A stretch of 63,247 bases of DNA, filler included, from Psammoneis japonica (taxonomy: Eukaryota), in NCBI GenBank assembly GCA_008632985.1. It is 4 parts of 4 records of this genome, joined end to end, with 100 filler letters (N's around TTAATTAATTAA, not from the genome) between each part and the next. Parts side by side here need not be neighbours in the genome. Positions count along the whole stretch, not along the records: positions 59,619 to 63,247 come from QPGO01000372.1; 3 more parts are not named here. One strand, given 5' to 3'. The notes under the pieces were generated by a model. The model was not told where the DNA came from. It worked only from the letters and a program-made list of their open reading frames with translations, and ran no database searches. Positions 1-63,247 of this stretch are shown here, in pieces; positions within the stretch are counted from its first letter, which is position 1; the number at the start of each line of letters is the position of its first letter. The position numbers were made by a program, and so were the translations under genes.

Positions 1-3000
1 TTTTTTTTGTCTCACTCTTTGGAGTGAAACATTTGGTGGTTTGTGTGATTTGTCATTTGGCATCAGCAGGGTGCTTGTTGTTGTGCAAGTTTGCAGTTTG
101 CATTCACACCTTTGACAACCCACCCACAGCCATCACAGACTGCCAAGGCAAGTGCATCAATGAAGAGCACAGGCAGCCCAGTGGGATGATCTTTTAGCAA
201 CATTGACTTGCTGGTTTGACAATCATTGAAGGCCACTCAAATGACAAAAAAGTGCAGTCCCACCATGCTGACCATGTTGGCAGCAACCATCACACAAAAT
301 GTGCCACATTTGCACGCATCCACAATGAGGGCTACATTGTGGATGACTCACCAACTGATCAGTCAACAGACTTTGTGTCATGCACTCAGGTGCTGTTGAA
401 CATTCTGACAACATGGAGGAGGAGACCAAAGGGGAGAGTTTTGAGAATGATGATGCACTTGCACTCATGAAATCTCCCAACAGCAAGCCCAACACCCCAG
501 CCAACTGACACCAAGACACCTTCCCAACAAGTTTGAGCTCATTCATTAACAAAATGTGTCAATGCTGGGAACAGTGTGCTTGCCACTGCTCAACTCCACC
601 ACTGCCATCAACAGCATGAAGGAGGCAACACGCTGAACAAAAAGCTGCTGAAACATGTGGGCAGGGACACTGTGAAGCCAAAACAAGGGCAATGGCTCAA
701 AAAGCCAAAGTGAAAAACCCAGCCATTGAGCCAACTGGACTGTGTGTGTGTTGACAGCAAAAAATGTGGACTTGGGCTGCAAAGAAGTTCTGGGGCCAGC
801 AGCTTGATTTGCACATGTTGATGCAAAGAATTGGGTGGGATGAGAGGCACTGATGAAACAAGGTCAAACAACAAGTCCAGAAGACATGTTCCACAAAATG
901 AGACAAAGCATTGTGGCACAGAAACACAGATTTGTTGGTCTAGAGACAAGTCTTGTTGGCCCTGAAAGCATTGGTCATGTCATTGATTTGTGTCATGTGC
1001 CAGGCAATGAAAAAGCAATTGTTCAACTTTCAGTTCTGCAGGGAGCCCACAAGACAAAAGCATTGATGCTGCAACAATGTTCCAATGTGACAAGTGACAG
1101 TTGTGATTGAAACCAAAATTGGACAAAAATGGATTGTGTCATGAGTCATGTTTGACAATTCAAAACCAGCATTGTTCAACAAATGAAAATGGCTTGGCAC
1201 AGCATGTTGCTTTTGAAGGGTGCCACCAGTGGCCCACAAATTCTGGCTGATCCACTTGTGCTTGTGCTGCAACACATCATCAGGCAGTCCACTCTGGAAG
1301 TGTGGGTTTGCCGGTTGCAGGGCAGAGGTGCTGACAACACTTTCAAACAGGTCTGTGCTTTTTTGTCATGGTTAGATTCACACTCATTGCACCATTTTGT
1401 TTGAGACATGACAAGAGGTCAAGCACAAAGTTTGAGAAGGAATGCAATGAAAAATCAAGAAAAGACAATCTTCTTGCCCTCTGCACCCAAAGGGTTCAGG
1501 CCTTTTCCAGAAGCATCTTGGGCCCAGCTTCTGTTCATCTGGTGTCATTGTGTTGGAGATCTGTCATGACAAGCAGAGCACAAAAGTGCAAAATGGCAGG
1601 CTGCTGAGCACTTTAGCTTGATGCTCAAAACAATGAATCATCTCAACACTGTGAGTGATCCCAGGACAAATGATGTTCTGTTTTCAAAAGTCAGATGCTC
1701 CTCCTTGTGCTCAGCAGAGCTCACTGACTCACACACTCATTCAAACAGTGCCGTGGCCTGCATTGCTTCCCAACTTGTTGGTGAAATCTTGGTGTTGGAG
1801 CTGCAGCTGCCAACCAAAAGATTGCTCTGCTCTTCTGTCACAGATGTGCCTGTGAATTGAATCTGCAAGTTTGTTGGAGCTCACAAGGAGCTGGCCAGAA
1901 GCAAACAAGCAGAAACCCACAAAAGTCAGGCATCCAAATGTCACTCTGTTTGCAATGCTGTGGGTGAGTGGCATGAGAATGATTGTCAAGAACTCTGGCA
2001 GAGCATTCCTCACATTGTGCCTCTCAATCTTGTCCAATTCTCCCATCATCATCATTGCACCCACAGGCACCAGTGTGGGTGCTGTTGCACTGCTCCACTT
2101 TGTGCTCAGCAGTGCTCACTCACTCACACACTCATTTAAACAGCAACTTTCTTGGAGTTTGCAAGGAGTTGGTCAGCAGCAAAGTGGAAACCCACAGAAG
2201 TCACACACCTGAGTGTCACTCCATTTGCAATGCTGCAGGTGAGGAGTGTCATGAGAGTGATTGTCAAGAACCCCAGCAGAACATTGCTCATGTTTTGAGC
2301 CACTCAATCTTGGCCAATTTTCTCACAATCATTGCACCCAGAAGTGCCAGCAAGGGTGCTGTTGCACTGCTCAGGACAGCAGTGACAAAAGGTTCCAAGA
2401 AATGCCAGCAGCAAAAATTTTCCAATGACTGCACGGCTGCCAGGCCAGTTGCACCCCCTTCCTTGACTTCAGCAGTGCATTTCACAATGACAATGGCTGG
2501 TGTTGACCAGAGAAAAGCTCTGCAACAAGAACACCCACTGCCAAAGCCACAAATGATCAACCCAAACATGACTCCAGAGATGTCAAAGACACAAAGCAGA
2601 ACAACAGGAGCTCTGGTTGTTGCTGGACACAGCACTGATGCTTGTGCAGAAAATGCACAAAGTGCAGCAGCTGTGTGTGTTCATTGTTGTGACACATGGG
2701 AGGAGAAAATTTGAGTCCAGCCAGCCGCTGCGCACAATCTAGCCAACAACACAATCAGCACAGTGCACCAGTGCCAACATCAATGTGGAACCCTTGATGC
2801 TGTCATGATGACAGAGCAGCAGTGCAACAAGAAGCACACTCCAGTCTGTGTGCCAGCTGGAGAGGAGGGTCTGACAAGTTGCCATGGTTGTCCAGTGTCT
2901 TTTTGTTGGTGACAATCAAACTCACATTCTGACCACTCCAGTCATGACTGCAAGCAAGAATCCCATCACAGCTCCCCAACAGTGCTTGTTTGTGCACTTG

Positions 3001-3440
3001 GCCACTTCTTCTGGAACAATTTTTGTGGGTGAAGTGAACAGCTCTGTGCATGAGAAACTGTCACAACAAGAATGCCCAACCACCAACTCCCAGTTAAGGC
3101 CTGGTGCACAAGTTGGAAGTGCACTGAGGCCAGTTCCTGAGCACAGCAAAGGCAGTGTTCCACAAAGCTGGCTCCAGCAAACAAGTGGTTGCAGCCGAAA
3201 GCGCAGCAGCAAAGACTGCATCATTGTGGTCAACACTAACTTCACCCACAACATGCAAATTTGCCAGCAGCAACAGGCTGCTCAGCATCAGAAAGACAGC
3301 AGCACCTGTTGCAGACTTCGCTGGCGCTGTGACACCTGTGCTTTGCTCGCTCAGGCAAAAGAGCGGCACACCAGGCGATCTGCGATTGAGCTCATTTAGA
3401 CAGTGTGTGCTTGTAAGTTGTGGACTTGATGAAAGGACCT
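1..3440. repeat. Unclassified degenerate interspersed repeat (family A), copy 1; CpG- and TpA-depleted
   Basis: Near-identical inverted copies at ~41730-45210 and (partial) ~57640-59518. About 10 TA dinucleotides in 3.4 kb by eye. Only spurious Cys/His-rich, Tyr-poor ORFs. Internal ~277-bp diverged tandem duplication (~1905-2100 vs ~2185-2375). Confidence 0.85.
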
Positions 3441-3837
3441 AACCTTGGCATCCGTGAAGACACATGATGTTGTTTTGCTTTTTTACGTGCTCTATTCTCA
3501 ACTACATCACAGTCAGTGCCAGCACAAGCGCAACACATGACATAAAACTAACAACGAACGAACGAACGAACATCACACCGGAACTTCGTCTGTCGAAGTA
3601 CGAGTCACAGGTGATGCAGATGATCTGCAAAAAATAAAAAAGCCAAGAAACAACGCCCATCACCATCACCCATCATCATCACCATTCACATTCGCACTAC
3701 TCCTCTTTTTATACTGTACCCTATCAACCCTAAACAAAATATATATCGCTCATTCTATCACAGCACTCGATATGTTTGATTCCATGAGAATATCTGCAGA
3801 GAGATCGCTCTATGATGCGGGTAGATCGAGACGGACA

Positions 3838-5259
3838 ATGTCAACAGCGAAACCAAGGAAATCGTTTGTCGTGGTGTGTTTCACGATTATGTTAACAGTT
3901 GAGCGCTCAATGGTTTCGGCGTTTTGCCTGGCTTCTAGTAGCAGTGTCAATTGTCCAGCACGATCGAAACCTTGCTTTGCCAAGCCGCCTCCAGCCTTGA
4001 GCTTTGATTTAGATGCCATTGAAGCCTTTGAGGAGCAGCTCGAAATGGATGGAGCTGACCTAACGCCCATGGACGACGAGGACGACTTGGAGTTTGAGGC
4101 TGACTCTGGAGAAATAAAAGAATACATGGTACCGGATGAACTTCATAACAAACGTCTCGACGTGGCCGTTGCAAAGCTGGAACCTACGTTGTCTCGATCT
4201 CATTGTGGTCATCTCATCACAGACGGAAATGTTCGTATTGTTGGAAAGAACGATCAACAAAACATTGTACAGACAAAATCCACAAAAGTACAAGCCGGAA
4301 TGAGACTAGTTGTTCAACATCCTGCAGAGGAGAAGCCCACAGAGATCATCGCACAAGATTTGCCTCTTGACATTCTCTTTGAAGATGAACACATGATTGT
4401 TTTGAACAAGGCGGCTGACATGGTGGTACATCCCGCGGCTGGCAATTGGGACGGAACGGTTGTGAATGCGCTGGCTTATTATCTCGCCAATGTAAGTCCA
4501 TATGGTACTGGGGACTTTGTAGACGTAGACGGAAGTGTCGATCCAAAAGAGGCTGAGGGTATAAATGTGGATGGCACCGAGGGAGAAGCCATATCGTTTC
4601 GCCCGGGCATTGTTCACCGACTAGACAAAGGAACCACTGGGGTGTTGGTGGTGGCAAAGACACGAGCTGCTCTCGCCACATTGTCCGAAGCGTTTGCTGC
4701 TCGTCAGGTTAAAAAGACATATATTGCTATTACGGTTGGGAACCCCGGAAAGAGAGTTGTGATTGATAAACCGATTGGAAGACACCCGACGTATCGACAA
4801 CGCATGAGAGTTGTTCCAGATCCACACCGAAAAAATAGGAATCGTATGGCTCCCAAAGATCGAATCCCTAGTAATTCGACTGCGGGACGTCGGGCTCTCT
4901 CTTTTGTTGACAGCCTTGCCTTTGACGGAAAGCTGAGTGTAGTGCAGATTCGTATTGAAACTGGTCGTACTCATCAGATTCGCGTTCACCTACAAGATCG
5001 ACACACACCAGTGTACGGGGACGATGTGTATGGGTTGTCAGACTGGAACAAGAGATTATCCAAAACGCATCAGATACGGCGTCCACTCTTACACGCGCAA
5101 AAGCTAGAACTCGACCACCCCGTCACTGGAGAGCACATGGTGTTTCTTGCCCCACTTGCAAATGACATGTTGCGAGTAGCAACTAACGTGTGGCCCCAAG
5201 GGAAGACTGAGAGAGCAGATCTCTTTGTTGGATCGACCGGTGATGATCTCTCACAGTGA
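3838..5259 (+). CDS. rluD: RluA/RluD-family RNA pseudouridine synthase with S4 domain, probably plastid-targeted
   Basis: S4-like RLDVAVAKLEPTLSRSH; motifs LNKAADMVVHP, GIVHRLDKGTTG (catalytic Asp), TGRTHQIRVH, GDDVYG and LLHA. The N-terminus MSTAKPRKSFVVVCFTIMLTVERSMVSA-FCL resembles a signal peptide plus ASAF cleavage motif. Start ATG uncertain (3772/3838/3889). Confidence 0.9.
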   Translation: MSTAKPRKSFVVVCFTIMLTVERSMVSAFCLASSSSVNCPARSKPCFAKPPPALSFDLDAIEAFEEQLEMDGADLTPMDDEDDLEFEADSGEIKEYMVPDELHNKRLDVAVAKLEPTLSRSHCGHLITDGNVRIVGKNDQQNIVQTKSTKVQAGMRLVVQHPAEEKPTEIIAQDLPLDILFEDEHMIVLNKAADMVVHPAAGNWDGTVVNALAYYLANVSPYGTGDFVDVDGSVDPKEAEGINVDGTEGEAISFRPGIVHRLDKGTTGVLVVAKTRAALATLSEAFAARQVKKTYIAITVGNPGKRVVIDKPIGRHPTYRQRMRVVPDPHRKNRNRMAPKDRIPSNSTAGRRALSFVDSLAFDGKLSVVQIRIETGRTHQIRVHLQDRHTPVYGDDVYGLSDWNKRLSKTHQIRRPLLHAQKLELDHPVTGEHMVFLAPLANDMLRVATNVWPQGKTERADLFVGSTGDDLSQ

Positions 5260-5367
5260 AGAAATGAATATCATATAGTATGGAACTCGTTCAGGAAACA
5301 GAATGGGTATTGTTTTTAAAAGTCTTTAGCTTGCTTCCCACAAGAGCGAAAAGGTTGTTCCATCCTT

Positions 5368-6692
5368 TCAATCTTGCCCGTAGAGCATAGGAACGTCACT
5401 TCGTTTTGTGTACTGAAGCATATACGCACTGCTTGTTCGGCCACCCCATCCATTTGATCCTGCCCGGCCTATAAGGCGACTCAGCGGATTTCTGTTTTGT
5501 GCATTGGGAGAACCGGCGTCATCGGCTATCCCCCCCCAGCTCCATAGGCATCCGTAACCATATCACGAAAGCTCACCTCCGTAACTTCATGGTCATTGAA
5601 ACGATACCAAGTGTCTTCCTCTATCTCAGGACGGACGTATGAATAGTAATGGCCTGAGCCGTACTCGCCCACGTGTACAACCACCGACTGCAAATCGTAA
5701 ACTGCATTGTTGCCGCGCAGCTGCTTCGCTGGAATATCACTGCATACCTCCGTAAGGTCCAGCACCTTTGGGAACGAGAAGCGGTCATTGATTTTGCTCA
5801 CTATGCCCGTATTCCAGTCATATTGAAACCGCTTTAGATGAAGCTGAAGAACGGATGGCAGCCCGTGGGATTTCAACAAGGATCCTTTCAAAGCATCTAC
5901 CTTATCAGCACCCCTTTCGGGCCTCCACCCGTTTCCTTCCTTTTCGCTTAAAAGCTCGGGAGCACCAAACATCCCTTTTATAGACGCAAGAGCGGAGCGA
6001 CTTTGAAACCCATCAATGAACAAGACAGAGACAAAGAAACATTGAAAGCATTGCGACAGATAAGGGGAGGAGCTCGAACGTCATTGATGAAAATCATACC
6101 TTTTGACTTCTAAAGACAAATCTAGAAAAGGTTCCTCTCGCCGCCTTTCCTTTCTACTCCCGTCGACAGCAGATATGTAATCCTCATAAGCTCCCTGATA
6201 CAAATCCAACAGTTTCGGATGTTGCAGAGCAGGCAATAACAGCTTCCAGAACTCTTGTGAATCCTGCTGCTCCATTACATGAATACCCAGATCATGGCAA
6301 AGCATTCTTGGTGCTACGGAAGAAGCAAAGTCCGTCTTGGACGACTTCTCCATCTGTACAAAGACATCGCGCAGCGCCTTGAGGGCAACGCTCGCTTGAG
6401 AGCCGTCCTCCGTCTTGGTATCAAGTTCAGCATCCTCGTTCGAGGATGTAGGTGGCTCACGAATAATGAGCTGTCGAATCCGAGGAATATGGAAGGCACA
6501 TTGAAGCTGAGCATTCATATAGCATGTGTTTCCCAAGTTTTGTAATCCCGTCGAAACCAACGTTCTGGAACTTTTCGTTTTGATATCCGAAAGCCCGGTT
6601 GAAACGTGTCGGGCTAGAGTAAACACACCAAAGAGAAATAGAGTGTTTCTGAGTCGATTGGCAGAAATCATAGGAGGCTGAATATGTACCAT
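5368..6692 (-). CDS. Ubiquitin-specific protease (peptidase C19) with N-terminal signal-peptide-like segment; 2 exons
   Basis: Cys box GLQNLGNTCYMNAQLQC, QQDSQEF, LHLKRF and His box VVVHVGEYGSGHYYSY...WYRFND. GT-AG intron 6099-6001 joins the ORFs in frame. The terminal motif SAYMLQY lies one base out of frame after a G8 run (5530-5537), with a stop at 5368. Confidence 0.9.
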
Positions 6693-7280
6693 TTCCCCTA
6701 CCAGCGATGCAATGATCCAAAAGCTGTCTTCTTTATATCTTGGTTTCCTCTCTGGAACCTCTCCTTTAGAACAACATCAAGCAACAATAATCCGTCATCA
6801 TCCATCACCGCATCCAGCATCGTCAATCATCACCTGTCACTTTCAATCCGCGCAAACCCAACGCGCATGCATCGGGTTCTGGGTTCTCGCCGTCCTACCG
6901 GTACCGGCATGTTCTGTTAGCTCCTTGTTCCGTTAGTCTAGTCTTTGCTTCACAAGATAGCCCGTAATGGTAAAAGTGAAATGTAAGTTGAGTCTCTGTC
7001 TTGTCGTACGACTACAATAGAAAAAATGCTGCTCCATGTTGAATGTGCTCGAGCGGCTCATGATCGACAGGTACAGTAGGACTAGCGGGGGCTAGTGAAG
7101 AAATCTCTTTGATACGAATGCTTTTCAAAAGAGTAATCAATACGGTAAACTACTGCATCTCGCTTCTTTAATTAAATTCTTTACTTTGCGCATTCTCTGG
7201 TAGCATATTATGGTTCCTAGCCATCGAGCCTTTCTTTCCCTCTTCGGGTTTTCGTCCGATATTTTTGGCTTTTTAACGCC

Positions 7281-7994
7281 TTACTTCTTTTTCGGAGGAG
7301 GCAAATCTTTCTTACGCTGCGCTTCGTAAAATGATTCGAGCCTCTTTTGAAATTGCTCGTCGTGCTCCCTCCTCATCTCTTTCACCTTATCCTCGAGCGC
7401 CTTTGCGGCCTCTCCCAGATGCCAATGCTGCGTCTCTGCATGAGGAATATGCTTGACGCCACGTTCCTGGCGCTCCGCCAGCATTTCGTCGTCCAACGTA
7501 GCACAAGCTTGTATGAGAGAATCAATCAGGCCCTCGACGCGAGACAACTCTTCCTGATTGACCTCGGCGACTCTGTGAAATTTGGTATGGTCGTGGTGCA
7601 AAGAGGGTTCCACATGTTCCAATCCTTTGGCATTGACCTCTCGTTCGTGTAGACGGTCCACGACACGGACCAGCATGTCGGCAGAGCACTTTTTCTCGCG
7701 GAGTTTATCTAGAAGAGGCCTGTCAGAAAAGAAGAGGCCATCAATGACCCTGTCGGTTTCCTCGTCGCGCTTTGCCTTTTTCGTCAAGAGGTCAGCGTGG
7801 ACCGCGTGCTCGTCTGCTTCCGCTTGGGCACGGAGCTCTCGTGCCATGCGAAGCAAACGTTCTGCTTCGCTTTCCTTGGTAGAAAATAAGGCGCTCTTGC
7901 AAAGGCGGCGTGGCTTGGGAACAACAACAAAAGAGTCACACAAACATACCGCTGCGAGAAGGCATGTCAGAGCTGATATCTTTGTACCCCACAT
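7281..7994 (-). CDS. Hypothetical helical/coiled-coil protein with bipartite plastid-targeting leader
   Basis: Clean 237-aa ORF from ATG 7994. Leader MWGTKISALTCLLAAVCLCDS-FVVVPKPRRLCKSALFST gives a signal peptide, +1 Phe and a basic transit peptide. Normal CpG/TpA content. Confidence 0.8.
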   Translation of the reverse strand: MWGTKISALTCLLAAVCLCDSFVVVPKPRRLCKSALFSTKESEAERLLRMARELRAQAEADEHAVHADLLTKKAKRDEETDRVIDGLFFSDRPLLDKLREKKCSADMLVRVVDRLHEREVNAKGLEHVEPSLHHDHTKFHRVAEVNQEELSRVEGLIDSLIQACATLDDEMLAERQERGVKHIPHAETQHWHLGEAAKALEDKVKEMRREHDEQFQKRLESFYEAQRKKDLPPPKKK

Positions 7995-8425
7995 CGTTCG
8001 GAAAGAGTCACAAAGCGTCCTATGGCTCGTTCTGGTACTTTGAACTTCCCGTTTCAATTTCCTCCTCGGTTACTCTTGAGACTATGATATGGTCGTCTTC
8101 GTTGCCAAACCCGAAACTCAAAAACACAAGACAATGTCGAGAAGATCCATCATGAGCAGGCTGGATGGCAGGCTGGCACGCACGCACAAAGCAGATCCGA
8201 TTTCGTGCCGCGTCATCAAATAACGGTCATGTCAACTTTATTTAGGGAAGAAGAACACTAACATAAACATATTAATATGTGAATAAAGTAATAGAAATGC
8301 TAATCTTGCTTTGCAAATCTGCCACCCGTCGTCTGTGCGATCTTTGTGCGGTGCGTAGATAGACCTGCCGGCACTACCATGAGCCCTGAAGCCGTCGCTT
8401 CACCTCATTACATACAGAGTGTTCG

Positions 8426-11400
8426 ATGCCTTGTATGATTGAATCGACTGCCAATGATTATAAGCGACGTCGAAGAAGGCGTCGTAAGAGAGAGACGTTT
8501 CGGATTCTAAAATATGTTGGACTTTTTACGTTTGCCTACAGTCTGACAGTAGGCTGCTCCTTTGCACCGCTGTCGAAGTTCATCGGCTCTCGTCGAGGCA
8601 TGCACAAGCCACGAGGCTCTGTATCAGTTTTTGTATCAAAATCTAGAATAAATATTGAGCAACCCGACAACCAGAAGAGTTACTGGATGCCCCCAGAAGA
8701 AGTGGAGAGGCTCAAGGAAACTGTTGATATCGTGAGAGTTGTTGAAAGCTACGGTCTGCCAGAATTTCGACGAAGGAGTGAAACGAGTGCTGTCGCTCGT
8801 TGTCCGTTTCACGACGATCATAATCCATCTCTTAATGTGGATTCAACGAAACGCATATACAAGTGCTTTGCCTGCGGTGCGGGCGGAGATGTATTTCAGT
8901 TTGTACGGCAAATCAGCGACGTGCAGGGAGAACCAATGACGTATGGCCAAGCAATTGCGCACGTGGCGAAAGAATATGGGGATGGTTCTTTTGAACTACA
9001 AAGCAGCAGTACGAATGATAGAATGAGTGATGAAGAGCGCCAAGCAATGCGGGCCAAGAAGGAACGATTGATGCTCGCCAATGCGGCAGCTGCAGACTTT
9101 TACGCGAATTGTCTCATGACGTTACCATCAGCGGGTGTGGCACGATTCTATCTTCAGTCACGTGGTCTGTCACCTGCCACGGTCCGAACGTATGCCATGG
9201 GCTTTGCACCAGATGCTTTTTATTCGTCATCATTGGCAGGTAAAAAATGGGGCGACGGGAGTCTCGTGAATCGACTTTGTGAGTTAGGCTTTGCACCGGA
9301 TGAAATTGTTGACGCTGGATTAGCAATTCGTACCAAGAAATCGGAATGGGGCAAGCATCAGAATAGAACAGGCTCTGACTCTTTGCTGCAGAAAGATGGA
9401 AATGCAACTGCGAGCCATGATTACTCAAATTTGATGGATCGCTTCCGTAATCGCCTTGTAGTCCCTATTTTTGATGCACGAGGAAACAAGGTGCTTGGCT
9501 TTGGGGGACGCGTTCTGTCAGACGAACCTTTAAGCAACAAGACAACCAACTTCAAGGCTCCAAAGTATTTAAATAGCCCCGAGTCGTTGGTATTTCAAAA
9601 GAGTCATTTGCTGTTTGGGCAGCACGTTGCGCAAGCTGCTCTCCAAGATACAAAGGCCGCCGCCACAAGCAAGAAGGAGCAATCGAATTTCATCGTTCTG
9701 GTGGAGGGTTACATGGATGCAATTTCCCTGTCGGAAGTTGGGATTCAACAAGTTGTTGCTAGCATGGGAACCGCTGTATCGGAGCAACAAATTGGAAACG
9801 CAGCGAGAACGGTTGGATCACACGGTGGTAAGCGCTTTAGAACAATGAAGTATCATTGTGTGATGATTCGTACGGATGCAGCTGACTCACCCCTTGTCAT
9901 TTCCAAACAGGCCGAATCGTGCTATGCCTTGACGCGGATCAAGCCGGAATCAACGCGATGGAACGTCTATGCAGTGGAAACATCTTGTCAAAGACCTGCG
10001 ACAGGTATGCGGTTGAAATTGCCATAGCCACATTGCCTGGTGGGATCAAGGACCCTGCGGAATTCATTGAAGCACGTGGTGGAGCCCAGAAAGCCGGTGA
10101 GGACTTTAAAACGCAAATAATAGACACCGCCAAAGATTGGACTGTATGGTATCTGGAACAGCTCATGTCACGGTATGACCCAAAGGCGCTGCGAGGCAGT
10201 CCGGCAACCTTTGCGGGTGTCTGCGAACGCGTTTCTGACTTTCTTGCTAATTTTAAGAATCCGGGGGAACGCACCAAGCGTTCGTATGAGGTGGCCGGGA
10301 TTCTCTCAAAAGTCGTATCTGGAGGCGATGACGGGGAATCCAATAGTGCTTTGCGCATCCAGCTGGAATCCGACCTGGTGGCAATGACATCAAGAAAAGC
10401 CGCTGCCAAAGATTCAGTGACGCGACGGATTGAGCAAGTCGACGGCGTTGAACCTGACGTTGTTAGATCTATGCAAATGAAAATGTCCAGCGGTGAAGGA
10501 TTAGTAAAGATTGACAAGGACTCAAATGATTCCAAGAGTCCTTTGCAGACAAGCGCGAGTCGTGAACAGGCTAGAGTGCCGCCGACTTTTGATATCAATC
10601 AATCTCCCAACCCACAGCGTCGTAAGATGCGACCAAGAAACCGCGCACGCCCCCCGTTGACACCGCATTTTGCCGGGTTCAATTTTGCCAACCAAATGAT
10701 GCAGCCTGGCTGGGGGCACCACGAAACAAGGTGAGCCACCATTGTGTGCCATAGCACGTGTGTCCTTCTGTATTCAAATCCGAAATCCCCAACGTCCATC
10801 GTCATGCTTTTATCTTCGCCCTTCTCCCAGCTATCAAAGAAGAAAGACTTTCTGACCCTTTGCGGTATGGAAGTGACGGAAGCGTGGGCAAAGCGTGATG
10901 CAGCTCGAAAAGGATACGATCATGTTCCTGGATTCCTTCGTGATGACATTGTGTATTTTAATTCAAACGAGTACCACGGCCAGCAATTCTTGACGCGGGA
11001 AGCAATAATGGCTGGGTACGTTGACGAAAAGACTAGCAACAATGGCGCTCTTCTCCAACACGGTGTTTCAACGCTCGTCAGACATGAGCCGGAGAAAATG
11101 CTGGTGTCAGCCGAAAATCGGCTGCTTCGCACCATGATAGACTATGCGCCTGCTAGAAATGCAATGAAATCTTCGATTGTATCAAGTGACGCCACCGGAA
11201 CATCTACCCGCATCGAGTGGAGCAGCCCAGAGAAAGAATGGCTCTACCAGCTTTTGGTGGACCCTGCTGATCCAATTCCTCCTGAGCTGCTCGATTCTGG
11301 CGATCTGTCTCAACTCTGGGGTACTCTTTCAAACAGACCTGATGTAAACGCTGGGGCCTTTGGCTTGACAATACCAGCAGCCTTGGAGAAAGCTTCCGTT

Positions 11401-13038
11401 GCAGACCAAGGCAAAATCTCATCCGACAATGATCGAATTCGAGATAACGAAGACCCACCGGAGGTTGTGGATATGGAAGCGAAAGAGTTGGGGATACTCA
11501 ATAGTTTTGCCAAAACGGACGGCACTGTAGTTGACACCGACACCACAGTCTCGAGAGGCGAAATAGAAGCTCCTACTGTTTCCGGCAGAGGCTCACTCGA
11601 CGGTCTCTTTGAACGTGAAGAGGATATTTTTGTAGACACTTACGACGAAACTATCAGCAGAGAGAGGCGAGCCGAGCTTGTTGTTCAAGAGTCACTCTCA
11701 ACTCTAATGCAGGTATCTGTTACAACTAGGCTCGACAACGCGAAGGAGGAGTGGCTTGCTGCATCTCAGGCTCTGTATTCACGTCTTGATAGCAGCACAG
11801 AAGAGATCCACGCCGATGGCACCATTTTCTCTCCGAGTCATGAACGGAAAATGCACGAAGGCATTGAGAAGTTCGAAGAATTTGCTCTCGATGAGTTAGA
11901 AGAATACTGTCAGAAACTCATGTTTAGGATCAAAGACTGTTCTCGAGCTATGCGTGATCTTGATTTATCTACCCAAAGGATTCGTTCTCGTTTGTTGGAT
12001 TATTCCAGTTCCAAAGGAAGCCGATTGTTGCAACAGGAGCAACTTTCCAATATGCTGGATGAGCATATGGCGGAGCTTTCGGGTAATTCGTATCGGCATG
12101 ATGCCCCGGCGTTACATAGAAAGGCTAATGACAGATATGATGGCTCTGATAGCCAGCCAGAATCTCCCTTATTGGTTAAATCAAGCGATGAGGATTTCAT
12201 TCATCAAGAAGAAGACTTCGAAAACGAGCTGCAATCGCTGGAAGAAGATTGGGAAGAATGGAGTCAAGACAGCTTTACTTGGACTCCAGACACTGAAGGA
12301 GGTATTTCATCGTATTCAGGAAACTTTGGGAGAACTGATTATCGCTTGCCCGCTGACGGGTCCTACGGTGGGGAATATATTGACATGGACGAAGAAACTA
12401 TAGACCAGTTTGACATCCGCCTTCGCGAAGAGTATGGTGAGCGCTATGAAACTGATGGGGACGCCATCATGCGCCAGTCTCGCGAAAGAGACAATGGAGC
12501 TCTCATCGCTCAAATGGACGATTCTGGAGTCTGGCAGGATAATCATTCGCCAATAAAATCGTCGTTGGAGTCAGATTTGGAAACCGAAAACAATGGCAAA
12601 AGTGGTGAAACGTCGAAGACCGATAATAAAATATTTGAGTCTACGGTTACCCAGTCGGAACAACCAAGTTACAGGAAGCATCAATCGTCAGAGTTGGTCT
12701 CCCGAACCGCCGAAGATAAGAAGGTGACGAAGATAAATGACGTTGCCGCTGAATACTTCACGAAGACGAAGGAGACCAGCCAAGCAGCAGCTCAACGTCC
12801 TTCTAAGCAGGGAACGAATTCGAAAGGGTCTCGTCCGTTGCCACCAACCTTTGAATATTTCCAAGAGCGCGACAATGACGATAGCACCGTCGATTGCATG
12901 ATTCCAGACGACTACAACAGTAGTGAACTCTTTGATGATGTTGAACCAGACCCGTCCATAACTTCGACCAATTTCCTTTTAGATGACTTCCCATCGCACG
13001 ATGATTTTCTATCGAGAGGCACGGACGGAAACGACTAA
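8426..13038 (+). CDS. dnaG: Bacterial-type DNA primase DnaG, likely plastid-targeted, with long acidic C-terminal extension; 3 exons
   Basis: CHC2 zinc finger CPFHDDHNPS...CFACG; FRNRLVVPI, GFGGRVL, PKYLNSPES; TOPRIM LVEGYMDAISL, ASMGTA, LCLDADQAG and KDPAEF. Introns 9828-9910 (restores frame) and 10731-10830 (needs one extra base, probably in the A-run near 10695). Leader ...LTVGCS-FAP. Confidence 0.88.
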
Positions 13039-13125
13039 TTGACAGTGTACTGTGTGTTAGCTCTTACAAAATAGAAAATCTAGATTTTTGTTACCGATCT
13101 CTTCTTCTGTGATCCTATAAATGAT

Positions 13126-14266
13126 CTATAGTTTGTTTGCTTCGTCCACGTAAGTCTTGACAAGGCTGGGAGCTGATGGTACGCTAGCTCCTCTTGTCAT
13201 AACGCTGGAAGCTCCTACGCCGCATCCGAAAACCAGTCCTTCCCGAATCGCATCATCAGGCCACATCAGCTCGTGTCTAATGTCATTTTTGGACCTCCAG
13301 CTCCAAATACCATAAAGGAATCCAGCAGCAAAAGCATCGCCAGCTCCTGTTGGATCGATAGGGTTATCAACGAAGGGTGCATCCTGCCTCTGCAGAATCG
13401 TCTTGCCACGAAATGCTAAAGCTCCTCTTGCCCCTAATGTGACGATAACACACACATTAGGACCTTTAGAGTCAAAGAAGTCGGTCCAATCCAAAATGCT
13501 ATGAGCAGAGTTGCTGTCAGTAGCTTGTCGGTTGCATCTCACAATTTGACTGACTTCCGTTTCACTGAGAATTAAGAAATCTAATAGCGGAAAGAGTTCC
13601 AGTATCTTGCCATCCCATTTTCCAGTAGCGTCGAACTGGGGGACCAAAGAAATTGCGGTTTTTAATCCACAAGTTTCTCGTTTTCTAACAACCTCCTCAA
13701 GTGTCGCTTTTAGAGCCCCCCAGAAACACGGGATGTTGTAGTAGCCAGCAATGTGAATGTGACACTCTTGTTCAGGATTCGTTACCACAGGTCCGACTAG
13801 TTCTTGCACATCTATTTGAGATGCTCTGAATACCTCCACACAACCTCGATGAGTCATAAACGTTCGCTCTCCGCCACTCACGATGACAATGCAGTGTCCG
13901 GTTGAAGCATTCGAACCAGGAGTAAAGCAATTCGTCATGTGAAAGTCGTGTGTTTTAGCATGATTCATTATCAGGCGTCCATAATCATCACTTGGATTTA
14001 CTACCGTCTGTAGATTGACGGAAAATACAGCTTCCTGTGACTTCGTTCTTTTCTCGCTTGTGTTGGTGACGAGACTCGCCAAGTGGGTTGAAGTGTTGAC
14101 AGCAGATTGAAGATCCACCAGCCATCAGACCGACTGGCTTTTCCAAAAGAGCATCGCCTCCGCGCTCCGGAAAATCACGTTCTAGAAAACAAAAGATATC
14201 GACAAATGCGTCACCCAGGATGTTGAAAGACACGTTTGCGTGTGGTGGATGCTCGCTTGACGCCAT
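13126..14266 (-). CDS. PfkB/ribokinase-family carbohydrate kinase (frameshift near 14105)
   Basis: N-terminal LGDAFVD and AGGS..VNT motifs, GERTF, VIVTLGARGA and the PfkB signature DPTGAGDAFAAGFLYG. The two ORFs are separated by a small indel at ~14102-14112. Confidence 0.85.
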
Positions 14267-14441
14267 GGCCAGTCAGTTGGTCTGATGCAACAAACTTTAT
14301 GTTCTATGTAGATGGGAAAAGATGTTGGAACCCGGATTTATGCAAATGTCGTGAGACAGCACTTCACATCATCATGCAGGTTTGCATTTTCAGGACCCGC
14401 ACAGAACGGTGTGGCCTCCGCCAGCAGTTTGACACAAAGTT

Positions 14442-17400
14442 CTAGTAGATGCAAAATAGACGCAAGAGAGTGAGGAGTCACATCTCCTCATTCTCTTGTG
14501 GAAACCTAAAAGCAATCGAAAGATTTGTTGGTGTTTGTGCATGCTCCTCGAGTGCAGACTTTTGCTTCAAGGGCAGGGTCTGGTGAGGCAGGCACCAGAC
14601 GTGGTGCTCTCGACACTCTGACATTTCCACAAGAGAAACGACTCATTTTACATGTCTCATGTCAGATCAGTCAGCACAGCAGTTGATTGAAGGACCACAA
14701 ATCTGACTGACAATGACTGAGCACTGGAGCAGACAACATCAGGCAACAAAAGGCCTGTGTGTGACACGGAAGAGCAGGCGGGTCAAGCAGCAGCAGCAGG
14801 ATGGCGGCACACACCTTGGAGCCCACTGAAGATCACAAATCACCTGTCCAACACTCACTTTGTCAACATGTTGTGACCCATGCCCAACAGTTTTTTTGTC
14901 AGGGGCTGTGCTTGACAGGCGGGAACTTTCGGCGCAGTGATTTTTGTGTGGCTTTGCGCCATCTTGTCATGATGGACAGTGAATTCAGGCCAATGAGCAC
15001 TTCACATGCCAAGACCTGGTTGTGATCCAATTTGAGGGGGTGACAGCAATTTGCCCAAGCAGCATTGCAAAAGGTGTTGTGAGAGTTGTTTCAAGAAATG
15101 AACATGTGCTGTGTGCCACAGGAGTGAGTCCCCACATTTGCTCCACTTGTGGCCTGCTGGACACAGCAACTGCTTCCCAGCCACTCAACCTCCTGTTGCC
15201 ATCATGCCACAAATGCTTGCCAAAACCATGCATCAATCTGTTGACCCATTGCACATTGCAGCAGTCACCTCTTTCCTTTGCCATTGCATTTGGTGTCCTG
15301 CTCCCACTCTTCCATGGACAAGCAGACTGAGAGCTCCAAACACTCACCCAAATTGTTTGCAGCTTCTGCATTGGACAGCTGCCCAGAGAGTGTGCACATG
15401 CTTGATGACAATGTCACCTCCCTTCAACAACAAGCTCCCCATGACATGTGAGTCCTCCAAAAGTCAAGAACATGTCAGATTGTTCCAAGCTGGACCTGCT
15501 CAACCAATCTGGATGTGATGCCTCCAATGGACAATGACATGGTGGGAAAAACAAACCATGGTGCAGAGAGGACAACAAGTTCAGGGCATGCACTAAACTC
15601 AAGCACTCGGCATGCAACATTGCTGCCAAAACAAGGACACCTTCCTCAAGACCACCCAGGCCATCGCTGAGCACAACATTGGTTGGGAGCATGATGATGT
15701 GGGTGTGATGACAACTGGCATGGCAGAGTTGAGACTCCCAGCCCTCATGCCCCCCCCACAACACAGTTGCAACGGCCACCATGGCTGAGAAGGCAGAGCA
15801 TTAGAAGGTTGCCCTCAGAATCCACCATGGAGTCCACCATGATGACAGCATCAAGATGCACCACACCAACTTTTCCAATTAATTTGCCTTGACTCTTGGG
15901 CAGTGCTCACAAGACCTGTGAAACAGGGCAAAATCATGTCCAGACTGGGCCACTGTTAAAACAAAAATTCAGATTTGACAGCACTCCCACGTGCCTCATT
16001 TAAACTCATTGCATGGCACAATGCCAGACAAGGCATTGCCCAGAGCACACCATCATTGAGACAGAGACTGCCACACTGTCATTCAAACTGGGCAGACCGT
16101 GTCAACCAGCAAATGTTTTTGGAAAAGTTTGAAGACTCAGAGATTCTTGGTGGCAAGACTGGGCATCAGGAACTGTGAGTCACCATTGGCACCATCTCTG
16201 GCAGATGTGGCAGCAGATGCTGACATGCCCACAAATGTTGAGCAGGACCAAGCCTGCCAACAGGTTCTCAATCAACAGCAAGAACAAGTGCAGCATGGCA
16301 ACCCAGCATGCGGCATTAAGAACAAGAATGCCAGTGGTGCTGACAAACATCCTGCAGCTTTTGATGTGGCCTGTGACTTCCAAGCAAGTTTCAACAAAGC
16401 CCCACATCAGCTGGCGCCAGCACCCCATGTCAATCAGCAAGAATTGACCTTCACCACAGATGGCAACAGGGCTGGATGTGGCAGTGGACACAGGAGCAGT
16501 GGTTGAGGATGCAGTGGTCATGGGGATGGACACAGGATCAGATCCAAGGAAGACACCCTCTGAGGCAACTCAAATGCCCATGCTGATCAACCAGCACCCA
16601 GTGTGGCAGATGGTGCCACGGACAAGACACAAGACTCAGGATGATCAAGGCAGGAGGGGTCCAATTCCCACTGGACAGCTCCTCCTGTGACCCCCCAGAA
16701 AACTCCATTGAAGGCCACTTGCTTGATCTAGATGAATGCTGCCAACTGCACTTGGGTCAATGACCCTGAAGATTCAAAGGCTGAAGACCTCACAGTGACT
16801 CAACAGCTGCTCCACAGTGTGTCTGGCATCAAACAAGAAGCCACTCCACAGCGCACATGCTGTCCCTGTGATGCACAAGGACTCTGCATGTGCACATGTT
16901 TGCAAACCAAGCGGATGCTGTCAAGAGTGAGTGCAGCAAGCATGCAGTGCAGGATGCTGCCATTGCTGGAAGAGCAATGGACATCATCGTGCACCTGAGT
17001 GACCAGACCCACAACAAGATCATCCAGTCAAACAGACTCTTCAATTGATCAGTCCCAACATTGCTTTGCTCAAGGGCAAGACTCCTCATCAACAAGGCAT
17101 GCGCATGTGTCTGGGGCTGCAGAGCCCATTTGCTGGTCTGTCACTGAGTGCAATCCTGAACCCAGCCCCCCCCCCCCCCCCCCCCCATGTGATGTCATTT
17201 TGTCAACAAGCTCGCGTTCTAGATCATGTTGTGCAAATTCCTCAAGTTTGGAATGGCGGTCAACCTGCCAAATGGACAACTGTTGCAAGATTTTTCTCTG
17301 CGGGGTCCAGTGATGTGAAAAACTGCTGGCAACAAAGACACCAGTGTGCAGGAGGCACTTCTAGCAGCTGCCACGTCATTGGATGCTTGTGGCTAATGTT

Positions 17401-17750
17401 CTTGAATCGTTTGCAGTTGCAATCACCCACCTGGCATGGAATGCCAGCTGCGCACGTGCTCGCAGTTGTTTTGTGTTGGCATTGAAAATGTCTTCCCAGA
17501 GAGCATGCACACAGTCTATCTGGAGATGTCTCGGGACAACCTCATGCATCAATCTCGAGGGACAAGAAAGCAGTTGAAGCTCAGCCACCACATGCTCTTG
17601 ATGCCAGCACCTCACATTCACAGATGAACGTTTCAAGAGCCACCTTTTGGCTGAAGTGCTTCAAGCCCGCACGAGCATGTCCACGAGTGGCAACGTTGGA
17701 CAAGCGTCACAAGTTTCCAGAATGGTGAATCAAGTTGGACAGTCCATGTG
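14442..17750. mobile_element. CpG/TpA-eroded repeat block containing a degenerate Copia-type gag relic (+ strand, ~15750-16700)
   Basis: 15883-15960 reads FALTLGQCSQDL*NRAKSCPDWATVK, resembling the diatom Copia gag LGQCS..LR......PDW motif. Later GADKHPAAFDVACD resembles the D.YP.....AY motif and is followed by a Gly/Arg-rich stretch. Family assignment is from recalled motifs. Confidence 0.6.
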
Positions 17751-18299
17751 CGACAGCCCATTACGTGATGGATTCCATTGCCATGAATGTTGAGTCGTCC
17801 TTGCCGCCATCAGATTGCCAGATTGTGGAATGGCCAAGTTCTGTCATCGGCAATGTTCAACTCCAGTGGCCCACTCAGCCACCCCCTCTTATTTTCGCGC
17901 AGTTCAGAAAAAAATCTTACATGTGCATCCCTCAGTCACCACGAACACAGCTTGCATTATCGTTGAAGAGAATGCTGATCGTATGAGCGGTTCTTGGTTG
18001 AGAGAAACATGAATCAATCGAAATAAATTTTCGCCCGCCCATCCACCACATCGGCCCGCCCAGCCATCGCCCGCGCGCTTCGGGTTGTTTCAAAGTGTCT
18101 CCTTCAGTCACGAATAACGGTATATTTCATTGCTTAAATGTTGTTTTTGGCGATCGGACATTTTGGCAACAGTTGTCTGGTATGATATTCTCGCACATTT
18201 CTACGATGAACCCGATGTCACAAAAAATCAAACCCACCGGTTTCAAACAAGATCTCTTTACGCAAAAACCACACAATCTCATGATGCTTTCAATCACGT

Positions 18300-20101
18300 C
18301 CACAATGTCCAAACAAACAATGAGATACAACCTTTCTTCCCGCACCGTTCCAATGGAGAGCATGGGGCGTGCTCGCATGAGCGTCGGCGACAAACGCAGC
18401 AGGCTGTTGACCGAAGACGAGGTTTCCCGCGACATGAAGCTTCGACAAGCGGACGTCCTTCGAACGTCTCCAATGGCAGTCATCGGTTCAGTTGAGCGTC
18501 ATTCTAAGCAAACACGATACCTCCGATGTGTGCTTGCTAGACGAATTGACAAGCATTAATGCATCCTCAACAACATCCGAGCATGAATCACGACAAGGCA
18601 TTTCGAAACCATCTCGTCTGGAAGTTCAGCCGAGCTTTCAGACTGGTCACCGATATACTTGGGTTCAGACGAATCGTCATCGCTACTCCGATGTTACAAT
18701 GAGCACTCTCAGCACGATCACTTTGCAAGTGTTGTGCAACAGATTGCCAGCCAGTCTTCAAGCGAATGCCTGTTCATCGATCCGAGTTCTGGTCACAAGA
18801 GGAGGTTGCGGCACACATACAGTACGGATCTTGGTTCACCAAACGTCGTCGGACTTCCTACAAGCAAGATGATGAGGTCGTTCTTGTTCGTTCCAGTCAC
18901 GAGGAGACTTGTGACAACGGAAACAGTCATCTGGCATTCGGCTGGGGTCGCCCAAAGCCTTGCTCGTGTGTGAACCACACTTGCTTTCCTCGCACGCGTC
19001 GAGACCTCCGCCAAAAGACTATCCGCGCCCCAAGAAAATGTCGCATGGACGAGCACTCAAAGCCTGATCATTTATTGTACCTCATGGAGAAGTTACCTGT
19101 TCAAGGATCTTCGAATGAACGTTTCATCGACGCCTTCTCCGGCGAAAAAAGGAAGTATCAGCACAGAGTGTTGGGTTCTCGGAAACGGCGCCTAATCACA
19201 CGTGATCAAGATGACGTATGCGGTGGTATTGGCCTCAGCGCTAGTCCTGAGGAGAGAAGTCAGAGAGTAAGTCATTTTATCATTTGTATTATCACTCCTT
19301 TTCATTGACAATTGACTAAAACCTATTTCTACTTCTACTTTACTCTCTACAATCACAGCTTGCACCTGATACATCAATTCAACACGAGACATCTTCCATT
19401 GCGTCTGTTGCAGCAGAGAATCCTCTCGATGCGATTCTTTTAGATGATGATCACGTCCAAGAGGTGACGGTTCCTGCAGTGGCGAGTACGGTGCAAGATG
19501 ACCCTTCCGATTTCGATGCGTTTGGTCCAGATCAACACAATGACTTGCATGAAGTGTTGATTGTGAACAACAATTGGAAGGGTCTTGCTTACCTGCTTCG
19601 GACAAGGATGGTCCCTTCCACAACATGGCATCAGCAATGGCGGTGCCTTCGGCGTGCGAGGTTCCGTCTGACGATGAGGCTTCCGTTCCAAACCAACACA
19701 ATGGCGTGCCTGAAGCCTTGGGAGAAGATCGAGAAGAAGAAGGGTATGTCGAAGTGCGGGAATCCCTCACTACGGATCACCGTGCTTTTGACAGCGACGA
19801 TCCTATCCACGAGACGGCGTCAGCAGTGGTGGCACCTTCGTCACAAGAGATCCCTTCCGACGAAGGCAATGAGCGCATTCCAGACCAGCACGTTGGTGGA
19901 GACGGGTTGATGGTGGAGACGGAACAGGCAGAAGATCAGCACGCTATTTCACCTGCATCCCTCATTACGGATTCCGTCATTCCAAGGCGGTCTGCTCGGC
20001 TTAGAGAAGCTTTGGGAAGCGTGCATGTCCTCTCTGCTGATGGGAGAACTGTTCGAAGGTCCGCTAGAATCTTGAACCGGCGACATGGCACCGTGGGGTA
20101 G
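18300..20101 (+). pseudogene. Frameshifted/fragmented low-complexity ORF(s) with an internal ~55-aa repeat and a C-terminal RRSARL doublet
   Basis: Repeat HSQHDH...FIDPSSGHKRR...LGSP vs HSKPDH...FIDAFSGEKRK...LGSRKRR. Acidic ORF 19574-20101 ends PRRSARLREALGSV...GRTVRRSARIL. No recognisable domain. Confidence 0.4.
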
Positions 20102-20702
20102 TTCGAGTGCTTGAGGGAACGAAGAAATGCATGGGAAGAGAGAAAAGTGGTAATTGAAGATAGAAAGACAGGAGCGGGAGTTAGAGAAAGGGAGTGGAGT
20201 ATTTAGAAAAGAGAGAAAAGGAATCGGGAAATGGCGAGGCGGGACGAAGACTGGGTTCGGAAAGGACTGTAGGCAGCAACACTCACACTTGCTTTTGTTT
20301 GCTTTGCCAGTTCCAAAGGGAAGAATTGAGTCTGGCGGCGGGTTTTCTGACCACATGCTGGATCCGTGTGTATGAATCATCGTGGTGCAGTTGCTTTTGT
20401 GATCGTGTCGATCGGCAAGTTTCGGGTCTATCGAGTGCAGAATCTTCGTGGCGCCTGCAGTTCGGCACATATTACGCACAACACGTACCTTTACATTCAA
20501 CATTATGGATTCAGCTTTGTGGGGGATTGAAAACTCAATGCCCGATTCGATGATTCCTTTTTGGGCCTGAACAAGCACCATTGGCCGTGGACAGTGTGGT
20601 GCTTGCACCGTAGACGGATTCAGCATTGGTTTTGCGTGAAGTACTTAATGACTTTGAATAACTCTACTAGTCGGGAAGTTTTCTGTTGTGGTTTCAAGTA
20701 CT

Positions 20703-21389
20703 CTGTGAATGTGTTAGGATGTTAGGCACATGGCGAGTTTTGAAGCTAACTGTTTTTCCAAATACATGATGAAAGCTCGTACCTTTATACTCATTCTGTA
20801 GGGTTTGTTTATTCAGCGTGTAGTCCAACAAGCATCAACTTTGTCCAACAGTTCTCGCCTTTTGTAGTTTATGTGGTTCGATCTTATTGGTCGCTGCTCC
20901 CACCTACTGCATCGAAATTGACGAGAGTCGGGAACCCTTTGCAAATTAACACTAACGACTCTTCAGAGGGAGATCAATCGTCTTGACCGCAGAGATAGCA
21001 TGCAATGAGACTGGTAGCGATTAGTGGCGTATGGCTGCGGATAATCTGTGTGAATGTGTTATGAAATTAGGCATATGGCGACTTTGAAGCTAATCGTTTT
21101 TCAAATACATGATGAAAGCTCGTACCTTTACACTCATTCTGTAGGGTCTGTTCATTTAGCGTGTTGTCCAACAAGCATCAACTTTGTCCAACAGTTCTCG
21201 CCTTTTGCAATTTTGGTAGTGCGATCTTATTGGTCACTGCTCCTGCCTACTGCATCGTAATTGACGAGAGTCGGGAATCCTTGGCAATTAACACTCACGA
21301 CTCTTCAGAGGGAGATCAATCGTCTTGACCGCAGAGACAGCATGTAATGAGACAGGTAGCGATAAGTGGCGTATGGCTGCGGACAATCT
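20703..21389 (+). repeat. Direct tandem duplication, two ~344-bp units
   Basis: Unit 1 ~20703-21047 and unit 2 ~21046-21389 share e.g. aaatacatgatgaaagctcgtaccttta, ccaacaagcatcaactttgtccaacagttctcgcctttt and gatcaatcgtcttgaccgcagaga. Confidence 0.92.
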
Positions 21390-24120
21390 CCAAAAAAATT
21401 GAAGCCCATCGAAAGCACCTTCTCCGTCTAGCCATTAGTTGTAGGTGAACCGTGATGGATATCCTTTAATGACATTGACAATACCGTCAGATCTACAGCC
21501 TCTCGCTCGCTCGAGAGAAGCTATGAGAGCTGCGTGCTGCTTGTTGTGCCCACGTTACGTCGGAATGAATTGCAGTGCTGTCCGTTCCTGTTAAGTGTGC
21601 ACCATCACGGTGACGCCCAGACTGGAAGAGCTTGTTCAGCATCGTTCGTGTAAAAACCCGAGATTCCTTTTCTAGGTATGTGCCGGGTGCTAAGTACTAA
21701 GTCTCATCAGAGAAATCTGGTTGCGGACGGCATGACACTGTTTTATTGTGATGGAACTCAGATTGGGAGGAAGTGATATGGATCGAACTAGACGTCTACT
21801 GGAGGCTCTGGACGTGAGCTTGACACCACCCATCCGTTGAAAACAATCATTTACAGCCGCAGTACAGAGTACAGGGCGCTCCATCAAACGAGCGTTCCTG
21901 AAGCGTGCCAGATGATTCCAACGAGAAAAGTCATCTGTTCTACTATCAGGGGATACAGAACCAACTGTAAGGGACCGTATCCGTCGAGAGGCACAAGAAT
22001 TGGCTCAGTCGGTCAAACGCAAAGTGCCGGTGCCGGATGCATGGCGACTTGAGTCGAGACGTCAGGTCAACGAGGGTGGTTTCGTCGTCAATTGCATCGA
22101 CAAAGGGCACACTCATGAAGCCACTTTTGAATGCTGTAGTATCAGAGCACTCAACTCATCCCTTTGTTGGTGTATGGTGTGTTTGCTTGTGGTTCAAATA
22201 TACCGTATTGCTTCTTCTGCCCTTGGAAGCGACGACATCATTGTTGCGCTGTTTTTTGTTGTTGCGTTATGTTTGGCGGAGGGAAGGAAATCTTGGAGTT
22301 CGGAGCTCGTATGCTTTGATGAATTTGGCCTACGTCATTAGGGTTCGCACACTATACACAAAATGTGATAGTGAAAAAACCCGTTGGTTTTCCCGCCACA
22401 TTTTCAAAAAAATTTGAAACGGCAAGCCCGGGCGGGACACGTGAAATCCGAATCACTTTGCTCATTGTTGCACGAAGCACACAAAAATCGCCATTCGACC
22501 TTTGAAACACATCGTTGTCTGTATTGCCATGGTTGCATCATATCTCTGCTAAAGGTGAGTCGATCGTCTCGTTCTCGTTGCGAATTAGATCTGCTGGAGT
22601 TAAGTCATTGAATGTCGTCCGCACACGATTACCATGTAGACCTGAAGGCTTGGGTCCTTGACGGTTTTCCTCTGTGCGTTTGATTGCGTATATCTTTGGA
22701 AGTCGGTTCGAGGCGAAATGACGATTGCCTGTCAAAGTAGTCCGTGGTTCCGACGGAGATACACCACGATTGCCAGCAAACTCGCTTCTTGCGTGTGCGC
22801 TGAATGCTTGTAAACGTCCAATACGGCAGTAACCGGTGCCAACCAATGCACTTTTTNNNNNNNNNNNNNNNNNNNNNNNNNNNNNNNNNNNNNNNNNNNN
22901 NNNNNNNNNNNNNNNNNNNNNNNNNNNNNNNNNNNNNNNNNNNNNNNNNNNNNNNNNNNNNNNNNNNNNNNNNNNNNNNNNNNNNNNNNNNNNNNNNNNN
23001 NNNNNNNNNNNNNNNNNNNNNNNNNNNNNNNNNNNNNNNNNNNNNNNNNNNNNNNNNNNNNNNNNNNNNNNNNNNNNNNNNNNNNNNNNNNNNNNNNNNN
23101 NNNNNNNNNNNNNNNNNNNNNNNNNNNNNNNNNNNNNNNNNNNNNNNNNNNNNNNNNNNNNNNNNNNNNNNNNNNNNNNNNNNNNNNNNNNNNNNNNNNN
23201 NNNNNNNNNNNNNNNNNNNNNNNNNNNNNNNNNNNNNAGCAACAAGAAGTAGCTATATTATCTGCAGTCGCATCTACGGTTGCTAGCGATGTTGTCAGGA
23301 CAGTGGCGTTCTCAAGGCTCATTATTCCTCGAGCTCCTTCACGTATCTGTCATTCGTTTCACTGGATTGAGACGTGATACCGAAAGCACATCGTACCTCC
23401 AATCTTCACGTAATCCACGCAGTGGATGGCGTTCTTACGCAACAGGCGCGTCTCTGGCCCTTAGCGGTTGACGTGTTCCCCGAGAAACGTCCTTCTCCTG
23501 ACACAGTTACAAATGACGCGACTCCCTGAGCCTTGGTGGTTACTTTCGTTTGAAACTAGATAATAACCATCCATTTTATGTAAAAGCGGTTCTGTGTTGC
23601 GAGCAGTCGACCCAAGTGCGTTCTCCAAGACACAGCAGTCACTTTGATCAATTTCACTAAGCACTCGCATTATCACGGCCGCCACCCCAATCCCATTCAC
23701 CGTGATCGCCCCTTCTTCTCGTGGCTCCTTGCATAACAAACAGATCGTTTTCAAATTGCAGAGGGCTGCACCATTTGCTGCGTAGGTAAAAGACGCTATA
23801 CAACGAAGGAGGCGATGCGGTGGACGTAGCGAAGCACTGCCTCCCTCGTTTGAGCTATCAACCTTATACTGTAACTTGACTGGCGAGCAATGCTACAACC
23901 CCTTTTTGCACTTCGGACACTAGACCGATTTAAATGCATCTTCTAGCTACAAGCATTTCAAACGGTTTAACATACTTGCAAGAATCCCGATTCTACCATA
24001 GAGAAGTTGTATTCATACAACATGCAGTAAACCTTTTAGCTATTTAGTAGTCTACAACAAGAAAAAATACAATGTTGAGTGTGTGAGAGAGAGATGTAAT
24101 AAACGAGTCAGATTGAGTTC

Positions 24121-24562
24121 CTAACTACGCACCTGGAATACCGGGACCAATGCCTGCTCCCGTGGCTTTTTCGTCAAACATCCTCTGCTTATCTCTTCGC
24201 TCATCTCAGTCGGAATTTCCGTCACTAGTAGGCATTCAGTTGTGAGAACCAATCCAGCCACACTGGCCGAGTTTTCAATGGCGTTAATAGTCACCTTGGC
24301 TGGGTTTATGACACCTCTCTCCATTAAGTCGCAGCATTCAAGGGTGGCAGCATCCCAGCACCAACCAAACTGCAAGGACAAAGGATAACGAGAAGATTCC
24401 GTGAGGATGCCTCATAACAATCTAGAGGGCGGCCGGATACAAAGACAACTTACTCCCTTTTCTTCCGTAAGAGATTGAATCTTGGCTAGAACCACGGCTC
24501 CTTCGATACCTGCATTCTCTGCAACTTGCATGGCAGAAGCCGACAATGCCTTGAAGAGAATC
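24121..24562 (-). pseudogene. cpn60: C-terminal fragment of chaperonin 60 (GroEL family), intron retained
   Basis: ILFKALSASAMQVAENAGIEGAVVLAKI, intron 24453-24370, then FGWCWDAATLECCDLMERGVINPAKVTINAIENSASVAGLVLTTEC. No upstream Cpn60 sequence is visible, and the conserved DP appears as NP. Confidence 0.85.
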
Positions 24563-25019
24563 AAGGTAGGGAATAGACTTCTTTGCCGAAAGTCAAAGTA
24601 GTCCGGGATATTAGCGTTTGCTGGTTGGTCCGAGCAGCTGCCTGGATGAGACGCGCTGTTGAGGGGAAGACTGCTCTTCCAGTCGGCAAAGCAATTGGCA
24701 AGACCTGCGTCAAAGCCGTTGAGAAGTAGGCTTCACGGTAATTCTGGCATTCGCCGACACAGTGAGTCCCTCATCTGAAATTACAATAGATACCAAGTCT
24801 TGAGGGCCCGCAGTTCTCACCAATTTGACGGACCTGAGAACAGTATTGCGAAAAGACGAAATAGCTAACTGCAGGGGCGGATCGCCTTTGCAATAGTGCC
24901 GCCGAACGTCCCAGCAGTGGGCTTTTGTGCCTAATGAGCGCAGCAAGCTCCACCCGCATACGATGCTAACGTTCGGCTCGATTATGAACAAGCAATTCAA
25001 CCAGCGCCGCAACCGTGGC

Positions 25020-25115
25020 TCTCGGTCTACCAAAGTAACTTTGTGGCCGGCAAGAAGAATCTCTGTTGCCAAGAGGGATCCATAGGAAGCACCGAGTATC
25101 AATACCATTGTACAA
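25020..25115 (-). pseudogene. Isolated N-terminal Rossmann-fold fragment
   Basis: VLILGASYGSLLATEILLAGHKVTLVDR is a beta-alpha-beta nucleotide-binding motif; the downstream frame does not continue as a recognisable domain. Confidence 0.55.
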
Positions 25116-25676
25116 TGTGACATCATGTTCCAAGGTGGCGTGTCATCGTCTTTGACAATCTCTGCTGGAAAGAGCATTTACTCGACCTAATACTGTATCA
25201 TACCGGTAGTCCCAATAGTCCCTTGGAGTTTCAGGTGAGGTTATCTTACAGCAAGATTAATGCTTTTCTCTTCATCGGATCTATTTTGCATTCGCCGTTA
25301 CGTGTTTGAATGAGTTGTTGAAGTTGTTGTTGCTCCATTTCTCATACCGCCATCGGCCATTGTGAATTGCGAAGACATCGACAGCATCGTCGTTCGACTA
25401 AATCAATGTTACAATCAATAATCATATGCTTCCTCGTAGTGTATAGAACGAGTGCACTACGTATCGTGTGCCAAATCGTTATCGTTACAGCGTCGCACTC
25501 GCCATTGAGGTGCATCCTTTGGACGCTGAGAATAAAGTGCCGATCGACAAATCAGCGAACGACGGTCAGTACACGATGAAGAAAAACACCGCACCGCATG
25601 TGAAATAATACGGTTACAAGTATTACACTTTGAAGCACCATCATACCTGGTAACCTTACACCGTCAGAACCGAACA

Positions 25677-26410
25677 ATGGATGATGGCAGCAGTGGAGAC
25701 GAGAGTGGCGATGATTCTTCCCATGACGTTTTGTCTTCGGAAGAGGAGGAGGAAGATTCATTGTTTGAAGACGAGGAGGACAAGAGCTCGCAGTTTCTGT
25801 ACGAATTGACAGATCGAATCGCTTTATTTGGCGATTCGAAATGGGCGCTTTCCATGGCATTTGCTGTACTTCTTGTTGCAGTGGCTGTAGCTATTGTAAC
25901 CAACGATGATGAGCTTTTTCATGCATTCGAGACCCGGCTAAAATACCGAGCTCCCCTGGGCAAGGCCCCAGAAATTGATGATCCAATCATACATAATGCG
26001 ACTGTAGGAAGTGGGAAGCTAGTTACGAACGATATCAGATCCGCCTATGCAAAAGATGGTGTCGTTGCTATCAGGGGCCTATTGACGGACGATATGCTTC
26101 TACGACTAGAACATGCTTCTGCCCAGCTCGTTAGTGAGCAACGCATTGTTGACGAGAAGCGGAATCAGAAACGATCCAATACACAGTTTCACATGGTTCG
26201 AATGGGAGCTGCTTTTCTTGATCCTCCATCTTCAAATGACGAAACGGTGAAATAGGAAAGGACAATGTCGGACCTTCTGACGATGAGAACAAAGCCGCGA
26301 TTTATCTGCATTCAGAGAAGTGGCTCTCACCTCTGCTGTACCAGAGTTTGCGGCTGATCTTCTGGCTTATCAACTGAACAAACCAAACCCTGCGCCTAAT
26401 GAGGACGAAA
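25677..26410 (+). CDS. Partial membrane-anchored PhyH-like (Fe/2OG dioxygenase) protein, truncated by contig linker
   Basis: Acidic N-terminus, TM helix WALSMAFAVLLVAVAVAIV and IRSAYAKDGVVAIRGLL (typical PhyH N-terminal motif). Frame breaks near 26250. Catalytic HxD not seen before the gap. Confidence 0.55.
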
Positions 26411-26510
26411 NNNNNNNNNNNNNNNNNNNNNNNNNNNNNNNNNNNNNNNNNNNNTTAATTAATTAANNNNNNNNNNNNNNNNNNNNNNNNNNNNNNNNNN
26501 NNNNNNNNNN
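26411..26510. other. Artificial contig linker 44N-TTAATTAATTAA-44N
   Basis: Exactly 100 nt with a six-frame-stop 12-mer; identical at 40287-40386 and 59519-59618. Confidence 0.97.
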
Positions 26511-29500
26511 CATGGCTGTCACCAACAAGATGTAGCCTTTGGCTCCCATGTCGTTTCACCGCTTCCGGCAAGCCTCAGTTTGGACGATGGGGAACAGCTT
26601 ATGCTTTGTTCTCAGTGCAAGGATTTCTATGACGCGGATCAGTTTTGTCCCAATTGCGCACACATTTGGGACGATGTCAAGTACCAAAAGGTACAAAGAA
26701 GGATGCGTTGGAAGCGTAAAACATCGAAGTCTCGTCGAGGCAGAAAGCGGCAGTCGGCGGAGGGCGACGATGATGATTCAGATGTGTCTCTTGCGGAACC
26801 TATTGTAGAATTTTCACGTTCACGCGCTCTTGCCGAGACCTCTTGGTATTATCCCGAGTCTACCATATGGGGATTCAATGAAGGTGCCATGTTGATTTGT
26901 GATGGATGCAAACTTTGGGTGCACGCGGGTTGTGCAAACTTGTCTCGGGAAGAGTATGAACGCACAAGCAATGGCGACCATCCCATTTACAGCAAGGAGT
27001 TTCTGTGTCGTGTGTGCTGCAGGAAACGAACCAAAGACATTATCCGTGCGCTACAAAAGGAAGATACCATGCATCTCTTTGCCATGCCTGTGAGTCTGGC
27101 ACAAGCTCCCAATTACCACGATGTGATCAAGAACCCCATGGATCTAGCAACAATGCTGCAGCGAGCCGAAGAAGAGGAATACCACAATTATGCGTGGGTT
27201 AGAGAGTTGTTTGAGTTGATGGTATTAAATGCACTCACATTTAACAACCATAACTCCAAGTATTGGCAAGAAGCTAAGCGTTTTTACCGTGAGTGCATGA
27301 AGAACGTATTCAAGACTTTGGGCAAGGCAGCTCCGCCCGGCGATTATGATGCAAAACTGCAAGAAAATTTTGTCGAAGCGAAACGAGCCATTGAGGAGGA
27401 GGTCGAGCGAGTTCAGCAAGATGACACGACCGAAAAGAAAGATCTCGTCGCTGGATCCGATGTTGCAACCATTGTGCTGCCACCACTTGCTCAAGCGGCC
27501 GATCCTCCGTCCTGTCTCATGTTTGCCGACCTTCAGCTGAAACCTGTGGAGGCTTTCTACACATCTTGGATGGAGTGTTGTTTTACTTGCGGATCGAGCG
27601 GTGCTTCTGATACAATGTTGTTCTGTGTAGACTGTGGGGAAGCGTTTCATTCGTTTTGCGTGAACGCCCCTATTCATAGTATGAAACAATCTTCAGTTTC
27701 ATCCTGGCGATGTACCAACTGCAAAGGTGAGAAACTGCCTCCGATTCTGTGTATTTTGATGTTGCAATCTTCTGACGCTAACCGTTTTCGCAGTTTGTCA
27801 GATATCTGGAGACGTCCCGAAGAACGAATTAGATATGTTGTATTGCGAAATGTGTGACCGTGCTTTCTCATTAGATTTGCTCGACCCACCACTGAAAGCT
27901 GCCCCACCGGGTCTTTGGATTTGCGGACAATGCGTCGACTGCCAAACTTGTGGAAACAGAAGCGAGAAACGTGGCGTTAGCCTCAAGTATTGGTCGAGAG
28001 ATCCTCAGAAATGCTATCGTTGTGGTGGTTGCAAGGGCCTTGTCGAGAAGTCCACAAAGGGTATGAAATGTGTTGTGTGTACAAAACTCTGGCGAACGGA
28101 TGACAAAGACTTGGTAGAATGCTCTTCTTGCAATTCGAGGGTGCACTTGAGATGTGATGGCAAAGCTAGTGACTTTGTAAAACAGAAGACAAAGGCAGCG
28201 ATGCGCCAAGGGGCTGGCTTCACGGAGGAGTTAAAGGTAATTGAACGAGTGGGAATTATGTGCATCCGTCGTCATCATCGACAGTCGTCTTATCATGCGT
28301 CGTTTCTTTGTTGTAGTACGAATGCCCGTTGTGCCGAAAGAAGCAAGGCGGTGACGCTGCGGTGGGAATGGCGTTGCGAAAACAGTTAGATGATCAAGCA
28401 TGGCTTGTGATTCTCAAAGGTATCTTATCTCCGCACATGAATTATTCCTTTGTTGAGTTACACTCAGCGCTGTCCAACGAAATGGACTGGAAGATACGCA
28501 ATATGTGGCGCGACGAGTACAGGGGTGTTGTCAAGGAGGCGTTGCGCACACTATTAAAGTTTGAAGAGACGCATGGTAACACCGCAGAAATTGTCGAAAA
28601 GTGTTTGTCAGGAAAGCTCGGTCTCCCGAGGTGGATGGGGAATCGTGCCGCTCGTTTCATCCGCCGAGTGAAGCGGTCCCGCTGGGACGTGGATTCGTTT
28701 CCTAAAAAAGACATTCAAACTGTCGTTGTTGTAGCGAAGCTAGCTGCCTCCTTCCTGTCCGTCGTCTATCGCTCGATGAATTCGGATATGAAGACGAACT
28801 TGAAGTGCTACCGCAGACTCGTGAGACTGATCGAAAGCGTCCCTGATGGATCTTCTGGTTTTGCAGACCTGCCAGTCGACTTCTTGCGATACGAAGGAAA
28901 CAAAAACATCATTCAAGAAGACGAGTGGAAGGCAAGAATCGAATCGAAAACGCGAGCCGAACTGGCCAACGGCGATCCAGTAGTTCTGCAAGAGAGTGCC
29001 CTGTCTCGCGGAAGTGGTGGTGCCTTTGGAATCTCGTCATTCTCCGGTGTGAAGGAGTCTTGCAGTATTTTACCAGTGAACCGGTTTTAGGGTGGAACGA
29101 TCATATTCGAGGAGATGATACACGGCATCAATGGAGGGACCCTCGCTACTGTTGCTTGTGCCGAACGTGTGGAGATGACGACGCGGGCTATCCGCTCGCT
29201 GCAGACGGATCTAGTCCTTCTCAGGATGAGGGAGGGAACAAACTTCTTCAGGGTACTAGTATAAGTCGCGTCGGTCGGTTGCTTCCAATGTCTTCCGGGC
29301 TGTGGGTGCATGCTTCGTGTGCTCTCTGGAGTTCCGAGGTGTATGAAGATGCAGCAACGGGTATTATCCACGCAATGGACAAAGCTAGATCACGTGGTTC
29401 TCAGTTGAAATGCTTCGGATGTGGGCGATACGGAGCAACAGTCGGCTGCTTTAAAGCCAACTGCAACAGCAACTTCCATTTGCCCTGTGCAAAGGCTTGC

Positions 29501-30959
29501 GGAGCGGTGTTTACCAACAAGCAACAAATGTTTTGCGCCCAACACAAGCACCACGCTACTGATTTGGCGGAACGTGAAAGCTTTGAGTTCATGTCCACGC
29601 TAAAGGTCGCAAGCGAAAAGAAGGTGGCAATCGACAAAGAATCGAGTGAGCTAAGTGATAGAGCATGTGCCCTCGCGTCGGGGCACTCGTCGTCCATTCA
29701 ATGGGATCTATTGAGCAAAAATGCGATGGATTTCACGACAAGAAATACATTTACCCACCCGGTTATGTAGCGTCTCGGATATTTTGGTCTGTCGCACTCC
29801 AAAGACTCGAACGGTTTACGTTTTAAAGATTGACCGAACGCTGAGGGCGACCCCGTGTATTCCATCACTCCCGGGGACGATCCAAAAGGAGTTATTCGTG
29901 GACGATCTGCTGATAGGTGCTACGAGGTGCTCATGGATCGAGTAAAGCACACAAACCGCGACCACTTTTCTCATGGCGACATGTTTTCAGAGCTACCAAT
30001 GGTCAGGAAAAGCAAGAAAGCAGTGTACGGCCTCAATGGTCCACAGGTATGTCTTTTTCTGTTGCTCACTTCCGTTCCAAGTTGAGCTTCTTCCCGTGAA
30101 AACTTATCCGTCTCTCTTTTCGATTTTGTAGTTCTTTGGGTTTGGACTGAACACCATTCGCAAAGCCTTGGAAGCAAGTCCCGGAATCGAGGCGCTAGTT
30201 GCGCCGCTGTCGGAGACGTCTCCGTCGTATCGGTTTTGCTTTGTCCAGCCGTCGATTGAGTCCGTCAGGATTTGCAAAGAAAACGCGCTGCGGCAGCCGC
30301 AGAGTTGGCCTTGGAGAACGCGAGTGGCTGTGCACGAACCGAAGGAATGAAGGCTGTAGCAAGAAGTGGGGGTAGCGGTCGCATTACTCGCGCTCTTGTA
30401 CGTAGCGCGAAGAAGAGACGCCGTGGAGGCTGGAAGGGACGGAAAGACTCCGCAGGAGCAGTCCAAGGCAGACCGAATGTCAAACCAGGTCAAGTATCGT
30501 GAAATGAAGTCTGTTCCAATGGATCAGCGTTTGGTGGCGAGGAGGTCGCACATTCACGGGTGGGGTCTCTTTACAAAGATTGATTTGAAGAAGCACGCCA
30601 TGATTGTGGAATACATGGGTGAAGCGATTCGTCAGTGCGTTGCTGATAAACGAGAGAAAGCGTACGAAAAGGCTGGAGTTGGAAGCTGCTATATGTTTCG
30701 ACTGGACTTGCAGCGGATTGTGGATGCAACCATGATAGGATGCATGGCACGCTTTATGAATCACTGCTGTCAGTCGAATGCATATGCAAAGGTCATTACG
30801 GTAGACACCGACACGGGGCCAGACAAGAAAATTGTAGTGTTTGCCAATCGGGACATTGTCGCTGGAGAGGAAATTACATACGACTACAAGTTCCCGGTAG
30901 AAGATGGCAGTCTCAAGTGTACTTGCGGTGCACCGAATTGCATCGGACGCATGAATTAG
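26511..30959 (+). CDS. Trithorax/MLL-like histone H3K4 methyltransferase (PHD, bromodomain, PHDs, ePHD, FYRN/FYRC, SET, post-SET); 5' end missing
   Basis: PHD CDGCKLWVHAGC; bromodomain APNYHDVIKNPMDL...NALTFN; PHDs CFTCGSSG...CVDCGEAFHSFC; ePHD WVHASCALWSSEV...FHLPCA; FYRN IYPPGYVASRIFWS; FYRC GPQFFGFG; SGCARTEG; SET SHIHGWGLF, ARFMNHCC, EEITYDYKF; post-SET CTCGAPNCIGRMN. Introns 27727-27793, 28237-28316 and 30047-30131. Several 1-nt frameshifts. Confidence 0.92.
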
Positions 30960-31126
30960 AAAGGGGGTGTTAACATTATTTAGTGTAGGGATTGAGATTG
31001 CGTTCTTTGTACCGGTATGTGGAACTCCCAATCGCCGCAGCACAAAGAAGGAGCACCTCTGTAGAAGCTAAACCTCTTATCGACGACAGGGTGCTAAAGA
31101 CTAGTTTCTTTGCCTTTCTTATTTTA

Positions 31127-32652
31127 TCAAAATCCAAGATCGTTCGCATGAAGCACGGTCTTTAAACTAACGCGCATGTACTTTGGAGTCTGGTATTTGG
31201 CGTGTGCACTCTTGAGCTGGGATTCTTCTGCCTGTTGGTGACACTTGTGAATGGCCAAGACCGTCTCTTGCAAATCTTGTTGGGAGTAGCCCGAATAGTA
31301 CTCGAGCGTCTTGGTCCAAAAGTCGTCCATTCCCAGAGTTGCTCTGGCCAGATAGACGGCAGACGCAGCAATCAAGCTCGGTGGCGTATTGATAACCTTG
31401 TACGATAGCAGACTGAGCTCCAGTAGGTATTGAACAAGGGTTTCAAGAGTGGATTGACACCCCACTGGCACGAAGGTACTCGTGCAGATAGTCAATAGGG
31501 GTGACGTGCCAGAGATGAAATTCCAGAGCGGCGCAAACGTCCAGCTCCATATCAGTGATCTGCTGCCTCGAGTAGGAACTGTCGGAAATGTAGACAAAGT
31601 CGTCGACTGATGGGGCTCGATCTCTTCGATTTTACAGGCAATCCACATGCAAGAACTGATAAAAAAGAGGCTGTGAGACTTTCTGGTTTTGTTTGTTCAA
31701 AGACAAACTCTCAAGTTACAATTTTCACTCACCATCCTAGACACTGTAGTGTTTCTCTCTCGACAACCAGTCCGCACTTGTCCTTGTTTGCGGCTGTCTT
31801 GGCCAGACTCTTGTCGACGAGCGTCACGGCGAGCTGAAGCGTCCTGGTTGTAGTTTGTACTCTTCAGCAAGTTCAATGAGCCAATCCGTAAGAATGGCTC
31901 TCATATCCGGCGTCAAGTCCTGCCCATGTTGTTCTGATTGCTCTTACAGCAAGCGAGGGCGGCGCCTCTCGAGACTTTGTGTGCTTGGAGAATTCCCAGC
32001 CATACGACGACAGGTATGAATGAGTGGTGTCCGTGTGATGAGTATTACCGTGACCACCACAATTGCATACACTGTGTTTCGAGCCGTCCTTAGGGTACAA
32101 GTCAACTACTCCCTCGGGAACTGGCGGACGTTCCTCTGGCTCAAGGTTCGTCACGCGGATGCTGCTGTTGCTCTTGGGCTTGTTGGAAGATTTCGAACGT
32201 GTCGAATCCGTTGTATCAGTCGATTTCACAGAGTCATCGTCCCGCAACGGAAGCAAGGCCTTTATGGTGGGAGTTGGTGTCACGGTTGCGTCTTCTGTAG
32301 TCTTGACCATAAAGCGAGGAGAGGAGGAAGAAGTAGCGTCTATGGATCGTACCTTTGCATCAGCAGCAGCTCGTTGCTTTCGTTGTCTTTTCGCGTTTGT
32401 AACATCGGCTAGAGGAGCCGCTCGTTTCTTGGTAGAAGCCCCGTTTGTAGCTTCGGAAGATGAAGTATCTTCAGAAGAACAACTGGGGGGAGAGGAAGAA
32501 GTTTCGGAAGTAGCAGCGACTGGATCTTGTATGCTCTCGACAGCTGCGGCGTACGGCAGCGACTCGTGGCTGCTGTCGTTGTTTTGCAAACGAGCAGATC
32601 GTCGCAAAGGTGGCTTGCAACTCTTATCGACCGCTCTACTCTGTAACGTCAT
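31127..32652 (-). CDS. A/B-type mitotic cyclin; 2 exons, several 1-nt frameshifts
   Basis: Cyclin box [24 protein letters not shown] (intron 31732-31656) [13 protein letters not shown]-terminal [22 protein letters not shown] and [13 protein letters not shown]-box-like [10 protein letters not shown] in a disordered N-terminus. Confidence 0.88.
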
Positions 32653-32863
32653 TGTGATTCTCTGTAGATACAATAAGGAGAGATAAAGAGGAGAGTAATG
32701 TAGAGTAGCAGCGTCGACAGCAACAACAGCGTCGATGCCTGGTTTTGTGTGTGTTGCTTCAAAAAGTGACGAGAAAAAATTGGTCGATCGTGAGATCGAC
32801 GTAGGATCTACGTGGGTTCTCGTATCTGTAATAAAATGTACCGGAAGCACGTGGGTTTGTACG

Positions 32864-32873
32864 TGGCGCGCCA
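32864..32873. promoter_or_regulatory. Candidate palindromic E2F-type site TGGCGCGCCA upstream of the cyclin
   Basis: Perfect 10-bp palindrome ~210 bp upstream of the cyclin ATG, next to CACGTG/ACGTGG boxes. Motif match only. Confidence 0.35.
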
Positions 32874-33308
32874 ATCTCACAACGGTCCGACCATCGCCCG
32901 TCACTCTTTGTTTGGCGCACTTACTCCTCTTCTTGGGACGCGCACAACGCGCTTAAAACGGAATGTGGAATGACGGTACTGTACATAGGGTGTGCTTTCA
33001 CGTCACGCTTTTCTTTGTGGGACATCATGACTGAAGATCAAAATTCATGCAACCATGAATGAAACGCTCCACGGTACACGGTACGGTGCACTGCGTAAAG
33101 CACACGATCCAGCCACGTCCCTGCTCCACGCTGTCGGTCAGTTTTTGAAGCAAAGTCGTAGTCTGCTTCTCTCACAACATCTAGAAACACTGGCTTGTCT
33201 TTCCAGTGCGAGACTTGATCTCCTCAGCTGCTTTCAAGCAAGACACGCTTCGTTCTGTTTTTCCATCAATCAAGTGCAAGAGACAGAAGAAATCAACAAA
33301 AAGTCAAG

Positions 33309-33680
33309 ATGCCTCCATCCCCTGAATGTTTTGCGAAAGTCATTGTTGTCAACAACAGTTCTCGTTGTGTTCCTGACTTCCAAATTCGAACTTACGAAAA
33401 CATGGAAGAACGCAACCGGCGTATTTTACAAAGTATGGGAGAGGAATTTCCAGAACGTCATTTGGGATGGGAGTTGCTCGGAAAGGGGGGACCTTTGGCA
33501 CCTGGCGAATCCATCGAGATGGTCTACAACAAGTACCACTTTGAGCAACGCTTTATTATTTCTGAGGAATTCATGGAGGGCGGCAAGCAGAAGCACACAG
33601 GTTGCTACATCAAGGACGTCAATGGAGCAGAGGAACGCGTTGTATTTATCGACTGCAAGGAAGACGAAGATGACAAGTAG
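33309..33680 (+). CDS. Small hypothetical protein (123 aa)
   Basis: ATG-initiated ORF with globular-like composition, divergent from the cyclin, in a region of normal dinucleotide content. No recognised domain. Confidence 0.55.
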   Translation: MPPSPECFAKVIVVNNSSRCVPDFQIRTYENMEERNRRILQSMGEEFPERHLGWELLGKGGPLAPGESIEMVYNKYHFEQRFIISEEFMEGGKQKHTGCYIKDVNGAEERVVFIDCKEDEDDK

Positions 33681-34299
33681 GGCCCTACGGTTTCTAATTT
33701 CTCCTCGAAGGTGGCGATAGACGAGGTAGGAGTAGCAGTCGTAGAATACTAGTAAGAATACTAGCAGAGCTATACTTGAGAACGCGCAAGATATAAGTAT
33801 GACTTATTCGTGAAATCACTAAAGCATGTCATCAAATTGCATATTTGCAGCCTTTTGAGCAACATTTTTGTTCTGGTTACGACAAGTTACGAGTGAAATT
33901 CCAGTCCACCATTCCTTGCAACGGCGAATGATGCTTCAAGTACAATACACCACGGCGCACAATGACTGTAACACTTATTGGCTGTTTTATATACCCCAAA
34001 AAGCTTTCAACAGGCTGGAAATATGTTAACCGGGCAGATAATCATAATGTTGGTTTGTGAAGACTCATCACCCTTTACATGGGTTGAATGCAAATCTGGT
34101 GAAGGTCGTCGCGAGACTTGTTGCTCCTTGAGGATTTGAGTGGTAATGACGATATCGACAATTACTTCTTCTCCTCCAGCGGCGACAACTCTATTGAATG
34201 AGCAACACATACTGTACCTGCTTCCGCTCGGTCAAGATTCAAACTGGAGAGTAACGCCTACATCCTATGTCTATTGCATAGCGAAAATCGTCGTAACTC

Positions 34300-36150
34300 T
34301 TCTTTTTTAATTCGATTCTTCCCAGATTTCCTTACGCTGTTGTCGCAGCATTGCCGCACTTGCTTGCACTAGAAAGAAATCTTCATTCTCATTATCCCGA
34401 TTCGAATTGTCCAAGTGCAGCATTGTCATGTGGCATTCGAGACATTCTAGGACAACCAACAATCGTTCACGTGTTCCAGGTGCATTTAGGAGCAGCTGTC
34501 AGAAAACGGGTGTTTGTTCGACACAGGAGTTTCGATGGCTCAACATCAAGGAATTCCACCTCAGGTGGCATTGAACATAAAACTTCTTCCATTCTTGCGG
34601 TCCAAGGGGACAACATAGAAACTGAGCCTGGCTTTGAAAATGGATTCCTTGCTTGCCATTCGTGTCTGACTTGCTCAAAAGCTTCCTCTGGAATTTTCTC
34701 TAAGGTCCAATTGATCTCTTTCCAATTTGCAAGTGACAGGCTCACCATCTGTCCACCATTTTGCCGGGAGGCCATCTGCATTGCAAAAAAAGGTTCTCTG
34801 GGCTGCCACATGTTCAATTCAACAACAGCTCAAGCCAGGGATGCAGTGAAATCAGGATCAGACTCATGCAAAATCCTTGCATGAAGGGGTGGCCTGCTTT
34901 CTCCTTTGCAGGAAACCTCAGTTCCACACTGCTCTCACCAACTCAATGAGGGCAGCAATGGACAAAGATTTCATCTGGCCAGATCTGCAGCACACCAACT
35001 GGTGCATGACAGCTGCTCTAAATGTTTTCTGCTGATCATGGTTGTTGTGTTCTCAAAGCCAAATGATGTGGACACAATTTGTGCATTTAAAATGTGAAAT
35101 GTGCACCTTGCTTGCTGTGCTGCACAAGCCATTGAGCATGTTTTCATGACATCAGATCTGGCTGAAGTTGGCTCTTCATTTCTGGCAATTTCACTCAGCA
35201 AAGAGCACTTGCTCAACAGTGGTGCAGCTTGAGCCTTGCGTGGAACATCCGCGCCGCTGTCCACCCCTCATTTGCCTGCTGTCCACCCCTTTTTTCACAC
35301 TGGCACATTTTAAATTTCACCCTGTTGCATGCCCACTTGCTGCAATCCAAATCATGCTTCCATGTGCCTGTGCCAATGTCTTTTCTGGTGGCACAGCCAA
35401 CATCTGCCATGCATGCACCTTTGATCTCTTTGATTTTGTCATCATCCCAGAGCTCAAGATGCTCCATGTTCTTGGGAAGAGATGACTTGCATGACATGCC
35501 TTGCTCTGCACATGTGGCAATTGGTGCCCTTCCAAATGCAAGCCCTGTTGACAAAAGGAACATGAACCCAAATGCGTGCTTCTTGCATCTGCATGCTTGA
35601 GAGCTGTGTGGTTCTCCAGGATTGTGGAGGACAGCCCCAAGAGCAAGATTGACGGGGAGGAAGAGCTTGTTCATGGCAAGGATTTGGTTCACAGCAAGTG
35701 TGGGTGAGACAAATGAGTGAGGGCATCTTCCATGTCGTGCACATTCACACAATGTTGCAAAACAGCTGTGCAGCACATCTTTTTTCCTGTGTGCCACAAG
35801 CTGCTCAGCTCTGCACTCAGAATGGGCTTGCATTTCTGCTCACAGTGCACTGTGCGTGCCTTTGATGCATCCTCAAATCTGAGCATCCCTCCTGCAATGT
35901 TGCTTCTGCAGGACATGATGCACTCTTTTCTTTTTTTTCCTGCTGTGCACGGGCTTGTGCAAAGAGGAGCAGCATGTGCAAATGTGCAGCACAGCACAAC
36001 AGACACATTGTGTGCAGCAGGGTTTGCCATGCACGTGCTGGCGCACATTTTTTTGTGATTTTTTTGCCACATGGGCCTGTCACAAGTGCTGCTGAAAACA
36101 GACAAAAATGATGCCCTCTCTTAACAGACAAAAGTGCAGTGTGCAGTGTG
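34300..36150 (-). pseudogene. Degenerate unknown coding region with a gradient of CpG/TpA erosion
   Basis: Protein-like minus-strand fragments (e.g. NWKEINWTLEKIPEEAFEQVRHEW; MWQKNHKKMC). CG/TA are common near 34300 and nearly absent beyond ~34850. Confidence 0.35.
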
Positions 36151-37149
36151 GGATGCAAAAAATGACAGCACAGATTTTTTCACCACTAACTCATGTGCAT
36201 GCACAGTGCCTGAGCACCCATCGTCCCTCTGCCCCCCCATCCACCCATGTGTCTGCTGTGTTGGTTGTGTCTGAGCTGTGCTGTGACAATGAACATTGTT
36301 CCCACATGGTGTGTGCACCACATTGTAGTGAGTTGATCCTGCCCTCTGCTGGAGAGTAGCACCAACAAGTGGAAAACACTTGGGGACATTGACTTGTTGC
36401 TGGAAAGCAGTGCAATGTGGAAAAATGGAGGGGGGGGGGGGGGCAGCAAATGCTGGCTTTTTTGCTGTCAAGCAACAACCAGTGTGTGCTCCAGTTCTAA
36501 GTGGGACCTCTCACTGGCAGAGCTGGACTGTGACATGACATGGAAGTTTTTTGTCTTGTGCCGCATGTCACACTCACACATTTCCACATGGTTTTGACAG
36601 CATTTTGCATCATGTTGCAGTGCTGCCATTGGGCTGTCCATTGAACAATTTTTGACATTTCTTGCAGAGCAGTTTGCAATTGTCTTGGTGCCAAATGGGT
36701 GGCTGCACTGTGTGTGGCACAGAAATGTTTTTCTGCGCCATTGCAGAAATTCATGTTTTGGCTCTGATCACCATGTGACATGTCCCTCAGATCATTGTGG
36801 TGGCACAAACAAATGGATTTTTTTTTTGTGTGTCAGTGCCTCTTGAAAGTTTTGCATTTTCTTGCAATGACATGAGACAAATGTGGCAAAAATGCTGGTG
36901 GGCGGTGTTGCAGTGACCAAATTGCCCCATGCCTTTGCAGAAGAATTTGAGCTGGGAAGAGCAAGAGTCAACAAATGACCCACCACCAGCCAGACAGTCA
37001 CAGAACCAAGTCTCTCATGTGCAGGAAAGAACATTGTTGGCCACACTTGTCCATTTGTGAAGCCAGAGCACAAGGATTTGTGCAGCAATGAGATTTTGGT
37101 CATGTGTGAGTGGAGGGAACAATTGTGGTGTTTGTTTTTGTCAAACGAA

Positions 37150-39820
37150 ATCAGCTCTCAACAACACCCCATGCTGCAGTGGACATGGATTATTTGTGTT
37201 GCTGCTGTTTTCCAGGTGATGAACCAGCCATGCCAATGTTGCAGGCAGTGGTGGCAGCATGCAATTCTGTGAAAGTGGCGCACCACACTGAAAATCTCAA
37301 GAGCTGTCAACACACCAAAAAACTCCATTTCTGCCCAAATGGCAAATGCCAGCCCAGACGTTGCACCAGACACTGGCACTCCACCAACTGTCATTCATGC
37401 TTGGCAGTTGCAGCAGCATGGATTCAACTGAATGTAGGTGCAGGTGACAGTTTTTTCTTGTGGGACGTGGATGCAGCACTTTCCCACATGTGACCATGTG
37501 GGTTGCTTCCGTTTGATCTTTCTTGCACAGAATTCATGGCAAAGTTCATTTGACTGACAATGGTGTCCCCCCTCTGCAGAGAGATGACAACCAGTGCATT
37601 GTGGATGTTGCCATTCAGTCAAGGCTTTTTGCTCATCAAGAGATTTGCTGGATCAATTGCTGCCACTTGTGCTTGCAGGTTCTTTCAGTGTCTGATGTTG
37701 CAATGCCGTGCAGCCTTTCACTGGACCCAACAAAAGTGGCAGGAGATCCTTCTCTTCAGAGCAGTGTGAGTGTGTTGAACAATGTCAAGCAACACAAACC
37801 AGGATCCAGGGCCTGGACAGTGTGGAGGAAGACATGCAATCATCTTTGTGTCCCAAAGACACACTGACTGAAAGAGCCTCTGTGGGGAGCTGGCTGGTCC
37901 CACCATTGAAGATGCAAATGCAGGCATCAGTGCATTTTTCTCCCTCAGAGGATTGTCTTTGTGTCCGCAGACCACAGGGTTGTTTGACATCTTCTCAGTG
38001 AACAGAACTGGAGCTGGTGCAGTGCAAGAGATTGAAACTGTGCCCGCTCCATCAGATGAGTCCTTCCCCATTGTTGCATCAATGACAGAAGACGGAAGAT
38101 GGAAATTTGACCTTCCACAAATCTTGCTTTCTCCACCAGATGTCCAGCCTTCTCTGGAGTTGTTTCTGGATGTGTTGCAGACATTGCCACCATGGGAATC
38201 AGCTTTGTTTGCAGAGTTGGACTTGCACGTTTTCTCCCACCCTCTTGGTGCACTGTTTCTCTTCAATGGAACTGACATCCAGAAGTGACAGATCTGTTCA
38301 AGACAGAGCCACATTTGGATGGACTGTTGCTTTGCAAGGTGTTCTTCCAGTGGATTGCACAGGACCAGTGTTTGGGAACAAACCATCTTCACATCATGCG
38401 GAGGCCTGCGGAATCCCACCCATTCTGTGCTTCATCTGCCAATTCATGGGATGCTGTCAAACCAAGCTGGCACGCAACATGGGATGTCCATTGTGACAAG
38501 AAGTCATCAGTGTCTGGCCTGCAGCAACTGTCCCTTGCTCTCCCAGCAGCAGAAGTGGAGGAGTCAGAAAATGACACGTGCGACTTGTTCTGCACACAAC
38601 ATCATGGAGCAAACTCTCTTGCCTCATGGTGGGACGTCTTGAACAAAATGTTGCATGCCACCATGGCAATGAATTCTCTTGAGTTGACATCTCTTCCTTG
38701 TCTCAGTGTAAAATGGGTCAAGGGACACCAAGATGGGACCACTCCCATCCAGTCCTTCCCAATGAACACAAAGGTCAACATGCAGACAAGTCAGCTGGTG
38801 CCTGTCAAGGTTGCTGCCCCAGAGACACCACTCAAGTGCCCCCATTCCCCCACTGTCACTTGCACCTGTTGCTGGCTGAAGGCACATTAACTTTGAGTTA
38901 CAAGTGGCAAATCTGGTGCACTGCTGCTGCTCCCCAGTTGCTTGACTGCATTGTGGAGACACAGTCAATGAAGCCCGGAGATTGTGCAAATGATCAATTG
39001 GCACTCCCATGCTGTGCTCATCAAATGACATTCCAAACAACACATCAGCACAGTTGAGCTCATCCATGACCTCCTTCCAACAAACAAGATTGCAGTTGTT
39101 GCAACCCAGTGCATCGTCATCATTGCCTGAAATGCAAACACTGAAATGAAGACAGAGATCACATTCTTGGATGTCCGGATGATGAAGCATGGTGTTGGAA
39201 ATTGCTGCAAAGTCTGCAGAAATGCTGTGAAATTTGATGCAATGCCTGCTCTCCATGATTTCTTGCTGGATTCCTTGCAAGCTTGGTTCAAAAAGGAGGT
39301 CATTTGCACTGAGGAAGTTGACTGCCAATGTAGAGAGTTGTGGGATGCTCAGTTGAACATCAGGTGGCAACAGGTGTTCAGTGGCAGGCACTCCATTCTG
39401 TGGAATGACACTCAAATGAGACATCTGCAAGATTCTGGGATTCTCAGTCAATGTCAGGAAGAGAACAAACAACCTCCTAACTGGACTGTGCAGGTGGGAT
39501 TGCATGTGTGAAGGCAATGGGGGAATTGTGGGAGGAACGCAACCAATTTGTTCATGACCATGAGACGTGGATTCTTGCAAATCCTCTCAGAGACACATCG
39601 CTGAAGCTGAGCCGGCAGCAATCCACAACAAGAGACAGGAGCATTTGGCTAAAGCCCAGGGAGTGTTGCTGGACTCCGTGGAAGAACATCAGCCCTTCTC
39701 CACTGCCCACATTCAGAATTGGATGTCTGTGGCAAGGCCTTGTCCAAAGCAAAGTCTGAAAGAAGCTAAGAAGTTGGCTCTTTTGAGCACCCATGTCATT
39801 GCCAGTTGTTTCTGTTGAGT
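37150..39820 (+). mobile_element. Degenerate non-LTR retrotransposon (diatom LINE with RNase H), 3' half
   Basis: WIQLNVG; PLQRDDNQCIVD...INCCHLCLQVLSVSD (consensus-like INYCRLYLQV..SD); RNase H TD.SVQDRATFGW, SSHHAEACG (S.RAE.YG), VHCDKKS, KWVKGHQD, N..ADK.A; Zn-knuckle EDRDHILGC; Q.NI.WQQVFSGR. RT core not confidently located upstream. Confidence 0.8.
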
Positions 39821-40286
39821 GTCTCCTCTGGGGGATGCGTTTTTGGCTTCTGCAGCATCCCTTGAAGCATGCACCAGAGGTGTGGGTTGGCTGGCACCGG
39901 TGTTGCTGGGCAAAGGTGCAACAGCACTTTAAGTTGGGTTTGGGTTTTTTTGTCATTCATGCTTGACATGCAGCTGCCTTGGGAACAACTCTCAGTTGGT
40001 GTGATGAGCCACTCTTCAATGTGCAGGATGCTGGCCAGCGCCAGTGCCACCTCCACTTCTGTTGCTGCTCCCACTGAAACAACAATTCCCAAATCTGATG
40101 GTGGTTCTCTGGCTTCAATCAATTTGACCATTCAAGTGTCTGTTGCTTGAGTGTCTGGTGCTTGTCCTTGCACCCTCATGAGCTGCCAAGACACAACAGT
40201 TGGTGTCAACAACCAAGGTGATCAGCTCTGAATGCACTTTGGCAGCTTTGCAAACAAACCTCATCTCAAGAAATGGCACAAAAAGA

Positions 40287-40386
40287 NNNNNNNNNNNNNN
40301 NNNNNNNNNNNNNNNNNNNNNNNNNNNNNNTTAATTAATTAANNNNNNNNNNNNNNNNNNNNNNNNNNNNNNNNNNNNNNNNNNNN
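40287..40386. other. Artificial contig linker 44N-TTAATTAATTAA-44N
   Basis: Same 100-nt structure as 26411-26510. Confidence 0.97.
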
Positions 40387-41362
40387 GGTGTCTTCCAATC
40401 GGTTTATCAATCACAACTCTCTTTCCGGGGTTCCCAACCGTAATAGCAATATATGTCTTTTTAACCTGACGAGCAGCAAACGCTTCGGACAATGTGGCGA
40501 GAGCAGCTCGTGTCTTTGCCACCACCAACACCCCAGTGGTTCCTTTGTCTAGTCGGTGAACAATGCCCGGGCGAAACGATATGGCTTCTCCCTCGGTGCC
40601 ATCCACATTTATACCCTCAGCCTCTTTTGGATCGACACTTCCGTCTACGTCTACAAAGTCCCCAGTACCATATGGACTTACATTGGCGAGATAATAAGCC
40701 AGCGCATTCACAACCGTTCCGTCCCAATTGCCAGCCGCGGGATGTACCACCATGTCAGCCGCCTTGTTCAAAACAATCATGTGTTCATCTTCAAAGAGAA
40801 TGTCAAGAGGCAAATCTTGTGCGATGATCTCTGTGGGCTTCTCCTCTGCAGGATGTTGAACAACTAGTCTCATTCCGGCTTGTACTTTTGTGGATTTTGT
40901 CTGTACAATGTTTTGTTGATCGTTCTTTCCAACAATACGAACATTTCCGTCTGTGATGAGATGACCACAATGAGATCGAGACAACGTAGGTTCCAGCTTT
41001 GCAACGGCCACGTCGAGACGTTTGTTATGAAGTTCATCCGGTACCATGTATTCTTTTATTTCTCCAGAGTCAGCCTCAAACTCCAAGTCGTCCTCGTCGT
41101 CCATGGGCGTTACGTCAGCTCCATCCATTTCGAGCTGCCCCTCAAAGGCTTCAATGGCATCTAAATCAAAGCTCAAGGCCGGAGGCGGCTTGGCAAAGCA
41201 AGGTTTCGATCGTGCTAGACAATTGACACTGCTTCTAGAAGCCAGGCAAAACGCCGAAACCATTGAGCGCTCAACTGTTAACATAATCGTGAAACACACC
41301 ACGACAAACGATTTTCCTTGGTTTCGCTGTTGACATTGTCCGTCTCGATCTACCCGCATCAT
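40387..41362 (-). CDS. rluD: Second, 3'-truncated copy (probable allele) of the RluA/RluD pseudouridine synthase
   Basis: Reverse complement of ~3812-4786 with a few substitutions (S>R, P>L, E>G, L>V) and one extra A in the leader; cut by the contig linker. Confidence 0.85.
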
Positions 41363-41729
41363 AGAGCGATCTCTCTGCAGATATTCTCATGGAATCAAAC
41401 ATATCGAGTGCTGTGATAGAATGAGCGATATATATTTTGTTTAGGGTTGATAGGGTACAGTACAAAAAGAGGAGGAGTGCGAATGTGAATGGTGATGATG
41501 ATGGGTGATGGTGATGGGCGTTGTTTCTTGGCTCTTTTTATTTTTTTGCAGATCATCTGCATCACCTGTGACTCGTACTTCGACAGACGAAGTTCCGGTG
41601 TGATGTTCGTTCGTTCGTTCGTTGTTAGTTTTATGTCATGTGTTGCGCTTGTGCTGGCACTGACTGTGATGTAGTTGAGAATAGAGCACGTAAAAAAGCA
41701 AAACAACATCATGTGTCTTCACGGATGCC

Positions 41730-44700
41730 AAGGTTAGGTCCTTTCATCAAGTCCACAACTTACAAGCACACACTGTCTAAATGAGCTCAATCGCAGATCG
41801 CCTGGTGTGCCGCTCTTTTTTCTGAGCAGGCAAAGCACAGGTGTCACAGCACCAGTGAAGTCTGCAACAGGTGCTGCTGTCTTTCTGATGCTGAGCAGCC
41901 TGTTGCTGCTGGCAAATTTGCATGTTGTGGGTGAAGTTAGTGTTGACCACAATGATGCAGTCTTTGCTGCTGCACTTTCGGCTGCAACCACTTGTTTCGC
42001 TGGAGCCAGGCTTTGTGGGAACACCTGCCCTTTGGCTGTGCTCCAGGAACTGGCCTCAGTGCACTTCCAACTTGTGCACCAGGCCTTGACTGGGAGTTGG
42101 TGGTTGGGCATTCTTGTTGTGACAGTTTCTCATGCAGAGCTGCTCACTTCACCCACAAAAATTGTTCCAGAAGAAGTGACCAAGTGCACAAACAAGCATT
42201 GTTGGGGAGCTGTGATGGGATTCTTGCTTGCAGTCATGACTGGAGTGGTCAGTGTGAGTTTGATTGTTGCCAACAAAAAGACACTGGACAACCATGGCAA
42301 CTTGTCAGACCCTCCTCTCCAGCTGGCACACAGACTGGAGTGTGCTTCTTGTTGCGCTGCTGCTCTGTCATGACAGCATCAAGGGTTCCACATTGATGTT
42401 GGCACTGGTGCACTGTGCCGATTGTGTTGTTGGCTGGATTGTGCACAGCAGCTGGCTGGACTCAAATTTTCTCCTCCCATGTGTCACAACAATGAACACA
42501 CACAGCTGCTGCACTTTGTGCATTTTCTGCACAAGCATCAGTGTGCTGTGTCCAGCAACAACCAGAGCTCCTGTTGTTCTGCTTTGTGTCTTTGACATCT
42601 CTGGAGTCATGTTTGGGTTGATCATTTGTGGCTTTGGCAGTGGGGGTTCTTGTTGCAGAGCATTTCTCTGGTCAACACCAGCCATTGTCATTGTGAAATG
42701 CACTGCTGAAGTCAAGGAAGGGGGTGCAACTGGCCTGGCAGCCATGCAGTCATTGGAAAATTTTTGCTGCTGGCATTTCTTGGAACCTTTTATCACTGCT
42801 GTCCTGAGCAGTGCAACAGCACCCTTGCTGGCACTTCTGGGTGCAATGATTGTAAGAAAATTGGCCAAGATTGAGTGGCTCAAAACATGAGCAATGTTCT
42901 GCTGGGGTTCTTGACAAAATCACTCTCATGACACTCCTCACCTGCAGCATTGCAAATGGAGTGACACTCAGGTGTGTGACTTCTGTGGGTTTCCACTCTG
43001 CTGCTGACCAACTCCTTGCAAACTCCAAGAAAGTTGCTGTTTAAATGAGTGTTTGAGTGAGTGATCACTGCTGAGCACAAAGTGGAGCAGCGCAACAGCA
43101 CCCACACTGGTGCCAGTGGGTGCAATGATGATGGTGGGAGAATTGGCCAAGATTGAGAGGCACAATGTGAGGAATGCTCTGCCAGAGTTCTTGACAATCA
43201 TTCTCATGCCACTCACCCACAGCGTTGCAAACAGAGTGACATTTGGATGCCTGACTTTTGTGGGTTTCTGCTTGTTTGCTTCTGGCCAGCTCCTTGTGAG
43301 CTCCAACAAACTTGCAGATTCAATTCACATGCACATCTGTGACAGAAGAGCAGAGCAATCTTTCAGTTGGCTGCTGCAGCTCCAACACCAAGATTTCACC
43401 AACAAGTTGGGAAGCAATGCAGGCCACGGCACTGTTTGAATGAGTGTGTGAGTCAGTGAGCTCTGCTGAGCACAAGGAGGAGCATCTGACTTTTGAAAAC
43501 AGAACATCATTTGTCCTGGGATCACTCACAGTGTTGAGATGATTTGTCATTTTGAGCATCAAGCTAAAGTGTTCAGCAGCCTGCCATTTTGCACTTTTGT
43601 GCTCTGCTTGTCATGACAGATCTCCAACACAATGACACCACATGAACAGAAGCTGGGCCCAAGATGCATCTGGAAAAGGCCTGAACCCTTTGGGTGCAGA
43701 GGGCAAGAAGATTGTCTTTTCTTGATTTTTCATTGCATTCCTTCTCAAACTTTGTGCTTGACCTCTTGTCATGTCTCAAACAAATTGGTGCAATGAGTGT
43801 GAATCTAACCATGACAAAAAAGCACAGACCTGTTTAAAAGTGTTGTCAGCACCCTGCCCTGCAACCGGCAAACCCACACTTCCAGAGTGGACTGCCTGAT
43901 GATGTGTTGCAGCACAAGCACAAGTGGATCAGCCAGAATTTGCATGGGCCACTGGTGGCACCCTTCAAAAGCAACATGCTGTGCCAAGCCATTTTCATTT
44001 GAAAAATGCTGATTTTGAATTGTCAAACATGACTCGTGACACAATCCATTTTTGTCCAATTTTGGTTTCAATCACAACTGTCACTTGTCACATTGGAACA
44101 TTGTTGCAGCATCAATGCTTTTGTCTTGTGGGCTCCCTGCAGAACAGAATGTTGAACAATTGCTTTTTCATTGCCTGGCACATGACACAAATCAATGACA
44201 TGACCAATGCTTTCAGGGCCAACAAAACTTGTCTCTAGACCAACAAATCTGTGTTTCTGTGCCACAATGCTTTGTCTCATTTTGTGGAACATGTCTTCTG
44301 GACTTGTTGTTTGACCTTGTTTCATCAATGCCTCTCATCCCACCCAACTCTTTGCATCAACATGTGCAAGTCAAGCTGCTGGCCCCAGAACTTCTTCACA
44401 GCCCAAGTCCACATTTTTTGCTGTCAACACACACACAGTCCAGTTGGCTCAATGGCTGGGTTTTTGCTTTGGCTTCTTGGCCATTGCTCTTGCTTTGTCA
44501 ACTGAAGAAACTCTTTTTGACAGATTCTTCACAGTGTCCCTGTGCCCACATGTTTCAGCAGCTTTTTGTTCAGTGTGCTGCCTCCTTCATGCTGTTGATG
44601 GCAGTGGTGGAGTTGAGCAGTGGCAAGCACACTGTTCCCAGCATTGACACATTTATTTTGTTGGCAAATGAGCTCAAACTTGTTGGGAAGGTGTCTTGGT

Positions 44701-45585
44701 GTCAGTTGGCTGGGGTGTTGGGCTCACTGTTGGGAGATTTCATGAGTGCAAGTGCATCATCATTCACAAAACTCTCCCCTTTGGTCTCCTCCTCCATGTT
44801 CTCAGAATGTTCAACAGCATCCTGAGTGCATGACACAAAGTCTGTTGACTGGTCAGTTGGTGAGTCATCCACAATGTAGCCCTCATTGTGGATGCGTGCA
44901 AATGTGGCACATTTTACGTGATGGTTGCTGCCAACATGGTCAGCATGGTGGGGCTGCACTTTTTTGTCATTTGAGTGGCCTTCAATGATTGTCAAACCAG
45001 CAAGTCAATGCTGCTAAAAGATCGCCCCACTGGGCTGCCTGTGCTCTTCATTGATGCACTTGCCTTGGCAGTCTGTGATGGCTGTGGGTGGGTTGTCAAA
45101 GGTGTGAATGCAAACTGCAAACTTGCACAACAACAAGTGCCCTGCTGATGCCAAATAACAAATCACACAAACCACCAAATGATTCACTCCAAAGAGTGAG
45201 ATAAAAAAAACAAAGGTGAGAGATTGAGTGACAGCAAAGCCAGTCTTGCAATGAATCATCCAGCAAGCCATGACACTTTTCTTCAACTCATCTGGGTTCT
45301 TTGAGACCTCCATTTTCTGGGTCTTCTGTGCTCCAGTTCTAGCAAGAATGATGGCTTTGAGGGTGGAGACACTCCAACTGGAAATTGCAAAATGCTGTGT
45401 TGATGTGCAAAGCATGCACCACAGAAATGAGCAACAACATTGTCTTTGAATGAGATTTGTGCAATGCCTGAGCTGAACATCCACACATTTGTTCTTTGTT
45501 GAAGTTGCACAGAAATTGCACTGTGTTTTCATGCCACAAAAACTCCACAGTGTTTCAAAGAGCAGGTGAAAAACATGGCGACACA
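41730..45585. repeat. Repeat family A, copy 2 (inverted relative to 1-3440, extends further)
   Basis: Colinear reverse complement of 1-3440 up to 45210; same spurious ORFs (e.g. MLELTRSWPEANKQK). Confidence 0.9.
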
Positions 45586-46855
45586 ANNNNNNNNNNNNNN
45601 NNNNNNNNNNNNNNNNNNNNNNNNNNNNNNNNNNNNNNNNNNNNNNNNNNNNNNNNNNNNNNNNNNNNNNNNNNNNNNNNNNNNNNNNNNNNNNNNNNNN
45701 NNNNNNNNNNNNNNNNNNNNNNNNNNNNNNNNNNNNNNNNNNNNNNNNNNNNNNNNNNNNNNNNNNNNNNNNNNNNNNNNNNNNNNNNNNNNNNNNNNNN
45801 NNNNNNNNNNNNNNNNNNNNNNNNNNNNNNNNNNNNNNNNNNNNNNNNNNNNNNNNNNNNNNNNNNNNNNNNNNNNNNNNNNNNNNNNNNNNNNNNNNNN
45901 NNNNNNNNNNNNNNNNNNNNNNNNNNNNNNNNNNNNNNNNNNNNNNNNNNNNNNNNNNNNNNNNNNNNNNNNNNNNNNNNNNNNNNNNNNNNNNNNNNNN
46001 NNNNNNNNNNNNNNNNNNNNNNNNNNNNNNNNNNNNNNNNNNNNNNNNNNNNNNNNNNNNNNNNNNNNNNNNNNNNNNNNNNNNNNNNNNNNNNNNNNNN
46101 NNNNNNNNNNNNNNNNNTGACAACCAAGTTGTGCTGCAAGCTGCAAGAGCTGTCACAAGTGGCGCAGCTCTGCATGACGTGCAATTTTGTCTGTGGTTGG
46201 TGCTTAAGAACTTGGTGTGAAAAACATGGGCAGGACACCTGGACACCTGTGATGAGCTGCAAAAGCCTGAGTGCAGCATTTGTGATGGATTGCCACCTGC
46301 ATTGTCAAGGCAAACAATGGCAGGAGCTGCAGCAAGAGTTTTCAAGCAGGTGCCACATGTGCAGCAGACCATGGACAGCTGTGTGACGTGTTGGCAGCAA
46401 AGGAGATGATGCGCAAAAGGCCTGTGTGAAGCACAACAACCTTCAATTCATGGCTGTGCCTGGCAACAATGGGAGTGTGCAGAGCAACAGCAAGTGTTGC
46501 AAAGAAAGATCTTTTGAACCAAATGCATGATGGCAGCAAGTGGGTGCTCTGCTGGCATGTCATGTGCTGCAGAAGCTGCCCGTGCAGCAAAACTGTCTCC
46601 ATGTGCAATTGCACTGCTTGATGACAGCTCACATTTGTCAACAAGAGCTCACGAGAATGCTTTGGCCACACCAGTGGCAGTGCCCTGGGTGGCCATGGAT
46701 CCACAGTGTGGAGAGAATGTGGACATTGAGCAACTGGAAATGGCAATCAGCTGATGGCCAACATTGAGAAGATTGAAAGAGATGCAGCAAGGAAAAGAGA
46801 GAAAGCATCACAAAGTGCAGGCAGTGCTGATGAAATGGGCAAGGCTTCAGGGAGA

Positions 46856-47028
46856 TGAACAAATTGCCCTGCAGTCGCATGAACTGGGGACAAGACCAAA
46901 AGAAAGATTTGCAACATCGTGCCAGTTTTCTAGAAGTGAGATCTAAACCTGAGGAACCGCTCTGTGCCCAATCGTCAATGACAAAGCACACCAAACTAAT
47001 TCAAATTGATCACATGGTAAATTTTTCA
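46856..47028 (-). repeat. 3' LTR (173 bp, TG...CA), preceded on the minus strand by PPT-like GAGGGGAC
   Basis: Aligns with 53246-53422; TGAA/TTCA termini. Confidence 0.92.
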
Positions 47029-50000
47029 GTCCCCTCAAGTTGATGACTTGAACAATGAGTCGGCTTGACCCAATTTACTCTCCGGCCACATTTGGTCACT
47101 CTAACATGGGTGGCATGCCAAACAAATGTGTCCAGTGAGTGACTCACCCATTGCCATCAACTCCCTCATGGCGTGGCAGCAAATGGAGTTCGACTTCTTC
47201 TTCAAAGTGGACTCTGGACTTTGTGTGTTGTGGACAACTGACATGTTGTCCCCACAGATGTGGGATGGACCAGTCAATGGCACATCCATCATCCTTGGCT
47301 CATGTGGCAAGCTGTGCAAAGACTCCATGCCTTGTTTCATGGCTGCAAACTAGGCTCCAAAAACCAAGGCTTCAACTGCACTTTGGCGCTTAGAAAACCA
47401 CACCATCAAGGTCATGTGCATGCAGATGAAGAAGCCGGTGTGCGAACATCTGGTCAACTCATCATTTGGATGATCCAAGTTGACGAACAAGTGCAGATCC
47501 ACCTCCAAGCCTGGAGGTTCTGGCACATTGGGTGGGATTTCTCTTTCCTGCACATCCCCATGAAATGACTTCCAGTCACATTCCTTGAAGTCAGACATGT
47601 CAATGTCCAGTCATGTCGGGTCAAACACCAGCCTGGCATTGTGTCTTGCCTTGAGACATTCATGTGCATGTGGAAAACAGCCTCAAGGGGACCCTCCCTG
47701 GGCACAACAAGAAATGAGGCAAGCTCCAAAACCTCTGTCATCAGATTGACGTGTCTGAGTTCCACTGTCCATTGCAGGACACCTGCCTGCAACTGGCAGA
47801 ACTGGGCATCCTCTGCCTCAAGCTCAGGCAATGCATCTGTAACTTGGGATGACAATCCCGTGGAAATGGAGTCGATGCCCAGCATGGCAATGTCTGTCCA
47901 GGGCAGCATTTGTCCAGATGCGCCTCCACATTCTTGACAGCCTGCTGGATGCACTTGCTGAAGCTCATGCCTCATGCGCAGATGCCATTTGGCAATTGTG
48001 CCTTTTGGATCTTGGCACCCAGATGCATCTCAGGGTTGCCGATTGAACCAGGCTTCATCTTGAAGCAATGATCCAACTCCTTGAGTGTGCTCATGGCATT
48101 GTGGTGTGCCATTGGCACATCATCCATGTGCAGCAGTGCATGCACGCAGTGCCAAAACCTGTCCTTGGATCAGACCACTTCCTCAAGCGATCTGGGGCTT
48201 CCACCCAAGATGGTGCACACAGGAGGCCAGGTGATTCCTGAAGGCCGTGCCTGTGCTCTTCAAACTGCAAAGTGCGTGCTTGACTGTTGCATGCCTCCCT
48301 GCATTGTGCCTGAACTCTGGGTTTAAAGTCATCATGATCATCCAACTGTTGGGTGCAGTGACACAAGCATTTTCAATGCCAGCTGCCTTGACCTCTGAGT
48401 CATTCAGAGCAGCCAGATGAAGGTGATCCTCACACTCTCACGTGACACAATGCTTGTGCATGTCAAGGTGGTGGGAGCATCTGTGTGGCATGCCCACCAG
48501 CCACATGGTGTGCCTTGTGCTTGAAGTCTTGTGGCTCTTTACGTTGAAGACCAAGTGACATTTGACATGCTGGCATCCTGCCAGTTCCTTGTTGTCATCA
48601 ATGATCTTGAATGCCTTGTTGACAACACCCATTTCCTCATCTGTGGTGTCTTGCCACAGGCGGTTGCCGTTTGCCTGGTCAATCTTAACCATCTCATTGC
48701 ACATCTTGGGAGTGCACATCCTGCACTTGTGTGTCCATTTGTGACACCACTTGTTCATTGCAGCAATGATCTGCTGCCATTTCTTTAAGGCACATTGAAC
48801 ATGGAACCCACCATGCAAAGGCTGGTTCATCCCGATCGATCAAGCTCTGGCATGCTCAGCCAACTTGACCATGTTGGATTCCTTCAAGTCTGCAAGGCGT
48901 TCCCAAGTCATGGTCCCGTCTGTCCAGCTGACACAAAGGTGCCATCCTTTGGTCATCTTTTGCATGGTTTGGTGTCTTCTGCCATCCTGTGGAAAGGTGC
49001 CATCCTTCTGGACTGCATGCCCATCAGTTCTGTGGTCAACAATGGCGTCCAGAAGCAAGCACTGATTGCCTTTGTTGTCACATTGTGTGAAGATGTTCTC
49101 AGCTGTGACATTGGCTGCAACCTCTGCTTCCTGGCCATCAGGAAATTCGACCTTGTGTGTGCGAGTGCCTAGAATGGGATTGTCATTGGCCCTGCCCATC
49201 GGTGTTCCATCCAAGTTGAGCTTGCACCGCTTGACTGTCCCAGTTTGCTGGGTGTCCCCATGAGGCAGCAATGCTTCTGAGTTTGCATGAACATCAAAAG
49301 CAGCATCAGGTGCATTGTCCTCATTCTTGGGTGCACTCGCAGGAGCATCTTGGTCAGCATTGTCCTTGCAGGGATCAAAAGTGGGAGTTGTGGCATCAGG
49401 GTCATTGATGTCTCCAACCGTCATGCCTGGGCCTGGCTTGGCCTCTGTTGGCCCATCAAATTTCTTGCGCAATGCCAAGTGCATCTCGTGGCACTGTTCC
49501 TTGGGGTTCACCAAGGGTTGACAGGATGAATGGAGGACAACTTGTCCATTGTCCTTTGGCATCTTGGCTGTCATGGCGGGACTCATGTCCCGACTCGGAC
49601 CAAGGCAATGCCCCAGGACCTCCTTGTCCTCGGGGAATGAGACGGCTGTGTCCCCAAACATGACCCAGTCGCACCAGCTGCACTCGCATGTGTGCGAAAT
49701 GTCGGCTGTCTGTCTGGACACTGCGGTTTCTGGAACCTCTCTGTCTAACTCACAAATGTTGTGGTCTGTGTTTGATCAGACAAGAGCTTCAAGCTCAAGA
49801 CAATCATCACAAAGATGCTTTGGGGCTCAAGTCTTCACCATCTTGCATCCCACTCCCCCGCTTGAGTTCACGAACAGTGCCCTCAGTGAAGTTTGACCAT
49901 GGAGCACAGGGTTCAGTCTGCTTGACATGGCAGTCGGCCTCCCTGGCCTTCTTGCTGAACTGACCCAACACCTGGTCTTTTGCTCTGTCCACGATCATTG

Positions 50001-53000
50001 TGTGGGGCACCCCATCTTGTGTGAAGAGCAAGGATGGTGGTGCTTTGTGCGCTGGTCCTTTAGATCTGAGGGGACAAGCCCATGCCCAACCATTGGACAT
50101 GCCAAAGACTTGTGCACAGGTGTTGCCCCTTCTCAACTCAGTCAAGGAGACCAAGGCATTGGAGTGCATCTCCTTTGCAATGTGCCTGTGTTGCAACTGT
50201 TGGTTGTTGGTCCAAAACCTCCAAGACAGCATTGAATGGAGGACCATTCATGCACCATGCTGCACCGTGACTTTGACAGTGTTCTCAGCATCCTTGACAC
50301 TGACAGATCAGTTCTTGACCAAATGTTCTGTGTCAACATGCAGTCCCCACTTTGTCATCTTGAGCGAAGAGAGACCAATCAAGGCAAGCAGCATGTGGTC
50401 ATCACATGCATGCAAGATGTCTCAAAGCAGCTGATTTCCCAGACAGTCTGAGGTCTCTTGCATCACAGTGCATGAGAGCTTCACGCTCATGATGTGGATC
50501 TGAGGATGTGCATTGTCCACAGTCTCAGGCACATGACCAAGAGAGTCTGTCATGGAATCCTCTCTGGTTTGAAAGTCGGCAGTTTTTGTGGGTCCCATTC
50601 CGGGGACTCGCAAGCAAGTTCTGCTGCTGTGCCATTTTGCATGGTGGCTTCATGCTCAGAAGCAGTGGGTTTGGAGGTGGGAAAGCAACTCGTGACATCA
50701 TTTAACTCCAACAGAATCAGGAGCTCATCCTCACATGCATCTGTCAATGTCACTGCATGTGACTCACTGTCAGGCTTTGTCAGCAGGAATTTTGGTTGTA
50801 AATTGACTCCCACTTCATTCAGCCACAGCTTCAGGGGACACAAAAGGTTGTGTTTGAGGTGCAGGACATGTGCTGCCTGGTGGACTGCCAGGACATGTTG
50901 GTGGCCCGAGGTGAGGTCTGCACATGCGACGGCTCTGCTGACAGTGCACAGACTCTTGCTGGCACCCTTTTTTGGGGTCGCAACCTGTGACATCTGCTGG
51001 ACAATCATGGTCAAGCACAATTAAAGCATGCTTGCCCAGTGCACTTGCATCTGCATGACTGTCCAACTTGGTGCAAGCTTCAGTGTGCATGGCTTCTCAC
51101 ATGGTTGTTTGGGTTGCACGCAGGGTTCGAAGCGGACTGAGACAAAGGGCCAGAGAGGATCATTCCTTCTCCTTCCTGCCGGGTTTGAGGTCGCCATTCT
51201 TGTCATGCCAGTTGTTGGCCATTGTGTCCTTCAGTGATTGGAAGTTAGAGCGGTTGTGCTTCTGCTTGACAGCAGCCCACTTTGTGGTTTCTTTGGACTC
51301 ACCAGCAGCATCGTCCTGCTGGTCCTCAACATGAGCAGCAATGGCTGCAACAGCACTGGTGAGGGCCTTGATCTGCTTTGCGTTTTTTGGTGGCAGACAT
51401 TGCACCTTGGCCACCACAAGCATTGTGCAGGGACTCTGGTTTCTTCCGTGCTTTTGGGGACATTTGCTTGCACTCCTTGTCAGGGCAGCACTTGTCCTTG
51501 ACATCTTTCTCATGAATGATGTCATCTCATTGGCGCTTTGCCTCCTTCAAGGTGGCAACACAAAGCTTCTTAGTTTTGCCGTCCAGCTTGGACTGCTTGA
51601 TGAAGTCTTCACATGAGACAACACACCCATCAAAGTCACTGCGCAGCATCATGCTGGCCACAACCTGTGCTTTGACAGAGTCAAGGAACACACCCTTGAT
51701 GCTCTCCAGAAGGTGGTGCACCTTGGAGCGTTCATCAATCCTGGCATGGCCACACTCCTTGAGGCCCTCAATGCCATGTTTTGTCTGTGTCATTTGGGCC
51801 CAAGAAGTGGTTGCACAAGTTCAGGCAGGCTGTCCTGCCATCCTGATTGTGTCGAGCCTTTTTCACATGTGACCAGCAAGAACACGTGATTGCAGCAACA
51901 ATCTCCCAAACCTTGATGTCATCAGCGACAAATGTTTTGGTGGGTTGCAGGCCAGCCCCAGCAGCGAAGTGGGGGGCATGGGCAATCATCTTGGCACAGG
52001 CATTGGTGCAGCTGTTGGCGTTGTCATCTGCCTCCGGTGCAACTGCCTGGTTCTCTTGGACCACGCAGGCTGGCTGGGGGCATTTTGGTCTTCCCGGAAC
52101 TGGCACGAAGATGCTCGTGGATGGCTTCCATGGCTTCCATCATCTTCAGCCAGTCCTTCTTGATGACAGCAGGTGGGGTGTCAGGGTTCTCATGGGCTGA
52201 TTCTGCTGTGCAAAAGTGGCGGCACCCCCTGACATGGTCGAGGGTGATGTCGGCAGCATGCAATGTGCATGAGATGCGCTCACAGTGGTGACGAGCAGCA
52301 AAAGCCGCAAGCTTGAGGTTCATCTCAGCCTGCAGTGATGCAGCAGTCCCCAGGTTGGGTTGTAGATTCACTCCACTGCCTGCTGCACCTCCTGGGCAAT
52401 GCACAACCTTGCACAAGGTCTCGACCTCGTGATCGTCAAGACGACGCAGTTCCTCGACAGTGTCGACTCCCTGGTCAGCAGTGAGAGCCGCTGATGCTTT
52501 GTTCGTGAAGCCAAGTCTGCGGCATGCTGCACGCATGGCTGCGACATGGGCTGCTATGGTTGATGGCTTGGTGGTTCGTTAACGACAGGGAACTCTTTCA
52601 AACGAGTTGTGTGGTTCTCATGCAAAAAGTGAGCGAGTTGCGCGAAGTTCAGATCGCTTTTTCATCGTCATGTATGTGAAATCCGTTATTTTATCTGACC
52701 AACGCGTTTAAAATTAGACTTCAGTGACTATACAAACTATTTACGTTCATACGATCTTCCTGATCGATACTGATGGTGAGTGCAAAGTATAATATCGAGA
52801 ATTATATAGCGAAATGACTATTTAATATATAGACATGACAAAAAAGTTTAGGCGACCAACGGATGTTATACCGTTTTAAAATCTATTTATGATATTATCT
52901 CCCATCGATTTCGAATCGCTCACGCGTTTGCCTCCGAGATTGATGGGGCCCTTGATAACTTCGGAATGGAAATGGCGTCCCAAATCCATGGATTTGCGCT

Positions 53001-53231
53001 CTGTGTTCGCGTATGTACGCCATAAAACACATCAGAATAGACGATGCTATAGTTATCAATAAGTATTTAAACTTGTACTGATTCTGGGAGCATTAAAACT
53101 CGTTCAACCACGAACGTCTCTTGCATTCTTAGATGTTTTCTAGTCATCCCTGACTTTCGTGGAACGTTCTGTGGTATTACGAATCATTCGCAAGCAAAGA
53201 AGATACTCAGAATCGTCGTTTCGTACGTCGA

Positions 53232-53242
53232 TGGCTCTGATA
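53232..53242 (-). promoter_or_regulatory. Primer-binding site, initiator tRNA-Met type (TATCAGAGCCA)
   Basis: Three nt inside the 5' LTR; matches the canonical Copia PBS TGGTATCAGAGC except CTT replaces TGG. Confidence 0.8.
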
Positions 53243-53245
53243 AAG

Positions 53246-53422
53246 TGAACAAATTACCCTGCAGTCGCATGAACTAGGGACAAGACTAAAAGAAAGACTT
53301 GCAACATCGTGCCACTTTTCTAGAAGTGAGATCTAAACCTGAGGAACCGCTCTGCGCGCGCCCAATCGCCAATGACAAAGCACACTAAACTAATTCGAGT
53401 TGATCACATGGTGAATGCTTCA
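53246..53422 (-). repeat. 5' LTR (177 bp, TG...CA)
   Basis: Aligns with 46856-47028, with a 4-nt indel and about a dozen substitutions. Confidence 0.92.
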
Positions 53423-56400
53423 GAGAGACAAGCTCAAGTTCGCTGGTTGGTGGTTGCATTTGTTTTTCACAATTTTGTTTTGCGTGGTGGCACATTGCTT
53501 TTGAAAGTGTTGCAAAACAGCAGAGTGACAAGAAGGCAGGGGTTGGTGCTGCAGCAGACGCAGATGGCATGACCACACAGACAATGCTTTGATTAATGTG
53601 ATGGAGACAGCTGCTGATGTGGAACCCCCAGACAAAGCAAGAATGGCTGAGTTGGTGGAATCTGCTCCACCAGATGCAGTGACAAACATGTGACACAGGG
53701 CACAGCAACAGTTGATGATGCTTTCACTGGTGTGACAGCTGCTGATGCAGAGACCCAAGAAACAAAGAAAGAACAGCAAAGTCAGCAACAATTGCTCCAA
53801 CTGATGCAACAATGGAGGAAGTGACACCTTGTGCAGTGGCAGTCATGGAAACACCAGTGTTGTTGCATGAGGCAACCAGCGACACAAGCAAGCACCACTT
53901 CACCAGAGGAAATCATGATGAGGGAAATGATGACTGTGGTGGAGGAGGAGGCAGTGCCAAAAAGTGTGATCATGACAACATGCTGTTTGGACAGCAACTG
54001 CATGACTTGTCAGCCTGTGCCAAGCAAAGTCAAATTTTGCTTGGGCCAAGTTGTGTGAATTGCAGCAAGTGTGCTTTGACAAGGAAAAGGGCAAAAACAA
54101 GCACAAACATCACCAACCGACAGCGTCAAATCCAGCCAATGCACTTGCATGTTCTGCAGGGAGCAGTGACATGCTTTGTGTGACCTGCACAAGGCAAAAT
54201 GTGAGACAGCCATGCAGCCAGCCAAGCACAACAGGAGGAAGAAACAGAGGGGGGTGGGAGCAGCAACATCTTTGCAGCATCCAACAGAAAACAGCAGTGA
54301 CAACATCATGCAATTTGCATGGTGACAGAGTGATGATGACAGGAATCAGGAACCATGCACAATGCACCATCATTGCCCCACCAGTGCTGGCACACATTGA
54401 CAGCACCAGAGAGAAGGAGAGGACAGCTGGCCGCGCACCACCACAGGTGCAGCATTGCACCCAGAGGGGGGAGTCGGGCTGACCACAACAGGGCAGACAC
54501 GAACATCAAATTGCAGGTGCATTCCAGCAATGGCAGGCATTGCAGGCCAACCAGCAATGGTGTGTTGGGTGAAATGATGTCCTTTTCCCAGTGCCATCAT
54601 TGGGGTTGTTGCTGGCAGCACACCAGGGAAAGCCAGGGACAACACAAAACAGATGAGTGTGCATTGCCAGCAGCATGTCAGCAACAAGTTTGGGGGGGAA
54701 CTGGAGCCAGCAACAAGAGGGCAGTTGCTCCAGCAGCAAGCAGTGCAAGCAATGTGTGAGGACATTCAGGTGGAACCACTTCTTTGTGCCAGCAACAACT
54801 GGCATGCTGGGGCATTGGCAGCATGGATGCAGGCATGCTCAAACACATTGCCAGTTGCAAGGAATGTGGCTGCCCAAAATTTGCACCAGCAAATTTGCAC
54901 GACTGCTGGTGTTCTCACAAGCTTTGCACCGGTTGCCTCCAGCCACTCCTTGTGCAGTGTGCTGGCATCCCACAGAACCTGGGTTGTTTGTCAATTGACC
55001 AGACTGGACTTGCACAAGTGCCTTCAAACACTCAATGAAAATGACAGCACTGTGTTGAGGTGGTTTGGACAATGTGCACAAATGGGTGCTCGCATGTGCC
55101 TCAAGCCCGCCCCCCCACTGTGCTGGCAACACACATCTTGGCTTCATTGCTTCACTCACATCTGTTTCATTTCAGGATTGTGGGCATGACATCAGTGCTC
55201 ATTGTGTCCCATGTCTCAATGGTTGAGCCTCTGCCAGATTTTCCACAAAGTCACCACACCAAAAGGTGTGGGCATGCACAGCTGTCTTGTGTGGAGTGAA
55301 ACATTTTCTGAGTGTGCACGACAAATGCGATTGCTGCATGGCACCACCGGGTGCACACTCTCATGTTTCAACTGGCCCAGAAAATGAGATGCAGACAAGT
55401 GCCACATGTTTGTGACTGTTTGCTCCCAATGCCATGGCTCTGACAAGAGCACAGAGATGCAAAAAGGCACTCACAATGGGAGATGCAATGGTGGTGGGTG
55501 TCACAAGTTGCCACACAACTGGCACATGCATTGCAATCATGGCCATTGCAGCTGCAATGGCATGCTGGCATTTAGGATTTGACACAAATTCTGGAAGCTG
55601 ACTTGACTTTTTCATTCTCAATTGTGCGCATCAATCTCAAATTTGTTTTTGGAAGTGCTGCAGTGGTGAAAATGTGTTGTCTGACACTTGGCTCCTTTTT
55701 TAAAAGTGTTGTGCAATGCCCAACAAGTTTGCATTGTGCAATGGACTCCTCTTTCCTCTTTGGTGTCCTCAGGCTCAGTTTTTCACACACAAGACACCTC
55801 CACTCAGATTCATCACACATGCAACCCTCCGCCACGATCAGCACAACACCTCCTGGTCTCATTCTGGCTTCACAGACTTGTTCACAGCACATGTCATGAG
55901 TGAAGAAGACAAGCTGCTGAGCACTTGATGCAAGGCATTTGTGCATTCAGTGTTTGCATCTGTGTTGCTGGCATTGCCAGAGGTCAATCATGACCTGATG
56001 CAAGCACAATCAACCTTGTCAAGTGCTTTGAATGACTCCTCTTTGTCCAAATCTTCAGTGCCCAACAACAGATTGAAAAAACCAAACTGGCTCATTGCTT
56101 TCTTTTGCACTGTGGAGCCAGATGCCAAGAGCAACATGTCAAGAAACAAAAAGAAGAAAAGTCACCTGTGTCACTCACTCCCAATGTCTTGGATTGCTGT
56201 CCCAAGCGTCAATGTGATGTGGAGCTCCCAAAGCACATTCATTCTTTTTGCTTTCCAAATGGATGCAACGAGTCTCCAGACAAAATGTTGCCAACATTGT
56301 GGACCATGGTGTTGACATTGAGCAAAGGACATGTCACTTGCATGCTGCCATTCTTGCAACATGCTGGGAATGCAAGCCATGCATCACAGTCACATGACAA

Positions 56401-57640
56401 GAAGTCTCTGATGAAAAAGCCAAGACAAGGCACACTGGTTTTCAAAAGGAAAGTGACACTTTGTTCAACTCGGCAAGAAAATGCACTGAGAAACCATCCC
56501 TGCTGCATTGTGGAGCAGAGACAGGTTGAATGCATCACTGTGCAAGCTGGATGTTGCAGCTGAGGAGTTTGCAGTGGAAGCCCCTGTCACCACACAAATG
56601 GCTTTCTCTCAGCACATTGAAACAAGATGAATCACTGCACAGTGGTCTAAGAGCTTGTGGCCCTGTCAATGCCAAGTCATCTCACTTTGCTTGGCACTTC
56701 ATTGTGCTGGCCAACAAGCCCACAATGTCTGCAATGTGCAACATGGGGAAGGTGCACTTGAATGTTTCATGCATCAGTGGTCAGTGGAGTGGGCTCCGTG
56801 GAAGCAACACTGAATTCTGTTGTGGAGAACAGCTCTAAAAAAGACAATGTTCATTGTGAACAAACCCAACATCAGTTTTGGCCTCTGATGTTTCCACCTG
56901 GATGGAGCCAAACACCCTGCAAGCAACCAAATGCAAACATGCAAACATCTTGTGAAGTCAAAAATGATGGGTGTGGCTCATCAGATTTTTTGCAGGATTC
57001 TCATGTGCAGTTTCTGCACATTGATGAATGGCACCTGCTGCAACAACAAGTGGCCATCTTGCTCACCACACAATTTCAAGTTTTGTTGCAACAAACACTG
57101 TTGTTGCCAAGAACCTGTCCTCATTGATGCTGTCCCCCCCCCCCCACACACACATTTTGACTCTGCTCTTCTTTGGTGTCTCAAGTGTGCAGCACTGTTT
57201 TGGATGTAGAGCCAGGCAGTTCAATCTCAGTGGTTGATGAAAGGAGCAAGCTCTTGCCACTGCTTGTGTCTCCCATGACAGATTCACATGTTGGCCCACA
57301 ATTTCATTTTTCAAAAGCTTCTCCACAAGCCTTGATGGCTTTTGTTGCCCTCTGAGGTCACCACCGCTGCATGTCAAATTTCCTTCTTGCCAGAAATTTT
57401 GGGTGTTTCTAAGGAAAATTGAGCAGAATCTGAAAGACATGTCAATTTGGCCAATGAGATGCATGGGGACAAAAAAATGAGCATTGGAGACAAGGTTGCT
57501 TTTCATTTTTTATCTTGGTGCTTTTGGCGGCACTGGCGACATGAACTTTGGCTCCATGTGCTGGATCTTTCAGGTGAGGGCTGCATTTGGGATGCTTCTT
57601 CAATTCACTGTCTTCATTTGTTTTGCCATGACATCAATGG
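53423..57640. repeat. Unclassified CpG/TpA-eroded sequence; probable continuation of 46119-46855, interrupted by the Copia insertion
   Basis: Same dinucleotide erosion as the other repeats; GAGA on both sides of the Copia; no assignable domain. Confidence 0.5.
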
Positions 57641-59518
57641 TGCAATGAGTGTGATTCCAACCATGACAAAAAAGCACAGACCTGTTTTTTAAAGTGTTGT
57701 CAGTGCCTTTGCCCTGCAACCAGCAAACCCACACTTCCAGTGTGGACTGCCTGATGATGTCACAGCACAGGCACAAGCGGATCATCCAAAGTTTGCATGG
57801 GCCACTGGTGGCACCCTTCAAAAGCAACATGCTGTGCCAAGCCATTTTCATTTGTTGAAAAATGCTGATTTTGAGTTGTCAAACATGACTCTTGGCACAA
57901 TCCATTTTTGTTCAATTTTGGTTTCAATCACAACTGTCAAATGTCACATTGGAACATTGTTGCAGCATCAAAGCTTTTGTCTTGGGCTCCCTGCAGAACA
58001 GTCTTGACACAAATGAATGGAATGACCAGTGCTTTCAGGGCCAACAAGACTTGTCTCTAGACCAACAAATCTGTGTTTCTGTGCCACAATGGTTTGTCTC
58101 ATTTTGTGAGACATGTCTTCTAGACTTGTTGTTTGACCTTGTTTCATCAATGCCTCTCATCCCACCCAATTCTTTGCATCAACATGTGCAAATCAAGCTG
58201 CTGGCCCCAAAACTTCTTCACAGCCCAAGTCCACATTTCTTGCTGTCAACACACACAGTCCAGTTGGCTCAATGGCTGGGTTTTCCACTTTGGCTTGGGC
58301 CATTGCTCTTGCTTTGTCAACTGAAACTCTTTTTGACAGATGCTTCACAGTGTCCCTGCCCACATTTTTTAGCAGCTTTTTGCCCAGTGTTGCCTCCTTC
58401 ACACTGTTGATGGCAGTGGAGGAGTTGAGCAGCAGCAAGCACACCATTCCCAGCATTGACACATTTTGATGGTGAGTGAGCTAAAACTTGTTGGGAAGGT
58501 GTCTTGGTGTCAGTTGGTTGGGTTGTTGAGCTTGCTGTTGGGAAATTCCACAAGTGCAGCTGCATCATCATTCTCAAAACTCACCCCTTTGGTCTCCTCC
58601 TCCATGTTGTCAGAACATTCAACAATGCCCTGAGTGCATGACTCAAAGTCTGTTGACTGATCAGTTGGTGAGTCATCCACAATGTGGCCCTCATCTTCAA
58701 AGTCACCTTTGAAATCCACTGTTGCCTCATTGCATGCCATCCTGTCACCTGGTGTGTCATCAGCATTCTGCCTCTCATGAGCGCTGCACCATCCACAACA
58801 GACTGTTCTTGTGGTGCCATGTGCTGTGTGGTGTCAGCCATGACACACAAATTGGCCACCATCTGCTGCTTCATTTCTTTGTGACCAGTTGTCAGATGAT
58901 CTGCTTCGCTCTCAAGCACCAACATGGGCAGGCATGGATTGTTGAGGCCAAGAGACTTCTGCCAAACCAACACTGAACTGTGCCTTTTTTGTTTGTTGCC
59001 ACACTGATTTTTCTGCCAACGTTTGCATCACCTCACATTGTTGGAATCCATCTGTCATTTTGCTTGATGCTTGGGTCAATCCACTCAAGTGCTTTTTGCC
59101 TTTTTTCTGTGCTCATGCTGGATTTCTGCTCTGGACAATGGCACAACAATGACACATCATGTGACCCCCACAGACAATCACAAAGAGCAGCAGTTGTGCA
59201 CAAGGGAGAAAACTTGCACTGCTGCATTGTGGATGCTGCCAACATGGTCAGCATGGTGGAACTGCACTTTTTTGTCATTTCAGTGGCCTTCAATGATTGT
59301 CAAACCAGCAAGTGAATGTTGCTAAAAGATCATCCCACTGGGCTGCCTGTGCTCCTCATTGATGCACTTGCCTTGGCAGTTTGTGATGGCTGTGGGTGGG
59401 TTGCCAAAGGTGTGATTGCAAACTGCAAACTTGCACAACAACAAGCACCCTGCTGATGCCAAATGACAAATCACACAAACCACCAAATGTTTCACTCCAA
59501 AGAGTGAGACAAAAAAAA
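57640..59518. repeat. Repeat family A, copy 3 (inverted, partial, with ~0.5-kb extra segment)
   Basis: Reverse complement of ~1-1395; segment ~58690-59230 is absent from copies 1 and 2; ends at the same A8/T8 run as window position 1. Confidence 0.88.
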
Positions 59519-59618
59519 NNNNNNNNNNNNNNNNNNNNNNNNNNNNNNNNNNNNNNNNNNNNTTAATTAATTAANNNNNNNNNNNNNNNNNNNNNNNNNN
59601 NNNNNNNNNNNNNNNNNN
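59519..59618. other. Artificial contig linker 44N-TTAATTAATTAA-44N
   Basis: Same 100-nt structure as the other two linkers. Confidence 0.97.
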
Positions 59619-61117
59619 GGGTCAGCGGGTCGGCGGGTCGGTGGGTCAGCGGGTTGGCGGGTCAGTGGGTCAGTGGGTCAGTGGGTCGGTGGGTCAACAG
59701 GTTGGTGGGGCGCCCCACCCATTTTCTTCATTGCTGGATGCCACGGCGATGCATTGCTGTGGCTGTCACTTGATTGGAGCTGACTGTGCTTGGGGTTTGT
59801 GACAAAATCTGTTGAATGGACAGCCCGGTTTGAAATCCTTTTGAAAAGTTCCTTGGACAAATGAGCACAGGAAGAACCAGCGGATCTTGCCGCGAAAATT
59901 CTCGCGCAATTCTGCAATGCGTGAGAACCCAATGGTGCGCTGCATGGCTTGCATTTGTGACAAAGAACAAGCTCAACAATCTGTCAACACACCAGTTTTC
60001 TGAGCGCAACATGCCAAGCTTCTGCTCACTTTACATTTTGTGCTGTCAATTGCAACGTTGTTCACCAGATTGACTGGCGGTCATCATTGTTTGACAAAAG
60101 CCGTCACAAACGGGGTGCGAATGCTCCATGGCATGTTGCCTGTTTTTTTTTGCATTGTTCAATTGATGACTTGCGCATCTGGTGTGTGGCTCCGCACTTG
60201 CTGGCGTGCAGAACACGCACAAATGCATGAGAGGGGAAGCGCGGGGAATTGCCAATGCATTGTTTTTTGTTCGTGTGTTGAGCACACATGTGACGAAGGG
60301 CAGTTTGTGGCAACTCCCTGGGAGCTCACCCTTTCCTCAGAAAAACAGGGTGAAAGGTGGCAATCCCAAGGAATTTTGTTCAAAAACACTGCAAAACCAA
60401 ACTGAGATGCGCTCCATGTTCTTGAAGACTTTTGTCCTGCACTTGACCTTCATTGAGGTGGATTTGGCTTGAAGTGTGCAGGAGATCATTGAGGCTGCAT
60501 GTCTTGGCCAAACAGCGCATTCAGGAATTTCCCAAGTGTCCCCACCATGGACAGAAGCTCTTTTTCCATTGTGACGTGAACACCAAATTTCAGGCATGAT
60601 GGTGGCGCAGTTTTTGACATGATGCACTTCATGGTTTTGGAGACTTTTGTTCCGCACTTGACCTTCATTGAGGTGGATTTGGCTTGAAGTGTGCAGGAGA
60701 TGATTGAGGCTGCATGTCTTGACATCAGCGGCGTGTGTTGAGACAAGATCGGCGGGTCGGCAAGTCGGAAGGTCGGCAGGTCGGCGGGGCGCCCCATCCA
60801 ATTTCTTCATTGCTGGATGCCGTGGCAGTGCGCTGCTGTGGCTGACGGGCTCCAGTCCTGGGCGGGACTTTTTGTGACATTGGGCCAGCAGAATTCTGCG
60901 TGCGAGCTCCGTGTTGCGAGAGTCCAGCCAATGGACATTGTTGTCTTCAACACCAAACAAACAACCAAGTTTGTGGCACAATTGCGGCCATTGCCGCTTG
61001 ACATTTTTGGCAATCCGCCCACCCTGCGCCATTCATGAGACATCCGCAAATGGCGCAGAAGCAAAAAATGTCAAAAGTTGTTGGGTGGATCGCTCAACAA
61101 GTGTGCCACAAAATGAC
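59619..61117 (+). repeat. Complex repeat: GGGTCRGY-type minisatellites (59619-59706, 60750-60790) in a ~1.08-kb higher-order unit, plus an ~80-bp direct repeat
   Basis: Both minisatellite arrays are followed by gggcgcccca.cca.tttcttcattgctggatgcc; 60427-60507 is repeated at 60641-60721. Confidence 0.8.
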
Positions 61118-63247
61118 NNNNNNNNNNNNNNNNNNNNNNNNNNNNNNNNNNNNNNNNNNNNNNNNNNNNNNNNNNNNNNNNNNNNNNNNNNNNNNNNNNN
61201 NNNNNNNNNNNNNNNNNNNNNNNNNNNNNNNNNNNNNNNNNNNNNNNNNNNNNNNNNNNNNNNNNNNNNNNNNNNNNNNNNNNNNNNNNNNNNNNNNNNN
61301 NNNNNNNNNNNNNNNNNNNNNNNNNNNNNNNNNNNNNNNNNNNNNNNNNNNNNNNNNNNNNNNNNNNNNNNNNNNNNNNNNNNNNNNNNNNNNNNNNNNN
61401 NNNNNNNNNNNNNNNNNNNNNNNNNNNNNNNNNNNNNNNNNNNNNNNNNNNNNNNNNNNNNNNNNNNNNNNNNNNNNNNNGATGTGTTTTCATCCCAGGT
61501 GAGAAACGCGCACACGGAGGTGAGACGTTTCATCTGTCCCTTTTCCGTCGCCGTGCTTTTTGTGCGAGCAAATCTGACTGGACTTTCCCCCGATTTTTCG
61601 TTTCTTCTTTCCACAGACATGTTTGTTTTGAAAAGCCAGCCGTTGTTCTCATTGGTTGAAGGGTGCGCACAAGAAAAGCGCTGTCTCGAAAGCGGCATTT
61701 TTTGGAGTGAAGCCAACAGCTGTCTGCTCGTTGTTGTCACTCTGGCGCATTTGAGAGACTGTCCCACTGTTTCTTTCACCGAATCTGACTGCTTTGAAAG
61801 AATGTGCGCGTTGTTCATTGTGTGAAGAGCTCCCACCAAAAAAGAACGGCGCTCTGGCTCCATCACTTGCACAAGAAAAATCGGGGGAGCTGACTTCGCA
61901 CGTGATTTTTTTGCGCGATCGGCCGTTTCAAAGATCGACTGATTTGTCGACCTGTGTGGGACACTTGAGTGAACAAAACAACAGGATTGAAGTGGCAGCA
62001 TCAAAGTTCAATGTGTGTCCAGTTGTCATGTGATTTGACATGCCCAAGCAGAGTTGAAGATGAAATGTTGACAAAATTTCACCGCTCAAAATGACTGGTT
62101 CTATCTTGGAACAAAATGGGGTGGCCACAACACTGAGATGTCGCCAATGGCGTTGTTCTGCTTTACAACAATGAAGCTGTCACACTTGCATCTGAGATTC
62201 TTTGTCCTCACACACCCTCAAAACCGAGCACATGACGATTCTCTTGTCGGCAGCGAAATCTGATGTTGTCGCGCGACCCAAAAGCATCGTCCACAACGAC
62301 TCAAAGTGCGGACGATGCACCACAAGAATCACAGCAATGTGCCACAGAAACATTCTTCGTTGTCAGCATCCGGTGTCAAGCAGATGGAGCAGCGCGTTGA
62401 CGAGAATCCTGCTTCGCAAGCTGAGGAAGAGAGAAAGAGGCATCAAAAACATCATGAGTCAAAAGGCCATCCACGAGGCACAACAAAAACAAAGATCAAA
62501 TTTTCAACCACGCCATCGCACTGAGCGTTGTCTCATTGACCTGTCTCGGCATTCTCACCTTCTCAGTCACAACATCCGTTGGTGCAAGAATGGACGAGTT
62601 CATGGCGACGGCATGGCGCCATTTTTGGTTTGCGCGAATTGTGGTTTGTGGTTCGAGACATGGAAAAACANNNNNNNNNNNNNNNNNNNNNNNNNNNNNN
62701 NNNNNNNNNNNNNNNNNNNNNNNNNNNNNNNNNNNNNNNNNNNNNNNNNNNNNNNNNNNNNNNNNNNNNNNNNNNNNNNNNNNNNNNNNNNNNNNNNNNN
62801 NNNNNNNNNNNNNNNNNNNNNNNNNNNNNNNNNNNNNNNNNNNNNNNNNNNNNNNNNNNNNNNNNNNNNNNNNNNNNNNNNNNNNNNNNNNNNNNNNNNN
62901 NNNNNNNNNNNNNNNNNNNNNNNNNNNNNNNNNNNNNNNNNNNNNNNNNNNNNNNNNNNNNNNNNNNNNNNNNNNNNNNNNNNNNNNNNNNNNNNNNNNN
63001 NNNNNNNNNNNNNNNNNNNNNNNNNNNNNNNNNNNNNNNNNNNNNNNNNNNNNNNNNNNNNNNNNNNNNNNNNNNNNNNNNNNNNNNNNNNNNNNNNNNN
63101 NNNNNNNNNNNNNCACGCGTCCATGCGGCTCTTTGCTGACGTGTGCTGACACTGCACGGTTTTGGCGGAACAGTGTGGGTGCGCACGAAGGAACATGCAG
63201 AACTGCAGAGAGTTTGCGCGTTCGACAGTGATCAACGTTGCTGCAGA

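Follow-up and report, generated by a model that had tools for sequence, protein, structure and literature searches.

Organization of the window

The analyzed window is one stretch of 63,247 nucleotides, from which all counts given here were taken. It consists of TA-normal DNA with intact genes and of six TA-erased blocks with sharp edges adjoining those genes; the blocks contain a copia element, multi-copy repeats, and a uDENN gene fragment. The features are listed below, with the strand where one was assigned and with surviving TA sites sorted by flank into YTAR, mixed, and RTAY (Y, pyrimidine; R, purine).

1-3413: TA- and CG-erased block 1, repeat DNA; 11 TA, 15 CG
3414-14446: TA-normal control DNA with intact genes for pseudouridine synthase, UCH, DnaG-type primase, and PfkB kinase (Pfam); TA observed/expected 0.44-0.73, CG about 1
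14447-17957: TA-erased block 2; 17 TA, 50 CG; survivors 11 YTAR, 6 mixed, 0 RTAY
17958-34487: TA-normal control DNA with a bromodomain-PHD gene and others
34488-40404: TA-erased block 3; 24 TA including 3 in a linker; after masking 12 YTAR, 9 mixed, 0 RTAY
40387-45210, minus strand: inverted copy of 1-4786 (blastn, 96.8% identical), starting exactly at a scaffold linker
41736-47017: TA-erased block 4; survivors 13 YTAR, 8 mixed, 0 RTAY
46856-47029: LTR-like repeat, more mutated copy, 90% identity to 53246-53423
47030-51500, minus strand: decayed Ty1/copia polyprotein gene, interrupted by frameshifts and stops
47077-52672: TA-erased block 5, with the dead copia element; 19 TA, 110 CG; 14 YTAR, 5 mixed, 0 RTAY
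52673-53245: island of spared repeat DNA without the mutations
53246-53423: LTR-like repeat, copy with more TA (6 YTAR and 1 TTAC, hand count from the alignment)
53335-63247: TA-erased block 6; survivors 14 YTAR, 5 mixed, 0 RTAY
57636-58694: third, older repeat copy, about 87% identical; the other two lie at 325-1396 and 43786-44886
26411-26510, 40287-40386, and 59519-59618: scaffold linkers N44-TTAATTAATTAA-N44, 100 bases each, with artificial TTAA that is not biology

The three linkers contribute nine artificial TTAA to the window, none of them within 1-3400. The mass balance given below includes the linker TTAA, and the final survivor counts were made with the linkers masked. The inverted copy was excluded from deduplicated counts.

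Within the copia remnant, the open reading frame (ORF) at 48843-49775 (minus strand) had 139 relatives, the majority with RVT_2 (PF07727) and some assigned to the diatoms Fragilaria and Nitzschia. A tblastn search with 64 relatives gave 343 matches, none of them on the plus strand, with start bins (500 bases) from 47000 to 51000. Read through in full, the frames of the copia region matched no Pfam family. This has consequences for annotation: the rewriting of tyrosine and other residues hides the dead transposons of such genomes from Pfam.

The six frames of 1-3413 also matched no Pfam family, and the ORF at 1983-2711 had two weak matches (E 2e-5 and 7e-5), both to short unnamed proteins. For the ORF at 38627-39586 (minus strand), no relative was found among longer proteins, and this frame is probably open by chance, in DNA from which TAA and TAG have been lost. 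Pfam was run on 84 of the 94 ORFs of at least 110 aa in the erased blocks, omitting 10 in 41737-44822 that duplicate 1-3413; only uDENN at 56036-56560 was detected, plus chance-level matches. No deaminase-fold gene (HxE, PCxxC) was found among the ORFs scanned within the window.

Erasure of TA in repeat DNA

Positions 1-3413 (3413 bases, no N) contain 11 TA, 15 CG, 379 TG, and 454 CA, and about 137 TA would be expected from the TA density of the TA-normal DNA in the window. The observed/expected ratio of TA was 0.05 in the erased blocks compared with 0.59 in TA-normal DNA. The TA-normal genes of the same window serve as a proxy for the ancestral sequence, and the transposons may have differed from them in composition. 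The GC content of the erased blocks was unchanged (0.47-0.52). Between erased and normal DNA, TA and CG were the only dinucleotides lost, and TG and CA the only ones gained. The mass balance showed losses per 1000 positions of 9.6 YTAY and 12.2 YCGY against gains of 14.5 YTGY and 7.5 YCAY, with transitions unaccompanied by transversions. In the repeat DNA of the window, TG or CA now stands in place of almost every TA.

Among the NA dinucleotides, TA alone was consumed. CA and GA were not depleted in the erased blocks, and AA had a rho of 1.16 there compared with 1.12 in normal DNA, which bears out the earlier remark that A-runs remain abundant.

Flanking bases of the surviving TA sites

The surviving sites in 1-3413 are TTAG at 195, 1373, 1614, and 3397; TTAA at 547, 2137, and 3095; CTAG at 941 and 2740; CTAA at 3237; and CTAC at 333. 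Ten of the eleven are YTAR, and the chance of at least this many, given a share of 209/1164 in TA-normal DNA, was 3.2e-7. A preliminary description of 1-3400 had counted nine TTAG, TTAA, or CTAG and one CTAC; these were all recovered, and the one CTAA it had missed brings the total to 11. Its claim that the survivors are almost all YTAR thus holds for this block (10 YTAR, 1 mixed, 0 RTAY), and the same bias was found in all six. With the linkers masked, the pooled blocks contained 74 YTAR, 34 mixed, and 0 RTAY sites (n=108), compared with 209, 591, and 364 in the TA-normal DNA of the window (n=1164; chi-square 195, p 4e-43). The bias that had been described for the copia body was likewise present, as the survivors of 47077-52672 comprise 14 YTAR together with two TTAC and one each of GTAA, CTAC, and ATAG.

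The split was stable in the controls. Without the duplicate stretch 41736-45210 and its gene part, the counts were 66/26/0 (n=92, p 5e-41). Trimming 300 bases from the block edges gave 53/18/0 (n=71), in a run that predates linker masking and counts one linker TTAA at 59568. Correction for flank composition using all YpR steps left the result unchanged. Survival was 0.51 for TTAA, 0.34 for CTAA/TTAG, 0.15 for CTAG, 0.04-0.08 in one-sided contexts, and 0 for ATAC, ATAT, and GTAC, an order that supports the T-A-pyrimidine preference of the preliminary description.

Hazard model and the base that changes

We modeled each strand as being hit independently, with the two half-site hazards additive. 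The cumulative hazard according to the base after A was 0.28 for A, 0.87 for G, 2.47 for C, and 2.76 for T, or relative values of about 10 (TAT) : 9 (TAC) : 3 (TAG) : 1 (TAA). The additive model fitted the data (deviance 18.6, 12 df, p 0.10; deduplicated 14.8, p 0.25), and a uniform hazard was rejected (p 3e-34). An A as the second base after the target multiplied the hazard by 0.48 (likelihood ratio 22.7, p 2e-6), and sites with R-A on both sides made up 18/92 survivors compared with 29/1112 in normal DNA. We are confident that the mutator acts fastest on T-A-pyrimidine. YTAR sites remain because they are slow on both strands and everything else is already gone, and RTAY vanished because it is fast on both strands; the slowest site of all is T-Y-TA-R-A.

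The preference for TAY put forward in the preliminary description therefore stands, but C after A is not favored over T, unlike in the TadA substrate on which that interpretation leaned. Two further features, the roughly threefold higher hazard of G than of A after the target and the influence of the second base, go beyond that description.

The products support the view, implicit in the same description, that the changed base pair is the one adjoining the pyrimidine. YTAY was converted mainly to YTGY and not to YCAY. The TG-minus-CA asymmetry followed the prediction that the pair by the fast flank changes (r 0.96, slope 0.92; 16 contexts, 6 independent), and YTGY+RCAR exceeded YCAY+RTGR by a margin that was 11.7 per kb larger in the erased blocks than in normal DNA (95% CI 5.9-17.2), an argument that presumes that CpG decay yields TG and CA equally.

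The copia remnant offers a further view of the products. A Tyr codon was counted as conserved when 15 or more relatives were aligned and 60% or more of them had Tyr, giving 32 in copia. None was kept; they now read as 16 Cys, 11 His, 2 Trp, 1 stop, 1 Asn, and 1 Val. The Cys:His ratio at lost Tyr codons was 10:3 after a pyrimidine and 6:8 after a purine, a split of the right sign that by itself lacks significance (Fisher p 0.12; 10/13 vs one half, p 0.09).

Comparison of repeat copies

The stretch 1-4786 and its inverted copy at 40387-45210 differ by 90 substitutions and 64 gap columns. By our reading of the alignment, about four sites fit the model and two oppose it (TTAT vs TCAT at 54; TTAC vs TCAC at 2324). 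In the three-way alignment with the older copy, there are positions at which one copy has TG and a second has CA, which implies that the DNA copies were hit independently and on either strand; many of these places lie in one-sided contexts, which runs against the model, though they may descend from CG. One TCTAGA is common to all three otherwise independently mutated copies. The difference at position 1344 is a loss, as the outgroup copy retains TA. In the LTR-like pair, CTGG, CCAA, CCAA, and TTGC in 46856-47029 correspond to CTAG, CTAA, CTAA, and TTAC in 53246-53423.

Polarizing single changes from the copies in the window (1-4786 and 40387-45210, the third copy, and the LTR-like pair) was tried and rejected, as the sites were too few and a TA ancestor was indistinguishable from a CG ancestor at the places with TG opposite CA.

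As a separate observation, the two near-identical copies differ at 83/3413 positions in the erased part and 7/1373 in the gene part. The higher divergence of the erased part is only a hint of a raised mutation rate. Public reads comprised three runs from one sample and study, probably the assembly's own source, and two of them contain the stretch; contigs from the reads, compared with 40387-59518 at 80% likeness, gave totals such as 1548 transition and 444 transversion places (X1), which are not counted as evidence here.

Alternative explanations

The same flank rule would arise if the thymine of R-T-A were the base attacked, say through oxidation or another modification, and faulty repair then put C in its place; the change from A:T to G:C would in that case begin on the strand carrying T. 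TA is self-complementary, so no count distinguishes T>C in R-T-A from A>G in T-A-Y, and in both readings the changed pair adjoins the discriminating flank. We consider an attack on thymine unlikely, as we know of no thymine modification that gives clean T>C transitions at such density.

Error-prone repair synthesis of the Pol eta kind could be recruited to repeats and insert G opposite T at WA, and a link is known between Pol eta and the mutation of A:T pairs within the WA motifs of antibody genes. Such a process would target both TA and AA. Since AA is undepleted, W would have to be strictly T, and the near-total conversion of TA on both strands, the strong effect of the following base, and the absence of accompanying transversions from the mass balance also argue against it, making this source quite improbable.

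The surviving TA sites might instead be mostly new, made by C>T at CA or G>A at TG, so that the YTAR bias would record where they were born and not where others died. The near-identical copies do differ by TA vs CA within YTAR contexts (at 1344, 2740, and 3095), and eight surviving Leu/Val xTA codons, which exclude a CA ancestor, may descend from TG. Random re-making from the blocks' own TG and CA predicts 24/56/28, far from the observed 74/34/0 (p 3e-31). Deamination of CHG-type methylcytosine would yield TAG and CTA, whereas the most enriched class is TTAA. The shared TCTAGA and the loss at 1344 also speak against this reading, which we regard as very improbable, although some of the survivors may be re-made; even if many TA were made anew, their persistence in YTAR alone would still require context-dependent removal.

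Transposon RNA in double-stranded form might be edited by an ADAR-like enzyme and the edits carried into DNA through reverse transcription; this would share with our data the A>G read-out, a U/T before A, and action on repeats, at least as ADARs are summarized in review form. The neighbor preference given for ADAR in Table 1 of a review is 5'-UAG, but G after A slows the change here, TAG being about threefold slower than TAC or TAT. ADAR acts on RNA, so that reverse transcription would leave marks in the transcribed sense alone, whereas here DNA was changed on both strands. The two strands of copia were hit about equally, as seen from the 16 Cys codons (coding-strand A>G) and 11 His codons (other strand) and from the 6:8 ratio after a purine. 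DNA other than retroelements was erased too, including the uDENN gene fragment at 56036-56560 and block 1-3413, which has no retroelement signature, and copies already in place diverged through independent TG-vs-CA outcomes. An RNA-editing origin is thus highly improbable.

That no mutator rule exists, the repeats never having had RTAY or the pattern being due to chance or assembly artifact, is hardly credible: nine TTAA in the window are indeed artificial and the ancestral composition is available only by proxy, but the bias holds in 6/6 blocks with linkers masked, all 32 conserved TAY Tyr codons of copia were lost, and the TA and CG losses are balanced by TG and CA gains.

Comparison with known systems

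RIP in Neurospora and other ascomycetes is a dinucleotide-specific transition mutator of repeats that converts CpA to TpA, so that TA is enriched and GC lowered, and transposons gain missense and stop codons while neighboring genes are spared. Confinement to repeats, dinucleotide-specific transitions, and the sparing of adjacent genes are common to RIP and the process described here. RIP acts on C and makes TA, whereas here an A:T pair is changed and TA is destroyed, making TG and CA, which is the reverse direction. Neither the TpA enrichment nor the lowered GC of RIP-affected repeats was found in the window.

TadA deaminates A34 of the anticodon loop, which is preceded by U33, and evolved TadA is active on DNA. 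We know of no natural TadA or ADAT that erases TA from chromosomal repeat DNA. The A>I chemistry of TadA or ADAT2-ADAT3 would give the A>G seen here, and the T before the target agrees with the consumption of TA alone. The TadA substrate is given in a review table as 5'-ACG, with C after the target A; here C after A is a fast context, and T is about equal to it. TadA-derived base editors are described as favoring Y (T or C) before A, whereas here T alone serves and CA is not consumed.

The closest case is Bigelowiella natans, in which a preprint describes A:T>G:C hypermutation at TpA only, measured in mutation-accumulation lines (bioRxiv 10.64898/2026.01.13.699255, Mettrop et al.), with 231 de novo TpA mutations reported. 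According to that preprint, the targets are DNA of giant viruses and virophages that has become integrated, the proposed agent is an adenine deaminase (ADAT2 homologue), and RIP is named as a comparison. In both organisms TpA alone is hit, the strand deciding whether TpG or CpA results, foreign or repeated DNA is affected and host genes are spared, and TpA depletion with CpA/TpG enrichment occurs in clusters that include reverse-transcriptase sequences. The two cases also differ. Bigelowiella is a chlorarachniophyte, on another supergroup branch from the probable diatom studied here; its process was seen live, whereas ours is known from the end state alone; and TA observed/expected is 0.45 in the Bigelowiella viral region as reported, compared with a far deeper 0.05 here. 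The main text of the preprint contains no flanking-base analysis. A literature search of titles and abstract openings for a diatom case or for TpA hypermutation found only this 2026 preprint, and on that basis TpA hypermutation is in print for B. natans only, without a flank analysis.

Proposed mechanism and significance

We propose that the TA-erased blocks are the end product of a DNA-level mutator aimed at repeats, which replaces A:T by G:C in TpA and so leaves TpG or CpA. The strands are attacked separately, at a rate set by the bases following A. In our view the most likely agent is an adenine deaminase acting on DNA, which would read T-A-Y much as TadA reads U33-A34-C35 of tRNA, and the resulting inosine would be copied as G. 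Taken as a whole, this statement, comprising the repeat-aimed TpA mutator, the flank rule, and the deaminase, is one that we favor by a small measure; adenine deamination as the chemistry is inferred, and we rate it as somewhat less likely than not. A broader proposal is doubtful but can be stated: diatoms, and perhaps the wider SAR group with Bigelowiella, might possess a genome-defense enzyme in the form of a repeat-steered DNA adenine deaminase, derived from the tRNA wobble deaminase and still reading T-A-Y-(not A) in the manner of an anticodon loop.

If this were true, the deaminase would amount to a naturally occurring 'reverse RIP', clearing transposons of TA and with it of all their tyrosine codons, and the rule of about 10:9:3:1 (T, C, G, A; halved by a next A) would be its biochemical signature. 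A mutator of repeats acting on one dinucleotide is a genome-defense principle so far represented by fungal RIP, in the reverse direction, and by the one 2026 preprint on an unrelated alga. A flank rule with rates attached makes the search for the enzyme narrower and offers an assay read-out, namely the relative rates on TAT, TAC, TAG, and TAA oligonucleotides. It also argues against ADAR-like and Pol eta-like agents and makes it possible to ask whether one and the same process operates in the diatom and in the chlorarachniophyte. If confirmed, a naturally occurring adenine deaminase that acts on DNA with such tight specificity for sequence would be of interest for base editing.

CpG loss in the erased blocks

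The loss of CG is a second, separate signal that accompanies TA loss in most blocks, unlike in Bigelowiella as described in the preprint. CpG survival according to flank was 0.17 for YCGR and 0.32 for RCGY, a weak trend opposite to that of TA; the TA flank rule is therefore not a general property of the blocks. In the last 3.6 kb of block 6, TA is gone and CpG is kept, with CG observed/expected at 0.4-2.1 from position 59001 on.

TA-erased blocks and ordinary DNA

Gene DNA and TA-erased blocks take turns along the 63-kb window. The gene DNA has an ordinary dinucleotide content and carries intact, intron-poor genes (pseudouridine synthase, UCH hydrolase, DnaG-type primase, PfkB kinase and a bromodomain-PHD protein); it was used as the TA-normal control. 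In the erased blocks TA stands at 0.05, CG at 0.24, and TG and CA at 1.87 of expectation, and AA, AC, AG, AT and GC are at the same levels as in genes. The sole recognisable transposon is Ty1/copia, with 139 relatives, most of them carrying RVT_2 and some named from Fragilaria and Nitzschia. The source is a eukaryote, probably a diatom.

1-3413: erased block
14447-17957: erased block
34488-40404: erased block
41736-47017: erased block
47077-52672: erased block
53335-63247: erased block
56036-56560 (+): uDENN domain (Pfam E 8e-8), ORF within an erased block

The window is stitched from contigs by 100-base scaffold linkers (N44-TTAATTAATTAA-N44, at 26411-26510, 40287-40386 and 59519-59618), each of which brings three false TTAA. 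Unmasked counts are inflated thereby, and in this genome the linkers would skew any tally of the contexts in which TA survives. Positions 1-4786 are present again, inverted, at 40387-45210 (identity 96.8%); the copy begins exactly at a linker, and the pair may represent a second haplotype or redundancy in the assembly instead of a genuine duplication. Of the 3413 positions in their erased portion 83 differ, compared with just 7 of 1373 in the gene portion, which hints that erased DNA is mutating faster even now.

Contexts of surviving TA

In region 1-3413, 11 TA were seen against about 137 expected: TTAG (four), TTAA (three), CTAG (two), CTAA and CTAC (one each). Ten of the 11 are YTAR (Y, pyrimidine; R, purine), with a chance of 3e-7 at the 18% YTAR share of TA-normal DNA. 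The preliminary description, which had reported mostly YTAR survivors at 1-3400 and read from them a TA(C/T) target, was correct on these sites apart from omitting one CTAA. With linkers masked, the 108 TA of the six blocks comprised 74 YTAR, 34 one-sided (YTAY or RTAR) and no RTAY, compared with 209, 591 and 364 among 1164 TA in TA-normal DNA (p 4e-43). The pattern was found in all six blocks (YTAR/one-sided/RTAY 10/1/0, 11/6/0, 12/9/0, 13/8/0, 14/5/0 and 14/5/0), when the inverted copy was left out (66/26/0 of 92 TA, p 5e-41) and after a 300-base trim of block edges (53/18/0 of 71 TA, with linkers unmasked and one linker site included). The YTAR bias is real and far beyond chance. On the top strand, survivors over all erased blocks included 26 CTAA and 12 of its reverse complement, TTAG, a strand asymmetry.

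As a composition correction, flanking bases were pooled over every YpR step (TA, TG, CA and CG), because changes of TA or CG to TG or CA leave them unaltered. After this correction the depletion of the NTAN classes was highly unequal; equal depletion would have spoken against the proposed target.

Composition-corrected survival of TA by context
TTAA: 0.51
CTAA/TTAG: 0.34
CTAG: 0.15
GTAA/TTAC: 0.08
ATAA/TTAT: 0.05
ATAG/CTAT and CTAC/GTAG: 0.04
ATAC/GTAT, ATAT and GTAC: 0

A Poisson model with independent cumulative hazards from the two strands, each set by the base after A on its own strand, fits the set of 16 contexts with a deviance of 18.6 (12 df, p 0.10), or of 14.8 (p 0.25) on deduplicated data, and a single common hazard is rejected (p 3e-34). 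The fitted hazards were 0.28 for TAA, 0.87 for TAG, 2.47 for TAC and 2.76 for TAT, which supports the proposed T-A-pyrimidine target. When the second base after the target is A, the hazard drops to 0.48 times its value (likelihood ratio 22.7, p 2e-6); sites where R-A follows TA on each strand (T-Y-TA-R-A, for example TCTAGA or TTTAAA) made up 18 of 92 survivors versus 29 of 1112 in normal DNA. The flank trend of CpG loss is weak and opposite in sense, so the flank rule is specific to the TA process. We are highly confident that this rule holds.

Survivors might instead be new TAs. Random re-making from the TG and CA of the blocks predicts 24 YTAR, 56 one-sided and 28 RTAY, and is rejected as the source of the bias (p 3e-31). 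Deamination of methyl-CHG would give TAG and CTA, yet TTAA is the top enriched class. One TCTAGA is common to three repeat copies whose other mutations arose independently, and at position 1344 TA is kept in an outgroup copy, so the difference between copies there is a loss. In copia, eight Leu/Val xTA codons survive; a CA ancestor is excluded for them and a TG ancestor is still allowed. Whether survivors are original or re-made, persistence restricted to YTAR calls for context-dependent removal.

The base pair that changes

Survival by context fits a change of either the A:T pair beside Y or the more distant T:A pair, so the products were used to decide. Per 1000, losses of 9.6 for YTAY and 12.2 for YCGY were offset by gains of 14.5 for YTGY and 7.5 for YCAY; about 85% of YTAY went to YTGY if CpG decay splits evenly. 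The TG-minus-CA asymmetry followed the prediction from the fitted hazards (r 0.96, slope 0.92; 16 contexts, 6 independent). YTGY+RCAR exceeded YCAY+RTGR by 11.7 per kb above normal DNA (95% CI 5.9-17.2, bootstrap of 1-kb pieces), an excess predicted to be negative by the opposite model, in which the pair away from Y changes.

The copia tyrosines, compared with 64 full-length relatives (1200-1500 aa) of the 120 listed, gave an independent, CpG-free read-out. Tyr was kept at none of the 32 conserved-Tyr codons, which had become 16 Cys (TGY), 11 His (CAY), 2 Trp, 1 stop, 1 Asn and 1 Val. The Cys:His split was 10:3 after a pyrimidine and 6:8 after a purine, as predicted in sign and alone not significant (p 0.12 and 0.09). 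Some single-site comparisons between repeat copies run against the adjacency prediction. That the pair adjoining the pyrimidine is the one changed is well supported but not proven, with genes serving as the proxy for the composition of the ancestral repeats.

Candidate agents

Both strands are used near-equally and TG-versus-CA outcomes are independent in genomic copies, which places the process on DNA rather than on transposon RNA. The fact that non-retroelement DNA (the uDENN fragment and block 1-3413) is erased too points the same way. The simplest candidate would be an adenine deaminase that reads T-A-Y; our confidence in deamination of A as the chemistry is somewhat less than even. TA is palindromic, and attack on the T of R-T-A instead of the A of T-A-Y accounts for all counts equally well.

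If A is deaminated, TadA offers a comparison: its target A34 comes after U. This A34 comes before C in a review's table; evolved TadA is described as active on DNA and preferring Y before A, and an ADAT2 homologue is proposed in a preprint on Bigelowiella (Mettrop et al., bioRxiv 10.64898/2026.01.13.699255). The fit to the putative agent is loose, since only T works before A and T after A is as good as C. The deaminase-like specificity favoured in the preliminary description agrees with the untouched AA and the reading of T-A-Y. Pol eta is linked to WA motifs, whereas AA is untouched here. ADARs prefer UAG in a review's table, whereas G after A slows the present process threefold.

Relation to known systems

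TpA-type hypermutation is a kind of system only just described, in one 2026 preprint (bioRxiv 10.64898/2026.01.13.699255). It reports A:T>G:C hypermutation confined to TpA in integrated viral DNA of Bigelowiella natans and TpA-poor, CpA- and TpG-rich clusters, reverse-transcriptase sequences among them; its main text contains no flank analysis. The window contributes a clean replication in which linkers and the duplicate are controlled for, together with the fit of additive strand hazards, the second-base effect and the product asymmetry. A literature search over titles and abstract starts turned up no publication describing TA erasure in diatoms. RIP is a functional analogue, but its direction is reversed.

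Other features of the erased DNA

TA is lost (observed/expected 0-0.07) and CpG kept (0.4-2.1) at 59619-63247, 47701-48300, 49001-50100 and 51701-52600, so loss of TA can be separated from decay of CpG and can reach completion before it. An AT-rich island (52673-53245, about 0.6 kb), surrounded by erased DNA, has normal TA and CG and many RTAY; its end coincides exactly with the edge of an LTR-like repeat (53246-53423), and it is multi-copy by contig depth. The island may be a younger insertion spared by the mutator. The uDENN ORF looks like a host-gene fragment hypermutated as the transposons were.

Long ORFs in erased blocks, such as 38627-39586 (-) and 1983-2711 (+), lack clear relatives and Pfam families. 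Since TGA is the sole stop left once TAA and TAG have gone, ORFs of 200-300 aa often arise by chance and could pass for genes in error. The 8-base unit GGGTCRGY occurs in runs where the last contig begins (59619-59760) and about 1.1 kb on (~60740-60800). Direct repeats (60406-60506 and 60621-60721) lie between these runs, which may be the ends of an unclassified element.

Follow-up and report, generated by a model that had tools for sequence, protein, structure and literature searches.

A degenerate Ty1/Copia LTR retrotransposon occupies positions 46856-53422, on the minus strand, of the window analysed here, a stretch of 63,247 nucleotides (filler included) from the diatom Psammoneis japonica, and its DNA has lost about nine in ten of its TA and most of its CG dinucleotides by transitions to TG and CA. 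We are highly confident of the main aspects of this process, namely its direction (TA to TG/CA and CG to TG/CA), its timing after integration and in DNA, its action on both strands, its bounded extent, the dependence of TA loss on the neighbouring bases and the separability of TA loss from CG loss. For the locus as a whole, a TA- and CG-erasing degradation of Copia in silent domains after integration is, in our judgement, a probable explanation and the best one. The evidence base is one copy of the element in one 63-kb window.

The element is delimited by two direct repeats in two segments (46856-46967/53246-53357 at 95% and 46966-47029/53360-53423 at 89%), with a BLAST identity of 90.4% over 178 bases. 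Its anatomy is given in Table 1. Searches by tblastn with intact homologues are collinear with pol over element nucleotides 2358-6320, and the integrase motif TEPC lies upstream of HMDD, the Copia order in which the integrase precedes the reverse transcriptase. Because no Pfam family matched any of the three frames of the element when stops were replaced by X, the family assignment was taken from homologue searches. These gave 141 relatives at E<=1e-5; the best 120 of the 141 all carry PF07727 (RVT_2), the closest among them at E 1e-138 and 48% identity. For the gag-like frame, the search at E<=0.001 gave 522 relatives, the best at 5.6e-29; their residue 2 falls opposite query residues 30-36, and the match extends to about residue 190. 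The purine-rich run next to the 3' LTR presumably corresponds to a polypurine tract, and we take the motif adjoining the 5' LTR to resemble the site at which initiator tRNA-Met primes Copia elements. The same four bases, TCTC, stand at both ends of the element, a weak indication of a target-site duplication in this CT-rich sequence. Ordinary substitutions, indels and frameshifts are also present in the element. Neither Rfam nor tRNA scans of the window gave a hit, and tblastn with nine Copia relatives found no second copy elsewhere in it.

Table 1. Features of the Copia element and its surroundings (positions in the window)
Feature	Position	Strand	Remarks
TA/CG-free left flank, older	41800..46855	.	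N run at 45587-46117; TA 10%, CG 6% of expectation (on 41900-45586)
3' LTR	46856..47028	-	173 b, TG..CA; inside hypermutated zone; 4 TA and 4 CG left
Hypermutated element interior	47029..52400	.	18 TA (8.5% of expectation), 91 CG (29%)
Purine-rich run just upstream of 3' LTR	47031..47040	-	read from sequence
pol (protease-integrase-RT-RNase H, Copia order)	47104..51066	-	interrupted by frameshifts and TGA stops
pol motifs TEPC, WCDW, KLAEHA, HMDD	49917, 49676, 48866, 48130	-	
gag-like ORF	51100..52536	-	Met at 52536; degenerate downstream; end coordinate approximate
Unmutated 5' enclave	52400..53422	.	first ~45 gag codons, leader 52537-53245 and 5' LTR
Primer-binding-site-like motif adjoining 5' LTR	53234..53242	-	read from sequence
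5' LTR	53246..53422	-	177 b, TG..CA; 7 TA and 8 CG left
TA/CG-free right flank, older	53423..59518	.	TA 6%, CG 9% of expectation (on 53450-59500)
uDENN remnant in right flank	~56180-56329	+	host-like; inside mutated block

The loss is deep and sharply bounded. In 1-kb bins from 47001 to 51001, the observed/expected ratio is 0.04-0.10 for TA, 0.19-0.33 for CG and 1.6-2.2 for TG/CA. Pooled over the TA-free blocks, which make up about half of the window, 82 TA remain in 26,649 bases, against 1098 in 27,922 bases of gene-bearing DNA; the ratios are 0.05 versus 0.58 for TA and 0.13 versus 1.01 for CG, with TG/CA at 1.9 in the blocks. The genes retain both dinucleotides, as had been read from the sequence alone. 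Such blocks contain no TAA or TAG stops, which gives rise to long false reading frames on both strands, and Pfam misses dead genes there. Other block edges in the window lie at 3250-3500, 14200-14800, 17300-18000 and 34400-34750. Within the element, the mutated part ends near 52400-52550, and the enclave beyond it (52450-53245) holds 52 TA and 51 CG in a normal mix of contexts. The Copia element was inserted into a stretch that had probably lost both dinucleotides beforehand, and its own degradation followed in place.

The direction of change was read from 531 codons at which 80% or more of the intact homologues agree, with 30 or more of the 60 counted per codon. None of the 25 conserved Tyr codons is kept (14 Cys, 10 His, 1 stop), while 12 of 13 conserved His and 6 of 7 conserved Cys are. 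Since Tyr is lost everywhere while His and Cys stay, the direction is TA to TG/CA, and since Tyr goes to Cys and His alike, both strands are affected. Conserved Arg is kept in 12 of 41 cases, the others reading W (6), H (8), Q (4), C (2), stop (2) or other residues (7). A single step accounts for 100 of the 166 changed codons (TA>TG 25, TA>CA 20, CG>TG 19, CG>CA 36). Tyr makes up 2.9-4.6% of residues in all of the best 120 of the 141 relatives. The sequence-only reading had polarised the change as a loss of TA from five motifs in which Tyr had become Cys or His, and both the polarity and the motifs hold against up to 60 intact diatom homologues: HMDD stands for YVDD (Y in 50 of 51), TEPC for TEPY (31 of 60), WCDW for WY.W (56 of 60), GHCLGP for GRYLGP (R in 57 and Y in 25 of 60) and KLAEHA for EVAEYA (Y in 55 of 60).

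The survival of a TA depends on its flanking bases. YTAR sites account for 61 of the 82 survivors in the blocks versus 194 of 1098 in normal DNA (Fisher p 2e-26), and no RTAY site is left where about 329 were expected. Grouped by the base that follows the A, the fitted decay was 3.35 for T, 2.5 for C, 0.86 for G and 0.28 for A (LR chi2 158.9, df 3), rates that are rough, some surviving TAs being perhaps re-created. An additive per-strand model fits, the A:T pair flipping fastest when T or C comes after the A. At 78 related Copia loci, the mix of contexts is normal (33.8/48.9/17.3%). The test pointing to a T-A-Y strand rule is that of the Tyr codons, which became Cys 14 times and His 3 times after a pyrimidine versus 8 and 10 times after a purine (p 0.035); a hand tally of the few differences listed between copies at half sites, whose direction cannot be told, gave 3 for the putative rule and 5 against.

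The two LTRs provide the timing, as both are copied from one template. Their alignment contains 13 substitutions and one 4-base indel. At 46866, 46886, 46897 and 46992, TA in the 5' LTR faces TG or CA in the 3' LTR; the opposite is seen at a single site (47019), and CG faces TG or CA at 46965 and 47003. These four TA losses, one reverse change and two CG sites are those listed in the sequence-only reading, whose quoted contexts were all found; owing to the minus-strand orientation of the element, the "5' LTR" of that reading is the right-hand copy. The remaining differences are 4 other transitions and 2 transversions; these six substitutions and the indel had gone unmentioned there. TA dinucleotides take up 16 of the 174 bases and account for five of the 13 differences (binomial p 0.0045), and the TA losses in the LTR named as the loser amount to 4, where ordinary transitions at TG/CA would give 0.66 (Poisson p 0.005), so that the pattern exceeds chance. 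Differences between the LTRs at TA and CG sites place the change after integration. Taken as a rough clock, about 173 non-target positions of the LTR pair show 6 differences, and the interior has lost 91% of its TA.

The dating would fall if the 5' LTR and leader came from a younger copy free of the mutations and had been introduced later through recombination or gene conversion; the LTRs would then date nothing, and the hypermutation itself would stand. The enclave is fully normal in TA and CG, the six non-target substitutions and the indel separate the LTRs, and sequencing run X1 contains 734 related pieces, some of them joining LTR positions, all of which speaks for such an event. Against it, the gag relatives align across the edge without a break, the primer-site-like motif adjoins the 5' LTR, and the same four bases close both ends of the element. 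We regard conversion as a serious but minority possibility.

TA loss can be separated from CG loss. The last piece of the window, 59619-63247, in which Pfam found no families, has TA at 2.7% of expectation and CG at 84%, against 8.5% and 29% in the Copia interior. Because this piece lost its TA but kept its CG, the best reading is a second mutator that acts at TpA, and the separate TpA process besides CpG decay that had been proposed from the sequence is supported. TA loss precedes CG loss and can happen without it. Surviving CG sites in the blocks are enriched for GC-flanked ones, and the direction of CG decay (Arg to W, H, Q, C or stop) and its place (blocks only) fit the deamination of 5-methylcytosine. 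The CG loss would then be ordinary deamination in methylated transposon DNA, and we read it as a second, independent process beside the erasure of TA.

Two other explanations were weighed. In one, no dedicated enzyme exists and the errors at TpA come from error-prone replication or repair of silent chromatin, such as Pol-eta-type patch repair, perhaps set off by T:G mismatches from 5mC deamination. TA and CG losses do share the same blocks, and Pol eta typically mutates A:T pairs within WA motifs. Both TA and AA should then be hot, but AA, the other WA dinucleotide, is undepleted here (observed/expected 1.15 in the blocks versus 1.13 in normal DNA), so that the Pol-eta candidate of the sequence-only reading fits poorly. 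The TA loss at 59619-63247, 97% with 84% of CG kept, makes CpG deamination unnecessary, and a near-complete erasure with a strict T-A-Y/RTAY hierarchy also argues against repair errors, which we consider improbable. In the other explanation, a single enzyme deaminates both C and A, as some ADAT2 proteins act on both bases (cited in bioRxiv 10.64898/2026.01.13.699255). Both losses end in TG/CA within the same domains; they are nevertheless uncoupled between the Copia interior and the last piece, and their edges differ, TA being absent over 52363-52555 and CG still dense down to 52422. A dual activity appears slightly less probable still than repair errors.

The duplicated copies in the window give indications on targeting. 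A 4.8-kb duplicate (1-4786 and 40387-45210) includes a 1.5-kb genic part that keeps normal TA and CG, with 57 and 55 TA in two copies that, given the linkers between the parts, may be alleles or redundant contigs. The copies show 8 TG/CA double differences versus 0.18 expected (p 2e-11). In this old duplicated block, the TG/CA doubles alone show activity after the split. The single differences (9 TA versus TG/CA and 12 CG versus TG/CA) were dropped as proof of ongoing loss, there being no excess over the 11.8 of each expected from ordinary transitions. A parsimony polarisation with a third copy (57500-59518), 97% like copy A over the first 290 columns, was also dropped, homoplasy at TA and CG making a "derived TA" unreliable.

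The idea of a repeat-targeted "reverse RIP", under which the locus had first been read, gains no support from these observations. Because the duplicated genic part is intact, the uDENN remnant is mutated and the 5' 1 kb of the element is spared, targeting looks domain-wise and not homology-wise, and chromatin is somewhat favoured over homology as the cue.

A possible mechanism can be outlined. TA loss would result from the deamination of adenine to hypoxanthine, read as G, in the DNA of silenced chromatin, by a deaminase that would recognise 5'-T-A-Y, comparable to TadA/ADAT-type tRNA deaminases on U-A-C. The effect would be the permanent inactivation of mobile and junk DNA by the rewriting of every Tyr codon and of TAA and TAG. 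An adenine deaminase is a tentative choice to which we give somewhat less than even chances; no deaminase gene was seen in the window. A more ambitious version, somewhat less likely, would see in it a heritable genome defence of diatoms: a TadA/ADAT-derived nuclear DNA adenine deaminase reading 5'-T-A-Y, guided to silenced domains independently of CpG methylation and either the same as, or convergent with, the system of Bigelowiella.

An artefact of assembly or base calling at modified bases seems very improbable. Errors at modified bases can be context-specific, and the stretch was found in one sequencing run, X1. Contigs of this run, with word depths of 60-200, nonetheless reproduce 68% of the sampled words of the stretch, in support that may not be independent, X1 being possibly the source sample of the assembly; one contig of 985 bases covers 53356-54339 with no differences and bridges the junction between LTR and flank exactly. 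Two other runs, X2 and X3, contained next to none of the stretch, and no RNA run was among those listed as containing it. A systematic miscall also fits poorly with the frameshifts, indels and ordinary substitutions in the element, with Tyr codons that read Cys here and His there, or with copies that differ as TG versus CA.

Retroelements are classic targets of editing, and ADAR has a 3' preference for G. The arrival of an already mutated copy, through ADAR-like or APOBEC-like editing of RNA or cDNA before integration, agrees with the U that ADAR favours before the edited A (bioRxiv 10.64898/2026.01.13.699255, in part), and is barely credible, being refuted for most of the signal unless all LTR differences stem from conversion: LTRs from one template are unlike at TA sites, the strands are about equally hit (14 Cys versus 10 His, TA>TG 25 versus TA>CA 20), DNA outside retroelements is mutated too (uDENN remnant, flanks, duplicated block with its TG/CA doubles), and the 3' preference is for a pyrimidine.

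The occurrence of the process in other diatoms was approached through metagenomes. The 78 loci with related Copia (469,628 bases) contain no 1-kb window with TA observed/expected below 0.2 and TG/CA above 1.5, in a search biased by patterns that contain Arg codons and by short contigs, so that mutated copies would be missed; nothing in this biased sample points to a process common to diatoms at large. No diatom report of TpA hypermutation was found in the literature searched, and the accessible part of a mutation-accumulation study of Phaeodactylum tricornutum describes mutable CG sites and a bias towards GC>AT changes, and no effect at TpA (PMC6604790).

The targeted hypermutation of mobile DNA is well known from fungi, where RIP converts C to T, and from animal antiviral deaminases. 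To our knowledge, its A:T>G:C counterpart on chromosomal DNA has a single report, a 2026 preprint, and no established enzyme. Contrary to the initial impression that nothing of the kind had been described, Mettrop et al. (bioRxiv 10.64898/2026.01.13.699255) have already measured TpA>TpG/CpA hypermutation in Bigelowiella natans, using mutation-accumulation lines. The diatom element shows the same signature in a different branch of the supergroup, and diatoms are an ecologically dominant branch. An enzyme, should it prove to be a natural DNA adenine deaminase, would be relevant to base editing; and if the defence reading were true, A-to-G editing of DNA would be an ancient form of defence in the SAR supergroup and would supply DNA adenine base editors from nature.

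Comparison with known systems brings out what is particular to this locus. RIP in Neurospora and other fungi changes C to T at CpA, creates TpA, is triggered by duplication and needs RID. Like RIP, the process described here is a heritable, dinucleotide-specific hypermutation of DNA that kills transposons in sharply bounded blocks; unlike RIP, it destroys TpA, doubles CpA/TpG, targets A:T pairs and leaves an apparently duplicated genic stretch untouched. Hyperediting by APOBEC3 or ADAR, a deaminase-based restriction of retroelements and viruses that leaves strand- and context-specific transitions, concerns cDNA or RNA, occurs before integration and affects one strand; the transitions seen here recall it in hitting a retroelement, but they are post-integration, fall on both strands and extend to non-retroelement DNA. 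The CpG decay of CG-methylated transposons, a CG>TG/CA change restricted to transposon DNA, fits the locus in direction and place, and would account for the CG half only. In diatoms, the methylation of transposable elements is described as DNMT5-dependent in the part of the source consulted (PMC9998398). Among deaminases, TadA is reported to prefer U-A-C-G(A), the deaminated adenine being read as G; its natural substrate is a tRNA loop, and activity on DNA required laboratory evolution (PMC8052359, in part). The putative enzyme here would resemble TadA in its T before the A and pyrimidine after it, and would differ in that the decay fit ranks a 3' T no lower than a 3' C.

The closest parallel is with B. 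natans, as presented in the main text of the preprint (bioRxiv 10.64898/2026.01.13.699255). There, the targets are integrated NCLDV and virophage DNA, the rate, in some of the lines, is about 6e-7 per site and generation, the NCLDV region is only partly depleted (Rho TpA 0.45), the TpA-poor coding sequences are enriched in reverse-transcriptase and DDE Pfam families, and an adenine deaminase is proposed as well. Both systems show A:T>G:C at TpA, giving TpG or CpA according to the strand, locally and in foreign or silent DNA, with low TpA and high TpG+CpA as the lasting trace; in Psammoneis, the change is confined to blocks comprising Copia, its flanks and a pseudogene remnant. On other aspects, they differ. 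B. natans is a rhizarian in which de novo events were caught, whereas the diatom offers a footprint, with near-complete erasure (observed/expected 0.05) over about half of 63 kb. The preprint's main text describes A:T>G:C changes only, whereas CpG is also erased in most blocks here (0.13), though separably. The polarity of 25 Tyr codons, the clock of the LTR pair, the edge between mutated and intact DNA inside a reading frame, and a TA loss that has no need of CpG loss are handles beyond that main text, in which CpG, trinucleotide, context and flanking do not appear. The flank hierarchy seen in Psammoneis, with RTAY gone and YTAR left (RTAY > half sites > YTAR), constrains any candidate enzyme.

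In the degenerate Ty1/Copia retrotransposon of the window, the loss of TA dinucleotides to TG or CA (8.5% of TA left) has run ahead of the like loss of CG (29% left). The direction of change was assessed with 60 intact relatives as outgroup, using the 531 codons with at least 80% agreement among at least 30 of them. None of 25 conserved tyrosines is retained, 14 having become Cys (TAY>TGY), 10 His (TAY>CAY) and one a stop. Conserved Arg persists at 12 of 41 positions and is otherwise replaced largely by Trp, His, Gln, Cys or stop, in line with CGN>TGN/CAN; conserved His (12 of 13) and Cys (6 of 7) are kept, and none turned into Tyr. A single step at TA or CG fits 100 of the 166 changed codons (TA>TG 25, TA>CA 20, CG>TG 19, CG>CA 36), an upper figure since the classifier favours these classes first, and the others comprise 15 other transitions, 26 transversions and 25 codons more than one step away. 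All five Tyr to Cys or His motif replacements listed in the sequence-only reading of this DNA hold against homologues. In the sample examined the family itself is not Tyr-poor, since all 120 listed relatives have an ordinary Tyr content of 2.9-4.6%.

The two repeats previously taken for LTRs are real by direct-repeat, alignment and BLAST comparison. The proposed limits of the element, 46856 and 53422, are exact, because the LTR termini, a motif resembling a primer site directly after the 5' LTR, a purine run just before the 3' LTR and the 4 bases TCTC flanking either end all coincide. A Pfam scan found no family in any frame of the element. Its best-preserved 561 residues match 141 proteins at E<=1e-5 (top relative 1e-138, 48% identity), of which the best 120 are all polyproteins of 1204-1887 residues carrying PF07727 (Copia-type RT); the named relatives among the matches listed come from the diatoms Fragilaria, Nitzschia and Mayamaea. 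These relatives are collinear with the element over 51066-47104, spread on three frames, with integrase upstream of RT, and the gag-like ORF upstream of pol matches 522 relatives (best 5.6e-29), their N-termini aligning with a Met at 52536. To judge from a nearby host pseudouridine synthase gene (PF00849), whose named relatives are only diatoms at no more than 69% identity, the host is a diatom, and the database searched contains no close relative of it.

The signature is not peculiar to the Copia element and is found in sharply bounded blocks of the window. Observed/expected ratios in the blocks are 0.05 for TA, 0.13 for CG and 1.9 for TG and CA, against 0.58 for TA and 1.01 for CG in the genes between them; the remaining dinucleotides shift little and AA is unchanged. 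Host-derived scraps are mutated along with the transposons, as a uDENN remnant sits in the TA-free right flank. At similar TA remaining (flanks 6-10%, Copia interior 8.5%), the flanks keep only 6-9% of CG versus 29% in the interior, which suggests that the element inserted into DNA processed beforehand. Direct repeats at 43786-45210 and 57638-59518 (87-94% identity, with an insertion of about 540 bases in the second) bracket it about 14 kb apart and may represent an older, larger element, either as two copies of it or as its LTRs. TA-free blocks lack TAA and TAG and keep only TGA stops, leaving long overlapping ORFs on both strands, such as 45014-46372 (-) and 45496-46386 (+), and gene callers would be misled by these false ORFs.

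Features of the window bearing on the loss of TA and CG
Feature	Position	Strand	Evidence
Blocks with the signature	1-3250, 14500-17750, 34600-40250, 41800-52400, 53450-59500		dinucleotide composition
5' LTR of Copia element	53246-53422	-	starts TG, finishes CA on minus strand
3' LTR of Copia element	46856-47028	-	starts TG, finishes CA on minus strand
uDENN domain remnant (PF03456), host-type gene scrap	about 56180-56329	+	E 7e-7; 30 bits vs cut-off 22.3
Duplicate, 4.8 kb (TA-free block and 1.5 kb of PF00849 pseudouridine synthase gene)	1-4786 and 40387-45210	inverted	BLAST, 96.8% identity
TA-poor, CG-rich piece	59619-63247		3 TA (2.7% of expectation), 138 CG (84%)
Three identical linkers (44 N, TTAATTAATTAA, 44 N)	26411-26510, 40287-40386, 59519-59618		sequence

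We attribute the CG loss to decay at methylated CpG and the TA loss to a separate process. Diatom transposons are reported to be CG-methylated via DNMT5 (PMC9998398), and GC-flanked contexts are enriched among the CGs surviving in blocks. The TA-poor, CG-rich last piece begins with a GGGTCRG-like 7-mer array, contains two N runs and carries internal repeats (59685-59765/60764-60844 and 60406-60506/60621-60721); Pfam found no family on it.

The flanking bases of the TAs remaining in 26.6 kb of blocks are strongly skewed, 61 of 82 being YTAR versus 194 of 1098 in normal DNA (p 2e-26) and none RTAY versus about 329 expected. A decay model that treats the two strands as independent, with a value set by the base following each A on its 3' side (T 3.35, C 2.5, G 0.86, A 0.28), accounts for all ten contexts and does better than a single rate (chi2 158.9, 3 df). 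That the skew is a property of Copia elements can be rejected, because the mix is normal among 23,738 TAs of 78 related metagenome loci. As to which pair of the TA is flipped, survival data alone are uninformative and the polarised Tyr codons are informative: after a pyrimidine they gave 14 Cys and 3 His, after a purine 8 and 10 (p 0.035). Since the Cys/His split thus depends on the base preceding TAY, there is moderate evidence that the A with a pyrimidine 3' is the one turning to G; half-site differences between copies, few and of unpolarised direction, disagree with this T-A-Y rule.

Because both LTRs were copied from one template, the TA differences between them arose in the chromosome. 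In a scripted alignment the LTRs differ by 13 substitutions and a 4-base indel: TA in the 5' LTR faces TG/CA in the 3' LTR at four sites, one site is reversed, two are CG versus TG/CA, and four other transitions and two transversions complete the set. The sequence-only reading had quoted the first seven correctly and omitted the rest and the indel. TA bases make up 9% of the LTR yet carry 5 of the 13 differences (p 0.0045), and the 3' LTR, in the mutated zone, shows four TA losses where ordinary transitions at TG/CA would be expected to give 0.66 (p 0.005). With changes that are chromosomal and affect both strands about equally, editing of RNA or of one cDNA strand is ruled out as the main source. 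RTAY is absent among the eight ancestral TAs of the LTRs, which comprise only YTAR and half sites, the adjoining leader having a normal mix. The purge of the LTR either preceded insertion or ran in parallel in the two LTRs.

The final 1 kb at the 5' end of the element (5' LTR, leader and first ~45 gag codons) forms an unmutated enclave, with 52 TA and 51 CG in a normal context mix at 52450-53245. Its edge is not an insertion junction, as the gag relatives align straight across it. TA is missing from 52363-52555, whereas CG is dense down to 52422, so the TA edge lies about 130 bases past the CG edge. The enclave may have been shielded, for instance by promoter chromatin, or a younger copy may have restored it; after restoration the LTR pair would be a weaker clock, with the other evidence unaffected.

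In the TA-free 3.2 kb of the inverted duplicate, 75 substitution events include eight TG<>CA doubles versus 0.18 expected (p 2e-11). Such doubles require an ancestral TA or CG resolved separately in each lineage, and mutation therefore continued after the copies split. Single differences (TA<>TG/CA 9, CG<>TG/CA 12) were discarded as evidence of loss, ordinary transitions at TG/CA predicting 11.8 each. The genic 1.5 kb retains 57 and 55 TA, and its copies differ at 15 sites only. The process had been called repeat-targeted; that this duplicated genic DNA keeps its TA argues against duplication as such as the trigger, in a pair that may be alleles (a haplotig), paralogues or redundant contigs, given that the window consists of joined pieces and that the second copy begins exactly at a piece end. 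The ORF of the second copy carries a 1-base indel, and the two copies have their block/gene edge at homologous positions. At least four assembly pieces make up the window, and DNA on one side of a linker is not the physical neighbour of DNA on the other; the 12-mer in the linkers is presumably a six-frame stop spacer.

Consensus error was also considered. Sixty-eight per cent of the element's sampled words are present in one public sequencing run, whose contigs span the stretch at word depths of 60-200, one bridging 53356-54339 with 0 differences. The 734 run pieces matching at 85% likeness or more differ mostly by transitions (570 versus 167 transversions), and the 40 of these differences that are listed include three TG/CA doubles as well as five residual TAs reading TG/CA. 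These data speak against consensus error; the run may come from the very sample that was assembled and hence is not independent proof. The evidence base is one element copy, one window and one sequencing run.

A polymerase is an unlikely source, the specificity being too strict because AA is untouched in the blocks. We tentatively propose instead that adenine in the integrated DNA is deaminated at 5'-T-A-Y, in a process which would be guided by domain and carried out by a TadA/ADAT-type enzyme. Such an enzyme would fit because hypoxanthine gives A>G, and because tRNA A34 deaminases always encounter U33-A34. The preference of TadA for UACG(A) (PMC8052359) would agree with this as well.

A full-text literature search found no diatom report of TA-erasing hypermutation, and the available part of a mutation-accumulation study in P. 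tricornutum (PMC6604790) reports nothing of the sort. The sequence-only reading knew of no description of such a process as a genome-defence system; the kind is in fact already described, in a preprint on mutation-accumulation lines of Bigelowiella natans (Mettrop et al., bioRxiv 10.64898/2026.01.13.699255) whose main text, as far as available, mentions neither diatoms, CpG nor flanking bases. The integrated giant virus and virophage of B. natans undergo about 6e-7 mutations per site per generation, nearly all of them A>G or T>C and every one of those at TpA. TpA-poor, TpG/CpA-rich clusters and CDS are reported there with RT and DDE domains enriched, and an ADAT-like DNA deaminase is proposed (10.64898/2026.01.13.699255).

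Follow-up and report, generated by a model that had tools for sequence, protein, structure and literature searches.

TpA erasure is separable from CpG decay in a high-copy repeat of the diatom Psammoneis japonica

In this study, we found that a 1190-bp contig of the diatom Psammoneis japonica has lost nearly all of its TA dinucleotides while its CG dinucleotides are retained. This contig (focal contig, 61481-62670) is a repeat copy that lies between runs of N in a window of 63,247 nucleotides, the window being the whole stretch of DNA that was analysed. Exact counts gave 2 TA (observed/expected ratio, o/e, 0.025), located at 62102 and 62164, and 64 CG (o/e 0.94), in agreement with an earlier sequence-only reading that had reported about 60 CG and only 2 TA at the same positions. 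These counts and the distribution of both dinucleotides over the window support the conclusion that the losses of TA and of CG can be separated and that TA loss goes further or faster. The copy adds a clean TA-erased, CpG-intact example from a diatom; TpA-only hypermutation itself is already known from the alga Bigelowiella natans.

At the TA frequency of the genic DNA in the window, 47.3 TA are expected in the focal contig (P(<=2) = 3e-18), and 2000 mononucleotide shuffles of the contig had a mean of 81 TA and a minimum of 61. The CG count stays at the genic level, for which 68.3 would be predicted (P(<=64) = 0.33), and the CG rate of the fully erased blocks of the window predicts 8.5 CG (P(>=64) = 5e-34). 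About 96% of the expected TA and about 6% of the expected CG have been lost. Compared with the genic expectation, TA falls from 47 to 2 and CG from 68 to 64, while TG rises from 88 to 110 (o/e 1.48) and CA from 84 to 111 (o/e 1.50); a TA deficit of 45 is thus set against a TG plus CA surplus of 49. The share of pyrimidine-purine steps is 0.241 in the focal contig, 0.242 in genic DNA and 0.251 in the old erased blocks, and an equal share in all classes is the outcome expected if TA, CG, TG and CA turn into one another by transitions. Since TG and CA are nearly equal in number, both strands have been affected. AA and TT have not been lost (o/e 1.33 and 1.37, genic 1.13 and 1.12), AT has an o/e of 0.78, and the G+C content of the contig is 47.9% compared with 47.6% in genic DNA. 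The order of TG and CA along the contig showed no clustering (runs test, z = -0.74, not significant), and strand-processive patches of change were rejected on this basis.

The window is divided into four assembly pieces by linkers of the form N44-TTAATTAATTAA-N44 at 26411-26510, 40287-40386 and 59519-59618. The fourth piece (59619-63247) is a small 3.6-kb scaffold made of three contigs. Because of the linker at 59519-59618, this focal scaffold is no neighbour of the erased DNA at 53401-59518. CG rises between 58 kb and 63 kb, but as this rise spans two separate pieces it is no chromosomal gradient; the neighbourhood assumed by the sequence-only reading does not exist. The similar makeup that had been claimed for 59619-61117, 63114-63247 and the region around 3190-3390 was confirmed by exact counts. 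The sister contig of the same scaffold (59619-61117) holds 1 TA (o/e 0.011) and 62 CG (o/e 0.64), the third contig (63114-63247) has 0 TA and 12 CG (o/e 1.14), and 3190-3390 has 1 TA (o/e 0.10) and 8 CG (o/e 0.55). About 28% of the expected CG is lost from the sister contig, in which CG o/e is patchy and varies from 0.27 to 0.83 per 200 bp within 1.5 kb. The sister contig carries two tandem 8-mer arrays on the plus strand. The array at 59619-59709, with the inferred unit GGGTCGGC, keeps 7 of 22 inferred CpG, and a second array copy 1079 bp downstream (60746-60796) keeps 7 of 10. Between the members of a 96-nt repeat pair that includes these arrays, 10 of the 20 differences are CG-versus-TG/CA.

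The background of the window was described by a 1-kb profile and a two-state segmentation, which gave five sharp TA-low domains (1-3350, 14551-17850, 34501-40300, 41801-52550 and 53401 to the end of the window). Seven blocks that are low in both dinucleotides, one of them the comparator block at 53401-59518, together cover 27,023 bp with an o/e of 0.049 for TA, 0.12 for CG, 1.92 for TG and 1.93 for CA. In the genic DNA of the window (29,633 bp) the corresponding values are 0.58, 1.01, 1.17 and 1.16. TA erasure spares genes, as genic TA o/e is 0.58 and the TA-low domains are sharply bounded. One of the frames in the window, 3541-5259, was assigned by Pfam to a pseudouridine synthase; its best matches have 52-77% identity, and all six matches with a named organism are from diatoms (Bacillariaceae sp., Pseudo-nitzschia multistriata, Cylindrotheca, Odontella, Amphora and Seminavis). 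In a before/after repeat pair, 4 of 7 TA turned into TG or CA. The region 1-4786 and the reverse complement of 40387-45210, which form the ends of two pieces, are 96.8% identical and probably represent two haplotypes.

When the window was divided into 240 bins of 250 bp, 124 bins were TA-low (TA o/e < 0.2), and of these 100 were CG-low, 17 CG-intermediate and 7 CG-normal. CG-low bins were absent among the 116 bins with a TA o/e of at least 0.2. This asymmetry, with CG kept in 24 of the 124 TA-low bins and low in 0 of the 116 others, supports the proposal that TA loss is faster than, or independent of, CpG decay. Likewise, CG-low segments are nested in TA-low segments, except for offsets of 50-bp bins at the ends of pieces and at linkers. 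At six independent domain edges within contiguous sequence, CG outlasts TA at four and the two are roughly level at the other two; TA outlasts CG at none of the six. CG reaches about 200, 130, 680 and 700 bp into the TA-free side at the four edges. This is seen at two rims of erased domains: at 17213-17889 the rim is TA-free and keeps CG (22 CG in 17201-17850, o/e 0.55), and the rim at 51853-52554 has 1 TA and 28 CG in 51851-52550 (o/e 0.50). At the repeat edge pointed out by the sequence-only reading (3196-3396), CG resumes about 200 bp before TA, and in a second copy of this edge, at 41779-41998, CG likewise resumes before TA. A CpG-rich patch at 49577-49724 (10 CG in 150 bp) is located within an otherwise erased block.

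The uncoupling is also seen in survival relative to genic DNA, which is 0.042 for TA and 0.94 for CG in the focal contig, 0.017 and 0.72 in 59619-61117 and 0.082 and 0.124 in the old blocks. If the ratio of TA to CG of the old blocks was fixed, about 5 CG would be left in the focal contig, where 64 are observed. The argument that TA loss is not only a by-product of the repair of T:G mismatches is a fair one, its main support being the blocks that lack both dinucleotides and not the focal block alone. A repair bias that erodes TA should protect CG, yet 100 of the 124 TA-low bins are CG-low; therefore, a by-product of this kind is disfavoured.

Further copies of the repeat were sought within and outside the window. 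Ordinary BLAST of the scaffold against the window returned only its internal repeats and noise-level matches, and the same was obtained over the whole window with BLAST in a purine/pyrimidine alphabet, which is blind to transitions. Metagenome scans with a 26-mer gave 0 loci; three metagenome loci for a 20-mer matched only 20-31 bases around the query word and were taken as chance. Among public sequencing runs, the stretch was listed for a single DNA sample with three runs and for no RNA sample. Contigs of one of these runs (X1) were placed on 59619-63247 at a likeness of at least 80%; as this run may be the assembly's own sample, it does not confirm the base calls independently. On the scaffold 2661 contigs were placed, 334 of them at an identity of at least 99%, 544 at 95-99%, 1046 at 90-95% and 737 below 90%. 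Their summed depth is in the thousands, with depths of 33-106 for single diverged contigs. By the number and depth of these contigs, the scaffold is one copy of a high-copy family.

Over 2823 scaffold bases, 163 variant places with a share of at least 10% were detected in X1. Nearly all of them are transitions (A>G 35, C>T 49, G>A 42, T>C 22), and 15 are transversions. The classification of these changes covers 40 listed places of the 163, the adjacent pairs 61020/61021 and 62285/62286 being set aside. At 11 of the 40 listed places other copies carry TA where the window has TG or CA, and thus the family does show TA/TG/CA polymorphism, whose absence would have counted against the sequence-only reading. 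Six of the places with TA in other copies belong to the focal contig (62108, 62112, 62189, 62204, 62234 and 62294), with TA in 97% of the depth at 62108 and 62112, and the third contig has such places at 63181, 63184, 63197 and 63216. On the evidence of these TA-bearing copies, the TA-free state of the focal copy is therefore at least partly derived. Much of it is probably common to the copies and goes back to a progenitor that was itself erased, having not been acquired in the focal copy, because only 163 places vary whereas about 112 ancestral TA are assumed; this ancestral density is an assumption based on genic DNA and on one unconverted 178-bp repeat copy with 7 TA. Differences in CG run in both directions. 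At 5 of the 40 listed places the other copies have CG and the window CA or TG, and at 5 of the 40 CG is kept by the window and lost in other copies. In the sister contig, CG is present in 94-100% of the depth of the other copies at 59743, 59867, 59941 and 60582, where the window has CA or TG; in the focal contig, the CG of the window copy at 62401 and 62617 is absent from 98-100% of the depth of the others. Together with the CpG losses of the 8-mer arrays, these copy-to-copy differences argue that CpG decay is active on the focal element and is only part-way through.

Pfam searches with 11 open frames, eight from the scaffold and three from the rims at 17003-17482 and 51771-52578, returned nothing below E = 0.03. 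The 231-aa frame at 60340-61032 on the minus strand had two matches by phmmer among 1.84 billion representatives, both on the peptide of the 8-mer array. Rfam gave 0 matches at E <= 0.1 on the focal scaffold, and for the minus-strand frame 52027-52578 in the CG-keeping rim 0 of 341 candidates reached E <= 0.001. The open frames of the scaffold were considered as genes and rejected, since with TAA and TAG gone such lengths are expected by chance. Among the erased-block frames of at least 120 aa, one of 65 had a Pfam match (uDENN), and this search gave no support within the window for a transposon origin of the erased blocks. For annotation, this means that long open frames and Cys/His replacing Tyr in erased regions are products of the erasure.

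The focal copy had been interpreted as a younger repeat caught at an early stage. It is plausible that the copy is younger, and weak clocks fit this: the scaffold has 3 TA in 2823 bp, fewer than the 9.2 predicted by the rate of the old blocks, 88 in 27,023 bp (P = 0.019), or than 7.6 after scaling for the smaller TG/CA pool (P = 0.055). However, an unmethylated copy would look alike whatever its age. A pure age model is also opposed by the rims at the domain edges, the CpG-rich patch at 49577-49724 and the patchy CG of the sister contig, all of which fit local methylation differences. The old erased part of the repeat pair in the window, at 2.6% divergence, contains 17 TA sites, of which 7 are common to both copies; at 9, one copy has TA and its partner has TG or CA. 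With 857 TG/CA sites and a frequency of 1.2% per base, about 10 one-copy TA are predicted from ordinary transitions. As this is close to the 9 observed, residual TA in the old blocks look like regrowth and not like survivors of an ongoing attack, and a fast erasure does not seem to act on the old DNA at present. This fits an early, episodic burst.

We consider it rather probable that TA was erased first and fast and that CG decay followed later, as two separate processes acting on diatom repeats. The first process would convert TpA to TpG or CpA. Such an A:T-to-G:C transition can strike either strand of the self-complementary TA, and its simplest chemistry would be the deamination of an adenine 3' of T. 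This first process would saturate quickly and would probably be episodic. The second process would be the ordinary, slower decay of CpG to TpG or CpA that is expected of methylated cytosines. Accordingly placed along such a sequence of events, the focal contig would be an apparently non-coding high-copy repeat that is past the first process and scarcely touched by the second, the sister contig would be further along with its CG loss of about 28%, and the old blocks would be past both. As TA is self-complementary, a single activity that targets adenine would give equal amounts of TG and CA, as observed. In tRNA, the substrate of the adenosine deaminases TadA and ADAT2/3 is A34, located 3' of the conserved U33. 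A preference for T before A would thus be native to a deaminase of the TadA/ADAT2 family. It is tempting to speculate about an ordered defence with two layers, an episodic, saturating and methylation-independent TpA edit that is followed by methylation-linked CpG decay; the putative editor would probably be an adenine deaminase with a tRNA-like T-before-A preference. We propose this tentatively, as a possibility somewhat short of even chances. If true, TA-free, CpG-intact copies would be a short-lived intermediate that allows the two steps to be ordered and timed, and the editor would find its targets without 5-methylcytosine (5mC).

Potentially, the TA-erasing activity might instead cover wider chromatin or more repeats than cytosine methylation does. 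The repeat and the rims would then have been edited, would be un- or weakly methylated and would keep their CG indefinitely. Such a difference in targeting would account for the TA-free, CG-bearing rims of 130-700 bp at four of six independent domain edges, for the CpG-rich patch inside an erased block and for the patchy CG of the sister contig. We regard it as a serious alternative but as the less likely one, since CpG decay is under way on the element, whose 8-mer arrays keep 7 of 22 and 7 of 10 CpG, and since copies differ from the focal copy in CG losses both ways; rims are also expected if a fast, saturating process and a slow one both weaken toward an edge. The uncoupling of TA and CG loss stands under the age reading and under the weak-methylation reading alike. 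It might also be that the composition was inherited, the family being derived from a TA-free progenitor or being natively TA-poor, in which case the block would be silent on events at this locus. The 163 variable places over 2823 bases are indeed fewer than independent erasure of each copy would give, and erased DNA does get copied, as the two copies of the old repeat pair in the window agree in having TG or CA at 232 pyrimidine-purine steps and differ CA-versus-TG at 11. However, the TA-bearing copies at 11 of the 40 listed places (with 97% of the depth at two of them) point to private TA losses, and the match between the TG/CA surplus and the TA deficit is not required by native TA avoidance. 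Inheritance as the whole explanation is therefore improbable, and a progenitor must still have lost TA without CG, so that the uncoupling would stand.

GC-biased gene conversion among the copies would drive A/T-to-G/C changes and protect CG. The weak-to-strong direction of change at TA, the retention of CG and the high copy number of the family fit such a bias, but the effect is limited to TA. With AA and TT undepleted (o/e 1.33 and 1.37), AT at 0.78 and G+C at the genic level (47.9% compared with 47.6%), a general bias in favour of GC is excluded, and gene conversion has an almost negligible probability of being the cause. An artefact of assembly, sequencing or base modification had to be considered as well, since the focal block is a short contig between gaps and the repeat is difficult to assemble. 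This is very improbable, because the sequence recurs in contigs of the public run (334 of the 2661 at an identity of at least 99%), the identical signature extends over 27 kb of well-assembled DNA in the window, and the two diverged copies of a 3.3-kb erased block have 358 of 394 TG sites in common. We thus favour an early TA erasure followed by a separate CpG decay.

One 2026 preprint, on an unrelated alga, is the only precedent for TpA-specific hypermutation of nuclear DNA. The TA-erased, CpG-intact copy constrains the mechanism, as it rules out the deamination of 5mC, or the repair that follows, as the origin of the TA process, which is able to finish before CpG decay, or without it. Copies of this type form a class of loci at which it could be decided whether editing precedes methylation.

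Several known systems share features with the process described here. Very-short-patch repair of T:G mismatches in enterobacteria, when it over-corrects, replaces T by C within a set sequence context, so that a word with TA becomes rare. The context-bound bias from T to C is similar, but 100 of the 124 TA-low bins are CG-low too, and the loss is far beyond the input of replication errors. ADAR-type hyperediting that is fixed by reverse transcription changes A to G on one strand with a relaxed 5' neighbour (U or A). It was rejected because the products in the focal contig are strand-symmetric (TG 110, CA 111) and AA has an o/e of 1.33. Repeat-induced point mutation (RIP) is, like the process described here, a regional transition hypermutation that disables repeats and leaves a dinucleotide signature. 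In RIP, CpA is converted to TpA and TA is enriched, by a C-to-T chemistry that involves a DNA-methyltransferase-like protein. RIP acts in Neurospora and other ascomycetes (PMC7296669). The direction is opposite, since in the focal contig TA is destroyed (o/e 0.025) and CA/TG is enriched (o/e 1.5). Unlike in RIP, no link to duplication as such was seen, as the genic part of the 96.8%-identical 4.8-kb pair, which may be two alleles, is unmutated.

CpG decay by 5mC deamination yields the same TG and CA products and acts on the same silent DNA, and a DNMT5a knock-out study supports that diatom transposons are methylated through this enzyme (PMC9998398). Such decay would explain why the old blocks have lost their CG and why 59619-61117 has lost part of it; however, it cannot remove TA and has scarcely acted in the focal contig. 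Its signature, CG loss, is absent there (o/e 0.94), partial in 59619-61117 (0.64) and full in the old blocks (0.12).

The closest relative is found in B. natans, in which integrated DNA of giant viruses and virophages undergoes a TpA-restricted hypermutation (Mettrop et al., bioRxiv 10.64898/2026.01.13.699255). Full-text literature searches found no report of TpA erasure in diatoms, and this preprint alone fits; "CpG" and "diatom" have 0 occurrences in its text, which thus does not deal with the relation to CpG decay. As given in the preprint text, mutation-accumulation lines had 231 TpA-only mutations in two regions with 8469 TpA over 3132 generations; de novo mutations at about 1000-fold the background rate were seen in some lines only (10.64898/2026.01.13.699255). 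The same text proposes deamination of adenine to inosine and links TpA-depleted, CpA- and TpG-enriched clusters to transposon domains (10.64898/2026.01.13.699255). As far as the preprint text describes the process, both systems change TpA alone, to TpG or CpA and on either strand, and both act regionally on silent, foreign or repeat DNA, the process being episodic in B. natans. B. natans is a rhizarian alga and the present host a diatom. According to the same text, the depletion in B. natans stays incomplete (Rho TpA of 0.45 for the viral region), in contrast to a near total depletion here (o/e 0.02-0.05), and the target there is a single-copy viral insert, whereas here it is a high-copy repeat. 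The preprint numbers give a rate of about 9e-6 per TpA and generation for B. natans, which corresponds to a half-life of around 80,000 generations. This TpA rate is orders of magnitude above the background rate of 3.5e-10 in the preprint and far above any plausible CpG rate.

A repeat with one copy outside and one copy inside an erased domain provides a before/after pair for erasure, the near-complete conversion of TA steps to TG or CA. The copy in a TA-normal island (53246-53423) carries 7 TA, 4 of which are TG or CA in the copy lying within an erased domain (46856-47029). Among the aligned CG of this pair, 2/6 have likewise become TG or CA in the erased-domain copy, and there is one reverse case. 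The island itself (52551-53400, 850 bp) is normal in TA and CG and is flanked by two erased domains; at both of its borders TA density switches over a few bases. Directly outside another erased domain, the segment 17851-20000 is somewhat low in TA (21-28 per kb) with normal CG. Two 250-bp bins of this segment have a TA observed/expected ratio of 0.13-0.14, and none of its open frames (n = 6) gave a Pfam match.

Along the focal contig (61481-62670), a copy of a high-copy repeat, the TG:CA balance is 63:43 in 61481-62080 versus 27:48 in 62281-62670 (post hoc Fisher test, P = 0.0025), whereas the order of its single TG/CA steps gave no significant result in a runs test. This shift may reflect strand-biased editing patches or native composition.

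The contents of erased blocks are not limited to transposons. A uDENN domain remnant (56036-56560, + strand; Pfam E = 8e-8) sits in a block where TA and CG have both been lost, and thus a scrap of a host-type gene is found among erased DNA. A CpG-rich patch (49577-49724) holds 10 CG over about 150 bp and no TA, in an erased block that is otherwise CG-free.

Spacers of the form N44-TTAATTAATTAA-N44 at 26411-26510, 40287-40386 and 59519-59618 show that the window consists of four separate assembly pieces placed end to end, and inference from neighbourhood across these three places is unsafe. The ends of two pieces, 1-4786 and 40387-45210 (reverse strand), are 96.8% identical and probably represent two haplotypes. 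In their TA/CG-erased portion 87/3350 bases differ, and in the genic portion, encoding a pseudouridine synthase, 11/1436. Only 2 of the differences in the genic portion are TA versus TG/CA, and so the gene copy is not undergoing erasure.

Two old erased repeat copies, 43741-44887 and 57595-58695, are about 87% identical. At their pyrimidine-purine steps the TG/CA choice is identical in 232 cases and CA versus TG in 11. Since these choices are mostly common to both copies, erasure is mostly older than their duplication, and copying of erased DNA therefore continues.
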